Source: Rhodothermales bacterium (GTDB lineage: Bacteria > Bacteroidota > Rhodothermia > Rhodothermales > VXPQ01). Taken from it: a stretch of DNA of 64,000 nt. Positions within the stretch are counted from its first letter, which is position 1; every line of letters begins with the position of its first letter. The position numbers and the translations under genes are program-made. Location: positions 325,005 through 389,004 of the forward strand of contig OZ220686.1 in assembly GCA_965116435.1 (NCBI GenBank), in the 5' to 3' direction. The notes beneath the pieces were generated by a model that worked only from the letters and a program-made list of their open reading frames with translations, made no database searches and was not told where the DNA came from. Of the stretch, positions 1 to 64,000 are shown one piece after another.

Positions 1-712
1 CGACCGCAAAACGCATTACATCAAGCGCGTCGTGGGCATGCCGGGCGAACGCCTCGAAATAGTCGATAAAGAGGTGCGCGCCGACGGCGCCGTCGTGCCC
101 CTCGGCGAAACGATGCAGCAATATTGGGACGTACGCAAAAGCGATCCCCGCATGCAGCTTTCCGGCGCCGCGCTCCGGGACCTGGGCGTGTCGGACTTCC
201 AGACCACAGAGGACATGAGCGTGGTGCGCGTGCAAGCAACGCCCGGGGCCGCAGAAGCCATTGAGGCCTGGTCCTGGATCGATCGCGTCGAGCCGTCTAT
301 CGTGCGGGATGGCGCCGCCGGATACTATAATATGGCCATGCACCCCTCGGGGCGCGGCTATACCCCCGACAATTTCGGCCCGATAACCATTCCCGCCGAG
401 AGCCGCTCCATTGCGTTAACGGAAGCGAACTGGCCCCTCTACGGCCCGGTCATCGCCCGATACGAAGGCCATGCCGTCCGGCAAACGAGCGACGGGGGCT
501 TCGAGGTGGATGGCGAACCGGTTACGTCCTGGACGTTTCGACAGGATTACTACTTCGTGATGGGGGACAACCGGGACAATTCGGAAGACAGCCGCTTCTG
601 GGGCTTCGTGCCCATGGACCACATCGTAGGCAAGGCCGTGCTGATCTATTTTTCCTGGGACAAGGAGGCCGTGTTACCCCGTTTCGGAAGATTCTTCCAC
701 GTGATCCGGTAG
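1..712 (+). CDS. lepB: Signal peptidase I, C-terminal part (5' end lies outside the window)
   Basis: The frame is open from the window edge ([18 protein letters not shown] resembles the SPase I YIKRV.G.PGD box). The C-terminal box E motif [17 protein letters not shown] is present. Confidence 0.85.
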
Positions 713-1681
713 CGGCGGGGCCGAGCCCGTGTTTTCGGACCGCAGCCGGTCGAAGCGCCTTTGCTGCGGCGTGCCCGCCGGCACGTCGTAGGGGTCGTCG
801 GGCAGTTCGATCCGCCGTAGCGCCGGCGTTTCGCCCCGGATAAACGGCGCGGGCGCGCCGTCCGGATCTTCCCCGACGACCAGCACCGTAGTGCCCTGCG
901 CAAGAATGCGGCTGCCGGTGGAGCCGGGGCCAACCAGGCCGTTCTCCACGCGCCAGGGGTTCGCCCAGTCGTAGATCCATTTTGCGTCCGATTCCACCAG
1001 CCGCACGCATCCGTGGCTGGTGGGCCCGCCGGTAGGCATGGGGTACTGGTGCACATGTATCCCCCGGGCATTGTGAAAATTGAATACCCAGTACATCTCC
1101 CAGCGTTCGCCGGGCGGACTCAGGGAGGATATGCGGTACTCGGTTTTCCAGTTGAAATTGAAGCGACCTTGCGGCGTCGGGTTGGCAGGGACGCCCGTAT
1201 TGACGATGCCCCAGCGGGCCAGCTCGCCCTGCTCGTAGGCGGCCCAGGCCTGTATCGTTTTGTGGATGACGAACAACTTGTCGAACTCCCGGGCCCCCGG
1301 ATACGTCACGGGAAACGGCGCATAGGCCCGGAAATCGGTCTCGAATTGTCGGGGAATCACCAGCGTGTCGCCAATTTGCACGGTGCCCATCAAGCGACGG
1401 TTCAGCAGTTCCACCAGCTTGGAGCGGGCATGCCCCCGTTTGGCGTCGCCGCCGCCCATGATCTTGTAAAAACTGTTGCGGGCCAGCACCGTGCTGCCCC
1501 GGCCGTCGCCCAGCACGAAATAGGCGTATTCCACCTTGGGCAGGTCCGCCACATGCTCGACGCGGTATTTTTCCAGCACCGCCTCGATGTCCTGCTGATT
1601 GATGTAGGACTGCGCTGCCGCGGCCTGACTTCCCGCCATCAGCAAGAGCGCCCCAAGCATTCGTTTGAAAAGAGTGTCCAT
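674..1681 (-). CDS. L,D-transpeptidase family protein (YkuD domain), secreted
   Basis: 335-aa ORF with N-terminal signal peptide [17 protein letters not shown] and the YkuD catalytic motif [10 protein letters not shown]. Its 3' end overlaps the lepB 3' end convergently by 39 nt. Confidence 0.8.
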
Positions 1682-1726
1682 GGCGTTCAGGCGGCCGCGC
1701 GCCGCGTGCCGCGAAGATTCGGCAGG

Positions 1727-2755
1727 CTATGCGGGGGTTCCGTGCAAGGCCCGTAGTTGTTCGATAATATCCGGGTGTCCAAGTACGATCAGCGTATCCC
1801 GGGCGCGGATGGCGTCCCGGGCGCTGGGATTGAAGCGCATCTCCTCGGTGGCTCCATCAATGACCGCCACGACGATCACGTCGAATTCCCGACGGACATT
1901 GCTTTCCGCAAGGGATTTGCCTGCAATGGCGGCCCCGTCGCGTATGGTGATCTGGTCCATGGCCCGGTCGAGCGATTCGGCGCGAAAGAGTTCGGCCATG
2001 AATCGGTCCACATGGGGCCTCAGGATCACCTCCACCATGCGGCGGGCGCCGATCTCATCGGGGGAAATGGCCTTGTTCGCCCCGGCATGCAGCAGTTTTT
2101 TTTCAATGTTCGGCGAGTTCGCCCGTGCGAGAATGAACAAATCCTTTCGGGCCTGGCGGGCGGTCAGGCTCACGAAAACATTCGTGCTGTCCTCAGGAGT
2201 AGCAAGAATCAGGCCTTTCGCCGAATCAAGGCCCGCGCGATACAGGATGTCTTCATCCTCGGCGTCCCCGGCGACAAACGGGATGCGCGCCGCACGCAGC
2301 AAGGCGATTTCTTCCTCGGCCCGGTCGATCACCACGAACGGGTCCCCGGACCGGATCAGTTCCTCGGAAATCCGCTTCCCGACCCGGCCGTATCCGCAAA
2401 TAATGTAATGGTTCTTCATATGGCTGATTTGCCGTTTCATGTGACGTTCCCGAATTCTCCGCCCGATCAATAGCAACTGCGCGCTGCGCCCGGCGATAAA
2501 CGCCGCCGCGCCAATGCCGAGCACGGCCACGCCCATCGTAAAAAAGCGCCCCGTCGTCGACAGCTCGCCGATTTCCTCAAAGCCTATCGTGGTCAGCGTA
2601 ATGAACGTAAAATACAGGCCATCTATCCAGTTCCATCCCTCGATCAGCATGTATCCGACCGTGCCTGCCGCGAACAGCGCGCACAGAAAAATAAACACCA
2701 CGACGATTTCCCGGACGGCGACATCCATCCAGTCGGGTCGGCTGCGTGCATCCAT
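1727..2755 (-). CDS. Potassium channel protein with RCK (TrkA-N/TrkA-C) domains
   Basis: Two TM segments flank a pore with the filter-like sequence LTTIGFEE (non-canonical GFE instead of GYG). It is followed by the Rossmann motif IICGYGRVGKRI and a TrkA-C-like tail. Confidence 0.8.
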   Translation of the reverse strand: MDARSRPDWMDVAVREIVVVFIFLCALFAAGTVGYMLIEGWNWIDGLYFTFITLTTIGFEEIGELSTTGRFFTMGVAVLGIGAAAFIAGRSAQLLLIGRRIRERHMKRQISHMKNHYIICGYGRVGKRISEELIRSGDPFVVIDRAEEEIALLRAARIPFVAGDAEDEDILYRAGLDSAKGLILATPEDSTNVFVSLTARQARKDLFILARANSPNIEKKLLHAGANKAISPDEIGARRMVEVILRPHVDRFMAELFRAESLDRAMDQITIRDGAAIAGKSLAESNVRREFDVIVVAVIDGATEEMRFNPSARDAIRARDTLIVLGHPDIIEQLRALHGTPA

Positions 2756-2767
2756 GCGAACGAGGGG

Positions 2768-3274
2768 TCAAACGGCGCAGGACGGGAAAAAAGCACGCTG
2801 GTGCCAGGTCTCTTCTGCAGGCCGTTCGAACCGACCTGCCCGCAACTCGCCCAGCTGCTGTATTCCGGGATCGAACACGATGGTTTTTTCGTGCACATCG
2901 CCGGCGGCTGCGGACGCCCGAAACGCGGCCCGGGAGACCGAACGAATCGCATCGTTCGCATCCCGGTAGTGCACCGCGAGGGCGGATAGCCATTCCAGCC
3001 CCAATTCGCCCTTGGCCTGGTCCAGCGCATGCACGGACGCATCGATTCCGCAGCCGGAAATGTCCCCGCCGGGAATATGGCCCGCAATGACGGCGAACCG
3101 GCTTTCCAGCATGCCGGCAGCGCTTCGTACGGGACGCCCGTGCGACGTCCAGGACGCGCAAAACGATTGCAGGATCTCGACGGTCCTGTTTTCTTCGAGT
3201 TCGTTCAGGTCCCGGTCCGCCGCATACACCCAGATGCGCGCCGCGTCGGGCAGATGGTCAAAAGGTTCGCTCAT
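2768..3274 (-). CDS. Conserved hypothetical protein (about 168 aa)
   Basis: The ORF 2768-3343 was trimmed to the ATG at 3274 (MSEPFDHLPDAARIWVYAADR..). It resembles a small FCB-group family I recognise only vaguely, and no catalytic motif was identified. Confidence 0.45.
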   Translation of the reverse strand: MSEPFDHLPDAARIWVYAADRDLNELEENRTVEILQSFCASWTSHGRPVRSAAGMLESRFAVIAGHIPGGDISGCGIDASVHALDQAKGELGLEWLSALAVHYRDANDAIRSVSRAAFRASAAAGDVHEKTIVFDPGIQQLGELRAGRFERPAEETWHQRAFFPSCAV

Positions 3275-3389
3275 GCGTGCAGCGTCGTATGTTGATGTCT
3301 TTATTCCGTACGCATACGTTTTTATGCGGAACACCGCGGCCAATATACGAGATGAGCTGCCAGTAGGCCGTTCGTCTTGCCTTCGCTTC

Positions 3390-3842
3390 TTATTCGCCCC
3401 TTATTTTCCTGATTAATTCACGGGCGAACAGGTTCAGAATTCCAATTCCGCCAAATGGCACAGCTATCCAGGCTTCTTCCATTAGTATGCATAAAGCTGC
3501 AAGCAACATCATGCCTGCCGAAATGCCTACAGAAGCACTGATGCTGCGTTTTGCAAGACCAATGTTGCCCTCCATTGAAGCAGCCTGTATTTCAAGCGCC
3601 TTTTCGCCCATGCCGATAATGCGATCTGCGGCGCCAGGACACACCTGTTCATACAGCTCCATTTCGGCTGCTTGCGGGAGCGGCCCACTGTAACGGTAGT
3701 GCTGCACCGTGCGTTGAAAACCGCCGACATACTCACGTACATCCTCCGGCGTGTCCGGTTTGAGCCATTGTTGAACGTCAGGCGCAACGACCGGGGCGCT
3801 GGTTACGTCAGGGCTTTCCCTGGTATTCTCTGGATGGGCCAT
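3390..3842 (-). CDS. DUF2335-like membrane protein
   Basis: The stretch YSGPLPQAAEMELYEQVCPGAADRIIGMGEKALEIQ matches the DUF2335 signature as I remember it (SGPLP...Y....PG.A.RI..M.E). Two C-terminal TM helices are present, and local GC is lower than the flanks. Confidence 0.6.
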   Translation of the reverse strand: MAHPENTRESPDVTSAPVVAPDVQQWLKPDTPEDVREYVGGFQRTVQHYRYSGPLPQAAEMELYEQVCPGAADRIIGMGEKALEIQAASMEGNIGLAKRSISASVGISAGMMLLAALCILMEEAWIAVPFGGIGILNLFARELIRKIRGE

Positions 3843-4267
3843 TTTTTACGATGAACATTGCTTCTGACAGATGACTTCCGACAAGCTGCCATGCCTCGGC
3901 GAGTATCTCTGTGTCCGTCTTTGGACTGGGTACATGCTGAACAGGGGGGCAGTTGACGTCAATGATCCTCTCCCATAGACTGCGTTCCTGAACCGGATTT
4001 TTCGGGGCTTCTATGTTCCTGAGAGGTTCCTGCATGCGTGTATTCTCGTATTGTATATGTGTACCCCCTGCGTCCAATGGCATAGGCCGCATTCTTCCTT
4101 CTGACCAGAGAGGAAGGCAAGGTTTACACCCGCCACGATACCAATTGTTGCCAAAAATCTCAACTTTTTTGGCCCATATACCTTGTCGTTCCCCCCGGAT
4201 CCGCACCATTACGAACGTTTCCGGGGCATTGCAGCCGCCTTGCTGGCCAAATAGCCCCATCGTCCGA

Positions 4268-4545
4268 GGGCGTGCAGGAGCGTCTGGCTCGAGTCTGGCG
4301 GGCAGAATGGGCGCTTGGTTTGGGGTCTGGCGGGCAGAATAGACGTCTGGTTTGGAGGCCTGGCGGGCAGGGTGGGCGCCCGGTTTGGAATCTGACGGAC
4401 AGAATGGGCGCCCGGTTTGGGGTCTGGCATGCAGAATGGGCGCCCGGTTCGGGGTCCGGCGGGCAGAGTGGGTGCCTGGTTTGGGGTCTGGCATGCAGAA
4501 TGGGCGCCCGGTTCGGGATCCGGCGGGCAGGGTGGGCGCTGGGCC
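4268..4545. repeat. Tandem array of about 8 copies of a 32-bp GC-rich unit (consensus GGGTCTGGCGGGCAGAATGGGCGCCCGGTTTG)
   Basis: Units read directly at 4291, 4323, 4355, 4388, 4420, 4452, 4484 and 4516. The period is not divisible by 3, several frames are open on both strands, and there are no unique spacers. Confidence 0.9.
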
Positions 4546-4697
4546 ATGAAATTAGGCGCTTTATGAAATATTTGAAATTTCTGAAAAATTTAACGAGGCG
4601 TAGTGGACTTTTTGGGCTTGTGGTGCGTTTATTGAAGTACTTCAAGGCCACCCTGGAGCCCCCTTGAGGAACCACCTGTTTTCGAGCCGTTTTCGTA

Positions 4698-7600
4698 GTG
4701 CGTAGCGTACCTCATCCAATATATCCAGATGCTTACCCGATGTTTATGCAGCCCCGTTTCCGACTGCGAGGAAGACATGACGATAGCCCGCCGGGCGTGG
4801 CTACGATCTCGCCGATTTCCCCTGCTGCGCAGGGATGCATGCGCAGAAATAGCCCCCCCCCCTCACTTTCCGGCGTTGGAGGTAGGGGCCGCGGCGGCGC
4901 CCCGGACGTACCATCCGGTTCCCGGCGGATTCTGCGCACCCGCGGCTTCGCGGCGTTTCTTTTCGCGCTGCTGGGCGTAGCGGGGCTGGCGGGTTTCGCA
5001 CGCCCCGCCGCCGGGCAGGACCCGGTTATCGTGTCCAAATCCTGGGCTTTCACGCCCAACGGGTTTGAGATTGGCGAACAGTTTCGGCTGCTCTTTGTAA
5101 CGTCCACCAAGCACGCCGCGAGCTCGACGGATATTGCGGACTACGACACATTCGTGCAGAATAGGGTGGCCGCCGGACATACGAAGATTCGGGAACACAG
5201 TAGCAAGTTCAAGGTGCTCGGCTCCACGTCGTCGGTAGATGCGATAGACCATACCGGGACGACCTGGACGGAGATGGACAAGGGCGTACCGATCTACTGG
5301 CTGAAAACTTCTATCGGGAGCGGCGCCAAGGTGGCCAACAACTACGAGGACTTCTACGACAATACGTGGATCAACCTCGACAACGCTAGGAATGAATCCG
5401 GGCAGAAAGTGATTACGCCCACCAATCTTGCGCATAGTATCGACATATGGACAGGGACAAATAACGACGGTACGAAGCATAAGTATCCTCTCGGCAACAG
5501 CAATCCAAATGGTAGAGTAATGTATGGTCAACCTTGGGACGGTAAACATCTAATTGGCACCAGCACTTGGGGGAGTAGGGATCAAACAAAACACCTCTAC
5601 GGCCTTTCCCCCGTGTTCGAGGTCGGCGTAGTGCCGACGAAGGTAACCCTTTCGGTGAGCGGCGGGGTTACGGAAGGGGGGGCGGGCCTCTCCATTACGG
5701 CGACCGCCTCGCAACGGAACGCCGAAGGGAATGCAGTGAGCATACCGATCTCGGTGCGGAGCCATGCCACGACCGCAGACGCCGCGGATTATACGGTGGC
5801 TTCTTCGATCAGCATTGCCAACAATGCGACGACCGGGACGACCACCTTGTCCGCGCCCTCGGGCGACGGCGACGAGCTCGTGGAGCAGGTGGTGGTCGGG
5901 CTGGACACGACGGCTACGTGGCCGGCCAACTGGCAGTGGGCGGATCCGGATTCGGTGATTGTCCCCATTACGGACAACGATCCGACGTCGGTGACGCTCC
6001 AGGTGACGGACGGCACGACGGACGAGGGGGATATGATGGACACGGCGGAGATTCAGCTTACGCTGGGCCGGGCGCTCGAATCTGGGGAGAGCATCGGGGT
6101 TCCGCTGCAGTTCGCCGGCGGCGCGCTGGGCACGAATTTTACCCTGGCCCTCTCCGGCACGCCCGCCGGCGTGGCGCTCAGTTCGAACACCGTGACGTTC
6201 ACCGGCGGCGCGGGGAACGCCTCCACGGCGACCCTGACGGTGACCGCCATGCAGGACGACCTCGGCGTTCCCGAGACGGTGACCGTGTCCATTCCGGCGT
6301 CCGACAGCGACACGCCGGGTCTTACGGCGACAGGCCTCGACGGCGGGGCCAGCGGCAGCGGCACGGGCGAGATTATGATTACGGACGACGAGCCGCCAAC
6401 CTACGTGGCGTCCATCCTGAGCGTGGCGCCGGACTCGTTCGAGGGGAACGGCACGGGCCACTCGGACCGGCTCATCACCTTTGACGTGACGCCCAGCCCG
6501 CCGGCAAAAATAAACGTCGATTTTTGCATGAGCGGCACGGCGACCTATGACCGGGACGGCGCGGAGGCGGATTATGAAATTGTCGATGCCCGCGGCGGCG
6601 GATGGGGTTTTCGCCGCGACGACAATTGCTCGACGGGCGGGTTCCTGATGCCCAACAACGCGGGGCCCTTCTCGATTCGGGTCTATAGAGATGACGATGT
6701 CGAAGAGGACGAAACGGTTACGCTGACGTTGACGACGAATAGTCAAACAGCGAACGACGTGATTATTTCCTCTACGAACAACACCGTGACCTACACGATT
6801 CTGAACGATGACTACCCGACGCTCGATTTGTCGGTGAGCGACGACGGGGAGGTGACGGAGGAGGGGGGCATGCTCACGGTGACGGCGACGACGAGCGAGA
6901 CGCTGTCCGGCAGCAGCCTTTCCATTCCACTGGAGCGCGTGGCGGCGCATTCGACCGCCGCCACGTCGGACTATACGCTTTCCGGGTCTCCGGCCGGCAC
7001 GATCACGATCGCCGACGGCGCGAGCAGCGGCTCCATTACGCTGACCACCGTGGGCAATATACGCGATGATTTCTCGAAAACGCTGCGCCTCGCCATGATG
7101 TCGCCGCCGGACGACTACGAGGTGGGCGCGGAGTATGTGGACGTGGTGCTCGTGGACGACGATTCGACGCAGGTGACGCTCTCCGTGCGAGCAGGAAACA
7201 ATACCGCCACGGAGGGCGACGCGACGGTGACGGCCAAGATAGACGTGCAGCCAGGACGGAATCTGGTGGCGCCCGAGGTGCTTGAGGTGCCGCTCCAGTT
7301 CAGCGGCGGCGCGCCCGGCGAGGATTTCTCGCTGACGCTGGAGGGTTCTCCTGCCGGCGTGGCGCTGGAGCCGACAACCGGCGTGTTGACCTTCACCGGT
7401 CCGGCCGGCAACGCCGTGGTCGTCGTGACCGCACTGGACGATGTGGACGGGATAGATGAACGGGTGACCGTAACGATACCGCTGAGTTCTGCAGGGTCCG
7501 CGCCGAAGCTCACGACGACGAACATGGATGGCGGCGCCGTGGGCGCGACAGTTGACCGCCTGGGCAGCAATGTCATTATGATCACGGACGACGACGAGGC

Positions 7601-10232
7601 TGCAGCGTCGTTCGCCTCGGCGTCGGCAAGCGAGGGGGAGGGGGCCGGGACGGTGGACCTGACGGTGAATCTGGCGCCTGCGCCAACCGAGGACATCACC
7701 CTGACCTATATGCTTACCGGCACGGCGGCGCGGGGTTCGGACTACGATATTTCGGGCGTGACGGGCAGCACGGGGACCTTGTCCGTGTTGACAGGCGCCA
7801 CGTCGGCGACCATTTCGGTCGATGTGACGGACGACATAGCCTGGGAGGACGCCGAAACGGTTGTGCTGACGCTTCAGGACGGCACGGGCTATGTGCTGGG
7901 CAGCACGACGGTGCACACGCTTACGATTACGGACAACGACACGGCAGAGGCCTCCTTCGCCTCGGCGACGTCGAGCGTGGGCGAGGCGGCCGGGACGAAC
8001 GTGACGCTCGACGTGACGGTGAATCTCAACCCCGCGCCGCCCGCGGCGATCACGCTGAACTATATGCTTTCCGGCACGGCGGGACGGATCGGGGATTACT
8101 GGATTGACGGGGTGACAAGCGCTACGGGGACCCTAACCGTGTCTCCGAACGCAACCTCCGCAAACATTACGGTGAACGTGCGGGACGACATGATCACGGA
8201 AGCGTCCGAGACGGTCCTGCTCACGCTGCAGCCCGGCGACGGCTATACGCTGGGGAGCACGAGGGTGCATACGCTTACGATTACAGACAACGATACGCCG
8301 GCGATTATCGTAACGCCTTCGCTGTTCGAGGCGCCCGAGGAGGGGCCGGCCAAGACCTACGCGATCCGCCTCGGCACGGAACCGCCGGGGACCGTGACCG
8401 TGACGCCCGTGTCCTCGGACCCGGGCGCGGCGACCGTATCCGGGCCGCTCACGTTCGACAGACTGGACTGGCAGACGGACCAGACCGTGACCGTAACGCC
8501 CGTGCAAGACAACGATGCGGACAACGAGACGGTGATGATTTCGCATACGGTGACGGGCTACGGCAGCGGGACGTCGTGGCCGGCCGTAACGGTTGCGGTG
8601 AACGACGACGAAATATCCCCGAATGTGGGCGTGACGACGAGCGCGCTGACGCTGGACCTTGCGGAGAACGGCGCCGCCGGGAGTTACATGATCCGCCTGA
8701 ACACGAACCCGGAAGCTACGGTGACCGTGACGCCTGTGTTGCCCCCGAACACAGACGCATTGACCGTTTCCGGGGCGCTTACGTTCGACGGGACTACCTG
8801 GGAGGATCCGCAAACCGTGACGGTGACGCCGCGACAGGATGCGGACTGGCTGGACAATACCGTGATGATCCGGCACCGGGTATCGGGCTATGCCGGGGTG
8901 CCGAGCAACGTTGCGGTCGGGCCGGTGACGGTGACGGTTGCGGACGACGACGAGGCGCCGCCGGTGGCCTCCTTTGCGTCCGCGTCGTCCAGCACGGGCG
9001 AAGGGACGGGGATCGTCAACGTACGGATAAACCTCAATCGCGCGGCGCCCTCGAACCTTACGCTCCGCTACAGAGTGGGCGGCACGGCGACGGGCGGAGA
9101 GGACGTTACCGTGGACAATTCCGGATCGGCCACGGTGCCTTCTGGCTCGGCGTCGGCCACGGTCACGGTGGCCATCTTGGACGACAGCGTAACGGAGGGC
9201 GTCGAAACCCTCGAACTGAGGCTCCAGAGCGGCACAGGCTACCAGGTAGGCGCCGTCAGCGTCCACATGATCGCCATCGACGACGACGATACGCCGAGCA
9301 TTGCGGCAAGCATGTCGTCCCTGGACCTGGACGAGGGCGGCGATCCCGGCGCCTACACGTTGGCCTTGGGCAGCCAACCAGACCGAACAGTAACGATCAC
9401 GCCGGTCTCGAGCGACAAGCAGGCGGCGACGGTATCGGGCGCATTGCGCTTCAATGGCTCCAACTGGCAGGACCCGCAGGTCGTCACGATAACTCCGGTG
9501 GACGATGCGGATGCGGACCACGAAACCGTAACGGTTACGCATGTCGTGACCGGCTACGGCGACATGACAATGGGGCCGGAGGTCGAGGTTTCTGTGGAGG
9601 ACGCCGCGGCGGCGGGCGTAAGGGCGAGCGTGCGCACGCTGTCCATTCAGGAGAACGGCGATCCCGCTACCTACACGCTGGCGCTGCGTACCGATCCGGG
9701 AGGCGCGGTCATTGTCACGCCGTCGTCCAGCGACGAGCAGGCGGCGACGGTATCGGGCGCGCTCACGTTCGACAGTTCCAACTGGCAGGCCCCGCAAACC
9801 GTCACGGTAACGCCTGTGAACGATACGAATGTGGAGGACGATATGGTGGTTATCTCCCATGCGGTGACGGGATATGCGGGCGTCGCGGCAGGGCCTGCCG
9901 TGCATGTCACCGTCGTGGACGCCACGACGATCATTTCCGTGGAAGAGGAAGAAAAGGAGGAGATTCCAACGGCCTTTGCGCTGGAGCAGAATTATCCGAA
10001 TCCGTTCAATCCGGTCACCACCATCGAGTTTGCGCTGGACAAGGCCGGGTACGTCACGCTCTCGGTGTACGACGTGCTTGGGAAGCAGGTGCGGCTCTTG
10101 ATGGACGGCGTACGGCCGGCGGCGCGGTACCGCGTTTCGTTCGACGCTTCGGGCCTGGCGAGCGGAACGTACCTGTACGTCCTGCGCACGGAGCAGCAAA
10201 CCGCCGTCCGAACCATGGCGCTGCTGAAGTAA
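4698..10232 (+). CDS. Giant secreted Calx-beta repeat protein with T9SS C-terminal sorting domain
   Basis: 1844-aa ORF. It contains many Calx-beta-type modules (e.g. ASFASA.S.GEGAGT..L.VNL.PAP...ITL.Y.L.GTA..G.DY.......L.....TSA.I.V.V.DD...E..ETV.LTL). The signal peptide is RGFAAFLFALLGVAGLAGFARPAAGQ and the C-terminus is FALEQNYPNPFNPVTTIEFAL...YLYVLRTEQQTAVRTMALLK. The start is uncertain (GTG 4698, ATG 4740/4746 or ATG 4839). Confidence 0.85.
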   Translation: MRSVPHPIYPDAYPMFMQPRFRLRGRHDDSPPGVATISPISPAAQGCMRRNSPPPSLSGVGGRGRGGAPDVPSGSRRILRTRGFAAFLFALLGVAGLAGFARPAAGQDPVIVSKSWAFTPNGFEIGEQFRLLFVTSTKHAASSTDIADYDTFVQNRVAAGHTKIREHSSKFKVLGSTSSVDAIDHTGTTWTEMDKGVPIYWLKTSIGSGAKVANNYEDFYDNTWINLDNARNESGQKVITPTNLAHSIDIWTGTNNDGTKHKYPLGNSNPNGRVMYGQPWDGKHLIGTSTWGSRDQTKHLYGLSPVFEVGVVPTKVTLSVSGGVTEGGAGLSITATASQRNAEGNAVSIPISVRSHATTADAADYTVASSISIANNATTGTTTLSAPSGDGDELVEQVVVGLDTTATWPANWQWADPDSVIVPITDNDPTSVTLQVTDGTTDEGDMMDTAEIQLTLGRALESGESIGVPLQFAGGALGTNFTLALSGTPAGVALSSNTVTFTGGAGNASTATLTVTAMQDDLGVPETVTVSIPASDSDTPGLTATGLDGGASGSGTGEIMITDDEPPTYVASILSVAPDSFEGNGTGHSDRLITFDVTPSPPAKINVDFCMSGTATYDRDGAEADYEIVDARGGGWGFRRDDNCSTGGFLMPNNAGPFSIRVYRDDDVEEDETVTLTLTTNSQTANDVIISSTNNTVTYTILNDDYPTLDLSVSDDGEVTEEGGMLTVTATTSETLSGSSLSIPLERVAAHSTAATSDYTLSGSPAGTITIADGASSGSITLTTVGNIRDDFSKTLRLAMMSPPDDYEVGAEYVDVVLVDDDSTQVTLSVRAGNNTATEGDATVTAKIDVQPGRNLVAPEVLEVPLQFSGGAPGEDFSLTLEGSPAGVALEPTTGVLTFTGPAGNAVVVVTALDDVDGIDERVTVTIPLSSAGSAPKLTTTNMDGGAVGATVDRLGSNVIMITDDDEAAASFASASASEGEGAGTVDLTVNLAPAPTEDITLTYMLTGTAARGSDYDISGVTGSTGTLSVLTGATSATISVDVTDDIAWEDAETVVLTLQDGTGYVLGSTTVHTLTITDNDTAEASFASATSSVGEAAGTNVTLDVTVNLNPAPPAAITLNYMLSGTAGRIGDYWIDGVTSATGTLTVSPNATSANITVNVRDDMITEASETVLLTLQPGDGYTLGSTRVHTLTITDNDTPAIIVTPSLFEAPEEGPAKTYAIRLGTEPPGTVTVTPVSSDPGAATVSGPLTFDRLDWQTDQTVTVTPVQDNDADNETVMISHTVTGYGSGTSWPAVTVAVNDDEISPNVGVTTSALTLDLAENGAAGSYMIRLNTNPEATVTVTPVLPPNTDALTVSGALTFDGTTWEDPQTVTVTPRQDADWLDNTVMIRHRVSGYAGVPSNVAVGPVTVTVADDDEAPPVASFASASSSTGEGTGIVNVRINLNRAAPSNLTLRYRVGGTATGGEDVTVDNSGSATVPSGSASATVTVAILDDSVTEGVETLELRLQSGTGYQVGAVSVHMIAIDDDDTPSIAASMSSLDLDEGGDPGAYTLALGSQPDRTVTITPVSSDKQAATVSGALRFNGSNWQDPQVVTITPVDDADADHETVTVTHVVTGYGDMTMGPEVEVSVEDAAAAGVRASVRTLSIQENGDPATYTLALRTDPGGAVIVTPSSSDEQAATVSGALTFDSSNWQAPQTVTVTPVNDTNVEDDMVVISHAVTGYAGVAAGPAVHVTVVDATTIISVEEEEKEEIPTAFALEQNYPNPFNPVTTIEFALDKAGYVTLSVYDVLGKQVRLLMDGVRPAARYRVSFDASGLASGTYLYVLRTEQQTAVRTMALLK
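4853..4862 (+). repeat. Homopolymeric C10 tract in the leader of the first Calx-beta gene
   Basis: Counted directly. It encodes SPPP between ATG 4839 (MRRNS) and the hydrophobic signal-peptide core. Confidence 0.95.
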
Positions 10233-10270
10233 GCCTGCGGGAGCGAGGGCGCGCGTCTTCGCCGTTTTTC

Positions 10271-10388
10271 GGGGGGATGTGGGGATTGATGTCGGTTTTT
10301 ATCCTGTTTTTAGGGGAAATGTGGGGACTACTGGCGTTATTTGTCCTGTTTTTCAGGGAGATGCGGGTTGTTGGCGGTGTTCGGGCGG
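10271..10388. repeat. Tandem repeat with a 42-43 bp unit, about 2.8 copies
   Basis: GGGGGGATGTGGGGATTGATGTCGGTTTTTATCCTGTTTTTA, then GGGGAAATGTGGGGACTACTGGCGTTATTTGTCCTGTTTTTCA, then a partial third copy. It lies in the spacer between Calx-beta genes 1 and 2. Confidence 0.8.
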
Positions 10389-10476
10389 CGCATTGCCTGG
10401 TACTTTTTGCAAAAAACGGCGGATTTTCGTATTATTAAAAACTGTGTTTTTCTTCGATTTTTTCAAGGGTGCGCTG

Positions 10477-13400
10477 ATGGAAGCGGATGTATTCAGCGCA
10501 TCCGTAGATACTACGGATACGGTGAGTTACCCATCTTTCAGAAAGAGAGGGGGGGGGGCGCAACCAGACAAACGAGGCGGCGCGCGGCCTGCATGTTCTT
10601 CTCTGAACCGGTCGGGAGAGGCGGTCCGGGCCTTGCGGGCGCGGCAGGCTTCTTTCCCGGCGCTTTGCTGTGTGTGCCTGCTGACCGGGTTCCTCGGATT
10701 CGCCCCCGAAACCGCCGCGCAATCGACCGGAAATGAGGTGACCGTCCGGGTGGACGTCCCGGAATACGTTGTAGAGGGCGAAACGGGGACGGTTACGGTG
10801 ACCTTGAGTAAGGCGCTGAGCCACCAGGTAGATATTCATTTACAGCCTGTAACCCTAGATTGCGACGATACCATCGGCGGAGCGGTACTGAATGGTAAGT
10901 ACACGCATACGATCGATTGCCCGGGAGGCGCAAAACCGATCGGTATAAATGATGTAGACTTCCCTATTGGATGGGTTGTTTTTCCCGCCGGAACAACCGT
11001 CAAAACCTTTTCGCTCGAGGCAGTGGACGACGCCGAATCGGATTCGCCCGAACTCGCTGCGATCGATCTGGCTTTTCGTGACGGCGTTCAACATCGTTGC
11101 CCCCACTGTACGATTGATTCGGCAACGCCTGCTGACGGCTGGACGACTGTTTGGCCGGATTCGGGGCCGGACCGCTTTTACTGGTTCGTTCCCATCCTGG
11201 ACGAAGCGCCGGGCATGGATCGTTCGACGGACAACTTGACGGTACAGGAAGGGAGCAGCAACACCTACACGGTGAAGCTGGCGACCCACCCCATCGCGGA
11301 TGTTGCGACCGTTACGCTGGACGTTCCAGACGGTACGGACCTGACCGTAGTAGATACGGACGGCCATCAGAATACGCTTTCCTTTACCGCATCCAACTGG
11401 AACGAAGCCCAGACCGTCACCGTCACCGCCGCCGAGGATGACGATGCGCACAACGAGACCGTGTCTGTGAAGCATACCCTGGCGGGGGGCATCTACGACA
11501 ATTGGGACGCCCCTCCCCTTAGCGTGACGATCGAGGACAACGACGCGGCCGGGGTAACTATTACGGAGTCGGACATGGCTACCAAGGTCAGCGAACCCAA
11601 CAGTACGGACACGTACGATGTGGAGCTGAAGTCCCAGCCTGCTGACGATGTAATGATTTCGGTACAGGCCGAGGCTGGCGTCACCGTAAAGAAGTCCGGG
11701 GGCACGGCGGCGGCTTCGCAGATGCTGACCTTTACCTCGTCGGACTGGAATACGGCCCAAACGATCACGGTGGCCGCCGTGGATGACGACATCGACGAGC
11801 CCGGCCGCACACGTAACGCCAAGATAACCCATACGTCCTCGTCCGACGACGACGATTATGACGGCGTGTCCGTGCAAGATGTGTTCGCGATCATCCAGGA
11901 CGACGACCCCACCGAGGTGACGTTATCCACGCCGGATTCGACGGCGACAGAGGGAAGTGACTCGGACACGGCGGAAATACTCCTGACGCTGAATCGGGGC
12001 CTTGTTCGCGGCGAAATGCTAACCATGCTGCTTGCATTTTCGGGAGGCGCAGTGGAAACGGACTTCACGTTGAGCCTGAAAGACAGTCCGACGGGCGTAA
12101 TATTTTTGCCCTCGTCGACGGCGGTTGCATTCGCAGGCCCGGAGAACGGAGAGTCGGCAACGTCCGCTACGCTCACCTTGACCGCCTTGAAAGACGCGGA
12201 CGCGCAGGACCAAACGGTAACCGTCTCCATTCCGAGCGAATCTTCGGGTACGCGGCCGGTGCTTATTGTTGCCAACCTGCCCGGAGGCGCGGAGGGCAGC
12301 CGAACGGGCAGCGGGCGGATCGTTTTTACGGACGACGACGAACCTGTGGTGTCCTTTGCATCGGCCACTTCCAGTACGAGCGAGGCGTCGGGCGAGCACG
12401 AGGTCACAATCAACCTGGATCCGGCGCCGGCCTCGAACATCTCGTTGCAATATAGATTCGGCTTCGGCGGCACGGCCACGGACAACGAAGACTATGTATG
12501 GCCGAAGGGATCGGGCAAATCCGCCCCATTGGCGGCGTCTCCGGAGGACGCCACTCTCCCGATTCCCGTAGAAATCATTGATGACAAGGTGACCGAGGGC
12601 GACGAGACGATGATGGTCACGATTCAGCCTGGGTCGGGCTATATCGTAGGCGACCAGGACACGTATACGCTGACCATTATCGATAACGACAAGGGAGGCG
12701 TTACGGTGACGCCGACCTCGCTTGAGCTTACAGAAGGCGGAGGCGCTGAAAAATACACGGTGGTTCTGGATACGGACCCTGGGGGCGAGGTCATGGTGAC
12801 GCCGAGGGCGGCAGATAACGGGGTCGTCAGGGTGTCGGGCCGGTTGACGTTCGACAGCAGCAATTGGGATACGAAGCGGGAGGTGACGGTTACTCCTCTG
12901 GACGATGCGGATGCGAACAACGAAAGCGTAACGATTAGTCATCTCGTCAGCGGCTACGTGGGCGTATCGCAATCGCGGGAGAACGACGTCACGGTACGGG
13001 TTACGGACGACGACAAGGCGGGCGTTACGCTGTCCACGCTTTCGCTCACCGTGCACGAAGGAAGCACGGAGGAATACACGGTCGTTCTGGATACGGATCC
13101 TCTTGTGGAGATCACGGTGACGCCAACCTCGAGCGATCCGGGGGTCGTCGCCGTTTCGTGCGGCGGCGCCGACCCGTGCGCATTGACGTTCGACAGCGGC
13201 AACTGGGATACGGCGCAGACGGTGACGGTTACGCCCGCGGACGATGCGGACGCGGACAACGAAAGCGTAACGATTATGCATACGGTCAGCGGCTATGCAG
13301 GCGTACCGAAGGGCCCCGATGTGGCCGTGGTGGTGGACGACGACGAAGTGCCTGTGGCGGCGGGCGTGGACGCGAACCCGTTGGCCGTGGCGCTCGAGGA

Positions 13401-15075
13401 GGGGAGCGGGATGTCTGAGACCTACGAGCTTGTGCTGCGCACGGACCCCGGGGGCGCGGTCACGGTGACGCCGTCGTCGAGCGATATGGAGGCCGCCACC
13501 GTTTCGTGCAGCGCCGACCCGTGCGCGTTGACGTTCAATAGCAGCAATTGGAGTACGGCGCAGACGGTGACGGTCACGCCTGTGGAGGATGCGGATGCGG
13601 ACAACGAAAGCGTAAAGATTTCGCACGCAGTGAACGGCTACGCGGGCGTATCGAAGGGGCCTGAGGTAATCGCCACGGTGGACGACGACGAAGAGCCGGT
13701 GCCTGCGGGGGTAGAGGCTCGCCCGTTGGCCGTGGCGCTCGAGGAGGGGAGCGGGATGTCTGAAACCTACGCGCTTGTGCTGCGCACGGACCCCGGGGTG
13801 GCGGTCACGGTGGCGCCGTCGTCGGACGATCCGGGGGCCGCCGCCGTCTCGTGCGGCGCCGACCCGTGCGCGTTGACCTTTGACAGCAGCAACTGGGACC
13901 AGGCGCAGAGGGTGACGGTCACGCCCGCGGACGACGACGATACGGACGACGAAAGCGTAAAGATTATGCATACGGTCAGCGGCTACGCGGGCGTATCGGA
14001 GGGGCCTGAGATAATCGCCACGGTGGACGACGACGACGAACCGGCGGCGGGCGTATCCTTTGCTTCTGCCGAATCCCGGGTGGGCGAGGGGGCAGAGTCC
14101 GTGCGCGTGACGGTGAATCTCGACCCGGCTCCGTCCGCGCCCATCGCGGTGCAGTATGCGGTAGCGGGGACGGCGACGGCAGGCGACGCGGGCGACGTGG
14201 TCATTGCGGGTTCCGGAACGGTATCGGCGGCTTCCGGCGCCTCCTCGGCCGCAATCCTGGTCACGATCGACGATGACGACGACCGCGAAAGCGACGAGAC
14301 GGTGATTCTGACGCTACGCGCGGGTACGGGCTACGATCTTGGCGATCCTCCGCACGAACACATCCTGACCATCCTGGACAACGACGAGGACAATGTGTCC
14401 GGCGGCGGAGGCGACAGTGGGGGCGGAAGTGGGGGTGGCGATCCGTCTCTGGTTACGCTGTCGGTTTCGCCGAACCCGGTCCCGGAGGGGGAGGCGGTTA
14501 TGGTTACGGCCACGCTTTCGCAACCGCTCGTCCGCAGTGCAGCGATTCCGCTGGCTATTGCGGCGGGCACGGCGGAAGCGGAGGATTACCAGGCCTTGCG
14601 CGCGATCGAGATTGCGGCGAACGAGGCAATCGGCGCGGGCGCGATATCCACGGCGGCAGACGCGGACCTGGACGACGAGACCTTCACGGTGTCGTTGGGT
14701 ATGTTGCCGCCCGGGATGGCGGCGGGCACGCAGGCGTCCGTCGAGGTGGTCATCGCGGACGCTACGAACATCGTGTCGAAAGAATCTTTCGAATCCGAAA
14801 ACGAAATTCCAACGTCCTTTGCGCTGGATCAGAACTACCCGAATCCGTTCAATCCGGTGACGACGATCGGGTTTTCGCTGGCGAGGGCGCAGCATGTGCG
14901 GCTGGTGGTGTACGACCTGCTGGGGCAGGAGGTGCGGGTGCTGCTGGACGGGGTGCGGACGGCGGCCCGGCACCGCGTGTCGTTCGACGCGTCGGACCTG
15001 GCGAGCGGGACGTACCTGTACGTACTGCGCACAGAAGAAGAAACCGCCGTCAGAACCATGGCCCTGCTCAAGTAG
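10477..15075 (+). CDS. Giant secreted Calx-beta repeat protein with T9SS C-terminal sorting domain
   Basis: The ORF 10279-15075 was trimmed to the first ATG (MEADVF, 10477). The signal peptide is FPALCCVCLLTGFLGFAPETAAQ. It has repeated Calx-beta-like modules, a Gly/Ser linker GGGGDSGGGSGGGD, and the C-terminus FALDQNYPNPFNPVTTIGFSL...YLYVLRTEEETAVRTMALLK. Confidence 0.85.
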   Translation: MEADVFSASVDTTDTVSYPSFRKRGGGAQPDKRGGARPACSSLNRSGEAVRALRARQASFPALCCVCLLTGFLGFAPETAAQSTGNEVTVRVDVPEYVVEGETGTVTVTLSKALSHQVDIHLQPVTLDCDDTIGGAVLNGKYTHTIDCPGGAKPIGINDVDFPIGWVVFPAGTTVKTFSLEAVDDAESDSPELAAIDLAFRDGVQHRCPHCTIDSATPADGWTTVWPDSGPDRFYWFVPILDEAPGMDRSTDNLTVQEGSSNTYTVKLATHPIADVATVTLDVPDGTDLTVVDTDGHQNTLSFTASNWNEAQTVTVTAAEDDDAHNETVSVKHTLAGGIYDNWDAPPLSVTIEDNDAAGVTITESDMATKVSEPNSTDTYDVELKSQPADDVMISVQAEAGVTVKKSGGTAAASQMLTFTSSDWNTAQTITVAAVDDDIDEPGRTRNAKITHTSSSDDDDYDGVSVQDVFAIIQDDDPTEVTLSTPDSTATEGSDSDTAEILLTLNRGLVRGEMLTMLLAFSGGAVETDFTLSLKDSPTGVIFLPSSTAVAFAGPENGESATSATLTLTALKDADAQDQTVTVSIPSESSGTRPVLIVANLPGGAEGSRTGSGRIVFTDDDEPVVSFASATSSTSEASGEHEVTINLDPAPASNISLQYRFGFGGTATDNEDYVWPKGSGKSAPLAASPEDATLPIPVEIIDDKVTEGDETMMVTIQPGSGYIVGDQDTYTLTIIDNDKGGVTVTPTSLELTEGGGAEKYTVVLDTDPGGEVMVTPRAADNGVVRVSGRLTFDSSNWDTKREVTVTPLDDADANNESVTISHLVSGYVGVSQSRENDVTVRVTDDDKAGVTLSTLSLTVHEGSTEEYTVVLDTDPLVEITVTPTSSDPGVVAVSCGGADPCALTFDSGNWDTAQTVTVTPADDADADNESVTIMHTVSGYAGVPKGPDVAVVVDDDEVPVAAGVDANPLAVALEEGSGMSETYELVLRTDPGGAVTVTPSSSDMEAATVSCSADPCALTFNSSNWSTAQTVTVTPVEDADADNESVKISHAVNGYAGVSKGPEVIATVDDDEEPVPAGVEARPLAVALEEGSGMSETYALVLRTDPGVAVTVAPSSDDPGAAAVSCGADPCALTFDSSNWDQAQRVTVTPADDDDTDDESVKIMHTVSGYAGVSEGPEIIATVDDDDEPAAGVSFASAESRVGEGAESVRVTVNLDPAPSAPIAVQYAVAGTATAGDAGDVVIAGSGTVSAASGASSAAILVTIDDDDDRESDETVILTLRAGTGYDLGDPPHEHILTILDNDEDNVSGGGGDSGGGSGGGDPSLVTLSVSPNPVPEGEAVMVTATLSQPLVRSAAIPLAIAAGTAEAEDYQALRAIEIAANEAIGAGAISTAADADLDDETFTVSLGMLPPGMAAGTQASVEVVIADATNIVSKESFESENEIPTSFALDQNYPNPFNPVTTIGFSLARAQHVRLVVYDLLGQEVRVLLDGVRTAARHRVSFDASDLASGTYLYVLRTEEETAVRTMALLK
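10550..10559 (+). repeat. Homopolymeric G10 tract in the leader of the second Calx-beta gene
   Basis: Counted directly. It encodes KRGGGA between ATG 10477 and the signal peptide. Confidence 0.95.
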
Positions 15076-15327
15076 CGCGCTTTACGTCCGCAAAGATCAG
15101 AGGTACCACCGTCTTTATTCTTGCGGCTTTCGTAAGTTACGTCCGCGAATAAATGCAGCGCATTGCGAGGCCGCCGGTCGTGCGTGGGATGTATCCCCGC
15201 ACTACAAAAACGAGCCTTGGGGGGGTGAAATCACAGGGATGCTCTGATTAAGTCCGCGAAGATCAGAGGCAGCGAGGAGTGGGCTGGCAAGGAATGACGA
15301 AGCAGCGTGGTAGGCCCCACGTAATGA

Positions 15328-15490
15328 GGAATGACGCCGCCAGCGTGCTCCTCGATGCCTCCCGAAGGGCGCTTCACGACCCCGACGACGCCAAACACCG
15401 TGTTTTCCGATGATTTTAACGATAGAATCATTACAAACGCTACTTGCGTACGTGAAGCGCTGATCGAAGTGGACTTGATCAGTGCATCCC
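15328..15490 (-). repeat. Copy 1 of an approximately 165-bp dispersed element shared with 52141-52304
   Basis: The reverse complement of 15328-15490 aligns by eye with 52141-52304 (GGATGCACTGATCAA.TCCACTTCGATCAGCGCTTCACGTACGCAAGTAGCGTTTGTAATGATTCTATCGTTAAAATCATCGGAAAACACGG...). It abuts the start of Calx-beta gene 3. Confidence 0.85.
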
Positions 15491-17992
15491 TATATTCCTG
15501 AAAATCAGAAAACAGCCATGGTCTTTCCGTTTCTTTTTGCCCATGATCCCATGGTTCGCGCCTGGAAAAAATGCGTCCATAGCGCTCCGGCAAGGCCGCG
15601 GACGCATTCTGCTCGTCGCTTTTTCCCGGCAAGGCCGCGGACGCATTCTACGCGTCGCCTTTTCCCGGCAAGGCCGTGTACGCATTCTGCGCGTCGCCTT
15701 TTCCCGCATCGTATTTTCGTTACGGCGCTATTCTCTGCGCTATTTTTTGCAGGAGGACTCGCTTGTGAGGTCAGCGCCGGGCCCATGGTCGAATTCGGCC
15801 GAGCGAACTACGACATGCACGAAGACCCGCGCGAGAACCTACGCGGGAATCCGTACGAGGAGCCCCTCCAGGACCTGCGAGAGGAGCCGCTCGATAACCT
15901 GCGCCAGAACCCGTGCACCTCGGACAACCCCGGCGCCCGCGTTGAACCCGTCGCCTCGCCCGTGCCCGAAGGGAGCATGGCCGAGTTCGCCGTCACGGTG
16001 TGTCCGGCTCCGTCAAGCGACCTCACGGTGACGCTCGAAACGCGCCAGGGCCTTTTTGCGGATTGGATTCCCGAGGCGCTCATGGGGTTTCAGACGGTGA
16101 CCGTGGGCACGAGCGGCATGGCGACGTTCTCGATTCCCACGAAGGACAACAATGTATGGGATGGCGGCGCACGGGGCGTGATCGTCGCGGTCTTCTCAGG
16201 GGTTGGCTACGAACTTGGAAGTCCCCTGAGCACTACCGTTGAAATCACGGACGACGAACCCGTCCCGTCTTCTCCAAGAGTCCTGCTTTCCGAGGCGAGG
16301 TCGGTCAAGACGCCGGCGCCTACCCTGTTTACGGTAGAGGCCCGTCCTGCGCCGACCACAGACCTGACGGTCAACCTTACCGTGGAGGAGACCGGCCTGG
16401 GGGACTTCGTGCCGCCGAGCGGGGAAGGCGCGCAGACGGTGACGATCCCTGCGGCCAGCGGATCGACAACCTATGCGGTTTTTCCGCAGGACAACGCAGT
16501 GGACGAGCCGGACGGGGAGGTGCAGGTTACGCTACAGTCCGGCACGGGGTACACGCTGGGGCCTGCGCGCAACCTTTCGCGCAGGGCGAACATCCTGGAC
16601 GGCGAGTCAACAACGGTGACGCTTTCGACGACGGCGAACGCGACCATGACGGAGGGGGAGAGCCGGACCTTCACCGTGGCGCTCGGACGCCGTCTTGTGG
16701 AGGGTGAGAACCTGACGGTAGTCCTGGCGCTGCGCGGGAGGGCCCTGGACAACGACTACATGTTGTCCGCCCCCTCCACGCCGGGGGTGACGTTCACGCC
16801 GCCCATTGAGCTGGAGTTCATCGGTCCTTTGGCGCCGCGGGAGGCGACGGTGACGGTCGAAGCGCTTTCGGACCGGGAGGTGGAAATGGACGAGACCATC
16901 GTTATACGTATCGGAAGCACACGCGGCGATTTCGGCGGCGGCGGAACCGCCTGGGAGGGGCAGGTCACGTTCACGCTTCAAGATGTGCCGCCGACGCGAC
17001 GGGTCACCCTCAATACCGCCACCGATTTTTCCTTGGGCGTAACCGAAGGAGATTTGGTGCCCTATCAGCTCTATATCGAGTCGTTTTTGCCCGGGGATAC
17101 CGATGTTCGGGTGAATGTGTCGGAGCAGGAAGGTTCCGATTTTCTGGACGCAAGCGAGGAGGGGGTCAGAATCATCAGGATTCCGGCGAACGCTTTTGAC
17201 AAGACGTTCTTTGTGGAGACGAAGGAAAGGGCCGGAATCCAGGCGGCGGGCGCGTTCACGGTGACGGTGGAGCCTGGCGATGGCTATACTCCGCACGACC
17301 CCGCTTCGTTCACCGTTCCGGTCAAAGACTTGAGCGATACGACGCCGTGGGTGGGTTTTAGCACGCTTTCGTCCGCCGAAGAGGAAACGTTCGGAACCGC
17401 TCTCGCCACCGTGCAAATTTCTCCGTCCTTCGATGATCCGGCAACCCTGACGTATAGCGTTTCGGGCACGGCGACGGAAGGGGCGGACTACCGCATCGCC
17501 AACTCCGGGAGCGTGCCGGTGCCCGCCGACCAGTCTTTCGTGAACATTCCGATTGAGATTACGAACGACATGGATGCCGAGGCGGACGAAACGGTTGTTC
17601 TGACGCTGATGGACGGCGAGGGCTATGCGCTGGGGCCGGGCGTGAACGTGTATACGTTGACCATTTTCGCTTCCGACGGGGGCAGCAACGAGCCGGTCGC
17701 CTCAGAATCGCTCGGCGACGAGATACCGGATGCCTTTGCGCTGGAGCAGAACTATCCGAATCCGTTCAATCCATTGACGACGATCGAATTTGCGCTGGCC
17801 AGGTCGCAGCATGTCCGGCTCGCGGTGTACGACCTGCTGGGGCAGGAAGTGCGCGTGCTGCTGGACGGCGTGCGCCCGGCGGCCCGCCACCGCGTGTCCT
17901 TCGACGCATCAAACCTGGCAAGCGGCGCCTACCTGTACGTCCTGCGCACGGAACAAAACACCACCGCCCGAACCATGACGCTACTCAAGTAG
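15482..17992 (+). CDS. Secreted Calx-beta repeat protein with T9SS C-terminal sorting domain
   Basis: 836-aa ORF (GTG 15482; alternative ATGs at 15518 and 15551). The hydrophobic signal core is IFVTALFSALFFAGGLACEVSAG. It has Calx-beta-like modules and the C-terminus FALEQNYPNPFNPLTTIEFAL...YLYVLRTEQNTTARTMTLLK. Confidence 0.8.
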   Translation: MHPYIPENQKTAMVFPFLFAHDPMVRAWKKCVHSAPARPRTHSARRFFPARPRTHSTRRLFPARPCTHSARRLFPHRIFVTALFSALFFAGGLACEVSAGPMVEFGRANYDMHEDPRENLRGNPYEEPLQDLREEPLDNLRQNPCTSDNPGARVEPVASPVPEGSMAEFAVTVCPAPSSDLTVTLETRQGLFADWIPEALMGFQTVTVGTSGMATFSIPTKDNNVWDGGARGVIVAVFSGVGYELGSPLSTTVEITDDEPVPSSPRVLLSEARSVKTPAPTLFTVEARPAPTTDLTVNLTVEETGLGDFVPPSGEGAQTVTIPAASGSTTYAVFPQDNAVDEPDGEVQVTLQSGTGYTLGPARNLSRRANILDGESTTVTLSTTANATMTEGESRTFTVALGRRLVEGENLTVVLALRGRALDNDYMLSAPSTPGVTFTPPIELEFIGPLAPREATVTVEALSDREVEMDETIVIRIGSTRGDFGGGGTAWEGQVTFTLQDVPPTRRVTLNTATDFSLGVTEGDLVPYQLYIESFLPGDTDVRVNVSEQEGSDFLDASEEGVRIIRIPANAFDKTFFVETKERAGIQAAGAFTVTVEPGDGYTPHDPASFTVPVKDLSDTTPWVGFSTLSSAEEETFGTALATVQISPSFDDPATLTYSVSGTATEGADYRIANSGSVPVPADQSFVNIPIEITNDMDAEADETVVLTLMDGEGYALGPGVNVYTLTIFASDGGSNEPVASESLGDEIPDAFALEQNYPNPFNPLTTIEFALARSQHVRLAVYDLLGQEVRVLLDGVRPAARHRVSFDASNLASGAYLYVLRTEQNTTARTMTLLK
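15586..15702 (+). repeat. Three tandem copies of a 39-bp in-frame unit (13 aa, ARPRTHSARRFFP) in the leader of Calx-beta gene 3
   Basis: Units start at 15586, 15625 and 15664. The period of 39 is divisible by 3, and the array lies between the candidate start codons and the hydrophobic signal core. Confidence 0.9.
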
Positions 17993-18041
17993 CGCCCCCG
18001 GCCGATTTAATAATGCGTGTTCACCGAGTGAATAGTCATGG

Positions 18042-18077
18042 GTCGAACCATGACGCTGCCCAAGTAGCACCCCCGGC
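18042..18077 (+). pseudogene. 36-bp relic duplicating the last codons, stop and 3' flank of a T9SS-CTD gene
   Basis: GTCGAACCATGACGCTGCCCAAGTAGCACCCCCGGC compared with the genuine end of gene 3 at 17967-18002 (CCCGAACCATGACGCTACTCAAGTAGCGCCCCCGGC). It is followed by a 2 x 16 bp tandem GGCAGGTATCTTTTAG (18075-18106). Confidence 0.7.
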
Positions 18078-18383
18078 AGGTATCTTTTAGGCAGGTATCT
18101 TTTAGCCCAACGTGCTGACAATGCCCGCACACGGCGCATTTCCCTCCTGTACAAAAAGCCCTCCTTACTTATTTAGGCGCCACTTTCCGCCACCTTACTT
18201 TTTAAGGTTGGGGTTTGGGGCTGTTGCCGAGGGCGCGATTTCCACCACATTGTTTTGGAAAAATCGGCACTTTCTTGTATCATCAAGGTATAAGAATCCG
18301 TTGTAGCGCCCGCCTGTACACTGCCTACGGACAATTTCCGGGCTATGCAGAACGCCCCTCATGTACGCTGATCACCCGTTGCC

Positions 18384-18704
18384 ATGCCATTTCTTTTCGC
18401 CAAGACACGCAAGCGCCTCTCGGCCAGGGAAAATTCCGTGCGCGCAGAAAGGGACGTAAAGGAAGTCAGCCTGCCGAAAGATGCAGCCAGCAGGCGATCG
18501 ATATACTTCGAAACGGAAATGGAAGCGGTCGAAGAGTGTATGCGCATCCATAAGGAATCTGCCGGCCGGACGATCTCCATACGGCAAAGAACCCCTTACG
18601 GAGGGTATCGCGTCTACAGCCTTCCCATTGAGTTGGCTGTAGACGAGTTGGCCAAACCCATCATACCCCAAATCCCAGGCAATATTTTCGCACGGCGCAA
18701 ATGA
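18384..18704 (+). CDS. Hypothetical protein (106 aa)
   Basis: ATG-initiated ORF whose stop overlaps the next ORF start (ATGA at 18701-18704). No motif was recognised. Confidence 0.35.
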   Translation: MPFLFAKTRKRLSARENSVRAERDVKEVSLPKDAASRRSIYFETEMEAVEECMRIHKESAGRTISIRQRTPYGGYRVYSLPIELAVDELAKPIIPQIPGNIFARRK

Positions 18705-19138
18705 GCGAAGAATTAACGCAAGATCATCAGGAAGCATTGGTTCCGTCCGACGACCTCGATGAAGAAACGCTCCAGGATTTTTTCTTCCTGGAGAAGAGTC
18801 GGGTAGCCGCCGACCGCGAGCGGGTGCAGCTGGGAGTCAAGGCAATCGAAGCCCAGAGTGCTGCTGACCAGCGCCTATACGAATTTCAGATGGCTCAGTT
18901 GGACAAAGGGTATGAGGATAGACGGGACAGGTTCAAAGCGGCGCTAAAAATTATATGGGTCGCATTTGTATTTGTCATGCTGGGCGCTGGAGCGTTGTTC
19001 TACCTTCTTTTTGCAGGCAACGAACTTCAGCAGGATATGGCGTTTGAACTCCTGAAGTTGTTAGGCGCCGCCGTTGCAGGGGGGGGGGCCGTTTCGCTTA
19101 CTGCCAACGCCCTTAAAAAAGCCTCCTCCATGGTATAA
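18701..19138 (+). CDS. Hypothetical membrane protein (145 aa)
   Basis: Acidic coiled N-terminal part, then a TM helix IIWVAFVFVMLGAGALFYLLF. It is coupled to the upstream ORF and contains a G10 tract (AGGGA). Confidence 0.45.
   Translation: MSEELTQDHQEALVPSDDLDEETLQDFFFLEKSRVAADRERVQLGVKAIEAQSAADQRLYEFQMAQLDKGYEDRRDRFKAALKIIWVAFVFVMLGAGALFYLLFAGNELQQDMAFELLKLLGAAVAGGGAVSLTANALKKASSMV
19079..19088 (+). repeat. Homopolymeric G10 tract inside the 18701-19138 ORF
   Basis: Counted directly. Confidence 0.95.
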
Positions 19139-19222
19139 TCCTTCCTGCGTACAGGGATTTCCGGGCTGTTCTCGGGAGCGAGGGCGTTACATAGCCTGTC
19201 CGGCGCCTTTCCGCTTGTCCAT

Positions 19223-20347
19223 ATGGCGCATATTCGGCTTGAAAACATTTCCAAGGTGTATGGTAGGCAGGTGGAGGCCGTCCGGGATGTGACGTTTGAA
19301 GTCCAGGACGGAGAATTCATCGTGCTGGTGGGGCCTTCGGGATGCGGCAAGAGCACGGTGCTTCGCATGATTGCGGGCCTCGAATCGATCACCGAGGGCG
19401 CGTTGTACATCGACGGGCGCAGTATGCATCGCGTCCCCCCGAAAGACCGGGACGTGGCCATGGTGTTTCAGAATCAGGTCTTGTATCCGCACATGACCGT
19501 GTTCGACAACATGGCTTTCGGACTCAAACTGCGCGGATACGGCAAGGACGAAATGGGGCGGCGAGTACGGGAAGCCGCAGAACTCCTCGGCGTCGAACCC
19601 ATCTTGGACCGGAAGCCGGAGCAACTGTCCGGCGGTCAGCGGCAGCGCGTCGCCGTGGGCCGGGCCATTGTCCGCAATCCTCGCCTATTCCTCTTCGACG
19701 AACCGCTCGCCAGCCTCGACGCGGGGCTACGCGGAAAAATGCGGGCCGAACTGGCCCGGCTGCACGCCCGGTCAGGAACGACCATGATCTACGTGACGCA
19801 CGATCAGGTCGAAGCCATGACCCTCGGCGACCGGATCGTCGTGCTGGACAAGGGGCGCATCCAGCAGATTGACGCACCCCTTGCGCTCTACCGGCGGCCC
19901 GCCAACCGGTTTGTCGCCGGATTCGTCGGAAGTCCGCCCATGAATTTCATTGAGGGGCGCCTGGTCCCGCAGCACGGCGGAGCCGCTGCGTTCGAAGCGG
20001 AGGGCGGCACGCTCTGCATTCCCTTGCCGGCATCCGTTTCTGCGGCGGCTTCCCGGATCGGACAACCCGTAACGCTGGGCGTACGTCCCGAAGATATCCG
20101 TCCGGTCGCGGATACCCCGCCCGCATACCCGGTATGCGAGGCCGATTTTCTGCTGGACGTGGTGGAGCCTATGGGGCACGAAACCGTATTGTGCGCCCGA
20201 ACCGGCGCCCAGGACCTTCGTGCGCGCATCGCCGCGCCCGCGCCGCGCCTGCAAACCGGTCCCGATCGCTCTGTACGCCTTGCCCTGGACCTGCGAGCCT
20301 TGTATTTCTTCGACCGGACGACCGGAAAGCGCCTGCATCCCGCATAA
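19223..20347 (+). CDS. ABC transporter ATP-binding protein, MalK/UgpC/MsmX family (orphan, no adjacent permease)
   Basis: Walker A GPSGCGKST, signature LSGGQRQRV, Walker B LFLFDEPL, and a C-terminal TOBE-like regulatory domain. 374 aa. Confidence 0.9.
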   Translation: MAHIRLENISKVYGRQVEAVRDVTFEVQDGEFIVLVGPSGCGKSTVLRMIAGLESITEGALYIDGRSMHRVPPKDRDVAMVFQNQVLYPHMTVFDNMAFGLKLRGYGKDEMGRRVREAAELLGVEPILDRKPEQLSGGQRQRVAVGRAIVRNPRLFLFDEPLASLDAGLRGKMRAELARLHARSGTTMIYVTHDQVEAMTLGDRIVVLDKGRIQQIDAPLALYRRPANRFVAGFVGSPPMNFIEGRLVPQHGGAAAFEAEGGTLCIPLPASVSAAASRIGQPVTLGVRPEDIRPVADTPPAYPVCEADFLLDVVEPMGHETVLCARTGAQDLRARIAAPAPRLQTGPDRSVRLALDLRALYFFDRTTGKRLHPA

Positions 20348-20377
20348 TCCACGCCTTCCGGGGCCGCCGGCCCGCAA

Positions 20378-20520
20378 CCGCCGCGCTGGCATGGTTCACA
20401 ATCTTATTCCGGGACCTCCTGCGCCCGTCATCCCCTTAATTTGTCCTGCCGCCCGCCGCGCTGGCATGGTTCGCAAGCGCATTTCGGGACCTCTCACGCC
20501 CGTCATTCCCTTAATTTTTA
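20378..20520. repeat. Tandem repeat with a 75-bp unit, about 1.9 copies
   Basis: CCGCCGCGCTGGCATGGTTC.CAA......TT.CGGGACCTC....GCCCGTCAT.CCCTTAATTT occurs at 20378 and again at 20453, in an intergenic position. Confidence 0.8.
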
Positions 20521-20693
20521 TGAAAAAGTCTCCGTTTTTCTATGGGAAAGTCCCCTGTTGCCCTGTTTTCGCGCTTGCTTGACAGATTCCGTATTCGTAA
20601 CATCCATATCCTTCGCAGGACGCCTCCGCGCCGCATCCTTGCAGATACAAGCGCAGAGGCCCCTGCATGTTTCTCTAAACGACCCTCAATACC

Positions 20694-21227
20694 ATGTTCA
20701 AAAAACTTTTCGCTATACCGCTGGCGCTGATCGTCGCCGGATTGGCTCCGATAACCGTTCAGGCCCAGTCAAGCCAGGACGAGATCGCCTCCGAGGTGGA
20801 CGCCGTGCTGGACAACGTCGTGGCCCTGGCCGAAGTCTTTCCCGCCGAGCAGTACGACTGGGCGCCCACCGACGTCGTGTTTTCGTTCCGGCGCCATGTC
20901 GTGCATGTGGCGCAAGCATCCTATGGCTTTGCGGGATTCGTGGGCATAGACGTGCCGGAGGACCTTGATGTGCAAGGCGCGCTGGAAAATATGACGACCA
21001 AGGAAGACGCGGTTGCATTCCTGAAAGACGCCCAGGCGTTTACGGTTTCCAGCATTCGCGGGCTTTCGGACGAAGCGATGGAATCCATGGTGGATTTGTA
21101 CTTTACCGACGAGGATAGAACCACCCGCGCGGCCCTGCTCATTTACCTGCGGCATAGCTCCGAACATCTCGGTCAACTGATTGCCTACGCCCGCATGCAG
21201 GACATCGTCCCGCCCTGGAGCGAATAG
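20694..21227 (+). CDS. DinB-family protein with signal peptide
   Basis: 177 aa with signal peptide FAIPLALIVAGLAPITVQAQ. It has the four-helix DinB-like pattern, with His residues in RRHVVHVAQ and LRHSSEHLGQL. Confidence 0.65.
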   Translation: MFKKLFAIPLALIVAGLAPITVQAQSSQDEIASEVDAVLDNVVALAEVFPAEQYDWAPTDVVFSFRRHVVHVAQASYGFAGFVGIDVPEDLDVQGALENMTTKEDAVAFLKDAQAFTVSSIRGLSDEAMESMVDLYFTDEDRTTRAALLIYLRHSSEHLGQLIAYARMQDIVPPWSE

Positions 21228-21252
21228 CGAATACGAGCATACGCTGCGCGAA

Positions 21253-22305
21253 ATGCCTATGTCTGAGATATCCAGAAGAACGTTTCTGAACTGGTCCGGC
21301 GCGGCCGCTGTCGCTTCGACGGCGGGCTTGCCTCACCCGTTGCGCGCCGGGTCGCGCCGGACGACGCCTCGCGCCATACGCCAGGCCCTGCCTGTCGTCA
21401 TTGCGTCCGGCAACGGCCTCCGGGGCGTCGAAAAGGCGTACCGGATGATGACGGAGGAGGCCGCGGATCCGCTGGACGCCGCCCTTGCCGGCGTCAACAT
21501 TCAGGAACTGGACCCTTCGGACCAGAGCGTAGGGCTGGGCGGTTTGCCGGACGAACGGGGCGTCGTGACCCTCGATGCTTCGCTCATGCACGGCCCCACC
21601 CGTCGGGCCGGGGCGGTCGCCGCGCTGGAGGATATCGCAACGCCTTCCCTGGTCGCCAAAGCCGTAATGGAGTACACCGACCATGTGATTCTGGTGGGGA
21701 AGGGGGCGCGAGATTTCGCCATTCGCATGGGATTCACGCCGCAAAACCTGCTCACGGAGCAAAGCAGGCAGGACTGGCTGGCCTGGAAAACTCGTCTGAA
21801 CCCCCGCGACAACTGGCTGGAATGGCCGGAGGCGGCGGCAAAACACACGGACGGCACCATTCACATGAGCGCCGCGACCGCCGCGGGAGACTTGTGCTCG
21901 GTCACGACCACCAGCGGACTGGCCTGGAAAATCCCCGGGCGCATAGGGGACAGCCCCATCGTGGGGGCCGGGCAATACTGCGACAACACAGTAGGTTCTG
22001 CCGGAGCGACCGGGCGCGGCGAAGCGGCTATCCAGTGCTGCGGATCGTTCCTGGCCGTGGAATTCATGCGCCAGGGGTATGACCCCGAGGACGCGTGCCT
22101 GGAGGTGCTGCGCCGCGTCGTCGCCACAACGGAGCGCCGCTTGCTCGACGACCAGGGCCGCCCGCAGTTCGGACTCAGTTTTTACGCCGTCCGCAAGGAT
22201 GGGGCCTACGGGGCCGCCACAATGTACGAAGGCCCGGAATTCGCCGTCGCCTCGGCAGAAGGCCCCCGCCTCGAACCCATGGCCTTTCTGTATGCGAGAG
22301 ATTGA
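21253..22305 (+). CDS. Ntn-hydrolase of the asparaginase-2 family (glycosylasparaginase / isoaspartyl peptidase), Tat-signal
   Basis: The ORF was trimmed to ATG 21253. It has a twin-arginine leader SRRTFLNWSGAAAVAS, the autoprocessing-site region HTDGTIHMSA, and GDSPIVGAGQYCDN..GSAGATGRGE. Confidence 0.75.
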   Translation: MPMSEISRRTFLNWSGAAAVASTAGLPHPLRAGSRRTTPRAIRQALPVVIASGNGLRGVEKAYRMMTEEAADPLDAALAGVNIQELDPSDQSVGLGGLPDERGVVTLDASLMHGPTRRAGAVAALEDIATPSLVAKAVMEYTDHVILVGKGARDFAIRMGFTPQNLLTEQSRQDWLAWKTRLNPRDNWLEWPEAAAKHTDGTIHMSAATAAGDLCSVTTTSGLAWKIPGRIGDSPIVGAGQYCDNTVGSAGATGRGEAAIQCCGSFLAVEFMRQGYDPEDACLEVLRRVVATTERRLLDDQGRPQFGLSFYAVRKDGAYGAATMYEGPEFAVASAEGPRLEPMAFLYARD

Positions 22306-22383
22306 GCAGGATTGAGGAGCCCGGTTCAGCAAGCCCGCGCTGGCGGGAGTTGGCTGTGTATGCCGCCGAAATCGTCTTTCACA

Positions 22384-22911
22384 TCATCCCCATTTTCTTG
22401 CATACTTGGCCTTGGCATATACTGGGCAGATGAATGTAACCGTAATGCCAATTTCCATTAACGCATTATTATAGCCCCACCATTCGCTGTCTGTCGCTTG
22501 CAGGATCGGTGGCTTTGCCGGGTGCGCATTTGCAACAGCCACAAACTTGTGATCCGATTTGTCGAAATTTTTCAATTTGTCATGGACTGGAAATTCGTCG
22601 TATGAATCACCGTTTTTGGTGATGGTTACCCGGTCATCTTCAGGTAGACCCCAGCGATTATCGTGAACCCACTTCATGAAGGCATTACCCATTCCCTTAC
22701 GACCACTGATGGAAAGATTTTTTAAATATTCGTCATAGATTTCATCCCCGGAATCAATAACTAATGCACCTTTTTTTATAACATGATCAATGGCTTTGAC
22801 ACAATTTTGGACGCAATCGAACAGGTTGTCCGGAATGTCCTCTGAACCGATTGCCAAATTTGCAATCACCGGTACATTCGTGTCCACGATACATTTTGGC
22901 GGCCTATTCAT
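22384..22911 (-). CDS. PIN-like nuclease domain protein (175 aa)
   Basis: The N-terminal sequence CIVDTNVPVIAN is a PIN beta-1 acidic motif. Further conserved-position acidic residues occur in VIDSGDEIYDEY, FDKSDHKFVAVANA and LQATDSEW. The start ATG overlaps the upstream ATPase stop (ATGA). The region is low in GC. Confidence 0.6.
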   Translation of the reverse strand: MNRPPKCIVDTNVPVIANLAIGSEDIPDNLFDCVQNCVKAIDHVIKKGALVIDSGDEIYDEYLKNLSISGRKGMGNAFMKWVHDNRWGLPEDDRVTITKNGDSYDEFPVHDKLKNFDKSDHKFVAVANAHPAKPPILQATDSEWWGYNNALMEIGITVTFICPVYAKAKYARKWG

Positions 22912-24314
22912 CTGGATTCCTCCGGCTTTCCTGCGTGATTTTTGGCACGTTTTTTCAAGGCCGCCAAGGCTTGTTGTGTGATGTCTCCCATCTCATCGCC
23001 AAAGAAATTTTCGGGCCATTCCTTGATGTTTCCAAAGATATCAATTTGAAGGGGATTGAGCGTAGGAGGGGCCTTTGAAATATTCGCAAAATATGCGGAC
23101 ACGTTCTCTTGTGAGACAGCATCCTCAGCAATGCGTCTCTGCAAGCGTCGCAGGAAATATTCCGAGTGGGTTTCAATGATCAACTGGATATTTCTATCCG
23201 CCCCATTTTCTCTGGAATTGATCACGTCAACCAGCACATCGGCCAATGCCGATTGAGCGCTCGGATGCAGATGAATCTCCGGTTGTTCCATGAGAATTAT
23301 CGACCCGGGAGGCGCATAGAAACACTGCACGAGAACCGGCAAAACCTGCGAAATGCCGAAGCCGACATCCGGAAGATCAACCCAGTCCCTTGAACCTTTC
23401 GTACGAAGCTTTACCTCGTATTCTTGCCGCTGTTTGGATATGGGATTGACCTTGAATGCCTCAATCAGGCCCATTGCCTTGAGCTTGCTGGCGATAATTT
23501 CCTCGAAAGATTTGTATCGGCATCTATACCCAATGCTTATTTTTCGGTTTCGTGCCGCGAGAATAGCGGCGACCGTATTTTCTCCCGCATAGCCCACATG
23601 TTCGGGCTCAATGCCTGTCCATGAATACAAACGTTCAGCTTTTGTACGAAGCGGTCCTAAATAACAGATTGATCTGAACAATTTTTCATGGCGCAAGTTT
23701 AGTTGTTGCACAAATTCGGCATTTTGATGATAGGCAACTACCTCGTCAGGGAAGCCATAAAATCGAACCGGCGCCCCGGGATACCAGACACGTCCCTGTT
23801 TACGCTTTAGGGAATAATTCGCGGCTTCAACCTTGTAGGCAGATTTTGCGTCAGACTTTCTTTCCATTCCAATGGAAAGCTGAGTTTTATCATCTCCGAT
23901 CAATTCATATTTAAGCGCATCTACAGCCAATGTATGCCGATCTTTATCTCCCAGCCCCACTCCTACCTCGAACGTCAGTTCGTTTCCCGAGTACAATTGT
24001 TCCGATACGGAATCTTTAATCGTTAGCGAATTCGGCAGCGACCATCGATACTCGAAAGCGATGTTGTTTGCCGGGTCACGGCGAAACACCATCTCCTCGT
24101 AGGAACCAAGCTGAACAGCGGAATTTTTTGCACCAGGATAGAAGACCGCCTTTCGATCTGGAGACTCGACGGTCTGCTTCAGCATCATCAGGAATTGGCT
24201 TATGCTGGACTTGCCGGAGCTGTTAGCGCCAAAGAACAGGGAGATAGGAGCCATGCGAATGGCGCCGGTATCCTTCCAGGCTTTGAAGTTTTGTATTCGT
24301 AACTGCTGTAGCAT
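22908..24314 (-). CDS. ABC/AAA (AAA_15/21-type) ATPase with DUF3696-like C-terminal domain
   Basis: Begins LRIQNFKAWKD, with Walker A GANSSGKSS, Walker B ILMEQPEIHLHP and H-loop IIETHSEYF. The C-terminal tail is LNPLQIDIFGNIKEWPENFFGDE. 468 aa, in a low-GC region. Confidence 0.75.
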   Translation of the reverse strand: MLQQLRIQNFKAWKDTGAIRMAPISLFFGANSSGKSSISQFLMMLKQTVESPDRKAVFYPGAKNSAVQLGSYEEMVFRRDPANNIAFEYRWSLPNSLTIKDSVSEQLYSGNELTFEVGVGLGDKDRHTLAVDALKYELIGDDKTQLSIGMERKSDAKSAYKVEAANYSLKRKQGRVWYPGAPVRFYGFPDEVVAYHQNAEFVQQLNLRHEKLFRSICYLGPLRTKAERLYSWTGIEPEHVGYAGENTVAAILAARNRKISIGYRCRYKSFEEIIASKLKAMGLIEAFKVNPISKQRQEYEVKLRTKGSRDWVDLPDVGFGISQVLPVLVQCFYAPPGSIILMEQPEIHLHPSAQSALADVLVDVINSRENGADRNIQLIIETHSEYFLRRLQRRIAEDAVSQENVSAYFANISKAPPTLNPLQIDIFGNIKEWPENFFGDEMGDITQQALAALKKRAKNHAGKPEESR

Positions 24315-24505
24315 ACTATTGGGAAGCGGCAGAAACGGATTGAAAAACTGGACAGTTACTCAGACGATCTTAAGTGCGGTGCATGCTCCTCTCGAAAAAG
24401 CCCCCTTGCAAGAGACGCTGATCTGTAATATACGTGGTTTGGCGTAAGGTTGTCAAGATTTGAACAGCGCTTTTCATTAAAGTTCAGGATTTCCCTTCTG
24501 ACCGG

Positions 24506-26929
24506 CTACCCCTCAAGTCTTTTCAACAGGATTTTTCGGACCAGGTCGGGTTTTGCGGTTCCGCCGGTGCGTTGCATGACCTGTCCCATGAAGAAGCCGA
24601 GGAGGCCCTTTTTGCCGGAGCGGTAGGCGGCCGCCTTGTCGGGAAAGGCCCGCAACGCTTCGTCCGCGGCGGCGCTCAGCGCATCCGGGTCCGTGACTTG
24701 CCTCCAGCCCTTTTCGTCCACGATGGCGTCGGGGTTTTTCCCGGCGGCCAGCATTTCGGCGAGCACGTCCTTGCCCGTGCGGGCGGAAATAATGTCCTCG
24801 TCCACTAATTCGACGAGGCGGGCCAATTCATTGGGAGGCAACGAGAAAGCGCCTTCTTTCCGTTCGATTTTTTCCCACGGCAATGCGTTGAGTATCCAGT
24901 TCGCGAGGGCGCTTGCGCGCGCGGGATCGTTCGCCGCCGGCGCATGGCAGGCCAGCGTGGCGCGGAAATACTCGTGTGCGTCCGGTTTCTGAGCCAGCCC
25001 AAGCGCCACGTCATCGGGCGCCCCGGATTCCACGTTGGCCGAAAAGCGCGCCCGCTCCTCTTCCGAAAGATTCTCGATCCGTTCGGCAGGCGTGGGCGAA
25101 GGAGCAACCTGTTTCTTGCGCGGGGACGTTGGCGTGGTCGGGGACGTCGTTGTTTCAGCGGCCGGACTTCGGCGTGCATCCCGGCGGCCATGCTCTATCT
25201 TGGCCCAGGTATCCCGCAACGGAACGATCCGGTTGAACACGGGGCGCCCCGGGGTCGAATCCTCCGGGGTCGAATCCTCCGGGGTCCAATCCACCGGGTC
25301 TCTCCAGAAATATCCTTCCCGTTCGAACTGATAGCGCTGCGCGGCGTCGTCCGCCGCCACCCCCGGCTCGATCAGGGCGCGGCGCAACGTCACCAGCGAA
25401 TCGGGGTTCAGGCATTCCACGAAATCCTCTTCGGCCTCCGGGTCCGGCGTGCGGAAAAGCCGGTCGTACAGTCGCACTTCGACAGGAAGGGCCCGCTTCG
25501 CCGAGACCCAGTGGATGACGCCGCGCACCTTCTGTCCGTCGGGCGCGTTGCCGTCGTGCGTTTCCGGTTCGTACGCGCACCGCAATTCGACAACTTCGCC
25601 CGCCTCGTTCCGCACCGCCTCCTCGCACCGGATCACGCCGGCGTATCGCAGGCGCACGGCCCGGCCCGGCGCCAGTCGGTAATAGTTCGCGGGCGGATTT
25701 TCCCGAAAATCGTTCCGGTCGATGTAGAGTTCCCGTCCAAACGGCACGGCCCGCGACCCCTCGCGCGGCACGTCGCGCGGCCAGAAGGGGGCGTCCAGCG
25801 CGTCCTCCCGGTCCGGGGGATAGTTGACGAGGGTCACTTTCAGGGGCCGCAGCACGCACATGACGCGCGGCGCCTCGAAATTCAGCGCGTTCCGAACGGT
25901 GTAATCCAGCAGGTCCATGCCGATGCGGTTATCCGCCCTCGCCACCCCGATTTCCGCGCAGAAGGCCCGGATCGCTTCCGGCGGAACGCCCCGGCGGCGC
26001 AATCCCGCCAGCGTCGGCATCCGGGGATCGTCCCAACCCGCCACATGCCCTTCCTCGACCAGCCGCCGCAATTTGCGCTTGCTCATCACGGTATAATCAA
26101 GGTTGAGCCGCGCAAATTCATACTGCCTTGGACGCGGCGCCTCCACGCACCGGTCCACGAGCCAGTCGTATAATTCCCGGTTGTTGTCGAACTCAAGCGT
26201 GCACAAGGAGTGCGTGACGCCCTCTATGGCGTCCGACAGCGGGTGGGCGAAATCGTACATCGGGTAGATGGGCCACGCATCCCCGGAGCGGTAATGATGC
26301 GCGTGGCGAATCCGGTAGAGGAGGGGGTCGCGCATTTTCATGTTGGGAGACGCCATATCCCCCCGGGCGCGCAAGACATGTGCTCCATCCGCGTATTCGC
26401 CGCGTTTCATGCGGCGAAAAAGGTCCAGATTTTCTTCCGGGGACCGGTTTCTGTAGATGCTCGCCTGGCCCGGCTCCGTCACCGTGCCCCGCGTTGCGCG
26501 AATGGCCGCCTCGTCCTGACTGTCCACATAGGCGTGGCCCGCACGGATCAGGCCCTCCGCAAAGGCATACAGCCGGTCGAAATAATCCGATGCGTAGTAT
26601 TCCCGATCATCCCAGTCGAAACCCAGCCAGCGCACGTCCTGTTTGATGGATTCGACGTATTCGACGTCTTCCGTCTCGGGGTTGGTGTCGTCGAACCGGA
26701 GGTTGCACGCCCCCCCGAAATCCTGCGCCAGCCCGAAATTCAGACAAATGGCCTTGGCGTGCCCGATATGCAGATACCCGTTCGGTTCGGGCGGGAACCG
26801 CGTGGCGACCCGCCCCCCGTACGTATCCTTTCGGAGGTCGTCTTCAATAATTTCCCGGATGAAATGCGAACCCGGTCCGGGCGCGTCGGCGGCGGGAGAC
26901 CGAGGATCGGGCGATTCGGTTTTCGTCAT
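24506..26929 (-). CDS. glnS: Glutamine--tRNA ligase fused to a C-terminal GatB/YqeY-like domain
   Basis: Class I HIGH motif (PEPNGYLHIGHAK) and VMSKR (KMSKS-like), within a GlnRS-type core of about 560 aa. A low-complexity linker (TPEDSTPEDSTPG...TTTSPTTPTSP) follows, and then a YqeY/GatB-C-like tail (..KGLLGFFMGQVMQRTGGTAKPDLVRKILLKRL). Confidence 0.9.
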   Translation of the reverse strand: MTKTESPDPRSPAADAPGPGSHFIREIIEDDLRKDTYGGRVATRFPPEPNGYLHIGHAKAICLNFGLAQDFGGACNLRFDDTNPETEDVEYVESIKQDVRWLGFDWDDREYYASDYFDRLYAFAEGLIRAGHAYVDSQDEAAIRATRGTVTEPGQASIYRNRSPEENLDLFRRMKRGEYADGAHVLRARGDMASPNMKMRDPLLYRIRHAHHYRSGDAWPIYPMYDFAHPLSDAIEGVTHSLCTLEFDNNRELYDWLVDRCVEAPRPRQYEFARLNLDYTVMSKRKLRRLVEEGHVAGWDDPRMPTLAGLRRRGVPPEAIRAFCAEIGVARADNRIGMDLLDYTVRNALNFEAPRVMCVLRPLKVTLVNYPPDREDALDAPFWPRDVPREGSRAVPFGRELYIDRNDFRENPPANYYRLAPGRAVRLRYAGVIRCEEAVRNEAGEVVELRCAYEPETHDGNAPDGQKVRGVIHWVSAKRALPVEVRLYDRLFRTPDPEAEEDFVECLNPDSLVTLRRALIEPGVAADDAAQRYQFEREGYFWRDPVDWTPEDSTPEDSTPGRPVFNRIVPLRDTWAKIEHGRRDARRSPAAETTTSPTTPTSPRKKQVAPSPTPAERIENLSEEERARFSANVESGAPDDVALGLAQKPDAHEYFRATLACHAPAANDPARASALANWILNALPWEKIERKEGAFSLPPNELARLVELVDEDIISARTGKDVLAEMLAAGKNPDAIVDEKGWRQVTDPDALSAAADEALRAFPDKAAAYRSGKKGLLGFFMGQVMQRTGGTAKPDLVRKILLKRLEG

Positions 26930-27031
26930 GATTCATCGTTAAAACACGACCATTCAGCGCATCCGTAGAACGCCTCCGAACCCGAAAAGTCCCTCCGGCG
27001 TTCACAGACCCCGCAGGCGCATCCCCATGGC

Positions 27032-28414
27032 ATGAACCGACTGAACGCGACATCTCCCCCGACCCGACAGCCCGCGCTACGGACACGGCGGGCGCTCGTT
27101 TTTTCCTGGTATTTTCCGCCTATGGGCCTGAGCGGCGTGCAGCGGACGGCCAAGTTTCTGAAATACTTGCCCAGGTACGGCTGGCGATCGACGGTCGTTA
27201 CCTGCCGTCCGCACGGCTATTTCGCCTACGACGACAGCCTGCTTCGGGAGGTGGAGGAGGCGGGCGTAGCGATTCGCCGCGCCCGGTCCTGGGACCCCAC
27301 CCGCCTGTTCGGCGCGCGCGCGGTGGTGCGGATGCCTCGGGAATCCGTGCGGCAGGGCTTGTCTGCGCTCAGTCAATGGATCTTCGTGCCGGACAACAAG
27401 GTAGGGTGGATGGGCCCCGCCGTCGGGCAGGCGCTCGCCGCGCTGCGCGAAACCCCGCACGACCTGATCTATTCGTCCGCCCCGCCGTACGCCTCGCATC
27501 TTGCCGCCGCCCGCCTCGCCCGCAAGACCGGCCTGCCGCTGGTCCTTGATTTTCGGGACGATTGGGTGGGGAATCCGCGCCACATCTACCCAACCCCGTG
27601 GCACCGGGCGCTATCCACCCGGCTCGAAGGGCGCGTCCTCCGCGCGGCGGACCGGGTCGTTGTCATCGGCGACGCCATGAGGGACAGCCTCGCCGGGCGC
27701 CATCCAGACGTTCCGGCCGCCCAAACCATACGCATCCTGCCGCAGGGCTACGATCCTGAAGATTTTACGGGGGCGGCAGACCGACCCAGCCTACCGGGCC
27801 TGCCGGGTCTGGCCCCGGACCCGAACGTATGCATGTTCCTGTACAGCGGCGTCTTCTACCATGCGCAATCGCCCGCGCCGTTCCTGCGGGGCCTTGCGGC
27901 GCTCGCCGAACGGAAACCTGCCCTTCGCAAGCGCCTGCGCGCCGTTTTTGCGGGATTGTTGCCGGAGGCGGCGCAGCGCCTCGTCGAGAGGCTGGGCATC
28001 GGGGATATGGTGCATTATGCAGGATACCTTCCGCACCGGGACGCAGCGCACGCCCTGCTGGCGGCGGATATTCTGTGGATGACCATCGGGCGGGCGCCCG
28101 GCTCCGACCGGATATGGACCGGCAAGATGTACGAATATTTCGGCGCCCGCAAACCGGTGCTGGGCCTTGTGCCGGAAGGCGTGGCGCGCGAGGCGCTCCG
28201 GGAGTACGGCGCGGCGCGCATCGTGGAGCCGGACGCTGCGCCGGACGCCATGGCCGCCGCCATCGAACAGTGCTACGAAGCGTGGCTTGGCGGACGCTTG
28301 CCGCAGCCGGACCCGGCGTGGACCGCCCAATTCGACCGGATTCGCCTTGCCGGTGCGCTGGCGGATATTTTTAACGATATTGTATGCAGAAAAGGAGTAT
28401 CGAACAGCCGCTAA
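27032..28414 (+). CDS. Glycosyltransferase, GT4-like (GT-B fold)
   Basis: 460 aa. The N-terminus FSWYFPPMGLSGVQRTAKFLKYLPRYGW and the C-terminal half are typical of GT4 enzymes (..TGKMYEYFGARKPVLGLVPEG). Confidence 0.65.
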   Translation: MNRLNATSPPTRQPALRTRRALVFSWYFPPMGLSGVQRTAKFLKYLPRYGWRSTVVTCRPHGYFAYDDSLLREVEEAGVAIRRARSWDPTRLFGARAVVRMPRESVRQGLSALSQWIFVPDNKVGWMGPAVGQALAALRETPHDLIYSSAPPYASHLAAARLARKTGLPLVLDFRDDWVGNPRHIYPTPWHRALSTRLEGRVLRAADRVVVIGDAMRDSLAGRHPDVPAAQTIRILPQGYDPEDFTGAADRPSLPGLPGLAPDPNVCMFLYSGVFYHAQSPAPFLRGLAALAERKPALRKRLRAVFAGLLPEAAQRLVERLGIGDMVHYAGYLPHRDAAHALLAADILWMTIGRAPGSDRIWTGKMYEYFGARKPVLGLVPEGVAREALREYGAARIVEPDAAPDAMAAAIEQCYEAWLGGRLPQPDPAWTAQFDRIRLAGALADIFNDIVCRKGVSNSR

Positions 28415-28418
28415 CCCC

Positions 28419-28841
28419 ATGCGCGACAAACCGCCCATGCCGGATATCATGGAACGGACGCTTGCCAGCGAAGCCGCAAGCATCGAACGGATCGTTCCGG
28501 AAACGGAAGCCTTCCTTGCAGGGCGCGTATCCGACGAGGACCTGGCCTATCGCATCGTGCTCCTGACCGTGGAGGCCGTTACGAACGCCATCGAACACGG
28601 AAACCGGTTCGATCCGGCCAAAAAAGTGCATTTCCGGATGCACGCGGAGGGCGCACGGATCGAGGTGGTCGTAGAGGACGAGGGGGAAGGATTCAACCCG
28701 GAAACCTCTGCCGATCCGCGGGCATGCGAAAACCTGTTGCAGGAGGGCGGGCGCGGCCTGCTTTTCATGCAATCCATGGCGAACCAGGTCGTATTCGAGA
28801 ACGACGGCAGGAAGGTGCGTCTCGTTTTCGATGTCGGGTAA
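28419..28841 (+). CDS. Anti-sigma regulatory factor-type Ser/Thr kinase (HATPase_c, RsbW/SpoIIAB-like)
   Basis: The ORF was trimmed to ATG 28419. It has the N-box EAVTNAIEHG, G1 DEGEGF and G2 GGRGLLFM. About 140 aa. Confidence 0.75.
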   Translation: MRDKPPMPDIMERTLASEAASIERIVPETEAFLAGRVSDEDLAYRIVLLTVEAVTNAIEHGNRFDPAKKVHFRMHAEGARIEVVVEDEGEGFNPETSADPRACENLLQEGGRGLLFMQSMANQVVFENDGRKVRLVFDVG

Positions 28842-31185
28842 AGGTGCAGGAGCCTCTGATCCAGACCGCTTCGCTCCGTCCGGCGCGTTCGCGGGCGCAG
28901 GAGGCCGTACGCCCTCGGGCCGCACCCTGATCCTGCTGGGGCTGCTGGTCCTCGCCATGGGCGGCATGGCGTGGGGGGCTGCGGCGCCGGAAACCCGCGG
29001 GGCCTTCGTCGCGTCGGCGCTGGCCGCTGGCGCGCTCTGCGTCCTCGTCTGGAAACACGGGGATGTCTCCATGCCCGTCGTGATTGGCCTGGCCCTCGCG
29101 TTCCGGCTGGCCGTATGCTGGCTGCCCCCGACCCTCTCCGACGACGCCTACCGGTACGTATGGGACGGCCTCGTGCAGGCCGAAGGGCATAATCCGTATC
29201 TGCATGCGCCGGACAGCCCGGACCTCGAAGCCCTGCGAGACGAACCCCTGTACGAGGAACTCAATTCGCAGCGCCTGCACACGGTATACCCGCCCGTCTC
29301 CCAGCTCGTGTTCCGGATCGGGGCCGTGTTTTACGACCGGGGGTGGGTCGTTTCCTGGTTTGTGATCAAGGGGATTCTCGCGCTCCTTGAGTTCGGAGCC
29401 GTACTTGTGCTGGCGCGCATGCTTTCTCCCCGGCAATTGCTGCTCTACGCATGGAACCCGGCGGTGGCGCTGGTCGGAGCCGGGCAGGGACACAGCGAAG
29501 CAGCCATGGCGCTGTTTCTGGCGCTGGCGTTGTATGCGTTGCGAAAGGACCAGGGCGTCCGGGCGTCCGTCTGGCTGGCCTGTGCCGGCGGGGTCAAACT
29601 ATATCCGTTTTTGCTGCTTCCTTTTCTGTGGCGTCGCTTTGGCTGGAAGAGCGTAGCGGCGAGCCTCGGCATGGCGCTTCTGCCCGCGTTGCCGTTCTTG
29701 CATGTTGGAATAACGGATATCATGCAAAACATGGGATCATCGCTTCATCTCTATGTGCGCCTTTTTGAATTTAATGCTGGATTATACTATTGCTTGAAGT
29801 ATTTTTTGATGCTTTTGACGGGATTGGACGTGGGAAAACTGCTCGGGCCGATGCTTGCGGCGGCGTATCTGGGGGGGCTGGGGGCGCTCTATGCGGGCTA
29901 TGCGCGGCGCAGAAAACCCACCGGAACCGGTTGGAAAGCCTGGGCGGATTCGCACGCAAAAAAGCATGACACCCGAGGAGCGATACCTACGCTCCCTGCC
30001 GGAGCCGGCTGGAAGGCCTGGGCGGATTCGCACGGCATTTTGCGGGAAGATGGCCCCCTGCGGCCTCTGTTTGTTTGGGCGGCGGGCGGATTTCTTGTAT
30101 GCGCCACCACCGTGCATCCGTGGTATTTGCTGGGCGTGCTTGTGCTCGCTGCGCCTGCGGAACGCCCGGCATGGCATTGGTGGGGGCTGTCCCTGTGCTC
30201 GCTCGGGACCTATTGGCTCTATACGGGCGGCCCCTACTGGCTGTGGGTCTGGATGGGGTGGGGCGGATGGACCGCGCTGGCCGCCTGGCGCTATCGCGGT
30301 CCGCTCACGGACCTGTTGTTGCGGGCCCGCGCCGCCCGCAAAGCCGCCCGCGTGGCGCGTTTTCTGGCGGGGTCCCGGTCGGTGCTGGATGTGGGAGCCG
30401 CCGAAGGATATGTCGGCGCGAACGTGGAGAAACGTCTTGCGGCGAACGCGGCGAAACGCCTTGCGGCGGGCAGGTGGGGAGCGGTGCGTTTTCTGGCGGG
30501 GTCCCGTTCCGTGCTGGATGTGGGGGCCGCCGAGGGGTATGTCGGGGCTAATGTGGCGAAACGCCTTGGCGCGAACGCGGCGAAACGCCTTGGGGCGAGC
30601 AAGGAGGTAGCCGTGCGCCTGGTGGATATTCAGGATCGGAACCGGACTTCGCTGCCGCTGGACGTATACGACGGGCAGCGTTTGCCCTACGCTTCCGATG
30701 CGTTCGATGCGGCTCTCCTGATTTTCGTCCTGCACCACGCCGACCGCCCGGAGGCGCTGCTCCGCGAAACCTTACGGGTGGGCCAGCGCGTAGCGATCCT
30801 CGAATCGACGTATGTATGGGGATGGGAACGGGCCTTGCTCGGACTGCTGGATCGGCTGGCGAATCGCCTGCGGGCGGAGGGTTCTGGGACCGGGTTGGAG
30901 GGTTCTATGTCTGGGTCAAAAGGGCCTGCGCCCAAGTCGGAAGGGTCTACGCCCAAGTTGGAGAGGTCTGCGCCCAGGTTGCGGGGGGGGGGGGTGTCCA
31001 GACTGGAGGGGCCGCTGGGCTTTCGGACCCATGAGGCCTGGCTGGATTGTTTTCGCGAGATGGGACTCCGGGTGGTGCACTCAGCACAGTCTCGCCGGTG
31101 CGTGGACCGGCAATCGCTGTTTGTGGTGGAGTGGGGAGATGGGGTAGCGGGGGGTGTTTCCCCGAGCAAGGATGCCCCTCGCTAA
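28831..31185 (+). CDS. Polytopic GT-C-like membrane glycosyltransferase (DUF2029/GT87-like) fused to a class I SAM methyltransferase domain
   Basis: 784 aa. It has multiple TM helices and an early loop motif LSDDAYRYVWDGLVQAEGHNPY. The C-terminal part has VLDVGAAEGYVG (motif I, present twice) and FDAALLIFVLHHADRPEALL. It also contains several internal tandem duplications and a G12 tract. Confidence 0.6.
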   Translation: MSGKGAGASDPDRFAPSGAFAGAGGRTPSGRTLILLGLLVLAMGGMAWGAAAPETRGAFVASALAAGALCVLVWKHGDVSMPVVIGLALAFRLAVCWLPPTLSDDAYRYVWDGLVQAEGHNPYLHAPDSPDLEALRDEPLYEELNSQRLHTVYPPVSQLVFRIGAVFYDRGWVVSWFVIKGILALLEFGAVLVLARMLSPRQLLLYAWNPAVALVGAGQGHSEAAMALFLALALYALRKDQGVRASVWLACAGGVKLYPFLLLPFLWRRFGWKSVAASLGMALLPALPFLHVGITDIMQNMGSSLHLYVRLFEFNAGLYYCLKYFLMLLTGLDVGKLLGPMLAAAYLGGLGALYAGYARRRKPTGTGWKAWADSHAKKHDTRGAIPTLPAGAGWKAWADSHGILREDGPLRPLFVWAAGGFLVCATTVHPWYLLGVLVLAAPAERPAWHWWGLSLCSLGTYWLYTGGPYWLWVWMGWGGWTALAAWRYRGPLTDLLLRARAARKAARVARFLAGSRSVLDVGAAEGYVGANVEKRLAANAAKRLAAGRWGAVRFLAGSRSVLDVGAAEGYVGANVAKRLGANAAKRLGASKEVAVRLVDIQDRNRTSLPLDVYDGQRLPYASDAFDAALLIFVLHHADRPEALLRETLRVGQRVAILESTYVWGWERALLGLLDRLANRLRAEGSGTGLEGSMSGSKGPAPKSEGSTPKLERSAPRLRGGGVSRLEGPLGFRTHEAWLDCFREMGLRVVHSAQSRRCVDRQSLFVVEWGDGVAGGVSPSKDAPR
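30357..30614 (+). repeat. In-frame 129-bp tandem duplication (43 aa) duplicating the SAM-binding motif I region, with nested 21-bp sub-repeats
   Basis: RFLAGSRSVLDVGAAEGYVGANV.KRL.ANAAKRL.A occurs twice, with units starting at 30357 and 30486. Confidence 0.9.
30983..30994 (+). repeat. Homopolymeric G12 tract inside the glycosyltransferase-methyltransferase CDS
   Basis: Counted directly. It encodes RGGGV. Three 21-bp repeats (30918-30980) lie just upstream. Confidence 0.95.
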
Positions 31186-31378
31186 GGTGCGGCCTGTCCC
31201 GGACAACCTGTCCGCTATGTCCCTGCGGCGCACGGGTGCGGGTGGCAGAAGACGCGGGGACGGCAGGGCACGATGCAGGTGTCGGTGACGCGGGTGCGCG
31301 TATTTCCGGCCCGACATTGCGGTACCCTGCGCGTCTCAGGGACTCTCCGGGCTGTTGTCGCAGGAGTGCACGGTTTTT

Positions 31379-31768
31379 ACTGTGATCAGAGGTGGGCCAA
31401 AAAAGCGAAAGCCCCGGTCCATCCCTTAACTCGAAGAGCGGGGGAGGACCGGGGCGATCGCTTGGGTGGGGGGCAAGTGGTGTCGAAGGAGGCAGATGAA
31501 GGAATACGCGAGCGGTTTTTCCTGTGATCAGGGGCGGCAAAGGGGCGAACGTCCCCGGTCCATCCCCTTAACTCGAAGAACGGGGGAGGACCGGGGCGAT
31601 CGCTTGGGTGGGGGGCAAGTGGTTTCGAAGGAGACAGATGAATGAATACGCGGGCGGTTTTTCCTGTGATCAGGGGCGGCAAAGGGGCGAGCGTCCCCGG
31701 TCCATCCCTTTAACTCGAAGAGCGGGGGAGGACCGGGGCGATCGCTTGGGTGGGGGGCAAGTGGTGCG
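31379..31768. repeat. Tandem array of 2.7 copies of a 142-bp unit, each carrying a long imperfect hairpin
   Basis: Units start at 31379, 31521 and 31663. Each contains CCCCGGTCC-A-TCCC..loop..GGGG-GA-GGACCGGGG (e.g. 31413-31455). The array sits between the convergent ends of the GT-MT gene and the TetR gene. Confidence 0.9.
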
Positions 31769-31773
31769 GAAGA

Positions 31774-32589
31774 TTAATCTCGCATTCGTAGTTTCGATTC
31801 GGAAAACAGTGGGTCCCCGAAGAGGGAAAGCGTTGCGGCGGCGGACGATTCTTCGTCGGTTTCTCCGGTTTTCCCAGAGCGTCCCGCCTGGTCTGCGCCG
31901 CCCGCTCGTTCAGGTCGTTCGGCGCGGTACGCGCGCGTCCACGAGCGAGGGGGATAGGCGGCGACCAGCGTTTCCGCATAGAGGGCGCCGCTTGTCAGTA
32001 GCGCCACGGCCTGGTTGAGCGCCGCAACCCGATGCTCGACCGGAACCTGTTCGAGCGACGTTCCACGCAGGCGAGCGCACGCCCAGGCCCCTTCCATCAG
32101 CACATACAGGCGGTGGACGGTTCCGGCAATGTCCCGAAAACCGGCGTCGGCGCTCCATTTTTGCAATTCGGCGCGGATGGCCTCCTTGTGGCGGCGAGCA
32201 AGCCGGTTTGCCGCATGCTCCGCGTCGGGGTATTCGCTCAAGGCCATCTGGAACGGGCACCCCCGGCAGCGGGGCGAGGCCGTGCGTTCGGCCAGGACGA
32301 AGAAAAACGCCTTGATCTTTTCCAGAGGAGTCCGGGCGCTTTCGGTGCTTTTGCGAAGCCAGTGCAGGACCTGGGCGGCTTCTATGCCGAGGTACTCCAG
32401 TACAAGTTCGTCCTTGGACTTGAAATACCGGTATAGCGTGCGCTTCGCTACGCCGGCCTCGCGGGAAATAGCGTCCACAGACACCGCCTGATACCCCTTG
32501 GCTCCGAACAACGCATCGGCGGCGCTCAGAATATCCGTACGCAATTGTTCTCCTTGCACCTCGGGCTGGGCCCGACCGGTTGCATTCAT
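31774..32589 (-). CDS. TetR/AcrR family transcriptional regulator
   Basis: The HTH region is LRTDILSAADALFGAKGYQAVSVDAISREAGVAKRTLYRYFKSKDELV. The start was set at ATG 32589 (MNATGRAQ). The ORF stays open upstream through a repeat region, so a longer form starting at ATG 33021 cannot be excluded. Confidence 0.75.
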   Translation of the reverse strand: MNATGRAQPEVQGEQLRTDILSAADALFGAKGYQAVSVDAISREAGVAKRTLYRYFKSKDELVLEYLGIEAAQVLHWLRKSTESARTPLEKIKAFFFVLAERTASPRCRGCPFQMALSEYPDAEHAANRLARRHKEAIRAELQKWSADAGFRDIAGTVHRLYVLMEGAWACARLRGTSLEQVPVEHRVAALNQAVALLTSGALYAETLVAAYPPRSWTRAYRAERPERAGGADQAGRSGKTGETDEESSAAATLSLFGDPLFSESKLRMRD

Positions 32590-32599
32590 GTCGTGCGGT

Positions 32600-32960
32600 G
32601 TTTGCGGGGGTGTTTCGCGAGATTTTGCCGGGGATGTTTCTTGGAACGTTTCCTGGGGCGTTTCCCGAGGTGTTTTGCGGGATGTTGCCGAGGATGTTTC
32701 CCGGGGCGTTTCCCGAGAGGAGGCTTCCTGAGGCGTTTCGCCGCGTGTTTCCCGGGACGTTTCTCCGTGCGTTTCCCGGGGTATTTCCTGAGGCATTTCT
32801 TGGGGTGTTGCCCGAGGTGTTTCGCGGGATGTTGCCGAAGATGCTTTGCCGAGCGCTTCGCGGGGAGTTGCTCGAGAGGAGGCTTCCTGAGGCGTTTCTC
32901 GAGGCATTTCGCCGCGTGTTTCCTGAGGCGTTTCTCCGTGCGTTTCCCGGGGCGCGGCGG
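32600..32960. repeat. About 360 bp of degenerate 12-bp periodic repeat (GTTTCCCGAGGC-like; reads ETPR/ETPQ/ETSR on the minus strand)
   Basis: The periodicity was read directly. All six frames are largely open. The region is contiguous with, and in frame with, the TetR ORF. Confidence 0.8.
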
Positions 32961-33199
32961 TGCGCTTCGGCGGCGCCGGGTGATACGCGCGATGCGCCGT
33001 GATATTTTGGGTGATCGGCATGTTTTCGTGCCTGCGCTGCTTTTTCCGTCCGTGTCGTTCCGTAGGCGTAGCCCTTTCCGTAAAACGTGTCTGTCGTTCC
33101 CTAAGGCATATCCATCTTTCTGTAAGGCGCATCCCGTACTCTTCGGTTGCCGGCTGCCGGATTCCTGATTTCCCAGGTTTTCCAGGCGGATACCAACGG

Positions 33200-33350
33200 G
33201 TAGACCGCACGGTATACACGGGCATCATAAGAAGTAGACCCGACGGTATACCCGCTTGTTCCCACAGTATACTGCTCGGTCTACTTTTGTTCCGGTAAGT
33301 ATACCGATCGGTATACAGCAAACGATTGGTCGGTATACTGACCGGTATAC
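33200..33350. promoter_or_regulatory. Cluster of GTATAC-centred palindromes (putative TetR operator array)
   Basis: There are seven GTATAC hexamers in 150 bp of a GC-rich genome. They include a perfect 18-bp palindrome GTATACCGATCGGTATAC (33299-33316), a near-palindrome GGTATACTGACCGGTATACC (33332-33351), and three copies of GTAGACC-N5-GTATAC, one of them inverted. Confidence 0.4.
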
Positions 33351-33635
33351 CGATTGTGTTTACAGGAGGGCGAGGGGGGTGGGACGTACTAAGGAGACGG
33401 CACAGGGGCTGGGCCGTCCAGTCGATGCGAGGAAAGCCCGGAACGTGCGTCCGGGATGCAAGGAGGGAGGCAGCGGAGAGGGCGGGGCCGCCGGTGGAGA
33501 GGGCGCCGCGCAAGCCGGATTTCAGGGCGATTCTCGCGGCGTACAGCGTGCTACTATGCGGTTTTCCGGCGTTTGTCGTGCGAGAGCGCGGCGAGATACG
33601 CGCAAAAAGAAGCCGAAACGAGGCCGCTTTCGAGA

Positions 33636-34676
33636 TTAATCGTGCGTGGCGCAGGCGGTATTGCTCGACCAGGCGCGATATTCGTTATCGATCTTGAAAA
33701 TGTACGCCCCGGAGTAGCACTGGAACGCAACAAAAGAAATTATGCATGCGACAAAGTCCTGCTGGTCCTCGCTTCCCTGCAAGGCGTCGGCGCGAACCAT
33801 GCAACCCGGGGGGAAATCCAGCAGATAAGAATCAAGTTCAATATCCGTAGGCCACAGGTCCTGCATATCCGCGAAGTATCCGAATTGTGCGTGCTCGTTT
33901 ATATCTCCGCGGGCATTGAATGCGTCTACGTTCGCGAATGCAGGAACGCTGGTCACAGAGAGCAGAGGAAGCTTCTCCCAGCCAACTGCAATGACGCCCT
34001 CTGGCGTTAAATGCTCATCCAGAATATCGAACAGATCGGAAACTTCCATGGGCTGCGCCTCATCCCACTCTTCTGCCGCAAATCTCAGGGATCTCGTTGC
34101 CTGATCCCATGCGTCCGCCGCCTTGAGCCATGTCTTGTAGGCAACGCCTTGCGCATCTGCCACACGTTCCCACTCGTAGCCGATCGACCACCGTTCGTAT
34201 CCCCAGTCTCCCAACTCTTTTTTGAGGGAGTCCGACAGCGCTCTCGCCACGCTTTCCTCTGCCTGTGCGTCCAAAGCCATTTGTTGGGCGAATGCGGCGT
34301 TTGTCCGCGCCCTGGAAACACTTTCCAGTAATTCCAAAGCCCTTTTTCGGGAGAAAGACGTATCCGAAAAGTCCCTGTGCGCCAAGGTTCTTTCCTGCTG
34401 CACCGCAATCACATCTTCGGTCCGCGAAATCATTTTTAGCCAATCCGCAATATTATCCTCAACATGTTGTCCTGTCTCTGTTTCTGATCTCTTGACATTG
34501 GCGCGGACGGTTGCTGCCCATCCTTCCGCCTCTCTGGCCCATGCCTCCGCCTCCGAGCTCGCCGCATCATTCTCTATTTCATGCAGATATGCCCCAAACA
34601 CAACCTGCGCTGTCGCAGACGTGGGCGCGACCATGAGCATCATGCAGGCGATAGCTATCGGGAAACAGGTTTTCAT
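33636..34676 (-). CDS. Hypothetical secreted protein (346 aa)
   Basis: The ORF was trimmed to ATG 34676. It has signal peptide MKTCFPIAIACMMLMVAPTSATAQ, an acidic Trp-rich helical N-terminal half, and a Cys-containing C-terminal domain. No family was recognised. Confidence 0.55.
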   Translation of the reverse strand: MKTCFPIAIACMMLMVAPTSATAQVVFGAYLHEIENDAASSEAEAWAREAEGWAATVRANVKRSETETGQHVEDNIADWLKMISRTEDVIAVQQERTLAHRDFSDTSFSRKRALELLESVSRARTNAAFAQQMALDAQAEESVARALSDSLKKELGDWGYERWSIGYEWERVADAQGVAYKTWLKAADAWDQATRSLRFAAEEWDEAQPMEVSDLFDILDEHLTPEGVIAVGWEKLPLLSVTSVPAFANVDAFNARGDINEHAQFGYFADMQDLWPTDIELDSYLLDFPPGCMVRADALQGSEDQQDFVACIISFVAFQCYSGAYIFKIDNEYRAWSSNTACATHD

Positions 34677-34923
34677 GACGTAAAGATATGGCGCCCTTTG
34701 GCGCGGGGCAAGTTGTTTCTTGCAGATTTTTCTGGAGCGCGGCAGGCCTCGGATAACGCGAAAGGACGCAGCCTGTCCGCCCTTTGATCCTCTCGAGGAG
34801 CGCGTTACGGCTCCCATGACCCGAAGCGGCCGTGGTTTCCGCTGATTTCACCCATGGAAGCATAATGTCCGCCCGTACGAAGGCGTTGCGACGCGCTCGG
34901 CGACATGGCTTTAATCCGCCTCC

Positions 34924-35835
34924 CTAAAGCCCCAGGCTCTCCCGCACCTCGGCGAGCAGGGTGGAGGCGTCCTGGGCGGCGTCCACGTACAGGGCTTCGG
35001 AATGTCCCCGAAACCATGTTTCCTGGCGCTTGGCGTACCTGCGCGTGTTCTGCTTGATCAGGCGCGTCATTTCGGATTCGTCGATCTCGCCCTTGAGGAA
35101 CGAGATGGGTTCCCGGTAGCCGATGGTGCGCAACGGGTTGAGGGCCGGATCGTACCCCGCCTCGAGAAGGCCGCGCACTTCGTCCACTAGGCCGTCGGCC
35201 AGCATGGCGTCTGCACGGCGTTCGATGCGGTCGTAGAGTTCGGCCCGGTCGCGGCGCAAAATGACCGTCTGGAAGACATACGGACTCCGCCGCCGCGCCT
35301 GGTGAAAACGGCTGAGGGGTATGCCGGTCGCTTCGTACACCTCAAGGGCGCGGGCAAGGCGCTGCGTTTTGGTGGCGTCCATCGTGGCGGCAGCCCGGGG
35401 ATCGACCTTTTGCAGTGTGGCGTACAGCGCCTCCGGGCCGTCCTGCTCCAGGCGCCGCTGGACATCCGCCCGAACCGTAGCGGGAATGTCGGGAATGTCG
35501 GCCAGGCCATGTTCGAGGGCGTGCAGATACAGGGTGGAGCCGCCGGCGACGAGTGGAATGCGCCCGCGACGCAGAATATCTCCAATGCGATCCCGCGCCT
35601 CGTCCATGAATCGGCCTGCTGAAAAAGGCTCGCCAAGCGACCGTTCGTTCACGAAATGATGGGGGAGGCGTTCGAGAATGTTCGGGGCGGGCTTCGCTAC
35701 GCCAATGTGCAGTTCCCGATAGATCTGGCGACTATCCGTCGAGATGATTTCTATTTCAAGTATTTCTGAAATAGAAATGACTAGCTCCGTCTTGCCCACG
35801 GCAGTAGGACCTGTAATAACAGGTATTATTTTCAT
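34924..35835 (-). CDS. miaA: tRNA dimethylallyltransferase
   Basis: P-loop ITGPTAVGKT, with SRQIYRELHIGVAKP and the conserved tail TRRYAKRQETWFR. The start was set at MKIIPVI (35835). Confidence 0.9.
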   Translation of the reverse strand: MKIIPVITGPTAVGKTELVISISEILEIEIISTDSRQIYRELHIGVAKPAPNILERLPHHFVNERSLGEPFSAGRFMDEARDRIGDILRRGRIPLVAGGSTLYLHALEHGLADIPDIPATVRADVQRRLEQDGPEALYATLQKVDPRAAATMDATKTQRLARALEVYEATGIPLSRFHQARRRSPYVFQTVILRRDRAELYDRIERRADAMLADGLVDEVRGLLEAGYDPALNPLRTIGYREPISFLKGEIDESEMTRLIKQNTRRYAKRQETWFRGHSEALYVDAAQDASTLLAEVRESLGL

Positions 35836-36125
35836 TCCGTTATTGCTTGATTCGGGGTATTTGCGGGGAGTGCCAAGCACCTACCGGGCCTTGCGGCGGC
35901 AACGTTCAGGAGCGCGATACGGGGAGCAGCAGGGCGTCTGGTATGTATGTGGCCTATGGCGGCGGTTTCCAAAAACGAGGCAGGGGTTGCGTGGAGCCGG
36001 ACACGAGGCCGCGGGGTCTGCGGGATCGGGTTAGATTTTCGGGCAAACGGTTTTCAGTGCCTGTTGTTAAGGAAACACGGGGGTGGACGCAACGCGCAGG
36101 GGCGACGATTGCCGGACCGGAGCGG

Positions 36126-37118
36126 TCAAGGCGTTGTCTCGTCTATATGGATGTAGTCCGCCGCGCTGTCGCGCAGGCGGTCCCGTTGATGCACGTACAC
36201 CATGGTCGTTTCGATTTTCTTGTGTCGGGCGTGCGACTGCACCTGCTGAATGGAGGCCCCGGATTCGATGGCGAGAGTGCAGCCTGTGTGGCGGAGCGAA
36301 TGCGCCCCGATTTCCTTTGGAAGTCCGGCTCGCCGCGCCGTGCGATCCACAACGCCGTAGATGGAACGCTCCGAAAGGCGTTTCCCGAAACTGTTGTTGC
36401 TTAAAGAGCGCCAAAGGGGGCCGTCCGTAATGCCGTAATACGTTTTCATTCGGTCGATTTCTTCCACGACATGCGGGGGAATTTTCACGTACTGATCGGC
36501 GCCGCCCTTTGTGTCGGGCAAATCGAGCACCTGATAGTCGCCGAGCATGCGAATATCCTCGACGTTCATGGCGGCGGCCTCGGAACGGCGCAATACGCAG
36601 TGGAGCAGGGTGAGCAACAGGGCCCGGTCCCTTGGCGCCGAATGGGCTTGCTTGCCGTCCGGGCCAGGATTCGTCGCCGCCTGCACAAGCCGTCCGGCTT
36701 GCTCGGCGGTCAACACGATGCGGGCGCCGTCGCGGCCGCCCGATTTGCGGACCCGCCGCAAAACATGCCGGCTGGCCGGGTTGCGGGTCAATACGCCGAG
36801 AGCCACCAGCCATTCGAAAAATCCCCGAATGGCTGCGAGGCGGCGTTTGATGGTGGCGGGCTTGTAGCCGTTTTTTTCCATCTCCGCAATGTGCCGGTTA
36901 ATGTCGGTAAACGACAGTTCACGCACCGTCACCGTGTCCGCAAAATCGGATCCGAAGAAAGCCGCCAGATCGTCTCCGTAGGCTTTACGGGTTTGGGGGC
37001 GGTCGTACCGATCCAGAAACGCTTCGACAAGGTTGGCGTCCGGGCGGATAATGCCCGTAGCGACATCCATCAAGGCGATCAAGTCGGCGGAAGAGACGTT
37101 CTGGGACATGGGAGGCAT
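36126..37118 (-). CDS. Tyrosine recombinase, XerC/XerD-like (phage integrase family)
   Basis: 330 aa. It has an N-terminal SAM-like domain (TRKAYGDDLAAFF), and the catalytic region has RRSEAAAMNVEDI ... HSLRHTGCTLAIESGASIQQVQSHARHKKIETTMVYVH (R..H-R-H..Y). Confidence 0.85.
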   Translation of the reverse strand: MPPMSQNVSSADLIALMDVATGIIRPDANLVEAFLDRYDRPQTRKAYGDDLAAFFGSDFADTVTVRELSFTDINRHIAEMEKNGYKPATIKRRLAAIRGFFEWLVALGVLTRNPASRHVLRRVRKSGGRDGARIVLTAEQAGRLVQAATNPGPDGKQAHSAPRDRALLLTLLHCVLRRSEAAAMNVEDIRMLGDYQVLDLPDTKGGADQYVKIPPHVVEEIDRMKTYYGITDGPLWRSLSNNSFGKRLSERSIYGVVDRTARRAGLPKEIGAHSLRHTGCTLAIESGASIQQVQSHARHKKIETTMVYVHQRDRLRDSAADYIHIDETTP

Positions 37119-37147
37119 TGGATTGGGAGTGTTATTTTACTTCCGAT

Positions 37148-37177
37148 AAGAACTGTTATCGGAAGTAGAGACAGTAT
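37148..37177. promoter_or_regulatory. Perfect 12-6-12 inverted repeat TACTTCCGATAA-GAACTG-TTATCGGAAGTA (candidate recombinase core site or operator)
   Basis: Read directly. It lies 30-59 bp upstream of the recombinase start codon. The geometry, and the inner ATAA-N6-TTAT, are the same as dif-type Xer core sites. Confidence 0.45.
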
Positions 37178-37371
37178 ACGGCGTATAAAACGGGTTGTCA
37201 AGGGGTTTGGTGGTTTTTTTCGAGGGATTTCGTAGCGGGTTGACTTTGCCCGGGCGTTTTCTATATTATATCCGCATTCTCATTTTCGTAACATTTGGCG
37301 CCTTGCGCGGGCGTCCCATAGCGCGGGCGCGGGCCAAGCCTGCAACGCCCCTACTCAGACTCGATAACGAT

Positions 37372-37788
37372 ATGAAAGAACGGTTTATGCTCAAGGCGCT
37401 GGGCTTGCTCCTGGTCGTATTCAGCGCGGAGGCTGTTGTGCAATGGCTCGTCGGATTGTTCGAAGGACGCCTTGTTTTCGAGGCGGACCTGCTCGTGTTG
37501 CTGATCGGCGTTGGGTTGTTTTATGCGCATCCCTTATGGGGCTTGGCGGCAAGAGCGTATGTGGTTTTGTGCGGTCTTGCGCTCATTGCTGTCACCGCGT
37601 TAGCGTTTGCAGGATTCCCGAATGTTGGCAACTGGCTGGAGTTCATGGAACGCGATACCCTCGACTCCATCCCCCCTCCGTTTATCGCGCTGTACGCCGC
37701 TACGTTGCTGGCGCTCCTCGCATGGAGTTACATATTCCTGCATAAAGCGGCCCGCGCGGACAAGGATGTGCGGGAAGTTTCGGAGTGA
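37372..37788 (+). CDS. Hypothetical membrane protein (138 aa, about 4 TM)
   Basis: The ORF was trimmed to ATG 37372 (MKERFMLKALGLLLVVF). It has four hydrophobic helices and no recognised motif. Confidence 0.45.
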   Translation: MKERFMLKALGLLLVVFSAEAVVQWLVGLFEGRLVFEADLLVLLIGVGLFYAHPLWGLAARAYVVLCGLALIAVTALAFAGFPNVGNWLEFMERDTLDSIPPPFIALYAATLLALLAWSYIFLHKAARADKDVREVSE

Positions 37789-37832
37789 GGCGGATCTCTT
37801 TGGATAACATATAATTCCCACATAATAAATAT

Positions 37833-40649
37833 ATGGCGCAGGCGACCATAGACAGACTGATAATCAATTCCCCCTACAAGGAACCGGCAAGGCATTGGAA
37901 CTATGACCGCGCCTCGCGCCTGTTCGATCTCGCAGAGGGTCGGCGTCCGGCCGGATATGTTGTAGCTTCGCAGGACTCCAAGACCTTTGATGACCCTGGA
38001 ACCTTTGTAGAAATCCCTCTGGTTAATCAGATTCGCACCCGCGTCAAGAAGTGGCGCGACGCAGGGTATCCGGGCGTAACCGGCGTTACTCGCCGCCTGC
38101 TTCAGCACTGGACAGATCCAGAGGAATTCGCCGAACGACGATTCTTCTTTTGCCAGATTGAGGCTGCCGAAACACTGATCTGGCTTGCGGAAGCATCTTC
38201 CTCCGAGAAAGTAGGCATCGATATTCCAGCCGACGGGGGAAATTTCCAGCGGCTATGCGCCAAAATGGCGACGGGTTCAGGGAAAACCGTGGTTATGGCC
38301 ATGATCATCGCATGGCACATCCTGAACAAGGTCGCATTTCCACAGGACCGCCGATTCGCCAAAAATATTCTTGTGATTGCGCCGGGACTGACCGTCAAGA
38401 GCCGCCTGTCGGTTCTGAACCCCTCTCACCCGGAAAATTACTACCAGGCATTTCGCGTCCTCCCCTCCCCTATGCTGGACAAGCTCCGCCAGGGGAAGGT
38501 GCTTGTGCATAACTGGCATGCGCTCAACTGGGAGACGGACGAGAAAATCGCCAATAAACGCAGCGTGGACAAACGCGGAGCGAAGAGCAACGAAGCGTAT
38601 GTACGGGAAGTGCTTGGAGATATGGCGAATGCCCGAAACATACTGGTTATCAATGACGAAGCACATCATGCGTGGCGTGTTCCTGCCGGATCCGGTGCGC
38701 GAGGGATTAAAAAAGAGGATATCAAACCAGGGGACATCGAACAAGCCACGAAATGGATTGGCGGACTGGATCGAATAGACCAGGCTCGCGGGATCCTTGG
38801 GTGCTACGATTTTTCGGCGACGCCTTTTGTCCCGTCCGGCAAAAAAAGTTCGGAGGAAGCGCTGTTCGACTGGATCGTGAGCGATTTCGGGCTGAATGAC
38901 GCTATTGAAGCCGGTCTCGTCAAAACACCCCGCGTAGTGATCCGCGACGACGCCGTTCGAGACGCAAAAACCTACAAATCGCGGCTTTATCATATCTATA
39001 ACGATTCTGAAGTAAAGGACGACCTGAATCGAAAGGCCGAGCCAACGGCTCCTCTTCCCGACCTTGTTCTGAATGGCTATTACCTTCTCGGGTACGACTG
39101 GCGCGAAACAGCAAGGCAATGGCAGTCTCAAGGCTATAAGACCCGGCCAGCAATGATTACCGTGACAAATCGCACGGAGACGGCGGCGAGGATCAAGCAC
39201 TCTTTCGACAACGGCAAAATCCGCATTGACGAGCTTTGCGATGCGAAGCGAACGCTTCACATCGACTCGAAAGTCCTTGAAAAGGCCGAAGCCGCCGACG
39301 GGCCGATCGCCGAAAGCAACAAGAAATCTAAGCCAAAACAGCGCGCCGAATTTTTGCGCTTGCAGGTAGACACCGTGGGGCAGGAAGGAAAGCCCGGAGC
39401 GGATATCCAGAATGTGATCGCCGTGGGGATGCTATCCGAAGGCTGGGACGCCAGAACCGTAACGCACATCATGGGCCTGCGGGCCTTCACCAGCCAGTTG
39501 TTATGCGAACAGGTGGTAGGGCGTGGCCTGCGCCGCACCGCCTATGAAACGAATCCGGAAACCGGTCGCTTCGATCCGGAATACGTCAATATCTTTGGTG
39601 TGCCCTTTACGTTTTTGCCGCACGAATCGAAGCCAGGCGTAGTGCCGCCTCCGCCTAAGCCGAAAACCGAAATCAAACCTGATCCCGAAAAGGCGGCGTT
39701 CGAGATTCGGTGGCCCAATCTCGTTCGTATTGATCGCGTATTCCGTCCGCATTTAACCCTTGATCCAGATCAGGTAGCGCAGATCGAGTTGAGTGCAGGG
39801 CAAACCATTCGCATCGCCGAACTGGCGCCCGTGGTCGAGGGCAAGCCAGACTTGAGGAAGATATCCCTTATCGAACTCGACAAACTGGCTCGCGAGTTCC
39901 GTACCCAACGTATCGTGTTCGAAACGGCGGCGGAGGTATACGACCGGATGCAGACGGATTGGCAAGGCAGCCGGGAATTTCTGCTGGCCCAGTTGGTGAG
40001 GCTCATAGACAAATTCATCCGCTCCGACAGGATTGTCGTTACATCCTCCCTGTTCGACCAGGATCGTCTAAAACGCCGCCTGATCATTACGCTTAACATG
40101 ACCAGGATTGTCGAACATATCTGGCAGGCGATTCACTTCGAAAACGTCGAAAAACTGGAGCCGGTATTCGATTCGGACCGCCCTGTTTGCTCAACCGGAG
40201 ACATGATCACCTGGCATTCCAGCAAGCCTTGCGAACCGACCGAACACAGCCACATCAATTTCTGCGTGTACGACAGCGCCTGGGAGGCAACGGAAGCCTT
40301 CGCTCTGGATCGCAGCCCCCTCGTGGAGGCATGGGTGAAGAACGATCATCTCGGTTTCGAGGTGTTTTACGTGTATCGCGGGGTGGTCAGAAAATATCGC
40401 CCCGACTTTCTCGTCAGGCTGACCTCTGGCGCTATGCTGGTTCTGGAAGTCAAAGGCAAAGAGAGCGAGCAGGATCGTATCAAGCACGGGTTTCTCGACA
40501 GATGGGTTGCCGCCGTCAATGCGCATGGAGGGTTTGGGCGATGGACCTGGGCTGTTTCGAGGAATCCTGGCGATATTCACGATATCCTCACGAAAAATGT
40601 GTTGCCGGATGTGTCTAAAGGGATGTCGGATACTCTTGCGGGAACATAA
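37833..40649 (+). CDS. res: Type III restriction enzyme Res subunit (SF2 helicase plus C-terminal PD-(D/E)xK nuclease)
   Basis: Motif I MATGSGKTVVMA, motif II VINDEAHHAW, motif VI EQVVGRGLRR, and a C-terminal nuclease-like PDFLVRL....LVLEVKGKE. 938 aa and intact. Confidence 0.85.
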   Translation: MAQATIDRLIINSPYKEPARHWNYDRASRLFDLAEGRRPAGYVVASQDSKTFDDPGTFVEIPLVNQIRTRVKKWRDAGYPGVTGVTRRLLQHWTDPEEFAERRFFFCQIEAAETLIWLAEASSSEKVGIDIPADGGNFQRLCAKMATGSGKTVVMAMIIAWHILNKVAFPQDRRFAKNILVIAPGLTVKSRLSVLNPSHPENYYQAFRVLPSPMLDKLRQGKVLVHNWHALNWETDEKIANKRSVDKRGAKSNEAYVREVLGDMANARNILVINDEAHHAWRVPAGSGARGIKKEDIKPGDIEQATKWIGGLDRIDQARGILGCYDFSATPFVPSGKKSSEEALFDWIVSDFGLNDAIEAGLVKTPRVVIRDDAVRDAKTYKSRLYHIYNDSEVKDDLNRKAEPTAPLPDLVLNGYYLLGYDWRETARQWQSQGYKTRPAMITVTNRTETAARIKHSFDNGKIRIDELCDAKRTLHIDSKVLEKAEAADGPIAESNKKSKPKQRAEFLRLQVDTVGQEGKPGADIQNVIAVGMLSEGWDARTVTHIMGLRAFTSQLLCEQVVGRGLRRTAYETNPETGRFDPEYVNIFGVPFTFLPHESKPGVVPPPPKPKTEIKPDPEKAAFEIRWPNLVRIDRVFRPHLTLDPDQVAQIELSAGQTIRIAELAPVVEGKPDLRKISLIELDKLAREFRTQRIVFETAAEVYDRMQTDWQGSREFLLAQLVRLIDKFIRSDRIVVTSSLFDQDRLKRRLIITLNMTRIVEHIWQAIHFENVEKLEPVFDSDRPVCSTGDMITWHSSKPCEPTEHSHINFCVYDSAWEATEAFALDRSPLVEAWVKNDHLGFEVFYVYRGVVRKYRPDFLVRLTSGAMLVLEVKGKESEQDRIKHGFLDRWVAAVNAHGGFGRWTWAVSRNPGDIHDILTKNVLPDVSKGMSDTLAGT

Positions 40650-40666
40650 ACGTCTGGTTACACACC

Positions 40667-43197
40667 ATGCCGAAAAAGAAAGACATTGAAAGCTACGCGC
40701 ACACCGATAAGGAGCGGACGAACAACCCTCCCGTCGGGCTGGTAACCCCTGAAACCGATCGGGATCAAGGCAGGAAGGGCTATGCTCACGATCCTCATAT
40801 CGACCCACAACTCGTCTGGGCCGGAAAGGCGGAGCATACGTCGTTCGAGGTCCCGACCGTCTCGCTGCATGTGCACGAACGCATAGATGCGCGTACGATC
40901 ATCGAGGCGACGCGGAAACGCAATGGCGCGCTGCCCCAGCCTTCGTTATTTGAAGGTCTGGGGGAAAATCCGCCGCTTCGCCAAGCCATCGAGTTCTACC
41001 GGCACAAGCATAACTGGACCAACCGCCTCGTTGCGGGCGACAGCCTGCTCGTCATGAACAGCCTGCTGGAAAAGGAAGGGCTTGGCGGGCAGGTGCAGAT
41101 GATTTACATAGATCCGCCGTATGGAATCAGTTACGGATCGAATTTCCAGCCTTTTGTGAATACGCGAAATGTGAAGGACGGAGAGGATGGGGATTTGACT
41201 GCAGAACCGGAACAGATCCGCGCTTTTCGAGACACCTGGGAAATGGGCATCCATTCCTATCTGGCGTATCTGCGAGATCGCCTTCTGATTTCGCGGGAAC
41301 TACTCACCGAGAGCGGTTCCTGTTTCGTGCAGATCGGCGATGAAAACATCCACCGCGTGGGTATGGTGATGGACGAAATTTTCGGCGCAGAGAATCGCAT
41401 AGCTACCATATCCTTCGCCACAACGAGCGGAAGTTCCACGTCCACCCTGCCACAAGTAGCCGATTACCTTCTCTGGTACGCAAGGGATCACAAAAAGGTG
41501 AAATACCGGCAAATATATGAATCCCTGACGCGGAGTGAGATAGTAGACCTTTTCAATTGGGATGTCATGGTAGAATTGCCGGATGGCGCATGCCGGAAGC
41601 TTACCCCCCAGGAACGCTTTGATCCCGATGCATATTTGCCCGAAGGCGCTCGCATTTATCAACGCACCGGACTGGATTCGCAAGGTGTTTCTACAACAGG
41701 TCGCTCCGAGCCTTATGAATGGAACGGCAGGGTATTTCCTTGCGGGAAAAATCGCCATTGGTCCATTTCCAAAGAAGGCATGGACCGTTTGGCCGAGCTG
41801 GGCAGACTGGAAGCGCTTGCTGGCCAAGAGTCGCTCAGGTGGAGAAAATACGAAAATGAAGTGCCAGGGCGACGCATCAACAATGTCTGGCCAGTCAAAA
41901 TGTACCCCAGCACAAAATCCTATGTGGTGGAGACCTCTACGAAAGCCATCCAGCGTTGCCTGCTGATGACCACGGATCCCGGCGATCTTGTGCTTGATCC
42001 CACTTGCGGTAGCGGAACCACGGCCTTCGTCGCCGAGCAGTGGGGACGAAGATGGCTTACTTGCGATACCTCGCGCGTTGCTATCACACTGGCCAAACAG
42101 CGGCTGATGACGGCGCATTTCGACTATTACGAATTGGCGCATCCTGACGAGGGAGTAGGTAGCGGTTTTCGCTACAAAACAGTCCCGAAGGTTTCTCCCA
42201 AGGTTCTCACAGGCGACGAATCGCAATCTGATATAGTCCTCTACGACCAGCCCCTGAAAGACAATAAAAAGTTTCGCGTCACGGGTCCATTCACACTGGA
42301 AGCCGTGCCTGCGCCTACGGTAAAACCGCTGGACGATATACAAGATACCCCCCCCCCCCCCACACGCCACCAGATGACTCGGTTGCTCGCTCGGGAGAAA
42401 CGCTCCGCCAGAGCGACTGGCGCGACGAATTGTACAAAACCGGCATCCGAGGCAAGGCCGGGCAGCGTATCTCATTTGTCCGCCTGGAACCACTTCCTGG
42501 CTGTCACTGGCTACACGCCGACGGGGAGACGCGCTCTGATAATGCCGAAACGGACTCCGAACGGGTTGTTATTTCCTTCGGTCCCGATCATGCTCCATTG
42601 GAACAACGCCAGGTGGCCTTAGCCATTGAAGAGGCGCAAAACCTCGTTCCCAAGCCGAAAATCATCGTTTTTGCCGCTTTTCAGTTTGACCCCGAGGCTG
42701 CCAAAGATATCGACGAAACAAATTGGCCCGGCGTAACTTTACTCAAGGCGCAAATGAACGCGGACCTGCTGACGGGAGACCTGAAGAAAAAACGCTCCAG
42801 CAACGAAAGCTTCTGGCTTATCGGCCAACCGGACGTAGAATTGGAAACAATGCAAGACGGCAAACTGCGGGTATCCGTACTCGGATTCGACTACTACAAT
42901 ACAAAAACCGGCAAGCCGGAATCCGGCGGATCGGACCGAATCGCCGTGTGGATGCTGGACCCGGATTACGATGGCCGTAGCCTGTTTCCGCATCAGGTTT
43001 TCTTTCCTTTGGCCGGTCCCAAAGACGGCTGGACCCGCCTTGCGCGCAACCTGAAGGCCGAGCTCGACGAACGTCTCATAGAAGCCTATCGCGGCACAAC
43101 CTCCCTTCCCTTCGAGCCGGGCGAGCACCGGCGCGTGGCGGTCAAGATCGTGGACGACCGGGGCATTGAAAGTTTGAAAATTGTGGAGGTGGGTTGA
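40667..43197 (+). pseudogene. mod: Type III-like DNA methyltransferase (Mod, N6/N4 beta-class), split by a frameshift inside a C14 tract
   Basis: Motif IV IYIDPPYG precedes motif I LVLDPTCGSGTTAFVA. Frame 2 (40667-42622) leaves the expected sequence at the C tract. The conserved C-terminal domain (..DWRDELYKTGIRGKAGQRISF...AFQFDPEAAKDIDE...DYDGRSLFPHQVFFP) continues in frame 1 directly from the tract to 43197. A tract of C15 or C12 would give one ORF of about 840 aa. Confidence 0.8.
42348..42361 (+). repeat. Homopolymeric C14 tract at the mod frameshift
   Basis: Counted directly (3+10+1 C across the line breaks). Confidence 0.95.
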
Positions 43198-44021
43198 TGG
43201 AAAGGCCGAGTAAGAAGAAAGCGATGGAGCGTTTGCAGAAAGCCCGAGAGGCAATTAATGAATTGCGGAGTCCGGATATCCTACGTGATCAGAGTAGCTC
43301 TCCAAAATTCAAAAAGTGGCACCGAAATACCGAAATTGCTATCACTAACATATTTGGCAATTCTCGTCATATTGAAGATTTTAGAAATGTTCGGTATCGC
43401 CTGCTAGCGTATTCTGATATGACCCCCGACGGAGAGTTCATTGAAGCCTATATACACGGCTTGGATTCAGCAGATGCAATACTTGAGTCAATGCTTGAGG
43501 AGATTAAAGAATATTGGGACAATGACATTAATACATCAACACCACCTTCATCCAAAGAAATATTTCAGTTAGATACAAACAAAATATTTGTCATCCACGG
43601 TAGAGACGAAGGCACCCGAGATATGCTATCTGGATTTATCAAAAAATTAGAACTTCAGCCTGTGATACTATCGGAAAAATCAAATCAGGGACTCACGATC
43701 ATTGAAAAATTCGAGAAGTATTCAGAAGTCGGATTCGCGATAGCTTTGCTGACGCCCGACGACACCGGATCGCTTAAAGAAGCCGAAAACAAACCGAATC
43801 CACGCGCTCGGCAAAACGTGATCTTCGAATTGGGCTTCTTCATTGGAAAAATTGGGCGAGAACGCGTATGCGCCCTTACCAAAGGAAAGCTGGAAATACC
43901 TTCGGACTACTCCGGCGTTGTGTACATATCATTGGATGACTCTGGTGGATGGAAGCTCCAACTTTGCAAAGAACTCAAGGACGCTGGATACGCAGTAGAC
44001 GTAAATCGAATTATGGAGTGA
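43197..44021 (+). CDS. TIR-like domain protein (CAP12/Pycsar-effector-type, COG4271-like) with an N-terminal helical domain
   Basis: The C-terminal 140 aa, KIFVIHGRDEGTRDMLSGFIKKLELQPVIL....IIEKFE....FAIALLTPDD......RARQNVIFELGFFIGKIGRERVCAL.KG.LEIPSDYSGVVY, match the TIR-like nucleotide-binding family as I remember it. The ATG overlaps the mod stop (TGATG). The gene is very low in GC. Confidence 0.7.
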   Translation: MERPSKKKAMERLQKAREAINELRSPDILRDQSSSPKFKKWHRNTEIAITNIFGNSRHIEDFRNVRYRLLAYSDMTPDGEFIEAYIHGLDSADAILESMLEEIKEYWDNDINTSTPPSSKEIFQLDTNKIFVIHGRDEGTRDMLSGFIKKLELQPVILSEKSNQGLTIIEKFEKYSEVGFAIALLTPDDTGSLKEAENKPNPRARQNVIFELGFFIGKIGRERVCALTKGKLEIPSDYSGVVYISLDDSGGWKLQLCKELKDAGYAVDVNRIME

Positions 44022-44062
44022 ATAAAAAAATAAGGTTTATATTTTTTCATAATGGTGTATAA

Positions 44063-44323
44063 ATGCTGTTCATCCGAAAAGCCGAAGCGGAACAATTGCT
44101 TCTTTCAGGCTTTGCCCGGGGTATGGTTAGCACCCATCGCCAGGGAAACCTGAGCCTGCCCAAGTTTGTATGGGCCGTGGACGACCAGGGCGAGGTTTAC
44201 GAAGCAAAACTGGACGGCGACGGACCCGGCTATCACGGGTACCGAATCAACGAATATCGAGACGCAGGCTCGCGCGTAATGCGCAAACAGGTGCTAAGGG
44301 CATGGAAACGACGGAGCAATTGA
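44063..44323 (+). CDS. Hypothetical small basic protein (86 aa)
   Basis: ATG ORF containing KFVWAVDDQGEVYEAKLDGDGPGYHGYRINE. It overlaps the next ORF by 22 nt. No family was recognised. Confidence 0.45.
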   Translation: MLFIRKAEAEQLLLSGFARGMVSTHRQGNLSLPKFVWAVDDQGEVYEAKLDGDGPGYHGYRINEYRDAGSRVMRKQVLRAWKRRSN

Positions 44324-45054
44324 AATTTACGTTCGTCCCGGAGCCGCTGGAGGAAGGCTCCCCGGAAGAGAAGGCTTCTTTCGGCAAGGTTTCCATTGCC
44401 GCAAACGGGCGCGTACTGACCGAAGGCATTGCGTTGCTGGAGGACAACGAGCTCGTCAGCGGGTCCCATGTTTCTGCCTATCATATGGCCGAATGGCTGC
44501 TGTGGAACTGGTGGCGGTTGCTTTGGGAGCCCCGTCCGGAAGGCGTGGAAAACGGCAAGGACGAGGATAAAGACGATACATGGTTCGAATGGGTTTTTGC
44601 GCACAATTTGTCCTCCATCGGCGAGGGTTATCTGTGGCCGGATATCGAAATGGCGTCGGACGGCGGGCTGATGCATCTGGCCTCTTCGCCGACCGGAGAT
44701 CCGAATGAAAAGGTGTTTCGCTTCGTGGGAGCATCGCGGCTGGAGACCATCCCGGTCGGGGCATTCATGAAGGCCGTGGACGAATTCGCCTGTGCCGTGC
44801 TGGAGCGCCTGGACGAGGCAAATATTCGGGATACCAACCTGCATGTTCTCTGGCGTCAGTTGGCGCGGGAACGGGAGGACAAGGCCGCGGCGGCGTTTCG
44901 CCGCATGGAGGCGATACTGGGATATGATCCCGGCGAAGGAGAGGACGACGAGATACGGGAATACCTTGCGGACGCCGCAACATTAGGAATGGATATTCGC
45001 CTTGCTCGCATTGCAGGACACTTGCTCGGAAGTTCCGCCGTTTCCGACGAGTAA
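44302..45054 (+). CDS. Hypothetical acidic protein (250 aa)
   Basis: The ORF was trimmed to ATG 44302 (METTEQLKF). It has the Trp-rich motif HMAEWLLWNWWRLLWEP. It ends 13 bp from the convergent Calx-beta gene and may be 3'-truncated. Confidence 0.5.
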   Translation: METTEQLKFTFVPEPLEEGSPEEKASFGKVSIAANGRVLTEGIALLEDNELVSGSHVSAYHMAEWLLWNWWRLLWEPRPEGVENGKDEDKDDTWFEWVFAHNLSSIGEGYLWPDIEMASDGGLMHLASSPTGDPNEKVFRFVGASRLETIPVGAFMKAVDEFACAVLERLDEANIRDTNLHVLWRQLAREREDKAAAAFRRMEAILGYDPGEGEDDEIREYLADAATLGMDIRLARIAGHLLGSSAVSDE

Positions 45055-45067
45055 GGCCTCCCCTACC

Positions 45068-47773
45068 CTACCGTAGCAGCGTCATTTTCCTCGTGAGCGT
45101 TTCTCCGTTCGCCTGGAGTCGATAGACGTACAGGCCCGACGGCAGGCTGTCCGCGTCGAAGCGTACGGTATGCGTTCCTGCCGGGCACACCCCGTCTACG
45201 AGGACGCCTACGCTGCGCCCGGTGGCGTCGAATACTTCCAGGCGGACGTGTTGGGGGGCGGGAAGCTCGTATTCTATCGCCGTCGAGGGGTTGAACGGGT
45301 TCGGGTAGTTCTGGCCCAGCGCAAACGCATCCGGGAGTTCCCCTTCGGGAGATTCTATCGACGTTACGTTTTCATCTTCCGAGATGATCACGTCCACAGA
45401 TGCGGGCGTCCCTCTCGAAAAACCGGCGGGCAAGGCTCCGAACGTTACCGTGAACGTTTCGTCCTCCATGTCGTCGTCCTTTGTGGTGAGGATCCAGTCC
45501 GTTCCGAAGGGTTCGTTTGCGTCTATGACGATGGTTGCGAGGGCCACGTAGTCGCCTGTTTCGCCGTCGTTTGTGGTGAAGACGAGGGGCAAGGTCACCA
45601 CGCTGGGTACGGTATGCGCCAGTTCGGCGTGGATGGTGGCTCTTCTGCCTTCGTAGATGGGGTTCGGGTACACAGCCAGCGTAATCTGGGTCGGGTCGTT
45701 GCCGCCACCGGGGTCGCCGCCACCGGGGTTTCCTCCGCCCGGGTTTCCACCACCGCCGCCCGAATCATCGTCGTTCACCGTCACTGTCGCGGAGTTGGCG
45801 CTGCCCACCGTGTAGCCATTGCCGTTTTTCAGCGTTACCGTCACCGAGCCGTTCGCCTCATCCGCGTTGTCGTCCTCGGTGGAGATGGCGACGGTTGTGC
45901 TGGCTGCGGAGATGCTCCGCGTCTTGTCGCCAAGTTGGCCGGACGCCAAGAACGTTCCGCTTTGCGAGACCGTGTAGGCGACCGTGATGCTGCTACCCGG
46001 CGCAGGGTTCGACGAAATGGTGAACGAAGCATCGCCGCCCTCGGTCACCGCCGACCCACCGGTGATGGTTAGCTCCGGCGTCGCTGTAGCCCGATCGTTG
46101 TCCGTAATCGTCAGCGTGTGCATAGCTCTCGTCGTGCCGACATTGTAGCCCGTGCCGCTACCCAGCGTCAAAATAACCGTCTCGCTGCCTTCCACCACGC
46201 TGTCGTCCGTGATGGCGACCGGAATGCTCGCCGTGCCCGAAGTCCCAACGGTGATTGAGCCGCTATTACTACTCACCCCGTTGATAGAATAATCCGTCCC
46301 GCGCGTGGCGCCGCCGGAGAGCATGTAGTTCACCGTAACGTTCCCACTTGGCGCAGGGCTGAGATTCACCGCGACGTTTTGTGTCCCGCCGCCCTCCGCC
46401 GCGCTCGAAGCGGACGCCCCGAAGTTCGCTTCGGGCGTACTTGGCGCATCGTCGTCCGTCACCGTCACCGTCACGCTGGGGATAGAGAACGTCGTCAACG
46501 CCGCCGGACGGTACTTCTGGCCGTCCCCGTCGCCCGCCTCGATCGTGTGCGTGATCGTACGGGTGCGCTCGCCGCCCGTATTCACGATGTGGTCGTTCTG
46601 GCCCGTGATCGTCACCGTCTGCGCCGTGCTCCAGTTGCTTGTCGTGAACGTCAGCGTATCTTTTGCCTTCGGCTTCGCATTCCCGCCGGGACCGTCCACG
46701 AACGCTGCGCCTCCGGCGGTCACGGTGATGATCACTTGCCCCGCAGGCCGCGTGTCCAGGCCCACGGTGTAGGTCGCCGTGCCTCCGTTCTCCGCGACCG
46801 TGCGGGCGCTCTGCGATACGGTCACTCCCGCCGTGTCGTTGTCGTTCACGGTCACCGTCGCGGAGTTCGCGGTGCCCACCGTATAGCCCGTGCCCGCGTT
46901 TACGGTCACCGTCACGCTGCCGTTGTTCTCGTCCGTATCGTCGTCCACGGTGGAGACGGAGTGGGTAGCGGAGCCGGACGTGGGTACGGAAACCGTCTTG
47001 CTGCTGCCGATCAATCCAGAGGTTGCGAAGTTGCCGCTCTCGCTCACGGTCAGTTTGACGGTGAGGGCCGAGGCCGGCGCAGGGCTTGCCGTCACCGTGA
47101 AGCTGGCATCCGCGCCCTCGGTCACGGAAGACGATCCCCCCGCAATAGTGACCTCCGGGAGGGTTACGGTGTCGTCGTCAAGGATCGTGTGGGTATGGGT
47201 CGATGTGCCGAGGGTGACATCCGAACGGGCGTTGCCGAGAAAGGATAGCGTTGCGATCACCGTCTCGTCGGACTCAACGTCGGTGTCGCCCCGCACCTGG
47301 ATGGCTATGTGAGGATAATCAAGGCTGGAAAAAGCATCCGCTCCCAATGATGCCTTTTCGCAGGTGCTTGCACGGGGGCTGTTGGACAATATCGTTCGGT
47401 AGTCTGCGCCTGGGGTGCCCCAACCACCTTGACCATCATCTTGCGTATTGATGGTCGCCGTGCCACTGAAACAGATCTCAAAAGGCACAGTACCTGGTAC
47501 CTGCTTTGACAGGGTCACCGTGTAGGCAAGGCTCCTTATACCCGAATCCCCTTCGTTCGCGTCCGCAGGTCCACTGATAGACAGGGTGGCGGCCTGCGCG
47601 GCGGCCTCGTAGACCGGTCCCCATACCATACACAGCGCGGCCAGCCACGCTATCCATAGAATGCGGCGACAGGAAAGGGCGCGCCGCGCCGCCGAAGCAG
47701 CGCCTGATTTACAAGATAGCCCCCCCCCCCTCACGTTCGAGGAATCATTCTCCCGAAGAAACGAAGAAATCAT
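45068..47773 (-). CDS. Secreted Calx-beta repeat protein with T9SS C-terminal sorting domain (paralogue A, in frame)
   Basis: 901 aa. The leader is MISSFLRENDSSNVRGGGLSCKSGAASAARRALSCRRILWIAWLAALCMVWGPVYEAAAQA. It has Calx-beta modules, a linker GGGGGNPGGGNPGGGDPGGGN, and the C-terminus FALGQNYPNPFNPSTAIEYEL...LYVYRLQANGETLTRKMTLLR. Confidence 0.85.
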   Translation of the reverse strand: MISSFLRENDSSNVRGGGLSCKSGAASAARRALSCRRILWIAWLAALCMVWGPVYEAAAQAATLSISGPADANEGDSGIRSLAYTVTLSKQVPGTVPFEICFSGTATINTQDDGQGGWGTPGADYRTILSNSPRASTCEKASLGADAFSSLDYPHIAIQVRGDTDVESDETVIATLSFLGNARSDVTLGTSTHTHTILDDDTVTLPEVTIAGGSSSVTEGADASFTVTASPAPASALTVKLTVSESGNFATSGLIGSSKTVSVPTSGSATHSVSTVDDDTDENNGSVTVTVNAGTGYTVGTANSATVTVNDNDTAGVTVSQSARTVAENGGTATYTVGLDTRPAGQVIITVTAGGAAFVDGPGGNAKPKAKDTLTFTTSNWSTAQTVTITGQNDHIVNTGGERTRTITHTIEAGDGDGQKYRPAALTTFSIPSVTVTVTDDDAPSTPEANFGASASSAAEGGGTQNVAVNLSPAPSGNVTVNYMLSGGATRGTDYSINGVSSNSGSITVGTSGTASIPVAITDDSVVEGSETVILTLGSGTGYNVGTTRAMHTLTITDNDRATATPELTITGGSAVTEGGDASFTISSNPAPGSSITVAYTVSQSGTFLASGQLGDKTRSISAASTTVAISTEDDNADEANGSVTVTLKNGNGYTVGSANSATVTVNDDDSGGGGGNPGGGNPGGGDPGGGNDPTQITLAVYPNPIYEGRRATIHAELAHTVPSVVTLPLVFTTNDGETGDYVALATIVIDANEPFGTDWILTTKDDDMEDETFTVTFGALPAGFSRGTPASVDVIISEDENVTSIESPEGELPDAFALGQNYPNPFNPSTAIEYELPAPQHVRLEVFDATGRSVGVLVDGVCPAGTHTVRFDADSLPSGLYVYRLQANGETLTRKMTLLR
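47720..47730 (-). repeat. Homopolymeric G11 tract (C11 on the + strand) in the leader of paralogue A
   Basis: Counted directly. It encodes RGGG between ATG 47773 and the signal peptide. Confidence 0.95.
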
Positions 47774-47851
47774 GCTGTCCTCTGGTTTTGTTCAACGTAT
47801 CCTTGTATTCAACATAACCTGCATGCGTAATAATATACGATGCGCCCCACC

Positions 47852-47881
47852 ATTTTTTCAAGAGGAAGTATGTCGCTTAAA
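47852..47881 (-). promoter_or_regulatory. Candidate sigma70-like promoter of paralogue A (TTGAAA-18 nt-TATATT)
   Basis: The sense strand reads TTGAAAAAATGGTGGGGCGCATCGTATATT, about 78 nt upstream of the ATG. The same motif with the same spacing is conserved upstream of paralogue B. Confidence 0.3.
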
Positions 47882-48581
47882 CCCGCCCTTCCAGATACGC
47901 CTTGCGGGTCTTTTCATCAAAGCGTTCGATGGCGTAGCGGAGCATGGTTCGAGGCATGTTGCGGTAATGGCGGCGCAGAAAGGCTTCTTCGGCAGCGCGG
48001 TCCTGTTTTCCCACTTCGCGCAACATCCACCCTACGGCCTTGTGAATGAGGTCCTCCTTGTCGTTCAGCAGTTGTTCGGCCATCAGAAGAAATTCGTCGA
48101 AGCCGCCCCGTTTGATATACCAGTAGGCGGCGATTACCGCAATGCGGCGCTTCCACAGGCTTGCGTCGCGGACCCACTCGAAAAGCAGGTCCTTCTTTCC
48201 TGCCTCCAGATGCGCTCCGACGATCTTGTGCGCAGAGGCATCGACCAGATCCCAGTTGTTGACGTACTCGACCCGTTTCAGATAGAGATCGAACATCGCT
48301 TGCTTTTGCGCGGCGTCTCCGCGTTCGTATCGCCGGATTATCATAAAGAGCGCGCAAAGCCGGTCTTCATGCCACGGGGATATGAGCAATTCTTCCACTG
48401 CGGACATATCCGCCGCGTCGCAGGCCCGGGCCAGTTTGCGAAGCGCCGGAACGCGAATGCCCCGGAACTGGTCCCCTTCTCCATATTCGCCGGGCCCGGT
48501 TCGGAAAAAACGCGCGGAATGGGCCGCAATGTCGGGATTGCCCAGCGCCTTGAGGCGAGCCTGTATGTCTGTCCGGGTCAT
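47877..48581 (-). CDS. DNA alkylation repair protein (AlkD/AlkC-like HEAT-repeat glycosylase family)
   Basis: The ORF was trimmed to ATG 48581 (MTRTDIQARLKALGNPDIAAHSARFF). It has GIRVPALRKLA, NNWDLVD, WKRRIAVIA and HKAVGWMLRE motifs, which are typical of the family. Confidence 0.8.
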   Translation of the reverse strand: MTRTDIQARLKALGNPDIAAHSARFFRTGPGEYGEGDQFRGIRVPALRKLARACDAADMSAVEELLISPWHEDRLCALFMIIRRYERGDAAQKQAMFDLYLKRVEYVNNWDLVDASAHKIVGAHLEAGKKDLLFEWVRDASLWKRRIAVIAAYWYIKRGGFDEFLLMAEQLLNDKEDLIHKAVGWMLREVGKQDRAAEEAFLRRHYRNMPRTMLRYAIERFDEKTRKAYLEGRV

Positions 48582-48720
48582 GAGGGCGTTCGGGGGAGGC
48601 GTTACAATACGAACGGATGGGGACTCCGTGCGAGTACAAGAATCCGCCCTAAAATACGGTTTTTCGGCCACAGCGGCGCGCCTGGGGGAAATAGTTCGAG
48701 GGCGGACCGCTTCCTTCGCC

Positions 48721-48801
48721 CTACCGCAGCAACGTCATTTTCCGTGTCAGCGTTTCTCCGTTCGCCTGGAGCCGATAGACGTACAGGCCGGAAGGCAGGT
48801 T
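48721..48801 (-). pseudogene. 81-bp relic of the 3' end of a further Calx-beta/T9SS-CTD paralogue
   Basis: The reverse strand reads NLPSGLYVYRLQANGETLTRKMTLLR-stop, which is near-identical to the ends of paralogues A and B. It sits 27 bp from the genuine stop of paralogue B. Confidence 0.8.
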
Positions 48802-48827
48802 ATTCTATGCTGCCACTTCTCCCCAAC

Positions 48828-51800
48828 CTACCGCAACAGCGTCATTTTCCTGGTGCGCGTTTCGCCGTTCGCCTGGAGGCGATAGACGTACAGGCCCGAG
48901 GGCAGGTTGTCCGCGTCGAAGCGTACGGAATGCGTTCCTGCCGGGCGGATCCCGTCTACGAGGACGCCTACGCTGCGCCCGGTGGCGTCGAACACTTCCA
49001 GGCGGACGTGTTGCGGAGTGGGCAACTCGTATTCTATCGCCGTCGAGGGGTTGAACGGGTTCGGATAGTTCTGGCTCAGGGCAAACGCTTTCGGGAGTTC
49101 TCCTTCGGGAGATTCTATCGACGTTACGTTTTCATCCTCGCTGATGATTACGTCCACAGATGCGGGCGTCCCTCTCGAAAAACCGGCGGGCAAGGCTCCG
49201 AACGTTACCGTGAATGTTTCGTCCTCCATGTCGTCGTCTTTCGTCGTGAGAATCCAGTCCGTTCCGAAGGGTTCGTTTGCGTCAATGACGATGGTTGCGA
49301 GGGCCACGTAGTCGCCTGCTTCGGCGTCGTCTGTGGTGAAGACAAGCGGCAAGGTCACCACGCTGGGTACGGTATGCGCCAGTTCGGCGTGGATGGTGGC
49401 TCTTCGGCCTTCGTAGATGGGGTTCGGATATACGGCCAGCGTAATCTGGGTCGGGTCGTTGCCGCCACCGGGGTTTCCTCCGCCCGGGTTTCCACCACCG
49501 CCGACACCTGGGGCCGTCGAATCGTCGTTGTCGGTGATGGTGAGCGTGTGGGTCGTCGCACTGCCCAGCGTGTAGCCCGCGCCGCGGGTAAGGGTCAGGA
49601 TGACCGTCTCGGCGTTCTCGACGGCGCTGTCGTCGTTGATGGCAACAGGGATGTCTGCGGCGCTCGCCCCGGGGGCGATCGTCAGCGAACCTGAGTTCTG
49701 GATGGTGAAGTCGTTGCCGCTGCCCGCCGTCGCGGTGCCGGAAACGCTGTAGCCGAGCGAGAAGCCGCGCGAAGGCGCCGGGGAGATGTTGACCGTCACA
49801 TTGTGCGTGCCGGCGCTCTCGGCCGCGCTCGAAGAGACCGCCGCGAAGGACGCCGTGGCGATGGCCTCGACATCGTTGTCCTCGATGGTGAGCGTCGCCT
49901 CGGTGATTGACCCCGCCGTGACGCCAGCCGGCAGGTTCGCCGTGTCGATGGCCACCCTGAAGGTCTCATCCCCTTCAAAGGCCGTGTCCTCAAGGATGGG
50001 AATGTCAATGGAGTAGCGGGTATTGCCGTCCGCCTTGAAGACCAGTTGGCTAACCAGTGTGTAGTCCGCGCCGCCCGTCGCAGTGATGTCCGTAAAGATC
50101 AGCGGAACCGTAATATCGCGTCCACTCGCCGGCGTCACAGTAAAGGTCGGTTGGGCAACACCTGCACCTTCATTGGCGGCGAAGGCGTCCCGAATGAAGG
50201 ACAGCGTTACCGAAGACGGTGCATCGGTGATCGTCATCGTTTGGGTCGCGCCGCCGAGTGACAGCGTCACCGTCTCGTTCGACTCAGACAGGTTGTCCCC
50301 AAGGGTCTCCAGATGCAGCGGCCCCGCGGTACGGCGGCGACCCTGCAAGATCGCACCGTCGAAGGTTATCGAAGGATTGTTGCCGTTGAGGCCGCTACAG
50401 GTGGCGACCGCTGCTGATTCCACAGACCTGCAGGCCAGCCGGTAGTCCGTCCCGAGCGTGGCGGCGCCACCGATGGTCAGCGGCAGCGTTACTGTCTCGC
50501 TGTTGCCCAACGCCTCGCTTAAATATATATTGAAATAGACGACTGCGCCTTCAGGCAAGGTGGTAACACCGCTGCCGGAACTAAGTTGTGCGGTGACCGG
50601 CGCATCGTCGTCCGTCACCGTCACCGTCACGCTGGGGATAGATAATGACGAGAATGACACCGGACGGTACTTCTGGCCGTCCCCGTCGCCCGCCTCAATC
50701 GTGTGCGTGATCGTACGGGTGCGCTCGCCGCCCGTATTCACGATGTTGTCGTTCTGGCCCGTGATCGTTACCGTCTGCGCCGTGCTCCAGTTGCTTGTCG
50801 TGAACGTCAGCGTATCTTTTGCCTTCGGCTTCGTATTTCCGCCGGGACCGTCCACGAACGCCGCGCCTCCGGCGGTCACGGTGATGGTCACTTGCCCCGC
50901 AGGCCGCGTGTCCAGGCCCACGGTGTACGTAGCCGTGCCTCCGTTCTCCGCGACCGTGCGGGCGCTCTGCGATACGGTCACGCCCGCCGTGTCGTTGTCG
51001 TTCACGGTCACCGTCGCGGAGGAGTTGGAACTGCCCACCGTATAGCCCGTGCCCGCGTTTACGGTCACCGTCACGCTGCCGTTGTTCTCGTCCCTATTGT
51101 CGTCCACGGTGGAGACGGTGTAGGTAGCGGAGCCGGACGTGGGTACGGAAACCGTCTTGCTGCTGCCGGTCGATCCAGAGGTTGCGAAGTTGCCGCTCTC
51201 GCTCACGGTCAGTTTGACGGTGAGGGCCGAGGCCGGCGCAGGGCTTGCCGTCACCGTGAAGCTCGCATCCGCGCCCTCGGTCACGGAAGACGATCCTGCC
51301 GCAATAGTGACCTCAGGGAGGGCTACGGTGTCGTCATTGAGAATCGTGTGGGTATGGGTCGATGTGCCGAGGGTGACGCCGGCAGGGGGGGTGTTTCTTA
51401 ACCTCAACGTTGCGATCACCGTCTCGTCGGGCTCAACGTCGGTGTCGCCCCGTACCTGGATGTCTATGCGAGTATTTGCGAGAGAGCCGCCTGCCTGATG
51501 TGCTGAATGGAAGCAGGTGGTTCCAGTGGCGCCGCCGTCGGTTCTCGTCCGGTAGTCCGCGCTTGAGCTCCAACCATTAAATGTGGTATTCGCAGTTGCC
51601 GTGCCACTGAAACAAAGCTCCCACTCCACAATGCTTGATACCGCCTGTGACAGGGTCACCGTGTAGGTACGGGTCCTCGCGCCCGAATTCCTCTCGTTTG
51701 CGTCCGCGGGTCCACTGAGCGACAAGGTGGTGTTGTTCTGCGCGGCGGCCTCGGAGATCGGGCCCCATACGGTACACACCATACACAGCGCGGCCAGCCA

Positions 51801-51940
51801 CGCTATCCATAGAACGCGGCGAGCGAAAAGGACGCGCCGCGGCGCCGAAGCAGCACCTGATTTACAAGATAGCCCCCCCCCCCCCTCACGTTCGAGGAAT
51901 CATTCCCAGAATCGTTCCCCCGAAGAAACGAAGAAATCAT
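48828..51940 (-). pseudogene. Calx-beta/T9SS-CTD paralogue B, with its start codon out of frame because of a G13 tract (candidate phase-OFF allele)
   Basis: The body ORF 48828-51782 (984 aa) starts only at a Met inside the hydrophobic core (MVCTVWGPISEAAAQ). The homologous leader MISSFLRGNDSGNDSSNVRGGGG starts at ATG 51940 in another frame and stops at 51803. G11 or G14 would fuse the two. Confidence 0.8.
51873..51885 (-). repeat. Homopolymeric G13 tract (C13 on the + strand) in the leader of paralogue B
   Basis: Counted directly (8+5 C across the line break). Confidence 0.95.
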
Positions 51941-51999
51941 TGCTTTCCTCTGGTTTTGTTCAGCGTATCCTTGCAGTTGGCATAACCTGCATGCGCAAT

Positions 52000-52029
52000 A
52001 ATATACTATGCGCCCGACCATTTTTTCAA
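52000..52029 (-). promoter_or_regulatory. Candidate sigma70-like promoter of paralogue B (TTGAAA-18 nt-TATATT)
   Basis: The sense strand reads TTGAAAAAATGGTCGGGCGCATAGTATATT, conserved with the paralogue A upstream region. Confidence 0.3.
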
Positions 52030-52140
52030 GAAGAGTTATGTCTCCCCAGGCGGGTCCGAACCATCTCTCCGGGAGCCTGGCCGAAACGATCCCTATCTGG
52101 AAGTCTCTGGCGAAGCGTCCGCCCCGGCTGTACAAGTTTA

Positions 52141-52299
52141 GGATGCACTGATCAAATCCACTTCGATCAGCGCTTCACGTACGCAAGTAGCGTTTGTAAT
52201 GATTCTATCGTTAAAATCATCGGAAAACACGGCGTTTTGCGACGCCGGGGTCGTGAAGCGCCCTTCGGGAGGCATCGAGGGGTGCGCGAGGCGGACGCA

Positions 52300-52304
<5 letters not shown>
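52141..52304 (+). repeat. Copy 2 of the approximately 165-bp dispersed element (see 15328-15490)
   Basis: It aligns by eye with the reverse complement of 15328-15490. It lies upstream of paralogue B in the same orientation relative to the gene as copy 1 has to gene 3. Confidence 0.85.
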
Positions 52305-54627
<2,323 letters not shown>

Positions 54628-54657
54628 ATCGCAAGGGAAAGGAAAATGCAGGCGCCG

Positions 54658-57153
54658 CTATTCCTCTCGCGGATCCAGAATGTGTTCGATGCGCGCCAGT
54701 ACGTCCTGGAGATGCAACGCCGTAGGCCGGTCCTGCACGCGCCGCGCGGTGCGTTGCGCATCCGTCCGCAGCGCTTCCAGTTCGCCGCGCACATAGGCCC
54801 GAATGTCGCTCTGACTTACGTCGATGGGCGTATAGGCCAGGTACCGGCGGGCGGCGGCGGGCGGCGCGGTGATCTCCTCGTGCATCAGCCGCTCCATGTC
54901 CTCGAGGTAGGCGCGTTGCAGATTGCGCCGCCACGGATCGATGGCCTCGTTGGCGGCCAGTTCGCGCCAAAGCCCCTTGCGCAAATCTTCCAGCATGTCG
55001 AGCGGGGCGTACGCCTCGCTGCCGAGGCGGGCTTCTGCTTCGATGAGGCGGGCCAGGCGCTGCGGGTCCAGCAGCAGGTCCAGCCGGCTTGCCTGTACGC
55101 TGCGAATGCGCTCCACGGCGCCCGCATGTTCGATCCGGCGAAGCACCTCCTCGTCGAGCAGCCACCGGGGCGTCTCGAATCCGAATTCATGCAGAAAAGC
55201 CATGGCGCCCGATTGCGCGTCCCGCGAAACCATTTCATAGACGGGTCCTTCCTGGTCGTATGTTTTCGGGGTCTCGTACACGCCCCCGATTTCGCGAGCG
55301 GCGTGGCCCAAATAGCGCCTCCACTGCACCACGATCTCGCCGTACAATTCCTCAAGGTGCGCATAGTCTTCCCCCGCCTCGCCGGTCCATTCGACCAGAT
55401 TCGGCACGATTCGCTTGAGATTCGCCACGCCGAGCCGGCTTGCTTCCGCCGCATTGTCGCCCAGGTCCTCGCGCTGAGACCGGGGGTCCAGGGGATTCCC
55501 TGTCTGGCGCCCGTAGAAATAGCGCGGATCGCCTGCGCGCTCCGTGACCCAGCCGTTCAGCACGGACCGGATTTCGTCCTCGGTCGCGGCGTCGGGAATG
55601 GGTCGATAGCCCCAGCGCACGCTCCATTTGTCGTATTCGCCGATCGCGGGCAGGAAATTCGTCACGCCGTCCTCCGGCTGGGCGATATAGTTGAAGCGGG
55701 CGTAATCCATAATGGACGGCGCCGTGCCGTGCGCGCTCGTAAACGTGGGCGAACGCAGCGAATCAACGGGAAATGCGTAGCTCGAACCCCAGTTATGCGG
55801 CAATCCGATGGTATGCCCCACCTCGTGGGCGGATACGAACCGAATCAATTCCCCCATCACCTCGTCGTCGAATTGCACGCGGCGCGCATCGGGGTTCGAC
55901 GCGGCGGTCTGCACGAAATACCAGTTCCGCAAAAGGTTCATCACATTGTGGTACCACCCGATGTCGCTTTCGAGAATCTCTCCCGTGCGCGGGTCGTGCA
56001 CATGCGGCCCGTACGCGTTTTCGATATCGGAGGGGAAATACCGGATCACGGAATACCGTACGTCCTCCGGGCTGAATTCCGGGTCCTCTTCCGCAGAAGG
56101 CGGGTCCTTGCCGACAATGGCATTGCGAAATCCGGCTTCCTCGAACGCGGCGTTCCAGTCGTCCACGCCCTGTTTGATGTACGGGCGCCACTTCACCGGG
56201 GTGGCCGGATCGATGTAGTATACGATGGGCTGCACGGGTTCCACCAGTTCGCCGCGCGCGAACGCCTCCGGGTCCGAGGGGTCGAGCCGCCATTTCGTAA
56301 TGAAGCATTTTTCTTCCGCCCGCTGCGCATCCGCCCCGTAGTCGATCGTTTCCACATTGAAATATCCCACGCGGGCGTCGCAGGGGCGGGGCGTCATGAG
56401 ATGGTCCGGCAAAAGCACCATGGACTGGTTCATTTCTACGGAAATCGTGCCGGTCGAGGGGTTTTCGGGCGGGGCGTCCGCCGAATAGGTGAGCGTGTGG
56501 CGCACCTCGATATTGCGGGGAAAGCTTTGGGCCGCATTGACATAGGAACGATCCTTGTCCAGGCTCTTGACCTTGAAGCGCTCGCGGCTGGACGAACCGA
56601 GGCCCAGAAAGCGCACGTCCGTCGTAAAGAGTTCCGTCACGTCCACGACGGACCGGGTGGAATCGTCGCTGCGGGCGAGAATATCGAAGGCCGCCGCCAC
56701 GGGTTCGAGGTTGGCGTTGCGGACCGCCTGGTAGATCGGGCGCTCCTCGCTCGCCACGCTTTCGTAGGAGACGATCCGAAGAAGCACCTTGTCCGCCTGC
56801 CGCTGCCACCGAAGCGCCTGCGTGTTCGTCTTTTGTCCGCCGTAGCCCATGCCCGCATGCGTCCGGGCCTGCCGGGTTACGAGAATCATCTCCCGGCCCA
56901 GCAACGAATCCGGAATCTCGAACAGGAGTTGCTCTGCATCCCGGTGCACGGTAAACAATCCCGCGTCGGTGGCCATGCTTTCCTTGACGACCTCCGAATA
57001 CTTCTTCATCTTCGAATCGGACTCCTCCGAATCGCTGGCGTCCGAAGACGCGTCGTCCGCCATGCGGGCGGTTTGCAGTCCGAGGCTGCATCCCCCCCAT
57101 ACAACCGCAAGAGCAAGCAACGACGACAGGGAAAGAATTCCGGAACGAGACAT
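54658..57153 (-). CDS. Zinc-dependent metalloprotease lipoprotein (large zincin family, DUF4953/DUF5117-like)
   Basis: The ORF was trimmed to ATG 57153. It has lipoprotein signal MSRSGILSLSSLLALAVVWGGCS and zinc site VSAHEVGHTIGLPHNW. About 831 aa. Confidence 0.75.
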   Translation of the reverse strand: MSRSGILSLSSLLALAVVWGGCSLGLQTARMADDASSDASDSEESDSKMKKYSEVVKESMATDAGLFTVHRDAEQLLFEIPDSLLGREMILVTRQARTHAGMGYGGQKTNTQALRWQRQADKVLLRIVSYESVASEERPIYQAVRNANLEPVAAAFDILARSDDSTRSVVDVTELFTTDVRFLGLGSSSRERFKVKSLDKDRSYVNAAQSFPRNIEVRHTLTYSADAPPENPSTGTISVEMNQSMVLLPDHLMTPRPCDARVGYFNVETIDYGADAQRAEEKCFITKWRLDPSDPEAFARGELVEPVQPIVYYIDPATPVKWRPYIKQGVDDWNAAFEEAGFRNAIVGKDPPSAEEDPEFSPEDVRYSVIRYFPSDIENAYGPHVHDPRTGEILESDIGWYHNVMNLLRNWYFVQTAASNPDARRVQFDDEVMGELIRFVSAHEVGHTIGLPHNWGSSYAFPVDSLRSPTFTSAHGTAPSIMDYARFNYIAQPEDGVTNFLPAIGEYDKWSVRWGYRPIPDAATEDEIRSVLNGWVTERAGDPRYFYGRQTGNPLDPRSQREDLGDNAAEASRLGVANLKRIVPNLVEWTGEAGEDYAHLEELYGEIVVQWRRYLGHAAREIGGVYETPKTYDQEGPVYEMVSRDAQSGAMAFLHEFGFETPRWLLDEEVLRRIEHAGAVERIRSVQASRLDLLLDPQRLARLIEAEARLGSEAYAPLDMLEDLRKGLWRELAANEAIDPWRRNLQRAYLEDMERLMHEEITAPPAAARRYLAYTPIDVSQSDIRAYVRGELEALRTDAQRTARRVQDRPTALHLQDVLARIEHILDPREE

Positions 57154-57355
57154 GGGATCGGGCTGGGTCAAAGGCGAACGAGACAGGCTACGCTGATCAA
57201 ATCCTGCTATCCGTCCCGGTGTTCCCATGAGAAGGATGCGCAAGGATAGAGAAAGCGATTAAAAAGATCGTCCGCAAGACAGGTGCGAAACAGGGCGCCT
57301 TAAAAATTTAGGTTCGAAAATTTCGAGCCTAAAAAAATAAACCTGCCGGAAAAAA

Positions 57356-59982
<2,627 letters not shown>

Positions 59983-60894
59983 TCATTGCATGTGTACCTG
60001 GCGTTTGAGCCGCCCGATTTCGAAGGGCTGCAAGCGCCTCCATTTTCCGATCCGAACGCCTTTGGCGGTCAGTCCCGCGTAATTTACCCGTTCGAGCGTC
60101 GCGATTTCATGGCCCAGCGCTTCGAACATCCTGCGAACCTGCCGGTTGCGGCCTTCGTGCATGCGCAGCCCCACTTCCCGCCGGTTGGGCAAGGCGACGT
60201 AGGCGGCTTCGTCTGCTTTCGCCGGGCCGTCCTCGAGGGCTACGCCCGTTTTAAGGAGATCGATCTCGTGAGGCTTCACTGCGGCGCGCGTGCATACCCG
60301 GTATAATTTATCGACCTCGTATCGCGGATGCATCAGCCGGTGCGCCAGTTCCCCGTCGTTGGTAATGAGCAGTACGCCCGACGTATCCCGGTCCAGGCGG
60401 CCCACGGGAAACAGGCTGCGCTTGTCGGCATCCGGAAGCGCCAGCAGGTCCATCACGGTGCGCCTTTTACGGGGGTCTTTTTTGGTCGCAATGGCGTCTT
60501 TCGGCTTGTTGAGGAGGATGTACGCATGGGGCGACGCAGAAATGCGCTTTCCGTTCACCTCCACCGTATCGTCCGGCGTAACCGCCGTAAAGAATTCCCG
60601 GACGCAGGCTCCGTTTATCTTGACGAGGCCCCGCTTGATCAGGTTGTCCGCCTCGCGGCGCGAGCACACGCCCGCGCGGGCAATATACCGGTTCAGGCGC
60701 ATGCCTTCGTTTCCGTTCCGGGCCGCGCCCGGCGCGTTCGACGCTTCTTTGGGCGTTCCGGATGCTTCCGGGCGGCCCGGCGAGCGAGCGGCCGCGGCGC
60801 CCTTGCGTCCGCTGTTTGCAGGAAGTGCAGGAATTTCGGCGGGCATGTCGGCAAACAGGGTCCGGGAGAGAAAGCGCGTAACGCGTACGGGCAA
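59983..60894 (-). CDS. rluB: Pseudouridine synthase, RsuA/RluB family
   Basis: S4 domain MRLNRYIARAGVCSRREAD and catalytic motif GRLDRDTSGVLLITNDG. The N-terminal 64-aa basic extension is uncertain, and the true start may be the internal MRLNRY. Confidence 0.8.
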   Translation of the reverse strand: MPVRVTRFLSRTLFADMPAEIPALPANSGRKGAAAARSPGRPEASGTPKEASNAPGAARNGNEGMRLNRYIARAGVCSRREADNLIKRGLVKINGACVREFFTAVTPDDTVEVNGKRISASPHAYILLNKPKDAIATKKDPRKRRTVMDLLALPDADKRSLFPVGRLDRDTSGVLLITNDGELAHRLMHPRYEVDKLYRVCTRAAVKPHEIDLLKTGVALEDGPAKADEAAYVALPNRREVGLRMHEGRNRQVRRMFEALGHEIATLERVNYAGLTAKGVRIGKWRRLQPFEIGRLKRQVHMQ

Positions 60895-60948
60895 TGAACG
60901 AAGCAGGGCGCGATCTGTTCTTGCCCGGGAAAATTCCGGGGCGCGGCG

Positions 60949-61662
60949 TTATTCCCCGGCTTCCGGCGTCGCCTCCCCTGTCGAGGCCGCTTCCCCGGTC
61001 CCGGCCTCCTCGTCCTGCTCCTGTCCCACCTCGCCTTCCTGTTGCAGCTGCAAGAGTTCGGCCCGCTCCCGACTGAAAGCAGGGTCTCCAAGGATTTCCT
61101 CGATTTCGCGCAAGGTAGGCAGTTCGTCCAGGTCTCCCAGTCCGAATTGCTCCAGAAAAGCGCTTGTCGTCGCGTAGATCAGGGGGCGCCCCAGCGAATC
61201 GCTTCGGCCCGCCACGTCGACGAACCCCTGTTCCATCAGTTTGCCCAGCGCATACCCGGAATCGACGCCGCGCACAAAATCGACTTCCGGCTTGGTGACC
61301 GGTTGCCGGTAGGCTACGATAGCGAGGGTCTCCATCAGCGAGCGGGACATTTTCTGGACGCGCTCGCGATCGAAAAAAGATTTCAGGTACGGAGCCACCG
61401 AAGCAATGGTCGCCATGCGAAACCCCGCCGCCCACCGCTCGATCCGAAAAACGCGGCCTTCCGCGGCATACGCCTCGTTCAGGTCGGCGACGGCCTCCAG
61501 CACCTGCGCGTCTGCGGGGGCAGCGTTTCCCGTTACGTTGCTATACGCCCCGGCAATGTCGCGGGCGGTAACCGGACGATCCGCCGCAAACACCAGGGCT
61601 TCGGTGACCTGGGCCAGCGTGCGATCCGCCAATTCGCGTATGGAAGCCATGTTGTGCATCAC
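60949..61662 (-). CDS. scpB: Segregation and condensation protein B
   Basis: Winged-helix repeats (ETLAIVAYRQPVTKPEVDFVRGVDSGYALGKLMEQGFV..GRSDSLGRPLIYATT..FLE.FGL) with an acidic tail. It overlaps the scpA stop. Confidence 0.85.
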   Translation of the reverse strand: MMHNMASIRELADRTLAQVTEALVFAADRPVTARDIAGAYSNVTGNAAPADAQVLEAVADLNEAYAAEGRVFRIERWAAGFRMATIASVAPYLKSFFDRERVQKMSRSLMETLAIVAYRQPVTKPEVDFVRGVDSGYALGKLMEQGFVDVAGRSDSLGRPLIYATTSAFLEQFGLGDLDELPTLREIEEILGDPAFSRERAELLQLQQEGEVGQEQDEEAGTGEAASTGEATPEAGE

Positions 61663-62432
61663 GCTGCGCCTGTTTCCGGGTGCTCTTGCGTGCGTTCGTC
61701 GGGGCTGTCCGGCTCGTCGGATTCCGGACGGTGCAAGGCAAGGTAAAAATCAATCGGATTTTCTTCTGGAATATGTACGCGCACCTGCTGCGCCTGCACA
61801 AGTTCCAGCACGCCCAGAAAGGTGGCCACGATAAACGGCCTTGACCGACTGGCCACCAGCGTGGCGAACGAAAGCGACTCGTCCGCCTCCAGGCGCTCCA
61901 GCAAGAACGCCCGCTGCTGCTCGATCGAATATTCTTCGCGCGCCACATCGTGCACCGCTTCCTCCGGCGCCGCGGCGAGGATGCGTTTCAGCGCCGACAC
62001 CAGATCGAACACAGAGACCTCCAGCACCGGTCCCTGTCCCCACGCGGCGCGTTCGTCGATGGCCTGGCTTCGCGTAAAGCGTTGCGCCCGTTCGTTTTCA
62101 AGCGAAACAAGATGGCCCGACGCTTCCTTGTACCGGATATATTCGAGAAGCCGCTCCACCAGTTCGCGTCGCGGGTCGATCGGGTCTCCGTCTTCATCGA
62201 CCTCCTGTCCGGGCAGCAACATGCGGGCCTTTATCCCGATCAGGATCGCCGCCATATACAAAAATTCGCCCGCGCTGTCCAGGTCGATCTGTTTCAGCAG
62301 GCGCACATGCTCCAGGTACTCGTCCGCAATGCGCGCCACCGGAATATCGAAAATATCCAGCTCGTCCCGCCGAATAAAGAAGAGGAGCAAGTCCAGCGGC
62401 CCCTCAAAGTCTTCAAGATTGACCTGATACAT
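61659..62432 (-). CDS. scpA: Segregation and condensation protein A
   Basis: The ORF was trimmed to MYQVNLEDFEGPLDLLLFFIRRDELDIFDIPVARI, which is the typical ScpA N-terminus. Confidence 0.85.
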   Translation of the reverse strand: MYQVNLEDFEGPLDLLLFFIRRDELDIFDIPVARIADEYLEHVRLLKQIDLDSAGEFLYMAAILIGIKARMLLPGQEVDEDGDPIDPRRELVERLLEYIRYKEASGHLVSLENERAQRFTRSQAIDERAAWGQGPVLEVSVFDLVSALKRILAAAPEEAVHDVAREEYSIEQQRAFLLERLEADESLSFATLVASRSRPFIVATFLGVLELVQAQQVRVHIPEENPIDFYLALHRPESDEPDSPDERTQEHPETGAA

Positions 62433-62464
62433 CACAAGTCCTTGCCCTGCAATGAAAAAGAATG

Positions 62465-63391
62465 TCAGTGGTTCATGCGATCCCTGAACCATGTGGCCGT
62501 TTCCTCCAGCCCCTCTGCAAGGGCCATGCGAGGAACCCAGCCGAGTTCCTTGCGGGCATGGGCGAAGTCCAGCACGCTGCGTCGCTGTTCGCCGGGCCGT
62601 CCCGCTTCATGGCGTCGCGCCAGGTCCGGCGCCATCCGGTCCCGCAAGGCGTCGAACAGGTCGTTGACGCTGGTTTCTGTCGCCGTGCCGATGTTGAATA
62701 TACCCGATCGGTCGTAGCGGAGCGCCTTCAGGTTGGCCTGCGCCACATCGTCCACGTACACATAATCCCGCGTCTGCAAACCGTCCCCGTAGATGACAGG
62801 CTGCTGGCCGCGCAACATGCGTTCTGCAAAGATCGCTATAACGCCGGCCTCTCCGTGGGGATTCTGCCGGGGGCCGTACACGTTCCCGTAGCGCAGGGCG
62901 ACAAAAGGTATGCCGTACTGATTCCGGTAATAATCGAGGTAGCGTTCCGAGCACAGCTTGGCGACGCCGTACGGGGACAGGGGCCGCGTGGCGTGCCGTT
63001 CGTCCTGCGGGGCATAGTCGGGTTCTCCGTAAATGGCTCCGCCCGTCGAGGCGAAAACGACTTTCTTCAGCCCCGCCCGCCGGCCCGCCTCCATGATATT
63101 CAGCAAGCCGAGGATATTGACGGTGGCGTCGAAGGACGGATCCGCTACGGATTTGCGCACGTCCATTTGCGCGGCATGGTGTACGAACGCCTCGAAACCA
63201 TGCTCCGTCATGCAGTCCGCCGCTTCCGGGGACCGAAGGTCCATTTCGTGAAAAACAGCGCCGTCCGGAACGTTTTCCCGCCGCCCTCCAGACAAATCGT
63301 CGAGAATATGCACATCGTGGCCCTCCGCAAGCAGGGCCTCGCTCACATGAGACGCTATGAAGCCGGCACCGCCGGAAACCAGTATTTTCAT
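62465..63391 (-). CDS. NAD-dependent epimerase/dehydratase (UDP-glucose 4-epimerase-like)
   Basis: Rossmann motif MKILVSGGAGFIASH and catalytic YGVAK (YxxxK). 308 aa. Confidence 0.8.
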   Translation of the reverse strand: MKILVSGGAGFIASHVSEALLAEGHDVHILDDLSGGRRENVPDGAVFHEMDLRSPEAADCMTEHGFEAFVHHAAQMDVRKSVADPSFDATVNILGLLNIMEAGRRAGLKKVVFASTGGAIYGEPDYAPQDERHATRPLSPYGVAKLCSERYLDYYRNQYGIPFVALRYGNVYGPRQNPHGEAGVIAIFAERMLRGQQPVIYGDGLQTRDYVYVDDVAQANLKALRYDRSGIFNIGTATETSVNDLFDALRDRMAPDLARRHEAGRPGEQRRSVLDFAHARKELGWVPRMALAEGLEETATWFRDRMNH

Positions 63392-63409
63392 AATAATTTC
63401 ACAATGTGT

Positions 63410-64000
63410 TCATGCCCTTCCTTCCGGCAACAGCGCCGCGGTCGAAAGCTGATCTTCCCGAAAAAGCATGGTCGCTACCCGCTGTATGTCTTCGACGGTA
63501 ACCTGCTCGATTTCGGCATTGATTTCGTCGAGGCTCAGGTGTCGTCCAAAATACAATTCCCGCCGTCCGACGCCCATCATGCGGTTGCTCATGCCTTCAA
63601 GCCCAAGCATCAGGGCGCCCCGGACCTGGTTTTTGGCCTCGTTCAGCGTGCGCTTCCCGATCGGAACCTCGGTGAAATGTCGAAATTCCTTCCGAATCAA
63701 GGCCTGCACGCGCTTCATCTTGCTGATATCCGTCGCCGCGTACACCCCGAAATCCCCCGAATCCGAGTGCATGTTCGCAAACGATCCAATGCTGTAGCAA
63801 AAGCCGTATTTCTCCCGCACGTTCTGATTGAGCCGGCTGGACATCCCTCCTCCCAGCAACGTATTCAGCACGCTGAACGCTACCCGGTCCGCATCGTTTA
63901 CGCTGAGCCCGCGGGCGCCCAGCACGAAATGCGCCTGCTGCACGGGACGGGCTTCCATGAAATTGCTGGGCGCGTAGCCGTTCGCGGGCGGACGCTGGAT
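63410..64000 (-). CDS. M16-family (insulinase-like) peptidase, C-terminal part (5' end lies outside the window)
   Basis: The frame is open to the window edge. It contains LLGGGMSSRLNQNVREKYGFCYSIGSF, which is typical of the M16 C-terminal domain. Confidence 0.7.
   Translation of the reverse strand: MQRPPANGYAPSNFMEARPVQQAHFVLGARGLSVNDADRVAFSVLNTLLGGGMSSRLNQNVREKYGFCYSIGSFANMHSDSGDFGVYAATDISKMKRVQALIRKEFRHFTEVPIGKRTLNEAKNQVRGALMLGLEGMSNRMMGVGRRELYFGRHLSLDEINAEIEQVTVEDIQRVATMLFREDQLSTAALLPEGRA

Follow-up and report, generated by a model that had tools for sequence, protein, structure and literature searches.

Why do several genes for type IX secretion system (T9SS) cargo in one stretch of a Rhodothermales genome carry a long run of G or C ahead of the signal peptide, and do these runs do anything? 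In the window (the whole stretch of 64,000 nt analysed here) five genes, g1 to g5, encode proteins with Calx-beta and Por_Secre_tail domains (Pfam). PF18962 (Por_Secre_tail) lies above threshold in each of them and each has an N-terminal Sec signal peptide, judged by inspection as a hydrophobic core followed by an A-x-A-like site, which marks all five as T9SS cargo with a C-terminal sorting domain (CTD). Leader homopolymers of at least 10 nt are present in g1, g2, g4 and g5 and lacking in g3 (Table 1), in agreement with an earlier note on this DNA, which had counted four of five such genes. Our comparison of sequences suggests that these tracts probably act as slippage-prone ON/OFF contingency switches of T9SS Calx-beta genes. 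We read them as functional switches because one leader site occurs as G11, G13 and G10 while every other indel of that leader ORF keeps the frame, because in a related species the 5' tracts of T9SS Calx-beta genes differ between assemblies, and because such tracts are absent from unrelated relatives. The earlier note had likewise argued for function over chance; this holds for the CTD leaders generally, and for g1 and g2 themselves the support is indirect.

Table 1. Coordinates of the genes, tracts and candidate control elements in the window.
Feature	Position	Strand	Remarks
g1, 1797-aa Calx-beta protein with T9SS C-terminal sorting domain	4839..10232	+	ORF intact from ATG 4839
C10 tract, g1 leader	4853..4862	+	11 nt (four codons) past ATG 4839: ATG CGC AGA AAT AGC C10
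g1 signal-peptide hydrophobic core	4947..5000	+	FAAFLFALLGVAGLAGFA
Terminator-like hairpin	10243-10262		just past g1 stop codon
Promoter-like site of g2	10407..10435	+	TTGCAA, 17 nt, TATTAT; downstream of the hairpin
g2, 1532-aa Calx-beta/T9SS-CTD protein (from ATG 10477)	10477..15075	+	alternative start TTG 10633
G10 tract, g2 leader	10549..10558	+	69 nt past ATG 10477, in frame; 75 nt 5' of TTG 10633
In-frame TTG (L of RALRAR), candidate true g2 start	10633..10635	+	would give MRARQASFPALCCVCLLTGFLGFAPETAAQ
g3, fifth CTD gene	15518..17992	+	no homopolymer
G10, Gly run	19079..19088	+	near end of 145-aa ORF
G12	30983..30994	+	in C-terminal tail of GT87/methyltransferase ORF, beside 21-nt repeats
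Type III restriction (res-like) gene	37833-40649		upstream of mod
Type III methyltransferase gene (mod)	40667..43197	+	split by C14
C14 tract in mod	42348-42361		
g4, Calx-beta/T9SS-CTD gene	45068..47773	-	
G11 tract, g4 leader	47720-47730		in frame with ATG 47773
g5, paralogue of g4	48828..51940	-	
G13 tract, g5 leader	51873-51885		out of frame with conserved ATG 51940

Long G/C runs in the window and elsewhere

G/C runs in the window number 94, 21 and six at lengths of 5, 6 and 7 nt, none is of 8-9 nt, and seven are of 10-14 nt, giving a bimodal distribution in which geometric extrapolation would predict about 0.1 runs of at least 10 nt. The C10 of g1 and the G10 of g2 are both of slip-capable length (about 8 nt or more) and over-represented relative to composition. 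CTD-gene leaders make up about 1.6% of the window and hold four of the seven long tracts (p ~2e-6, or ~8e-5 with g4 and g5 counted once, by our own arithmetic); one further tract splits a Type III methylase gene. As background, 80 other genomes of the Bacteroidota and related FCB-group lineages contributed 1.32 Mb of loci with three runs of at least 9 nt, and 0.82 Mb of metagenomic T9SS-CTD loci contain one, so that loci from other members of these groups have roughly one run per 0.4-0.8 Mb. A chance origin of the long tracts is excluded. A metagenome protein scan with g2 gave matches dominated by the generic CTD motif DQNYPNPF and no same-species loci, and its loci were used as background only. 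At 19079 the G10 is probably incidental, to judge from a second-strain assembly, L082, in which synonymous changes break up the run (GCGGGGGGAGGGG).

Reading frames and start codons of the leaders

A single conserved leader site is G11 in g4, G13 in g5 and G10 in the corresponding gene of a second strain (L081, a g5/g4 chimera), and only G11 is in frame. Since the G11 of g4 keeps the frame and the G13 of g5 breaks it, g4 would be ON and g5 OFF; G11 or G14 would restore g5. The three leaders are near-identical from the promoter (in g4 and g5 a promoter-like TTGAAA, 18 nt, TATATT, similar to that of g2) through the signal peptide. The remaining indels within the leader ORF measure 12, 72, 9 and 3 nt, all multiples of three, and the sole 1-nt indel immediately precedes the ATG. 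This leader is thus constrained as coding sequence, and its frame is broken by the tract alone. Between tract and signal-peptide core, g4 and g5 contain no ATG, GTG or TTG.

The C10 of g1 lies, as the earlier note had reported, between ATG 4839 and the signal peptide, in frame with both the ATG and the hydrophobic core; the leader reads MRRNSPPPSLSG at this point. Because the tract follows the start by four codons and precedes the signal peptide, the frame is kept only at lengths of 10 ± 3n: C10 and C13 are ON lengths, and C9, C11 and C12 lead to a stop within 15-46 codons. No ATG, GTG or TTG occurs between the C10 and the signal-peptide core, and for this reason g1 should be a frame switch, currently in the ON state. 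Where the g1 N-terminal domain has homologues without a tract, their signal peptide is short and ordinary; compared with them g1 carries a 35-aa extension, and its CTG 4932 aligns with their ATG. An orthologue of the g1 leader was not found: homologue searches with the N- and C-terminus returned matches of only 44-58% identity, and there was no match to the N-terminus in a protein scan of GTDB genomes, to a DNA pattern spanning the tract in JGI metagenomes, or to the three genes upstream in exact-protein look-ups. For two returned proteins, P0212 and P0224, no contig location was found.

The layout of g1 does have a counterpart in a related Rhodothermales species, in which three more T9SS Calx-beta genes carry 5' tracts. 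Gene A begins ATG-CAT-GAT-AGC-C12 followed by the signal peptide, and so shares with g1 the order of ATG, 3-4 codons and AT-AGC-Cn. It is intact in L163 (C12, 3225 aa) and has C11 in L165/L166, where a stop follows after 18 codons and there is no usable alternative start. The tract of gene B is C9 in one assembly and C11 in another, and in an independent CTD gene (L164) a G10 stands in frame 90 nt past the ATG. Indels of 1 and 2 nt occur in the leader of gene B, which also has an internal ATG that is conserved, and from this it follows that some tracts of this kind probably lie in untranslated regions. Overall, tract length differs by non-triplet steps at orthologous or paralogous sites in g4/g5/L081, gene A and gene B, and is invariant in g2 in two strains.

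The case of g2 is more equivocal. The earlier note had placed an in-frame G10 in its leader, which reads ...FRKRGGGAQ there; tract and frame are right, and the coordinates shift by 1 nt, from 10550-10559 to 10549-10558. Read from ATG 10477, one nucleotide more or less leads to early stops. That ATG is an ATT in strain L082, where a TTG stands one codon upstream. Synonymous and non-synonymous substitutions relative to L082 are 0:3 upstream of the tract and 5:2 after TTG 10633, so that a coding-like pattern is seen only downstream of this TTG, which itself precedes a textbook signal peptide. The tract is G10 in both strains compared, yet G5-G7 runs in the assembly of L082 do show 1-nt changes or errors. 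The caveat that TTG 10633 could be an alternative start not only stands, it is strengthened by the non-conserved ATG and the substitution pattern; together with the unchanged G10, these observations indicate that the g2 tract, which appears to be an element of the same kind, may lie in the 5' UTR. Initiation at ATG 10477 would make it a frame switch, at present in the ON position, and initiation at TTG 10633 would leave it at most a modulator of expression level. The leader of g3 varies in another way, by an in-frame 39-nt tandem repeat (15587-15706) with three copies in the window versus four in L082.

Could g2 be the rule and not the exception? All tracts could then lie in 5' untranslated leaders, with starts adjoining the signal peptide (TTG 10633 in g2; ATT 4929 or CTG 4932 in g1; ATT 47662 in g4) and tract length tuning transcription, mRNA structure or uORF coupling. 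The substitution pattern and non-conserved ATG of g2 fit this proposal, as do the 1- and 2-nt indels tolerated around the internal ATG of gene B. GC3 is 0.54-0.70 in the leaders against 0.75-0.80 in the mature coding regions, meaning that the leaders lack the coding GC3 bias, and in g1, g3 and g4 the hydrophobic core is preceded, at a distance of two to nine codons, by an ATT. Against it speak the lack of canonical starts past the tract in g1, g4 and g5, the triplet indels of the g4/g5/L081 leader, the replacement of ATT 47662 by GTT in both g5 and L081, and the tract of gene A, which sits three codons past the ATG and directly before the signal peptide. A structured RNA leader was rejected as well: the folds predicted for the g1 and g2 leaders do not exceed those of shuffled sequence in stability (z 0.04 and -1.55), and there is no match in Rfam. 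We therefore regard a general location in untranslated leaders as unlikely, though it is the alternative that survives best.

Slippage at translated tracts remains the reading that we prefer. A G/C run of 10-14 nt would lose or gain a base by slipped-strand mispairing during replication; a g1 tract other than 10 ± 3n would cause a frameshift and a stop within about 15-46 codons, so that no T9SS cargo is made, and g4 (G11, ON) and g5 (G13, OFF) would work in the same manner. As a result, cells would differ in which of the large Calx-beta proteins they secrete or display at the surface, with the Type III methylase of the same window toggled by the same device. We infer that the upstream ATGs are the starts in use and that slippage within populations is frequent and reversible; the switches may also have a role in host or phage interaction.

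Length differences, the methylase and the RATAG flank

A more sceptical reading is that the runs are real and the length differences and OFF states are long-read consensus errors or fixed inactivation, the tracts being ordinary poly-Pro or poly-Gly runs or parts of decaying paralogues that do not switch reversibly. The compared lengths are assembly consensus values, some of them from long reads, and the 1-nt indels at G5-G7 runs inside g1 in L082 are typical of homopolymer miscalls. The plain Gly run at 19079 is a precedent for an ordinary run. Relatives also differ greatly in their set of cargo genes (L001 lacks g4, and other cargo genes occupy the position of g5), and OFF copies could be genes in decay. 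Several observations make this reading improbable. Run lengths are bimodal and their positions non-random, and the 5.4-kb and 4.6-kb ORFs of g1 and g2 are free of frameshifts despite many internal G5-G7 runs; the only frameshifted genes identified within the window, g5 and mod, are both broken at long tracts. The C12/C11 and C9/C11 differences come, as contig names suggest, from a 149x circular assembly compared with scaffolded metagenome assemblies of other samples. The OFF copies retain intact promoters, leaders and downstream ORFs of about 3 kb, and in two species the 5' ends of several CTD genes that are not orthologous to each other carry tracts.

The mod gene extends the pattern beyond T9SS cargo. 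Its C14 is out of frame by one base, and C15 would yield an 843-aa full-length protein. PADLOC recognises MTase_III both before (7.6e-131) and after the tract (1.6e-21), with REase_III matches upstream; this is the gene arrangement of a phasevarion, a Type III methyltransferase with a restriction partner and a repeat tract inside the ORF. The tract lies in a variable linker past the catalytic domain. An inserted cassette was considered and is not supported, as the linker is only 2-4 aa longer than in homologues.

The tracts of the CTD leaders share a RATAG-Cn flank (in g1 AAATAG-C10-TCAC) that is independent of orientation relative to the gene; g2, with AGAGA-G10-CGCAACC, lacks ATAG. In this lineage ATAG precedes nine of 16 long C runs versus none of 310 runs of 5-8 nt and six of 1019 runs of 4 nt, and all tracts with the RATAG flank are CTD-leader tracts. 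The flank of mod, GATATACAAGATA-C14-ACACG, matches that of g4, GATTTACAAGATAG-C11-TCACG, in an unrelated gene. A GCAAC adjoining three other tracts was judged probable chance. It is tempting, if rather speculative, to see the leader tracts as copies of one hypermutable RATAG-Cn module, recruited in either orientation before T9SS-cargo signal peptides once the proximal start had been lost, as well as into a restriction-modification gene, having spread by homopolymer-seeded ectopic conversion or being recognised by a lineage-specific factor. Were this true, we would be looking at a sponge symbiont with programmable, combinatorial Calx-beta display; the sponge's own aggregation factor is also built from Calx-beta domains (PMC5400394, PMC11670116). 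On a further reading, tract and flank would form a module for recognition or insertion, either a site bound by a protein or a short cassette that moves by transposition or ectopic conversion, and its main role would be other than frame control, such as cargo-gene recombination. We consider this very improbable: the ATAG enrichment, its confinement to CTD leaders in both orientations, the match between mod and g4 and the chimeric L081 gene would fit, but no associated enzyme was identified, ATAG is missing in g2 and in gene B of one strain, the linker LDDIQD encoded by the left flank of mod can be aligned loosely to homologous segments such as PIDGIIESE, so that this flank need not have been inserted, and such a module would be compatible with a slippage switch and not replace it.

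Relation to known phase-variable systems

Homopolymer-slippage phase variation is a hallmark of bacteria facing an adaptive or discriminating host, and has been studied mostly in a few pathogens. Poly-G/C contingency tracts are known in surface-structure genes of Campylobacter jejuni, Helicobacter pylori and Neisseria. As in those pathogens, the ORFs predicted for surface or secreted proteins have near their beginning a run of 9-10 or more G or C, non-triplet length changes would alter the frame, putative ON and OFF alleles occur among strains or paralogues, and there are several loci per genome (for a general survey of homopolymeric-tract contingency loci see PMC2831843). Unlike them, the organism here is an uncultured member of the Rhodothermales (Bacteroidota) that probably lives as a sponge symbiont, not as a pathogen; relatives of it come from sponge metagenomes. 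The targets also differ, being T9SS cargo with the tract in an N-terminal extension before the signal peptide, as does the RATAG flank shared by many tracts in either orientation.

Phase-variable Type III mod genes, or phasevarions, occur in Haemophilus, Neisseria and Helicobacter. The mod gene described here resembles them in standing beside a Type III restriction gene and in being interrupted by a repeat tract within the ORF, at present one base out of frame. It differs in that the repeat is a C14 homopolymer in the variable post-catalytic linker and in the gene order, res-like then mod. Other poly-C/G switches act within promoter spacers, as in Bordetella fim and Neisseria porA/opc. These too place a homopolymer at the 5' control region of surface-protein genes, but the tracts in the window lie downstream of the -35/-10 pair and of the first ATG and not between -35 and -10. 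We rejected a promoter-spacer switch on this ground: the promoter-like pairs of g2 and g4/g5 are upstream of the ATGs, and the tracts lie 110-150 nt downstream of these pairs. Within the Bacteroidota, Bacteroides varies its surface structures by promoters that an invertase inverts. Phylum and stochastic variation of surface components are shared, whereas the mechanism is different, variation here being in tract length; neither the g1 nor the g2 leader has flanking inverted repeats.

The mechanism itself is well known in pathogens, and what is new is most likely the setting, T9SS cargo genes in a Rhodothermales lineage: full-text literature searches returned no paper that joins homopolymeric phase variation with T9SS and no report for this lineage. 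Several switches on T9SS Calx-beta proteins, together with a Type III methylase, suggest bet-hedged surface display in a marine Rhodothermales lineage. Gene callers truncate or split the tract genes (the L081 gene, gene A in L165/L166, g5 and mod), and because genes are broken at the tracts, the cargo repertoires of such metagenome-assembled genomes are mis-annotated.

Long G/C runs in the window

Homopolymeric runs of G or C longer than 7 nt occur exactly seven times in the window (G+C content 60.6%). As the earlier note had observed, four of the five genes in which Pfam calls Calx-beta domains together with the T9SS sorting domain Por_Secre_tail (g1-g5) carry one of them downstream of an ATG and ahead of the hydrophobic core of the signal peptide, in a stretch we refer to as the leader; its description of the tracts was correct throughout, apart from the coordinates of the G10 of g2, which it placed one base too high. 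Counts drop from 94 runs of 5 nt to 21 of 6 nt and six of 7 nt, none has 8 or 9 nt, and seven have at least 10 nt, where extrapolation from the short runs predicts about 0.1. Given this gap, the long runs constitute a separate class. Runs of at least 9 nt number three in 1.32 Mb from the loci of 80 other Bacteroidota and related (FCB-group) genomes; T9SS-CTD loci from metagenomes contain one in 0.82 Mb. In another strain, L082 (about 14104-14116), synonymous changes break up (GGGGGGAGGGG) the G10 found at 19079, so some long runs of this genome are not conserved switches. The G12 is preceded by 21-nt repeats (together 30920-30994), and close to it a 142-nt unit repeats 2.8 times in tandem, accompanied by an array of 12-nt repeats (31371-31766, 32597-32954).

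Coordinates of genes, tracts and neighbouring features (window positions unless a contig is named; flanks read on the C-rich strand)
Feature	Position	Strand	Description
g1	4839-10232	plus	Calx-beta/CTD gene
g2	10477-15075	plus	Calx-beta/CTD gene
g3	15518-17992	plus	Calx-beta/CTD gene
g4	45068-47773	minus	Calx-beta/CTD gene
g5	48828-51940	minus	Calx-beta/CTD gene
C10	4853-4862		g1 leader; AAATAG-C10-TCAC
G10	10549-10558		g2 leader
G10	19079-19088		Gly-Gly-Gly codons in 145-aa ORF
G12	30983-30994		tail of GT87/methyltransferase ORF
C14	42348-42361		splits Type III methyltransferase gene (mod); GATATACAAGATA-C14-ACACG
C11	47720-47730		g4 leader; AGATAG-Cn-TCACG, antisense to gene
C13	51873-51885		g5 leader; flank as g4, antisense to gene
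L081 tract	18110 (L081)		flank as g4, antisense to gene
Gene A tract	82 (L163)		TGATAG-C12
Gene B tract	9881 (L163)		TAATAG-C9 (C11 in other copies)
L164 tract	10090 (L164)		GGATAG-C10, antisense to gene
g3 39-nt repeat	15587-15706		in leader
Tandem repeat arrays	4293-4539, 10264-10347		just upstream of g1 and g2 promoter regions
REP-like element	15457-15489	plus	upstream of g3
REP-like element	52141-52173	minus	upstream of g5
res-like gene	37833-40649		Type III restriction gene
mod	40667-43197		Type III methyltransferase gene
HEC-03A/B pair	22384-24314	minus	candidate defence genes
PDC-S35 TIR-like gene	43194-44021	plus	candidate defence gene
Glutaminyl/glutamyl-tRNA synthetase gene	24506-26929	minus	C-terminal GatB/YqeY domain

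Reading frame across the leaders

Judging from sequence comparison, we are fairly confident that the tracts as a class, and that of g1, are best explained as contingency switches of Calx-beta T9SS cargo genes that work by slipped-strand mispairing. One comparison involves g4, its paralogue g5 and a same-species contig, L081, which was retrieved via an identical IMPDH protein (97.6% nucleotide identity). The three sequences are near-identical from a promoter-like TTGAAA, 18 nt, TATATT up to the signal peptide, including the ATG (MISSFL...), whereas identity between the mature proteins of g4 and g5 is only about 59%. At a single site in this leader g5 has G13, g4 G11 and L081 G10, and only G11 is in frame. 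The remaining indels within the leader ORF measure 12, 72, 9 and 3 nt, and the only 1-nt indel of the comparison lies immediately 5' of the ATG. A translated leader in which nothing but the tract breaks the frame would be expected to show this pattern. The single L081 cargo gene at the g5 position (18205-20898) is a chimera with a g5-like 5' part (89%) and a g4-like 3' part (91%), a pattern that indicates recombination between the paralogues.

No ATG, GTG or TTG lies between tract and signal-peptide core in g1, g4 and g5. In g1 the likely start, ATG 4839, lies four codons ahead of the run (ATG CGC AGA AAT AGC C10); in simulations C9, C11 and C12 lead to a stop after 15-46 codons, and C13 restores the frame. 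In contig L168, homologues of the N-terminal domain of g1 carry no tract, and their signal peptides are short and ordinary (MRTGLLFLLL...). Compared with them g1 has a 35-residue extension, and CTG (4932) at the position of their ATG, which would fit a loss of the proximal start that left expression dependent on the upstream ATG and the tract. Searches by protein, homologue and DNA pattern retrieved no second copy of the g1 leader. The two tandem repeat arrays upstream of g1 and g2 differ in their unit, which measures 32 nt in one (7.7 copies) and 42 nt in the other (2.2 copies).

Three more Calx-beta/CTD genes with 5' runs occur in a related Rhodothermales genome of 3.07 Mb. Gene A has the architecture of g1 (ATG-CAT-GAT-AGC-C12, then the signal peptide); it is intact in assembly L163 (3225 aa), and in L165/L166, where the tract is C11, a stop follows after 18 codons. 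The gene B tract reads C9 in L163, and C11 in L165/L166 as well as in L167. In the third gene (L164), a G10 lies in frame, 90 nt downstream of the ATG. An intergenic G12 upstream of a RhuM-family gene (L165/L166, 14451-14462) is absent from L163, which has AbiEi/AbiEii instead.

In the g3 leader an in-frame 39-nt (13-codon) tandem repeat takes the place of the homopolymer, with three copies in the window and four in L082 (about 10650-10810). The difference in copy number gives the leaders a second kind of variability, one that preserves the frame. The REP-like element upstream of g3 and g5 is a 33-nt palindrome (GCGCTGATCGAAGTGGAYTTGATCAGTGCATCC).

The g2 tract

The g2 tract is real, and it may act either as a frame switch or within a 5' UTR. 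The in-frame TTG pointed out earlier (10633) is indeed present, downstream of the tract and ahead of the signal-peptide core. L082 is the sole syntenic contig (92-95% identity) and starts inside g1. It again has G10 in g2 and ATT at the position of ATG 10477, with TTG in the preceding codon. Downstream of its -10 box and ahead of the ATG position it has a 45-nt palindromic insertion (about 5225-5270), the REP-like element also present upstream of g3 and g5. Synonymous and non-synonymous substitutions number 0:3 upstream of the tract and 5:2 downstream of TTG 10633. Taken together, these features weaken the frame-switch reading for g2. L082 homopolymer calls may be unreliable, since this contig differs from the window by 1 nt at G5-G7 runs within g1. 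The base composition of the leaders is not coding-like, and in gene B the leader accepts indels of 1 and 2 nt and contains an internal ATG that is conserved. Some tracts, perhaps that of g2 among them, may therefore sit in 5' UTRs. A structured RNA leader was rejected, as the predicted folds of the g1 and g2 leaders did not exceed shuffled controls in stability and no Rfam family matched.

Shared flank, mod gene and relatives

On the C-rich strand, RATAG flanks the CTD-leader tracts on their 5' side whichever way the gene points, except in g2 and in one strain's gene B. Among the runs of the lineage loci, ATAG precedes nine of the 16 that reach 9 nt or more, none of the 310 with 5-8 nt and six of the 1019 with 4 nt. 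The flanks of mod and g4, which are unrelated genes, match at 12/13 and 4/5 positions. The flank could reflect homopolymer-seeded ectopic conversion, mobility of a small module or the presence of a binding site.

The mod gene lies downstream of the res-like gene, and C15 would give a full protein of 843 aa. Its closest homologue, P0327 (73% identity), likewise continues out of frame past the linker that holds the tract in mod. From its sequence mod looks like a phase-variable gene, and a phasevarion candidate, that is now OFF (out of frame). This linker is acidic and variable, and it is just 2-4 residues longer than those of the homologues, an excess that lends no support to a large insertion. 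Among the candidate defence genes, the HEC-03A/B pair lies in a stretch of lower G+C and the PDC-S35 TIR-like gene beside the Type III system.

By its Met-zincin gene the window belongs with uncultured Rhodothermales, and the best GTDB species representatives show 85-88% protein identity. In 22 kb of these relatives we found no long runs; other T9SS cargo genes occupy the g5 position, and g4 and the restriction-modification island are absent (e.g., L001). Many Calx-beta homologues belong to sponge-symbiont MAGs. Rhodothermia MAGs are included in a study of Ircinia sponges (PMC9531527), from which several related contigs seem to come, judging by their sample labels.

No paper that links homopolymeric phase variation to T9SS emerged from full-text literature searches. 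Homopolymeric tracts at gene 5' ends have already been described as a general regulatory device (PMC2831843). The mechanism itself is classical; new details are the lineage and secretion system involved, the way the leaders are built, and the conservation of the flank.

Follow-up and report, generated by a model that had tools for sequence, protein, structure and literature searches.

Judged by its sequence, the AT-rich islet between the asparaginase-family gene and glnS of this Rhodothermales bacterium represents HEC-03, a phage-defence system described before that consists of an ABC-type ATPase and a PIN-like nuclease. The only unusual feature of this copy, as far as alignments with its relatives indicate, is that an RNA ligase gene, present behind the pair in nearly every related genome, has been lost. 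In the window, by which we mean the whole stretch of 64,000 nt of contig OZ220686.1 that was analysed, HEC-03 stands alone between housekeeping genes of a GC-rich host, outside defence islands. The islet adds one more instance of a published, experimentally supported system and therefore no new category; it is the association with the ligase that is most worth following.

Organization and composition of the locus

The ATPase gene and the small gene lie on the minus strand as intact open reading frames (Table 1). At their junction, AGATGAAT, the stop codon TGA of the ATPase gene and the ATG of the small gene are both contained in a common ATGA (4-nt overlap), and hence the two genes are expected to be translationally coupled. 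A first-pass annotation of this DNA had described the same two overlapping genes in an AT-rich segment between GC-rich flanks, and reading frames, junction sequence and GC profile all agree with that description: the GC content is 0.43-0.50 over positions 22400-24400 and 0.62-0.70 in the flanks, and the pair as such has 46.9% GC, compared to 62.8% in the flanks and 60.6% in the whole window. The pair is bordered on one side by the gene of an Asparaginase_2 protein that bears a TAT signal, and on the other by glnS, whose product, a GlnRS, ends in a GatB/YqeY domain; glnS is the upstream neighbour of the ATPase gene, across a spacer of 191 nt.

Homology to the related cassette of another Rhodothermales locus (L003) begins at a common promoter block, TTGACAACCTTACGCC..ACGTATATTACAG, which is kept in both, and stops 15 nt into the ligase gene. 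The right edge of the acquired segment is exact, and the left edge lies somewhere within 24457-24505. The predicted promoter precedes the start codon of the ATPase gene by ~113 nt, with the reservation that promoters of other types may be in use in this host. Defence genes other than the pair were not found near the locus, which is outside any defence island, and a search around the islet for flanking direct repeats beyond chance, a tRNA or an integrase gave none.

Table 1 Features of the HEC-03 islet, in window coordinates.
Feature	Position	Strand	Basis
Acquired AT-rich segment (promoter, ATPase gene, small PIN-like gene, ligase stub)	22368..24456	minus	GC profile and homology to L003
Sigma-70-like promoter, predicted, TTGACA-18 nt-TATATT	24427..24456	minus	Promoter scan, 11/12 matches
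HEC-03 ATPase, OLD/ABC type (AAA_15/AAA_21) with C-terminal DUF3696 tail, 468 aa	22908..24314	minus	PADLOC, Pfam
Walker A / P-loop GANSSGKSS, residues 29-37	24204..24230	minus	Translation
DUF3696 C-terminal module, residues 401-447; proposed dock for the small protein	22974..23114	minus	Pfam PF12476
HEC-03 small protein, putative PIN-like nuclease effector, 175 aa	22384..22911	minus	PADLOC, alignment, AF2 model
Stub of the lost third gene, first 15 nt of an RNA ligase gene (GTGAAAGACGATTTC = VKDDF)	22368..22382	minus	DNA alignment

Both proteins match HEC-03

HEC-03 (Hma-embedded candidate 03) combines an ABC ATPase with a PIN-domain protein (Payne et al., bioRxiv 10.1101/2024.01.29.577857). 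The Pseudomonas cichorii system, in a two-gene clone, protects E. coli from phages; both genes are needed, and plaquing of at least two phages goes down by orders of magnitude (10.1101/2024.01.29.577857). Residues 1-458 of the window ATPase match the PADLOC profile HEC-03B over positions 1-454 of 458 (E 4.7e-128, 426 bits), the next-best family being NsnB (E 1.1e-57). The small protein has HEC-03A as its sole PADLOC match (E 2.1e-25; residues 7-167 on positions 3-156 of 159). Both matches run near end to end, and the pair also has the HEC-03 gene order, ATPase gene then small gene with stop and start overlapping. It differs from the tested system in three respects. It belongs to a distant clade, with 38% identity of the ATPase to P. 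cichorii WP_025259138.1 (E 9e-94) and 33% of the small protein to WP_025259137.1 (E 2e-22); it stands between housekeeping genes without Hma around it; and its apparent ancestor is a three-gene cassette that included an RNA ligase, for which PADLOC v2 has no model and which goes unmentioned in the preprint. In PADLOC v2, the A and B labels of the HEC-03 profiles are swapped with respect to the text of that paper.

A phage-defence role of the window pair would thus be by analogy to the published P. cichorii pair, to which it is 33-38% identical. The first-pass annotation had seen the logic of a defence system in ATPase plus nuclease, and the HEC-03 matches of both proteins bear this out. It had also known of no named system that pairs such an ATPase with a PIN effector, a claim that was to fall if the pair matched one; since PADLOC-DB lists HEC-03 and both proteins match it, the claim of novelty fails by its own criterion.

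The description of the first protein as an OLD/ABC-type ATPase with a DUF3696-like tail holds: Pfam gave AAA_15 (E 8e-25, 88.6 bits, cut-off 32.1), AAA_21 (E 8e-21, 75.8 bits, cut-off 27) and DUF3696 (E 3.5e-8), and every motif quoted is present. Walker A, Walker B (EQPExHLHP) and H-loop motifs are invariant among 28 homologues, which in Walker A holds for most residues (G29, N31, S32, S33, G34, K35, S36 and S37). The ATPase had no match among PDB sequences. Its AF2 model was left out at a pLDDT of 54; the model is poor because the alignment was shallow and its members too similar.

For the small protein a PIN fold is plausible, given a confident AF2 model (pLDDT 89.8), a conserved set of acidic residues and recurring weak matches to PIN_3. 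Among 49 sequences of 32-57% identity, D53, D120 and D141 are invariant and D10, E61 and D117 at least 90% conserved; E57 reaches at least 90% in the close set. The acidic motifs pointed out before are all present and fall on invariant or near-invariant columns, and their spacing and the predicted secondary structure make them plausible PIN catalytic positions. PIN_3 was the only recurring family, at sub-threshold level in 6 of the 49 members (best E 0.005), and one match covers profile positions 2-104 of 115 (E 0.049). No Pfam PIN match of the small protein itself was above threshold, the family consensus had no Pfam match whatever, and neither Pfam nor PADLOC gave an HNH or TOPRIM match. The family profile did not match any PDB sequence, and Foldseek of the model against the PDB gave no match at E <= 0.001, the best PIN entry being 1ye5 (TM 0.41/0.47). 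As VapC(fMet) comparator a Shigella VapC sequence was confirmed against PDB 3TND and 24 collected homologues were aligned; with this narrow set (at least 73% identity) hhalign aligned only the DTN motif, at a probability of 1.9%. Mining of 1.2 Mb of related loci for PIN comparators yielded two proteins only. At columns that are at least 95% conserved, the small protein of the window has four substitutions (Q71R, R121H, K143E, W147Y), the highest number among 81 sequences, and its activity may therefore be altered.

Relation to other systems

In the AlphaFold 3 models of the Menshen proteins NsnB and NsnC two DUF3696 tails surround a PIN-like domain, and NsnC is a fusion of an inactive PIN-like N-domain (inPIN) to a C-terminal toxin domain (PMC12065111). 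The window ATPase is NsnB-like, with the same ABC ATPase and DUF3696 tail, and its partner is PIN-like as is the N terminus of NsnC. By analogy to these models we propose that DUF3696 is the docking site for the small protein; the NsnB-like match, together with the published model of inPIN docking to the DUF3696 of NsnB, supports such an architecture of the complex. Unlike in Menshen, the ATPase gene is not preceded by a gene for a DUF262/ParB-like NsnA but by glnS, and the small protein is devoid of a C-terminal effector domain and has conserved acidic residues, which the inPIN of NsnC lacks. Septu, PARIS, Gabija and P2 OLD follow the same logic of an ABC ATPase as sensor and a nuclease as effector, but there the partner is an HNH (PtuB) or TOPRIM protein (AriB, C terminus of GajA) and not PIN-like; weak PADLOC matches of the window ATPase to AriA and GajA comprise the ATPase core motifs only.

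Like the VapC toxins of VapBC systems, the small protein has an N-terminal (V/L)DTN(V/I) motif, and four acidic positions are similarly spaced in both: D7, E42, D98 and E119 of VapC (3TND), which we take to be equivalent to D10, E57 or E61, D120 and D141. It is, however, ~40 residues longer, a single domain in which an insertion occupies residues ~89-112, and the gene upstream of it encodes not a VapB antitoxin but the 468-aa ATPase. Membership in Menshen, Septu/PARIS/Gabija or VapBC was rejected, as the window lacks a defining component of each.

Linkage, spread and horizontal acquisition

The islet is horizontally acquired and foreign in composition. This had been suggested from the sequence before and is upheld by the GC contrast to the flanks and by relatives of the pair on conjugative or mobilizable plasmids. 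Across 68 hosts, the GC content of the pair was more than 5 points below that of the flanks in 37 and above it in one. Genomic linkage of the homologues, named in the first-pass annotation as a check, is strict: in 79 of the 80 reference-genome loci the small gene has the ATPase gene directly upstream on its strand, and only a locus at a contig end departs from this. The pair is present in at least 508 species-representative genomes from many phyla and an archaeon, with identities to the window pair of 58-74% for the small protein and 61-88% for the ATPase. Roughly half of the relatives lie within BREX operons, and a position between pglX and brxH is frequent. For an empty-site comparison, the closest glnS relatives from metagenomes are at most 63% identical and none keeps the adjacency of glnS and the asparaginase gene.

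A truncated three-gene cassette

In related cassettes the pair is followed by an RNA ligase gene (PF09414, E 2.6e-34). A near-full-length ligase was found in 67 of the 71 related loci with room for it and also in four of five distant plasmid relatives examined; one plasmid relative has an HNH endonuclease in third position. Alignment to the ligase starts of L003, L004, L006, L008, L021, L037 and L047 revealed that the window is identical to L003 at all 15 nt of the ligase start and then diverges into GC-rich host sequence. Since only these first 15 nt are left, the islet is a truncated cassette. The three-gene origin of the pair had been overlooked in the first-pass annotation.

The same truncated cassette is present in three strain variants. 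Over window positions 22306-24505, which hold the segment and its flanking spacers, identity to strain variant L001 is 100% (four features compared, 2,204 nt in sum), and the flanking genes differ from this variant by 1-2.5%. All six coding differences of the pair to variant L002 are synonymous. The truncated pair appears to be under purifying selection.

It is conceivable, if still short of probable, that the three-gene form with ABC ATPase, PIN-like nuclease and Rnl-type RNA ligase is the common and probably ancestral form of HEC-03, that the ligase is a repair arm that reseals the 5'-phosphate/3'-OH RNA breaks made by the nuclease and so renders the immune response reversible, and that the window holds a natural ligase-deletion variant kept by selection, whose small protein may have compensating changes beside the active site (R121H, K143E, W147Y). 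The more useful point is that in the relatives the pair is normally followed by a ligase gene and often nested in BREX. A nuclease and a ligase of matching end chemistry would constitute a damage-and-repair design within one immune module, and with natural copies that have no ligase the reversible version can be compared directly to the irreversible one.

Working model and alternatives

Very probably, the islet is a horizontally acquired, stand-alone HEC-03 that arose by 3' truncation of a three-gene cassette. In our working model the ATPase would oligomerise and serve as infection sensor and regulator, and the DUF3696 helices at its C terminus would hold the small PIN-like nuclease. A phage cue linked to the binding or hydrolysis of ATP would then activate or free the nuclease. 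The target would be RNA, most likely tRNA or rRNA, as with PIN enzymes of the VapC type, and its cleavage would bring translation and the production of phages to a halt. Where the cassette is complete, 5'-phosphate/3'-OH breaks would be resealed by the ligase, which would limit self-damage. In the window this safeguard is gone, and the pair would work as a two-gene system, like the cloned HEC-03 of P. cichorii.

Truncation of the cassette within the ligase gene could also mean that the pair became non-functional or was silenced thereafter and persists as a decaying remnant only because the event is recent. The small protein deviates most from the family at conserved columns, with L047, which also bears a remnant, among the next-highest of the 81 sequences, and no further defence genes are near the locus. 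Nevertheless, such decay is unlikely: both reading frames are intact and retain every Walker and acidic motif, the promoter block is kept, the truncated form occurs in three strain variants with flanks diverged by 1-2.5% and only synonymous differences of the pair to L002, and the tested P. cichorii system is active with two genes.

Very unlikely is an addiction module of the toxin-antitoxin type, in which the ATPase, joined by the ligase where the cassette is complete, keeps a PIN toxin in check and which stabilises the mobile DNA that carries it without sensing phages. The acidic set does resemble that of VapC toxins, Pfam annotates AAA_21 as a putative AbiEii toxin domain of type IV systems, plasmid-borne relatives adjoin Hok/Gef and AbiEii genes, and a nuclease-neutralising RNA ligase has already been proposed for another PIN_3 context. 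However, protection of E. coli by HEC-03 is phage-specific, the locus has no VapB-type antitoxin gene and about half of the relatives are inside BREX operons and not on mobile elements; moreover, addiction and defence are not mutually exclusive. It is hardly probable at all that the small protein is an inactive PIN-like adaptor, with the real effector elsewhere or encoded by the lost third gene. Neither structure nor profile comparison matched it significantly to active PIN enzymes, the PIN-like domains of Menshen NsnC act as docking modules without catalytic residues, and in one plasmid relative the third gene is that of an HNH endonuclease; but, unlike in inPIN, the acidic residues are invariant or at least 90% conserved down to 32% identity, the small protein is without any second domain and the P. 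cichorii system is active with two genes.

Identity of the gene pair

The islet holds the two open reading frames described in the first-pass annotation, an ATPase of 468 aa and a PIN-like protein of 175 aa, and its low GC content was confirmed: the GC profile gave 0.43-0.50 over 22400-24400 and 0.62-0.70 on both sides, with overall values of 46.9% for the gene pair, 62.8% for the flanks and 60.6% for the window. At the gene junction the minus strand reads ...AGATGAAT..., with ATGA common to the stop of the ATPase gene and the start of the small gene. The large protein matched the Pfam families AAA_15 (8e-25), AAA_21 (8e-21) and DUF3696 (3.5e-8, residues 401-447); the small protein had no significant Pfam match.

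The annotation took the pair for a candidate uncharacterised system with no known named counterpart, but HEC-03 has this make-up, being defined as an ABC ATPase plus a PIN-domain protein (Payne et al., bioRxiv 10.1101/2024.01.29.577857). Residues 1-458 of the ATPase aligned to positions 1-454 of 458 of its HEC-03 profile in PADLOC-DB (E 4.7e-128) and residues 7-167 of the small protein to positions 3-156 of 159 (E 2.1e-25). HEC-03 was the only PADLOC-DB match of the small protein; the second-best match of the ATPase was Menshen NsnB (1e-57). With the experimentally tested proteins, from Pseudomonas cichorii ATCC 10857 (Table S2, 10.1101/2024.01.29.577857), the ATPase shares 38% identity (E 9e-94) and the small protein 33% (E 2e-22); both alignments cover almost all of the available sequence. 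Since the profiles and the tested pair both match, a named system already joins this ATPase to a PIN effector and, judged by sequence, the locus is a distant member of HEC-03. That HEC-03 defends against phages and needs both of its genes is known from the literature: the P. cichorii representative, cloned in E. coli, reduced the plaquing of at least two phages by orders of magnitude (10.1101/2024.01.29.577857). The anatomy and logic first proposed for the pair were sound. PADLOC-DB v2 (PDLC04147 / PDLC04148) calls the ATPase profile HEC-03B and that of the small protein HEC-03A; the preprint uses the names the other way round.

Linkage, distribution and genomic context

The small protein gave 653 matches in a word-index search and 1,038 matching clusters at 50% identity in an exhaustive search, the search with the ATPase was saturated, and relatives are encoded in at least 508 species-representative genomes from Proteobacteria, Desulfobacterota, Chlorobi, Acidobacteria, Planctomycetes, Synergistetes, Verrucomicrobia, a CPR bacterium and the archaeon Methanolobus. 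The two genes are linked: an ATPase gene lies directly upstream on the same strand in 79 of the best 80 loci, and in the lone exception the small gene is 116 nt from the contig end. Across phyla the small protein shares 58-74% identity and the ATPase 61-88%, which points to strong constraint and frequent horizontal transfer. In 37 of 68 hosts the GC content of the pair falls more than 5 points short of that of the flanks, and in a single host it exceeds it by more than 5 points. Twelve plasmids, of which 10 are conjugative or mobilizable, carry more distant relatives (33-41% identity). In one protein from the cluster search, P0385 (479 aa), a homologue of the small protein makes up the C-terminal part (residues 320-474) and may be fused to another domain.

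BREX genes surround the cassette in 36 of the 79 loci, in the order BrxC ... PglX - [cassette] - BrxH - PglZ; PglX immediately precedes the cassette in 22 loci, and BrxH follows it closely in 24. The window's copy stands alone, and so does that of L003, an uncultured Rhodothermales MAG that is the window's closest relative. Around the window's copy neither a defence island nor mobility genes were found. On one side it adjoins the gene for an Asparaginase_2 protein that carries a TAT signal, and on the other the gene for a GlnRS that ends in a GatB/YqeY domain; genes for a DinB protein and for a GT4 glycosyltransferase are farther away. The searches revealed no close relative of the host, and the adjacency of glnS and the asparaginase gene is not conserved. 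In the GlnRS, a low-complexity region with repeats (PEDSTPEDSTP) joins the catalytic body to GatB/YqeY. A second islet of lower GC content (0.51-0.55) has two small overlapping ORFs of 106 aa and 145 aa, the latter resembling a membrane protein; neither matched Pfam or PADLOC. It is present in the strain variant L002 and missing from the variant L001.

A third gene and its loss

In 75 of 79 related loci the small gene is followed, after about 3 nt and on the same strand, by a conserved ORF of about 229 aa. Where at least 700 nt are available (71 loci), 67 have it near full length; L019, L046 and L048 lack it and L047 has a 37-aa remnant. The ORF encodes an RNA ligase (PF09414, E 2.6e-34, KxDG motif). 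Four of five distant plasmid relatives examined also have the order ATPase, small protein, "RNA ligase family protein". The fifth, Acinetobacter soli plasmid pAS843-2, has an HNH endonuclease in third place, and its ATPase is annotated as two pieces, an AAA family ATPase and a short DUF3696 protein. PADLOC v2 has no model for the ligase, and the word "ligase" is absent from the HEC-03 preprint and the supplements searched. We did not find this association described, and it is the lead to pursue.

The small gene and the asparaginase gene of the window are only 78 nt apart. A stub of the ligase gene is left directly after the stop codon region, past which homology to L003 stops abruptly in GC-rich sequence; upstream, both loci share a block with a sigma-70-like promoter (TTGACA-18-TATATT). 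These two boundaries delimit the acquired segment, which is of foreign origin, and the alignment identifies the window copy as a truncated form of the three-gene cassette. Within the 5' leader, downstream of the promoter-like site and ahead of the ATPase start codon, is a terminator-like hairpin with a T-run behind it; it may have arisen by chance, serve as the terminator of glnS or act as a leader attenuator.

Coordinates of the islet, its neighbours and related loci
Feature	Position	Strand	Remark
ATPase gene	22908..24314	minus	468 aa ORF
Small PIN-like gene	22384..22911	minus	175 aa ORF
Ligase stub	22368-22382	minus	15 nt, GTGAAAGACGATTTC (VKDDF), identical to L003 ligase start
Acquired segment	about 22368 to 24456		promoter, ATPase gene, small gene, ligase stub
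Terminator-like hairpin	24400-24416	minus	GTCTCTTGCAAGGGGGC TTTTT
GlnRS	24506-26929	minus	807 aa
Second lower-GC islet	18384-19138	plus	two ORFs
RNA ligase, genome example	L004:10528-11217 (among L003-L082)		
RNA ligase, plasmid loci	L163:5532-6233, L164:5504-6196, L166:4073-4672, L167:4028-4720		
Fifth plasmid relative	L165:2142-4799		HNH endonuclease
BREX-embedded cassettes	L006:210-16276		also L004, L014, L017, L037, L041, L075, L081

Selection, putative nuclease fold and proposed mechanism

The same truncated islet occupies the same site in L001 and L002, two strain variants from one metagenome. Compared with L001 it is identical over 2,204 nt (both genes and two flanking spacers; window 22306-24505), whereas 109 of 6,591 positions differ in the five flanking genes (0.9-2.5% per gene), a rate at which about 36 differences would be expected in the islet. 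Compared with L002 there are two differences in the ATPase gene and four in the small gene; both proteins are identical, so none of the six alters an amino acid. The comparison speaks for purifying selection on the two-gene form, and the islet may recently have spread by recombination among strains that occur together. That the pair, which has lost its ligase, is a decaying remnant is not favoured, and neither is a toxin-antitoxin or addiction module.

The small protein could also be an inactive PIN-like adaptor. Two results speak against a PIN nuclease: Foldseek against the PDB gave no match at E <= 0.001, with 1ye5 the only recognisable PIN entry (TM 0.41/0.47), and in a profile-profile comparison with the VapC(fMet) family only the N-terminal DTN motif aligned (probability 1.9%). 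The other results speak for one. In BFVD a PIN domain-containing protein ranks first, with probability 0.77 and TM 0.45, and a PIN_53EXO protein fourth; PIN_3 is the sole recurring Pfam family among divergent members (6 of 49, sub-threshold, best E 0.005), one such sub-threshold match spanning positions 2-104 of 115. The AF2 model is confident (pLDDT 89.8, pTM 0.87), and its order of strands and helices, in which acidic residues sit where strands end and helices begin, agrees with a PIN-like alpha/beta/alpha sandwich. D10, D53, E61, D117, D120 and D141 are invariant in close homologues (E57 at least 90%); in a more divergent set (49 sequences, 32-57% identity) D53, D120 and D141 still do not vary, and conservation of D10, E61 and D117 is at least 90%. 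We do not favour the adaptor and regard the protein as probably PIN-like, with an apparently intact acidic site, a reading with which the structural comparison of Payne et al. agrees (10.1101/2024.01.29.577857).

In AF3 models of Menshen, two NsnB DUF3696 tails surround the NsnC PIN-like domain (PMC12065111). If the pair works in a similar way, and judging also from Septu, PARIS, Gabija and OLD, an oligomer of the ATPase would bind the small nuclease and keep it in check until a phage cue, coupled to ATP turnover, switched it on. VapC-type PIN enzymes cut tRNA or rRNA, and the breaks made by metal-dependent PIN nucleases are expected to have 5'-phosphate and 3'-OH ends. Such ends are the substrates of Rnl-type ligases, which makes it plausible that the ligase is a repair or antidote arm, one that the window's copy would lack; a similar idea has been put forward for another PIN_3 context.

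The window's small protein carries Q71R, R121H, K143E and W147Y at columns conserved to at least 95%, two of them adjoining D120 and D141; four is the highest count among 81 homologues (median 0), in small numbers and with phylogeny ignored. L047, the locus with the ligase remnant, is among the next-highest, and the substitutions in both may reflect altered constraint after ligase loss.

Follow-up and report, generated by a model that had tools for sequence, protein, structure and literature searches.

A putative dif site with paired XerC-type arms beside an unclassified Xer-like recombinase gene in Rhodothermales

Introduction

The canonical XerC/XerD-dif systems of Escherichia coli, Bacillus subtilis and other Bacteroidota act at a 28-bp site that carries inner ATAA and TTAT motifs and lies at the replication terminus, where KOPS-like words converge (PMC3025954). 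The canonical site is asymmetric, with an XerD arm (TTATGTTAAAT, TTATGTnAAnT) opposite the XerC arm, and both recombinase genes are located far from it (PMC3025954). In a survey of dif sites that was restricted to genomes with KEGG XerCD orthologues, sites of this ordinary asymmetric type were predicted for 19 other Bacteroidetes; Salinibacter and Rhodothermus are absent from that survey (PMC3025954).

Known single-recombinase Xer systems are few (XerS, XerH, XerA and XerL), and each of them has informed the understanding of strand-exchange order and FtsK control where the XerC/XerD asymmetry is missing. Adjacency of site and gene has been called a possible hallmark of single-recombinase systems (PMC5357621). 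In the XerS/difSL system of streptococci and lactococci, one dedicated gene lies immediately downstream of the terminus dif, and the two form a self-contained module that is conserved across the whole taxon (PMC1914069). The difSL site is 31 bp long, atypical and asymmetric, and was proposed to lie between the xerS promoter and coding sequence, an arrangement for which Le Bourgeois and colleagues speculated on autoregulation and on protection against insertions; XerS/difSL depends on FtsK (PMC1914069). Archaeal XerA (PMC2958812; PDB codes 4a8e and 5hxy) is also a single recombinase and uses a 28-bp dif, which in some archaea forms a linked module with xerA. The XerA system is reported to be FtsK-independent, and its polar words are short ASPS tetramers. 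XerH/difH of the epsilon-proteobacteria and XerL/dif of the Legionellales (PMC9765430) are lineage-specific, single-recombinase systems for dimer resolution, and each was missed by homology-based surveys. The difH site lies near its gene, and the dif sites of Legionella and Coxiella are partly palindromic and near the terminus.

The order Rhodothermales, which is placed in the phylum Rhodothermota, includes thermophiles and halophiles with genetic tools. Among the papers searched, none was found that links Rhodothermales, Rhodothermus or Salinibacter with Xer or dif. An earlier note on a 64-kb stretch of DNA from a Rhodothermales bacterium (hereafter the window, meaning the whole stretch that was analysed) had proposed a single-recombinase Xer system, with a site of dif geometry beside its gene. 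The conservation of the site, a GC-skew switch, the convergence of the word GGGGAGG and XerC-type arms all support this proposal. We consider it likely that the palindrome is the chromosomal dif of this bacterium, and that the gene beside it codes for a dedicated Xer recombinase.

The module is closest to XerS/difSL in organisation, and to archaeal XerA/dif in fold and site length. With XerS/difSL it shares the single gene immediately downstream of a terminus site, the conservation of a self-contained module across a taxon, and the promoter-site-gene layout; it differs in having a 28-bp, 11-6-11 site with symmetric XerC-type arms, and XerS, with 356 residues, is unrelated at the family level to the Rhodothermales recombinase. 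XerA is the closest solved structure to this recombinase, and the linkage of site and gene resembles that seen in some archaea; the differences are the bacterial host, the KOPS-like word GGGGAGG in place of ASPS tetramers, and a score of the protein below the cut-off of the XerA model. Compared with both systems, the Rhodothermales module is set apart by canonical XerC-type arms together with a KOPS-like guidance signal. With canonical XerC/XerD-dif it has in common the 28-bp geometry, the inner ATAA/TTAT motifs, the terminus location with KOPS-like convergence and a bona fide XerC-type arm, ACTTCCGATAA, but it has two such arms rather than an asymmetric pair and its gene is adjacent rather than distant. 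The proximity of site and gene is also shared with XerH/difH. XerH (about 360 residues) and XerL (catalytic tyrosine at residue 387–389) belong to families different from that of the Rhodothermales protein, and the sequences of their sites are unrelated to the XerC arm. We rate the dif-xer module as a probable addition to the XerS/XerH/XerA/XerL class of single-recombinase systems.

Results and Discussion

Sequence and position of the site

The candidate site is a perfect inverted repeat, TACTTCCGATAA-GAACTG-TTATCGGAAGTA, which a sequence check of the 64-kb window places at positions 37138–37167. The earlier note had recognised the perfect palindrome and its position upstream of the recombinase gene (xer), but had located it 10 bp too far to the right, at 37148–37177, and had given a gap of 30 bp to the gene; since there are two candidate ATG codons, the gap is either 19 or 28 bp. 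Perfect symmetry runs one base beyond the 28-bp core (Table 1) on each side, which gives 30 bp in total. The core has the 11-6-11 layout of a dif, with inner ATAA and TTAT, and its spacer reads CAGTTC in the direction of xer.

The palindrome is one of two perfect inverted repeats in the 64-kb window with arms of at least 12 bp and a spacer of 3–10 bp, against an expectation from first-order Markov simulations of about 0.03 per window. The other perfect 12-bp palindrome (35747–35778) was rejected as a candidate, as it falls within miaA coding sequence and lacks conservation. The arm does not recur in the window with 0–1 mismatch, in agreement with the earlier note, and matches with two mismatches occur at chance level. 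Nor does the 64-kb window contain a second site of the ATAA-N6-TTAT type.

Table 1. Coordinates of features at the dif-xer locus (positions in the window)
Feature	Position	Strand	Basis or remark
GGGGAGG, left of the site	6846, 7635, 14488, 16514, 31441, 31583, 31725, 35662 (span 6846–35668)	+	Opposing copy at 11512
miaA (tRNA isopentenyltransferase), conserved downstream neighbour of xer	34924–35880	-	IPPT, E = 4e-78
xer-like tyrosine recombinase	36126–37118	-	Pfam; homologues with 52–92% identity; NCBIfam; AlphaFold2 model
dif-like 28-bp core	37139–37166	.	ACTTCCGATAA-GAACTG-TTATCGGAAGT on the + strand
Sigma-70-type promoter toward xer, TTGACA-17 bp-TATACT	37173–37201	-	11 of 12 consensus positions
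Small gene (138 residues, hydrophobic N-terminus), divergent from xer	37372–37788	+	No Pfam or PADLOC match
Variable defence island	37833–45054	+	Family matches; outside the dif-xer module
GGGGAGG, right of the site	38459, 38464, 45057, 53619, 60972 (span 38459–60978)	-	Opposing copy at 48593

The recombinase

The xer open reading frame contains 330 residues when read from the first ATG (37118) and 327 residues from the second (37109). Because M4 is nearly invariant and the closest homologues have 327 residues, the true start is probably the ATG at 37109. The product matches the Pfam families Phage_integrase (PF00589) and SAM-like N-terminal domain (PF02899). The catalytic residues R177, K204, H273, R276, H299 and Y308 are all intact and do not vary within the family; when the protein is aligned with XerD and XerA, they match those of XerD. 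For the AlphaFold2 model (mean pLDDT 82.5), the best structural matches are archaeal XerA (PDB codes 4a8e and 5hxy), followed by lambda Int, Cre, XerD and XerH; XerA is also the closest PDB match by sequence. The protein thus has both the R-K-H-R-H/W-Y residues and the two-domain fold of the tyrosine recombinase superfamily.

Membership of the named Xer families was judged by the curated NCBI equivalog cut-offs, and the protein falls far below all four: it scores 115 bits against the XerC model (TIGR02224; cut-off 335), 107 bits against XerD (TIGR02225; cut-off 330), 104.7 bits against XerA (NF040815; cut-off 220) and 50.8 bits against XerS (NF003462; cut-off 267). By these models, it is an Xer-like recombinase outside every named Xer family. 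None of the PADLOC defense-system models matches it.

Conservation across Rhodothermales

Hundreds of homologues of the recombinase were found, with 52–92% identity, all of them from Rhodothermales or from metagenome-assembled genomes labelled "Bacteroidetes", and the protein identity among them tracks taxonomy. A scan of one genome per species yielded 80 loci of 20 kb each; these loci are phylogenetically related, so that significance tests on them overstate independence, although their distal flanks are not syntenic.

The earlier note had named the absence of the palindrome from orthologous loci as evidence against its reading. The site was found in about 70 of the 80 loci, nearly always 0–800 bp upstream of xer. 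Its strict form (11-bp inverted arms, 6-bp spacer and inner ATAA/TTAT) occurs once per 20 kb in about 60 of the 80 loci, and most of the remaining loci have a perfect GATAA-N6-TTATC core of relaxed symmetry at the same place. Across about 1.2 Mb there were just two further matches, and the exception to a single site per 20-kb locus is L001, which contains an additional degenerate copy. The site is also kept at distances of 0.6–5.4 kb from xer, with an HNH gene, an insertion sequence or other genes in between; in L001, for example, an IS5-type element lies between site and gene at a distance of 1.6 kb. The 58 distinct sites give the consensus ACnTnYGATAA-N6-TTATCRnAnGT, in which the GATAA/TTATC core never varies and every spacer has 6 bp. 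The spacer occurs in either orientation relative to xer.

Type and symmetry of the arms

The canonical dif predicted for Solibacter usitatus is ACTTCCGATAA-CGAATA-TTATGTCAACT (PMC3025954), and its XerC-side arm is identical, letter for letter, to the arm of the Rhodothermales site. Both arms of the Rhodothermales site are of the XerC type and also resemble the B. subtilis arm ACTTCCTAGAA (PMC3025954), so that a second, inverted XerC-type arm is found in place of the XerD arm.

The lineages differ from one another at arm positions 3, 5 and 6 (ACTTCC, ACGTTT, ATGTAT, ACCTGT and others). These positions are symmetric in 41, 41 and 43, respectively, of the 58 distinct sites, compared with 20, 15 and 29 expected from shuffling. 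This symmetric co-variation fits one recombinase reading both arms, and would be expected if a homotetramer of a single protein acted on the site. Template-switch repair of quasi-palindromes may add to the symmetry of the arms, and would also account for the 19–25 bp arms seen in L024 and L064.

GC skew and polar words at the site

GC skew was analysed in the 32 loci in which 5 kb or more flank the site on each side. The skew is positive to the left of the site in 27 of these loci and negative to the right in 29, and the left value is the higher of the two in 28. When the skew is binned at 1 kb, the change from positive to negative, which is the skew switch of a replication terminus, falls at the site, and it holds within gene-strand classes (left, +0.032 and +0.006; right, -0.019 and -0.029). 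The question raised with the original observation, whether the site sits at the GC-skew switch, is thereby answered in the affirmative. In the window itself the skew is weakly positive to the right of the site, across the defense island, and becomes negative only beyond about 45–52 kb; the switch is blurred here because the skew of the inserted island stays weakly positive as far as about 45 kb.

An unbiased word count revealed G-rich words that are strongly polarised toward the site, with toward-to-away ratios of 180:27 for GGGGAGG, 113:9 for AGGGGAG and 64:5 for GGGGAGGG. Both GGGGAGGG and GGGGAGG fit the E. coli KOPS pattern GGGNAGGG. Over 47 loci, GGGGAGG occurs to the left of the site 111 times on the + strand and 15 times on the - strand, and to the right 12 and 69 times. 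The corresponding counts in the window are eight (+) and one (-) on the left, and one (+) and five (-) on the right. The polarity flips within the 2-kb bins on either side of the site, in the window between 35662 and 38459. This bias is independent of gene strand, with ratios of loci showing the expected to the opposite bias of 38:0 on the left and 31:3 on the right. L033 and L021 have several kilobases between site and xer; in both, the first reversed GGGGAGG is found within this interval, and therefore the switch in polarity belongs to the site and not to the gene.

The site thus shows the convergence of KOPS-like words that is found at a dif, and the sign change of skew and of GGGGAGG marks the junction of two replication arms. 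The relative positions of the site in complete chromosomes, calculated from contig ranges, extend from 0.02 to 0.95 and carry no information on the terminus, because the assemblies are not rotated to dnaA.

Promoter and neighboring genes

The predicted sigma-70-type promoter (Table 1) is directed toward xer; from the end of its -10 hexamer, it is 5 bp to the 30-bp palindrome and 6 bp to the 28-bp core. This position would place the site at about +1 to +30 of the predicted xer transcript. The arrangement of promoter and site is conserved in L001–L013, including L001 with its xer gene 1.6 kb away. More widely, a promoter with at least 9 of 12 consensus positions abuts the site on the xer-reading side in 16 of 69 loci, compared with 1 of 69 on the mirror side. 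Since the promoter fires straight into the site, a recombinase bound at dif would limit transcription of xer. Autoregulation of this kind is plausible and probably occurs, and the earlier suggestion of an autoregulatory operator is, with the promoter abutting the site, probably true as a secondary role.

The neighbor of xer on its other side is miaA, whose true start is probably the ATG at about 35835, because the N-terminal P-loop reads from that codon. Linkage of xer and miaA is seen in 58 of the 80 loci, and the comparison of loci indicates that xer is a vertically inherited core gene. On the far side of the site, the small divergent gene has homologues in L001–L003, L005–L008 and L010, and separates the site from the island in every close relative. 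The island encodes a type III restriction subunit together with a type III methylase whose sequence is divided between two frames (40667–42622 and 42430–43197), as well as a PDC-S35-type TIR protein and an unknown protein of 294 residues. Its GC content is 51–55%, compared with about 60–65% in the surrounding sequence. It is present in 3 of 10 close relatives (L002, L005 and L007), with a remnant in L001. The idea that xer marks the left end of the island finds no support, as the island is variable and is parted from the site by the conserved small gene.

Proposed mechanism

For the order Rhodothermales as a whole, we lean slightly toward a reading in which chromosome dimers would be resolved by a single unclassified Xer acting on a symmetric dif with two XerC-type arms, within an autoregulated, GGGGAGG-guided dif-xer cassette. 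This reading includes arms that evolve in concert, a direction given by the 6-bp spacer only, and a site within the xer promoter. A dimer would arise when homologous recombination joins sister chromosomes, and septal FtsK would then translocate along the GGGGAGG polar words toward dif. Four copies of the one recombinase, two per site, would synapse two copies of dif, and strand exchange across the 6-bp spacer by the Arg-Lys-His-Arg-His-Tyr active site would restore monomers. The asymmetric spacer alone would set the direction of dif. The dif-bound recombinase would also limit its own transcription, and the promoter-dif-xer layout would penalise insertions at dif, because these would cut xer off from its promoter.

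If this reading is true, the module would correspond, among bacteria, to archaeal XerA/dif, while retaining guidance of the FtsK type. It would also provide a naturally occurring dif of nearly perfect symmetry whose arms are of the canonical XerC type, which raises the question of how the order of cleavage is set and how FtsK activation is received where there is no XerD arm. The putative dif and the polarity of GGGGAGG could serve as a terminus marker for Rhodothermales, in assembly checks and in replication studies, and the 58 distinct sites with co-varying arms form a data set on the co-evolution of recombinase and site.

Alternative explanations

The site could be a dif at which xer encodes a XerC-like partner of an unlinked XerD-like protein, at least in some lineages. 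In Rubricoccaceae-type loci (L069, L076 and L079), the outer four or five arm bases do differ between the arms; additionally, the XerC model gives the protein a slightly higher score than the XerD model does, and one metagenome-assembled genome contains two paralogues (L023 and L068). We nevertheless regard a second recombinase as unlikely, given that 9–11 of the 11 arm positions are symmetric in most lineages with co-variation at the variable positions, that none of the right arms in the Rhodothermales loci is similar to the conserved XerD arm TTATGTTAAAT, and that single-recombinase modules typically have site and gene side by side. The recombinase may well act alone, a reading held with somewhat less confidence than the assignment of the site as dif. 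Indirect hints of a genome lacking the XerC/XerD pair are the symmetric, co-varying arms and the absence of Salinibacter and Rhodothermus from the dif survey of genomes with KEGG XerCD orthologues. It is very unlikely that the palindrome is instead a transcriptional operator and nothing else, bound by the recombinase or by another repressor, with the true dif elsewhere nearby. A protein bound to the palindrome would block transcription, as the near-consensus promoter ends 5 bp before it, but the site is kept in loci with 0.6–5.4 kb between it and xer. The arms are those of a canonical dif, the 6-bp spacer length is invariant, the switches in skew and polar words map to the site, and neither the window nor the 20-kb loci contain another dif-like sequence.

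The earlier note had also offered the palindrome as the attachment or resolution site of the neighboring island. This reading, in which the site would serve the type III restriction/TIR island or another element and xer would be its integrase, is highly improbable, even though xer adjoins a variable island of low GC content and identical palindromes occur elsewhere beside integrases and plasmid-like genes. The pattern of an island integrase or IMEX was not found: the island varies between loci whereas xer, the site and miaA do not. In 58 of 80 loci lacking the island, xer is still linked to miaA and the site is retained, the island is always separated from the site by a conserved gene in the 3 of 10 close relatives that have it, and the identity of the recombinase tracks taxonomy. 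No second site, no half-site above chance level at the far end of the island, no flanking direct repeat and no tRNA gene that could act as an integration target was found in the window. That the palindrome forms a hairpin in the 5' leader of the xer mRNA, with an effect on stability or translation, has next to no probability. The predicted transcription start would put the whole palindrome into the transcript, and base pairing, too, would be preserved by symmetric changes of the arms. However, the inner GATAA/TTATC is invariant although a stem does not need it, G-U wobble pairs on the sense strand are not over-represented among the arm mismatches (16 of 105), the site is kept far from xer and with the spacer in either orientation, and there is no match in Rfam.

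Occurrence of the palindrome outside Rhodothermales

The 22 specified bases of the palindrome, combined with other spacers, occur exactly in more than 120 metagenome contigs with GC contents of 31–71%. Most of these contigs lack a homologue of xer, and the proposition that every exact copy of the palindrome adjoins a xer gene was rejected. It follows that the sequence alone does not define a dif, and the assignment of the Rhodothermales dif rests on position and conservation rather than on sequence alone. The distribution of exact copies suggests that the XerC-arm palindrome is a widely used core site for Xer-type recombinases. The metagenome copies show no consistent skew switch (left exceeds right in 11 of 29) and thereby provide a negative control for the skew test.

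In IMG/VR, 53 matches to the inner 16 specified bases were found, mostly in AT-rich, unrelated contigs. None of these matches lies beside a close homologue of xer, and phages or other elements carrying the Rhodothermales site were rejected on this basis. In ten metagenome contigs that were examined, the copies of the palindrome are intergenic, and some metagenome copies are located beside other integrases (L154 and L144) or beside ParA, AbiJ, HTH or RES-toxin genes.

Genes and elements at the site–xer junction

A homing-endonuclease-like gene encoding 180–230 residues is located exactly between the dif-like site and the Xer-like tyrosine recombinase gene (xer) in 10 of the 80 Rhodothermales loci that carry an xer orthologue (L001–L080), and occurs there in both orientations. 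The four of these junction genes tested against Pfam all match HNH_3, and two of them additionally match NUMOD4. The gene could be selfish, homing into the conserved junction, or could instead encode an accessory factor.

Insertion sequences occur in this junction as well. An IS21-like element separates the site from xer in L033, and in L001 an IS5-family transposase is inserted on the xer side of the intact site. L001 additionally contains a degenerate site copy, AGTTACGATTA-GAACTG-TTATCGGAAGT, inverted relative to the intact site and separated from it by 362 bp, an interval in which the xer promoter is located.

Spacer orientation and arm symmetry

The 6-bp spacer of the site is asymmetric, with a consensus of NNNTTM, and is found in both orientations relative to xer among the site-bearing loci (forward in 47, reverse in 20). 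The spacers of L046 (GCCTTA) and L059 (TAAGGC) are exact reverse complements of each other, whereas the left arm is unchanged and the synteny is common to both loci. The conserved neighbour miaA lies on the opposite side of the site in L053 and L074. In some lineages the palindrome runs well past the 11-bp arms (L024, 19 bp; L064, 25 bp), which suggests either active symmetrisation of the arms or an extended structure of the site.

A second word polarised toward the site

In L001–L080 a second word, the AT-rich GTTATTGC (longer form, CCGTTATTGCAA), also points at the site from either side: its polarisation is ~94%, with strand counts of 43:3 on the left flank and 4:60 on the right. It is found in intergenic DNA as well as within genes, and is scarce in the clade of the window itself. 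This word might be Chi-like or might guide a translocase.

Palindromes in metagenome and viral-database contigs

The exact palindrome ACTTCCGATAA-N6-TTATCGGAAGT is present in more than 120 metagenome contigs (L134–L253) with GC contents of 31–71%. Its spacers differ widely among these copies and several are self-palindromic (e.g. TTGCAA and GAATTC); some copies directly adjoin unrelated integrases, or genes for ParA, AbiJ, HTH or RES-toxin proteins. The metagenome copies could function as dif in other lineages, or could be the sites of Xer-exploiting elements. Two IMG/VR contigs (L087 and L125, GC 62–63%) carry GTGTCCGATAA-N6-TTATCGGACAC palindromes at 0.3–0.6 kb from a tyrosine recombinase gene, whose product shares 28–29% identity with the Xer-like protein of the window. 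This is a different recombinase lineage with the same site grammar.

Defence island genes and a match in the PDB

The type III methylase of the variable defence island in the window is divided between two overlapping frames (40667–43197), and both pieces fit a single MTase_III model of 983 residues. The split gene either is a frameshifted pseudogene or undergoes a programmed or phase-variable shift. It is directly followed by a gene for a TIR protein.

Chain 14 of PDB entry 9i5v (401 residues), deposited as 'Ribosome-associated translation inhibitor RaiA', aligns with the tyrosine recombinase of the window over ~250 residues (E = 4e-9); the aligned part contains the catalytic Tyr motif as well as HxLRH. 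The name RaiA probably does not apply to this chain.

Coordinates of features at the site–xer junction, in other contigs and in the window
Feature	Sequence	Position	Remark
Homing-endonuclease-like junction gene	L019	9406-9954	
Homing-endonuclease-like junction gene	L032	187-804	
Homing-endonuclease-like junction gene	L051	9336-9980	
Homing-endonuclease-like junction gene	L055	9224-9883	
Homing-endonuclease-like junction gene	L014, L029, L052, L056, L074		
Homing-endonuclease-like junction gene	L057		remnant
Two site copies	L001	7989-8016 and 8379-8406	one intact, one degenerate
IS5-family transposase element	L001	8550-9539	between intact site and xer
Extended palindrome	L024	9856-9899	
Extended palindrome	L064	9900-9955	
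GTTATTGC copy	window	35839-35846	shortly upstream of miaA start
Region with metagenome palindrome (example)	L154	7244-8436	
Region with metagenome palindrome (example)	L144	1325-5739	
Region with metagenome palindrome (example)	L179	3120-4293	
GTGTCCGATAA-N6-TTATCGGACAC palindrome	L087	1434-1455	
GTGTCCGATAA-N6-TTATCGGACAC palindrome	L125	1233-1254	
Type III methylase, piece 1	window	40667-42622	MTase_III model positions 78-545
Type III methylase, piece 2	window	42430-43197	MTase_III model positions 733-982
TIR protein	window	43194-44021	candidate defence family PDC-S35

Follow-up and report, generated by a model that had tools for sequence, protein, structure and literature searches.

A TIR-like gene embedded behind mod in a Type III-like restriction-modification operon of Rhodothermales: a candidate two-layer antiviral cassette

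Why should a gene for a TIR-like protein lie directly behind the methyltransferase gene of a restriction-modification (R-M) operon, and what is its relation to that operon? The question is raised by a locus in a 64,000-nucleotide stretch of a Rhodothermales genome (contig OZ220686.1), referred to here as the window, in which res, mod and a TIR-like gene follow one another on the plus strand, as do all the features described below. The first-pass annotation listed these three genes together with two open reading frames (ORFs) of 86 and 250 residues further downstream, and all five, in this order, were confirmed in the sequence. The window carries a Type III-like R-M system of the BPTD_3080 family with an accessory effector gene embedded right after mod. 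From sequence comparison, it is proposed with moderate confidence that res, mod and the TIR gene form a cassette, in which a probably autonomous TIR effector rides in the R-M operon and would supply an abortive, NAD+-hydrolysing second layer of defence.

The res gene (37833–40649, 938 residues) is apparently intact, and its product matches the NCBIfam model NF046055 (BPTD_3080 family restriction endonuclease) with 1104 bits (cutoff 800) over positions 2–969 of the 970 in the profile. The SF2 helicase domain ResIII of Pfam was also detected, along with a weak match to REase_III of PADLOC. The mod gene (40667–43197) encodes a Type III-like N6/N4 DNA methyltransferase and is frameshifted, i.e., OFF, in the window: its frame is broken at a run of 14 cytosines (42348–42361), and the gene appears as two ORFs, the first ending at 42622 (40667–42622) and the second encoding the C-terminal domain (42430–43197). 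Both halves match the PADLOC model MTase_III (PDLC03632), the N-terminal one over positions 78–545 (E-value 7.6e-131) and the C-terminal one over 733–982 (1.6e-21) of 983, and the N6_N4_Mtase domain of Pfam (PF01555) was detected at 8e-29. An intact Mod of 842 residues is encoded in the near-identical assembly L001. The two genes are thus a family Res and an adjacent N6_N4-type Mod, as in a Type III R-M family, with the intact Mod found outside the window; a mod-res pair of the BPTD_3080 family was also found on RefSeq plasmids.

The junction between mod and the TIR gene (43185–43199) consists of a Shine-Dalgarno sequence, GGAGG (43185–43189), and of TGATG, in which the TGA of mod (43195–43197) overlaps the ATG of the TIR gene (43197–43199), with 7 nt between GGAGG and the ATG. 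The overlap was thus read directly, as had been reported, and the TIR gene is provided with a Shine-Dalgarno sequence of its own. It extends over 43197–44021 and encodes 274 residues, and the first-pass annotation regarded the N-terminal domain of its product as uncharacterized. This view does not hold, since the whole protein belongs to the PADLOC candidate family PDC-S35: residues 8–272 match the model PDLC05005 over positions 5–262 of 264 (E-value 1.9e-84), and four further PDC-S35 models are matched at 1e-45 to 1e-75.

Two domains were distinguished in this protein. Residues 1–110 (43197–43526) form a four-helix bundle, modelled by AF2 with a pLDDT of 93 and a pTM of 0.84, and residues 111–125 are a disordered linker; the N-terminal domain had been described as helical and of about 135 residues, of which the helical character stands and the size does not. 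Searches of the PDB gave no match to this fold (best E-value 0.28), and no STING or SAVED domain was matched. The bundle is hypervariable, with a mean pairwise identity of 0.40 versus 0.64 for the TIR domain, and elsewhere it is fused to TIR_2, to PNP_UDP_1 (a CBASS-type PNP effector) and to AbiJ_NTD4 (AbiJ/PDC-S32) domains; it is presumed to be a sensor or regulatory module. The second domain (residues 128–262, 43578–43982) is a TIR domain of the Cap12/PycTIR type. The HMM search that had been suggested confirmed that the protein scores as TIR-like, with a match to CAP12-PCTIR_TIR of Pfam (PF10137) at residues 130–248, over positions 1–118 of 119 (E-value 5.4e-37, 126.9 bits, cutoff 24.7). 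In a profile search this domain matched Cap12 (9lmq and 7un8) and PycTIR (8jsj) with the motif NV(I/V)FE(L/F)G aligned, and TIR-STING proteins were the top Foldseek matches of a TIR-domain model that is itself moderately confident (pLDDT about 50–85). In TIR NADases the catalytic residue is the NVxFE(F/L)G glutamate. In this protein it corresponds to E211 of NVIFELG (codon 43827–43829), which is invariant across 27 homologues and aligns with NVVFEFG of Cap12 in both 9lmq and 7un8.

Like Cap12 (TIR-STING) and PycTIR, which gave its best structural and sequence matches, the protein belongs to the PF10137 subfamily with an aligned NVxFExG motif; unlike them, it has no STING, SAVED or cNMP-binding domain and no cyclase nearby, the unrelated four-helix bundle standing in the place of the sensor. 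Membership of CBASS or Pycsar was rejected, since no cyclase was called within 10 kb on either side of the identical locus in L001, no cyclic-nucleotide sensor domain was detected, and the NCBIfam Cap12 equivalogs gave 35–38 bits (best 37.9) against a cutoff of 450. Thoeris was likewise rejected, as neither the TIR protein nor the genes around it gave a Thoeris match in PADLOC, and no ThsA-type effector gene (SIR2/SLOG or other) lies beside the TIR gene of L001. The earlier observation that a cyclase, ThsA and a TM partner are missing thus agrees with the genes called within ±10 kb in L001.

The survey of related loci was entered through the TIR protein and covered 80 species-representative loci, so that its counts apply to TIR genes rather than to BPTD_3080 systems as a whole. 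The C-terminal domain of mod (68–93% identity) adjoins the TIR gene in 22 of the 80 loci and is immediately upstream in 21 of these; res (65–85% identity) is also present in nearly all 22. Two metagenome relatives and two near-identical copies of the window locus bring the set to 26 loci, 21 of which show a stop/start overlap of the form T(G/A)ATG or ATGA. Synteny of res, mod and a TIR-like gene, which it had been proposed to look for in other genomes, is therefore well kept: the TIR gene follows a BPTD_3080-family mod in 24 species-representative genomes of at least eight phyla, with linkage in Binatia, Nitrospirota, Gamma- and Alphaproteobacteria, Spirochaetia, Latescibacterota, Caldilineaceae, Longimicrobiales and Rhodothermales. 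This recurrence indicates a conserved cassette and not a chance neighbourhood. The order res-mod-TIR is peculiar to the Rhodothermales lineage of the window, and elsewhere the order is mod-TIR-res, found in 20 or more loci. The TIR proteins embedded in Type III systems are essentially one clade, the nearest neighbour being also embedded in 21 of 24.

The comparison suggests that the TIR gene is accessory, and not core, to this R-M family. In Sphingobium and Agrobacterium mod and res are directly adjacent and the TIR gene is absent; in Thermus the slot next to mod is filled by a DUF3800 gene with a 4-nt overlap, and in Planktothrix by genes for 451 and 232 residues. The interval between the TIR gene and res in turn hosts PD-T4-4, HepT and M78+DUF4411 modules in other loci. 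In favour of an autonomous effector, homologues of PDC-S35 were found inside Type I operons (hsdM-hsdS-TIR-hsdR in L060 and L084), on small plasmids beside a recombinase, and in contexts unrelated to R-M.

The limits of the cassette were defined by comparison with a sister strain (L085), in which the corresponding miaA-integrase site is without it. Positions 9300–9766 of L085 correspond by blastn to 37349–37814 of the window and positions 10194–12261 to 44070–46117; between them L085 has 428 nt where the window has the 6.25-kb res-mod-TIR block (37815–44070), and the junction sequences were read. The incoming unit was therefore the three-gene cassette and not the TIR gene alone. The two small ORFs, which had been counted as members of a composite defence island, fall outside this unit and are decayed bystanders. 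The 86-residue ORF (44063–44323) is a 5'-truncated remnant of a 148-residue gene, whose present ATG comes from the cassette end; its homologues have 140–148 residues (P0146 is 98% identical), and the full gene is present in L085. The 250-residue ORF (44302–45054) is the N-terminal part of a 3'-truncated gene, the partner of the 148-residue one, from a family of about 435 residues (homologues of about 430–438, one of them named ImmA/IrrE, and an intact ORF of about 450 in L034). Neither ORF had a match in Pfam, PADLOC or NCBIfam, and the C-terminus of the longer family is weakly like ImmA/IrrE (P0131 against Peptidase_M78, E-value 0.0064, below the cutoff). In L085 this independent pair occupies the same chromosomal site without an R-M system, and in Rhodocista (L086) it occurs by itself.

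On this basis a working model can be outlined. The genes res, mod and TIR would be co-transcribed, and the TGATG overlap would couple translation of the TIR gene to that of mod; no RNA structure enforcing this mod-to-TIR coupling was found. The N-terminal domain would sense a phage-derived cue or relieve autoinhibition, after which the TIR domain would oligomerize and hydrolyse NAD+, arresting the infected cell once restriction has failed. The effector would probably be an autonomous single-gene module with no obligate Mod or Res partner, to which the R-M operon gives co-transfer and co-expression. In the Rhodothermales lineage, mod would also have gained a poly-C tract switching the R-M system ON (C12) or OFF (C14, C10).

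A different arrangement, judged unlikely, is that the TIR protein is held latent on a Mod/Res complex and freed by a phage anti-restriction protein, the coupling ensuring that the silencer is always present. It has a precedent in the PrrC anticodon nuclease, nested in the EcoprrI Type Ic R-M locus as a second defence line behind restriction (PMC1484252; Payne et al., bioRxiv 10.1101/2024.01.29.577857). The TIR gene is placed much like prrC, mostly between mod and res and, in L060 and L084, between hsdS and hsdR; the conserved stop/start overlap and the single clade of Type III-embedded TIR proteins also speak for this arrangement. Such a tight, phylum-spanning overlap with one mod clade also weighs against the model of an autonomous effector, as it exceeds what a loosely hitch-hiking gene would need and leaves room for a functional Mod-TIR dependency. 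Nevertheless, the N-terminal domain, through which such an interaction would presumably take place, is the least conserved part, and the C-terminal domain of Mod is the most conserved, with a mean identity of 0.78 (0.71 for Res); divergence of the TIR protein barely tracks that of Mod (rho 0.2), in contrast with Res (rho 0.62). Close homologues also exist without any R-M system, and in the window mod is OFF with an intact TIR gene that has its own Shine-Dalgarno sequence, which would carry a risk of unsilenced toxicity. The locus resembles EcoprrI in that an R-M operon harbours a gene for an abortive-type effector, and differs in that PrrC, an ABC-ATPase joined to an RNase in a Type I host, has no homology to a helical bundle joined to a TIR domain in a Type III-like host; the evolutionary pattern, as read from the sequences, disfavours PrrC-type silencing and activation by anti-restriction here.

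The poly-C tract of mod (42339–42366 with its flanks, TACAAGATA...ACACG) is a candidate phase-variation switch. In keeping with the switch proposed earlier, its length differs among three near-identical assemblies (97–98% nucleotide identity): the window has C14, L001 has C12 with an intact mod, and L002 has C10 with a split mod; the C12 allele alone gives the 842-residue Mod. Another poly-C tract is constant at C11 in the window, L001 and L085, which argues against the C14/C12/C10 differences being pure assembly noise; homopolymer error of long reads may still contribute to them. Phase variation of mod, ON at C12 and OFF at C14 and C10, is therefore plausible. Phase-variable Type III mod genes are familiar as the phasevarions of Haemophilus, Neisseria and Helicobacter. 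As in these, the reading frame of mod depends on the length of a simple-sequence tract within the ORF; unlike these, the present tract belongs to an environmental Rhodothermales host, is lineage-specific and has a TIR effector gene downstream. Relatives have an interrupted gtgtccccctcccccgcc in place of the pure tract, and its 5' flank is common to poly-C tracts at surface-protein genes. A more far-reaching proposal, which appears rather improbable, is that only ribosomes completing Mod go on to translate the TIR gene, so that a single slippage event would toggle the restriction and NAD-depleting layers jointly; the locus would then be a phase-variable two-tier immune module with the overlap as a functional fail-safe, and the switch itself, TACAAGATA-Cn-CACG, would be portable, having been copied by the lineage between surface-protein genes and the defence operon.

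It is quite improbable that the TIR-like protein, instead of being an abortive NADase as favoured here, is an accessory factor of R-M or another nucleotide-processing enzyme, e.g., a regulator that binds nucleotides and acts on restriction during establishment, or a nucleosidase with modified nucleotides as its substrates. The TIR/flavodoxin-like fold is common to enzymes of the nucleoside 2-deoxyribosyltransferase type, RefSeq calls the homologues just "nucleotide-binding protein", and PDC-S35 has candidate status with a predicted activity. Against this, the nearest solved relatives, Cap12 and PycTIR, are NADase effectors whose glutamate motif is kept, the same N-terminal domain is fused elsewhere to bona fide effector domains, and the family also occurs away from R-M systems.

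The TIR gene had been described as AT-rich, and a trough in GC content was indeed found at 43250–44000 (0.39–0.43 versus 0.52–0.57 over res and mod). From this it had been supposed that the gene was acquired separately and inserted at the mod stop; however, the gene is AT-rich in all related loci (GC3 of 0.53 versus about 0.80), which makes this a family trait, like the overlap itself. The favoured model of an autonomous effector does not explain this consistent AT-richness. The alternative that a foreign AT-rich gene was inserted recently and independently at the mod stop, forming a chance composite island with the two downstream genes, would fit the fall in GC of about 12–15 points and the sharp drop in DNA identity to L034 and L041 just past the junction (27–50% over the N-terminal domain, as could result if the TIR gene or its 5' half had been replaced), yet it is contradicted by the conserved synteny, with the same junction and trough in at least eight phyla, by an indel that comprises the entire block and by the truncated remnants of a pre-existing module downstream, and is extremely unlikely.

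The closest precedents for a TIR protein embedded in an R-M operon are thus PrrC inside a Type I system, which already embodies the logic of an abortive effector behind restriction that had been taken as undescribed, and the candidates found by "guilt-by-embedding". The latter, the PDC families of PADLOC, were derived from R-M Type I, BREX and DISARM systems (Payne et al., bioRxiv 10.1101/2024.01.29.577857), and PDC-S35 is listed by PADLOC as a single-gene candidate from this set; neither PDC-S35 nor PF10137 is named in the text or supplements of that work, where Type III appears only as "DRT type III". The full-length PDC-S35 model covers both the N-terminal and the TIR domain of the present protein, and homologues embedded in Type I operons fit the way these candidates were defined. 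Unlike the systems used in that derivation, the host here is a Type III-like R-M system of the BPTD_3080 family, with a mod overlap conserved across many phyla. The embedded TIR gene and its R-M system would therefore represent a conserved two-layer antiviral cassette, in which restriction may be backed by a probably autonomous abortive effector.

The genes res (37833–40649, 938 aa), mod and the TIR-like gene (43197–44021, 274 aa) lie in this order on the plus strand, followed on the same strand by ORFs of 86 aa (44063–44323) and 250 aa (44302–45054). The res product matches over its full length the NCBIfam model NF046055, "BPTD_3080 family restriction endonuclease" (1104 bits, cutoff 800), and contains a ResIII helicase domain detected with Pfam. 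mod appears as two overlapping ORFs (40667–42622 and 42430–43197); both match a single PADLOC Type III methyltransferase model, PDLC03632 (positions 78–545 and 733–982 of the 983 in the profile), therefore they are parts of a single gene, interrupted by a frameshift that is located at a run of 14 cytosines (42348–42361). The ATG of the TIR gene (43197–43199) overlaps the TGA stop codon of mod (43195–43197), a GGAGG is present 7 nt upstream of this overlap, and the GC content drops to 0.39–0.43 in the region of the TIR gene. The gene layout with its small ORFs, the stop/start overlap and the GC drop had been described in a first-pass annotation and are all confirmed; the interpretation that it gave to them was borne out in part only. 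An RNA structure that would sequester the Shine-Dalgarno sequence of the TIR gene and force coupling was not found (consensus energy −1.95 kcal/mol, z-score +0.89). A scan for sigma-70 promoters and terminators gave nothing above shuffled sequences, and neither an internal promoter before the TIR gene nor a terminator after it was detected with this sigma-70 consensus, which may not suit this phylum.

The C-terminal half of the TIR protein (aa 130–248) corresponds to the Pfam family PF10137, CAP12-PCTIR_TIR (E 5.4e-37), and residues 8–272 are covered by the PADLOC candidate family PDC-S35 (E 1.9e-84), in agreement with the TIR-like identity initially assigned to it. This family is represented by 1975 matches, typically of about 270 aa. 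A profile of 27 homologues found the solved structures of Cap12 (9lmq, 7un8) and PycTIR (8jsj), and aligned the motif NV(I/V)FE(L/F)G of the TIR protein with them; the glutamate of this motif, E211, is invariant in the profile. The top Foldseek return for the AF2 model of the protein was TIR-STING. We take E211 to be the presumed catalytic residue, from the motif alignment and from the role of this glutamate in TIR NADases; a full-text search for literature on TIR-STING E84A gave no match. Membership of the TIR gene in CBASS, Pycsar or Thoeris was rejected, given that the protein scores only about 37 bits with the Cap12 equivalog models, far below their cutoff of 450, and that no cyclase or ThsA is encoded within 10 kb among the called genes of L001, a near-identical copy of this locus. 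The lack of a partner of this type had also been noted from the sequence.

The conservation of this arrangement was surveyed with one genome per GTDB species, found via the TIR protein; the resulting 80 loci were searched by tblastn with the proteins of the window. A gene of the same mod clade adjoins the TIR gene in 22 of these 80 loci (68–93% identity in the Mod C-terminal domain) and is immediately upstream of it in 21 of the 22; res (65–85% identical) is present in almost all of them, and the commonest order is mod-TIR-res. The synteny that the first-pass annotation had proposed to look for is thus conserved, in hosts that, by record title, are Binatia, Nitrospira/Nitrospirales, Gamma- and Alphaproteobacteria, Spirochaetia, Latescibacterota, Caldilineaceae, Longimicrobiales and Rhodothermales, and the same mod-TIR junction occurs in two further metagenome relatives (L003 and L004). 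At 17 of 26 junctions the two genes share the single nucleotide of a T(G/A)ATG overlap, three show a 4-nt ATGA overlap and one an overlap of 17 nt; a gap of 28–115 nt separates the genes in four loci, and another gene stands between them in the remaining one. In a distance tree most Type III-embedded TIR copies fall in one clade, the nearest neighbour of an embedded copy being also embedded for 21 of 24, and Type I-embedded copies fall in a different one, so the embedding arose a few times and was then inherited with the R-M system. The hosts of the closest homologues (L005–L053) are mostly uncultured MAG lineages (Dehalococcoidia, Binatia, Latescibacterota, Poribacteria, Caldilineaceae, Rhodothermales); the identity of Mod and Res, 65–80% across those phyla, suggests that the cassette was transferred recently between phyla of a shared habitat.

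In each of the 18 loci measured, the AT content of the TIR gene exceeds that of the adjoining genes; its mean GC3 is 0.53 (0.47 for its N-terminal domain), versus 0.81 for the part of mod that encodes the C-terminal domain and 0.79 for res. Since both the AT-richness and the precise junction recur family-wide, they are properties of the family and not signs of a recent insertion here. The earlier proposal that the TIR gene was acquired separately and inserted at the mod stop is therefore not sustained; moreover, the indel that distinguishes the window from L085, a sister strain devoid of the cassette, comprises the whole res-mod-TIR block. The GC3 trough, seen for example in L014, L022, L037 and L043 (TIR at approx. 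10001–10800), persists even in genomes where res has a GC3 of 0.94. It might be due to the TIR gene being replaced frequently from an AT-rich pool, to poor codons being selected for in a toxic gene, or to silencing.

The R-M family without TIR was looked for by tblastn in a small set of plasmids. In RefSeq plasmids of Sphingobium and Agrobacterium, mod is followed directly by the BPTD_3080 family restriction endonuclease gene; in a Planktothrix plasmid two other genes occupy the position of TIR, and in Thermus (L090, 7720–8565) a DUF3800 gene overlaps the mod stop by 4 nt. The TIR gene is accordingly an accessory, not a core, component of the BPTD_3080 R-M family. In the TIR-bearing loci, the interval between TIR and res often carries further modules: PD-T4-4 (PADLOC PD-T4-4_A, 1.8e-109) in L024, L025, L026, L028 and L032, which at L025 (10847–12812) consists of A and a partner of about 181 aa and in L024 is placed between mod and TIR; HepT RNases detected with Pfam in L011 and L017 (approx. 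11000–11500), with sequence-related ORFs in L022 and L051; and an HTH-M78 plus DUF4411/PIN pair in L010 (11039–12693). The interval from mod/TIR to res acts as a general slot for other modules. PDC-S35 homologues are also found inside Type I operons with the order hsdM-hsdS-TIR-hsdR (L060, L084), beside hsdR or hsdS (L054, L005), beside an MTase-HNH fusion (L021) and in unrelated contexts. On small plasmids, a full-length homologue overlaps the start of a tyrosine recombinase gene by 4 nt (Burkholderia pseudomallei p1, L091, 5938–7778; Pseudomonas avellanae p5, L092, 5944–7784); this recombinase is a second recurrent coupling partner of the family.

The N-terminal 110 residues of the TIR protein are confidently modelled as a four-helix bundle (AF2 pLDDT 93, pTM 0.84) with no significant match in the PDB, and are followed by a disordered linker (aa 111–125). 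A helical N-terminal domain had been anticipated, but its extent is 110 residues plus the linker instead of about 135 aa. When this domain alone was compared with 1.8 billion representative proteins, 529 matches were obtained. A domain scan of ten of the longer ones revealed PF10137 in seven, the unrelated TIR_2 domain in two, a PNP_UDP_1 domain matching the CBASS "PN-superfamily" effector model in one, and an AbiJ_NTD4/PDC-S32 domain in one. Such a combination of a single N-terminal domain with several alternative nucleotide-attacking effector domains would be expected for a sensor or regulatory module of conflict systems; the four-helix bundle seems to serve as a sensor module that is reused with several nucleotide-depleting effectors.

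Among 21 Type III-embedded loci, the mean pairwise identity is 0.40 for the N-terminal domain, 0.64 for the TIR domain, 0.78 for the Mod C-terminal domain and 0.71 for Res. Divergence of Res correlates with that of Mod (Spearman 0.62), versus 0.2 for TIR and Mod, and in some pairs Mod is 95% identical and the TIR domain 96%, with only 48% for the N-terminal domain. When the window is compared with L034 and L041, which are close relatives, the DNA is about 90% identical at the 3′ end of mod; this identity falls to 27–50% across the N-terminal domain and recovers to 75–80% in the TIR domain, thus the N-terminal domain undergoes rapid replacement or diversification. This divergence is consistent with a sensor of fast-evolving phage cues, and agrees poorly with a docking surface for Mod, which is highly conserved. 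Mainly for this reason, a TIR protein acting as an autonomous effector is ranked above one that would guard the R-M system in the manner of PrrC.

The limits of the cassette were defined with L085, obtained from the same sample, which shows the same backbone from miaA and the integrase to the T9SS gene without res-mod-TIR. The alignment places the indel at 37815–approx. 44070. At this position L085 has 428 nt that contain the promoter region and the first ~64 codons of a 148-aa gene, therefore the 86-aa ORF is what remains of that gene at its 3′ end; the end of the cassette supplies the ATG of this ORF, and its homologues have 140–148 aa. The 250-aa ORF corresponds to the N-terminal part of ~435-aa proteins, a family whose members weakly resemble ImmA/IrrE M78 peptidases at the C-terminus. 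The two ORFs, initially counted as parts of the island, were rejected as components of the system: they are truncated here and absent or differently placed in most loci surveyed, and are bystanders or remnants outside the R-M/TIR unit. The intact pair stands alone in Rhodocista next to the suf operon (L086, 7573–9314), and is placed between res and mod in three relatives from the Rhodothermales, L003, L034 (5468–7449, where an intact ~450-aa ORF was confirmed) and L041; in L041 it is duplicated (5859–6764 and 13903–14461). This pair, for which no Pfam or PADLOC family was found, is possibly another embedded module, of defence or TA-like type. A search for a tRNA or att-type island boundary found no tRNA in the window. 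The integrase gene (36126–37118) is also present in L085, so it gives no evidence on how the cassette moved.

The tract in mod is C14 in the window and C10 in L002, both with a split mod, and C12 in L001, where mod is intact (842 aa); these are three assemblies of essentially one locus, with 97–98% nucleotide identity. The homopolymer is specific to this lineage, since the C-rich stretch of relatives is interrupted. Another poly-C tract, which precedes a T9SS cargo gene, has the same length, C11, in the window, L001 and L085; at the level of assemblies, this constancy argues that such tracts can be resolved and that the variation in mod is biological. When mod is OFF, translation ends at 42622, 575 nt before the TIR start, and TIR retains its own GGAGG; joint gating of TIR by the mod switch, via lost coupling or Rho polarity, is possible.

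G/C homopolymer runs of at least 10 nt occur seven times in the 64 kb (4853, 10549, 19079, 30983, 42348, 47720 and 51873), versus ~0.6 expected from base composition. Those at 47720 (C11) and 51873 (C13) are at the 5′ ends of two large paralogous genes for T9SS-sorted (Por_Secre_tail) surface proteins on the minus strand (45068–47773, 901 aa; 48828–51782, 984 aa), which suggests that poly-G/C contingency loci are used more widely by this organism. The exact 9-mer TACAAGATA is present only three times in the window (42339–42347, 47710–47718 and 51863–51871), each immediately 5′ of a poly-C tract that is followed by (A/T)CACG; with one mismatch, there are 10 matches versus 3.1 expected. Such flanks are common to the tract in mod and to those at the surface-protein genes, as if gene conversion had copied the switch. 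The two cargo genes are 85–90% identical in nucleotide sequence over approx. 1.3–2.7 kb, are separated by a DNA_alkylation-repair-like gene and differ between strains; they may form a recombining surface-antigen array.

The PADLOC candidate families come from a "guilt-by-embedding" approach applied to Type I R-M, BREX and DISARM systems (Payne et al., 10.1101/2024.01.29.577857). PrrC/EcoprrI (PMC1484252) is the classical case of an R-M operon that contains an abortive effector, and the organization described here, with a predicted effector, is similar to it. The view of the first-pass annotation that such a system had not been described holds in part: PDC-S35 was already catalogued as a candidate and PrrC/EcoprrI is a precedent for the operon, but the literature searched contained no description of PDC-S35 genes embedded in BPTD_3080 Type III-like systems with a phylum-spanning stop/start overlap, of a hypervariable, modular N-terminal domain, or of a TIR plus R-M combination with a poly-C phase switch. 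The names PDC-S35 and BPTD_3080 had no match in a full-text literature search, and PDC-S35, S35 and PF10137 do not appear in the accessible part of the supplements of Payne et al.

The principle of defence genes within defence operons, known for Type I R-M, BREX, DISARM and Hma, is extended by these results to a Type III-like R-M family, and the slot after mod, occupied by TIR, DUF3800, PD-T4-4, HepT or M78/DUF4411, could be mined for new systems. PDC-S35 is singled out by an unusually tight linkage across many phyla; for validation by experiment, and for distinguishing guard from autonomous logic, it is therefore a strong candidate. If expression of TIR follows the mod phase switch, the population would be bet-hedging over a costly abortive system.
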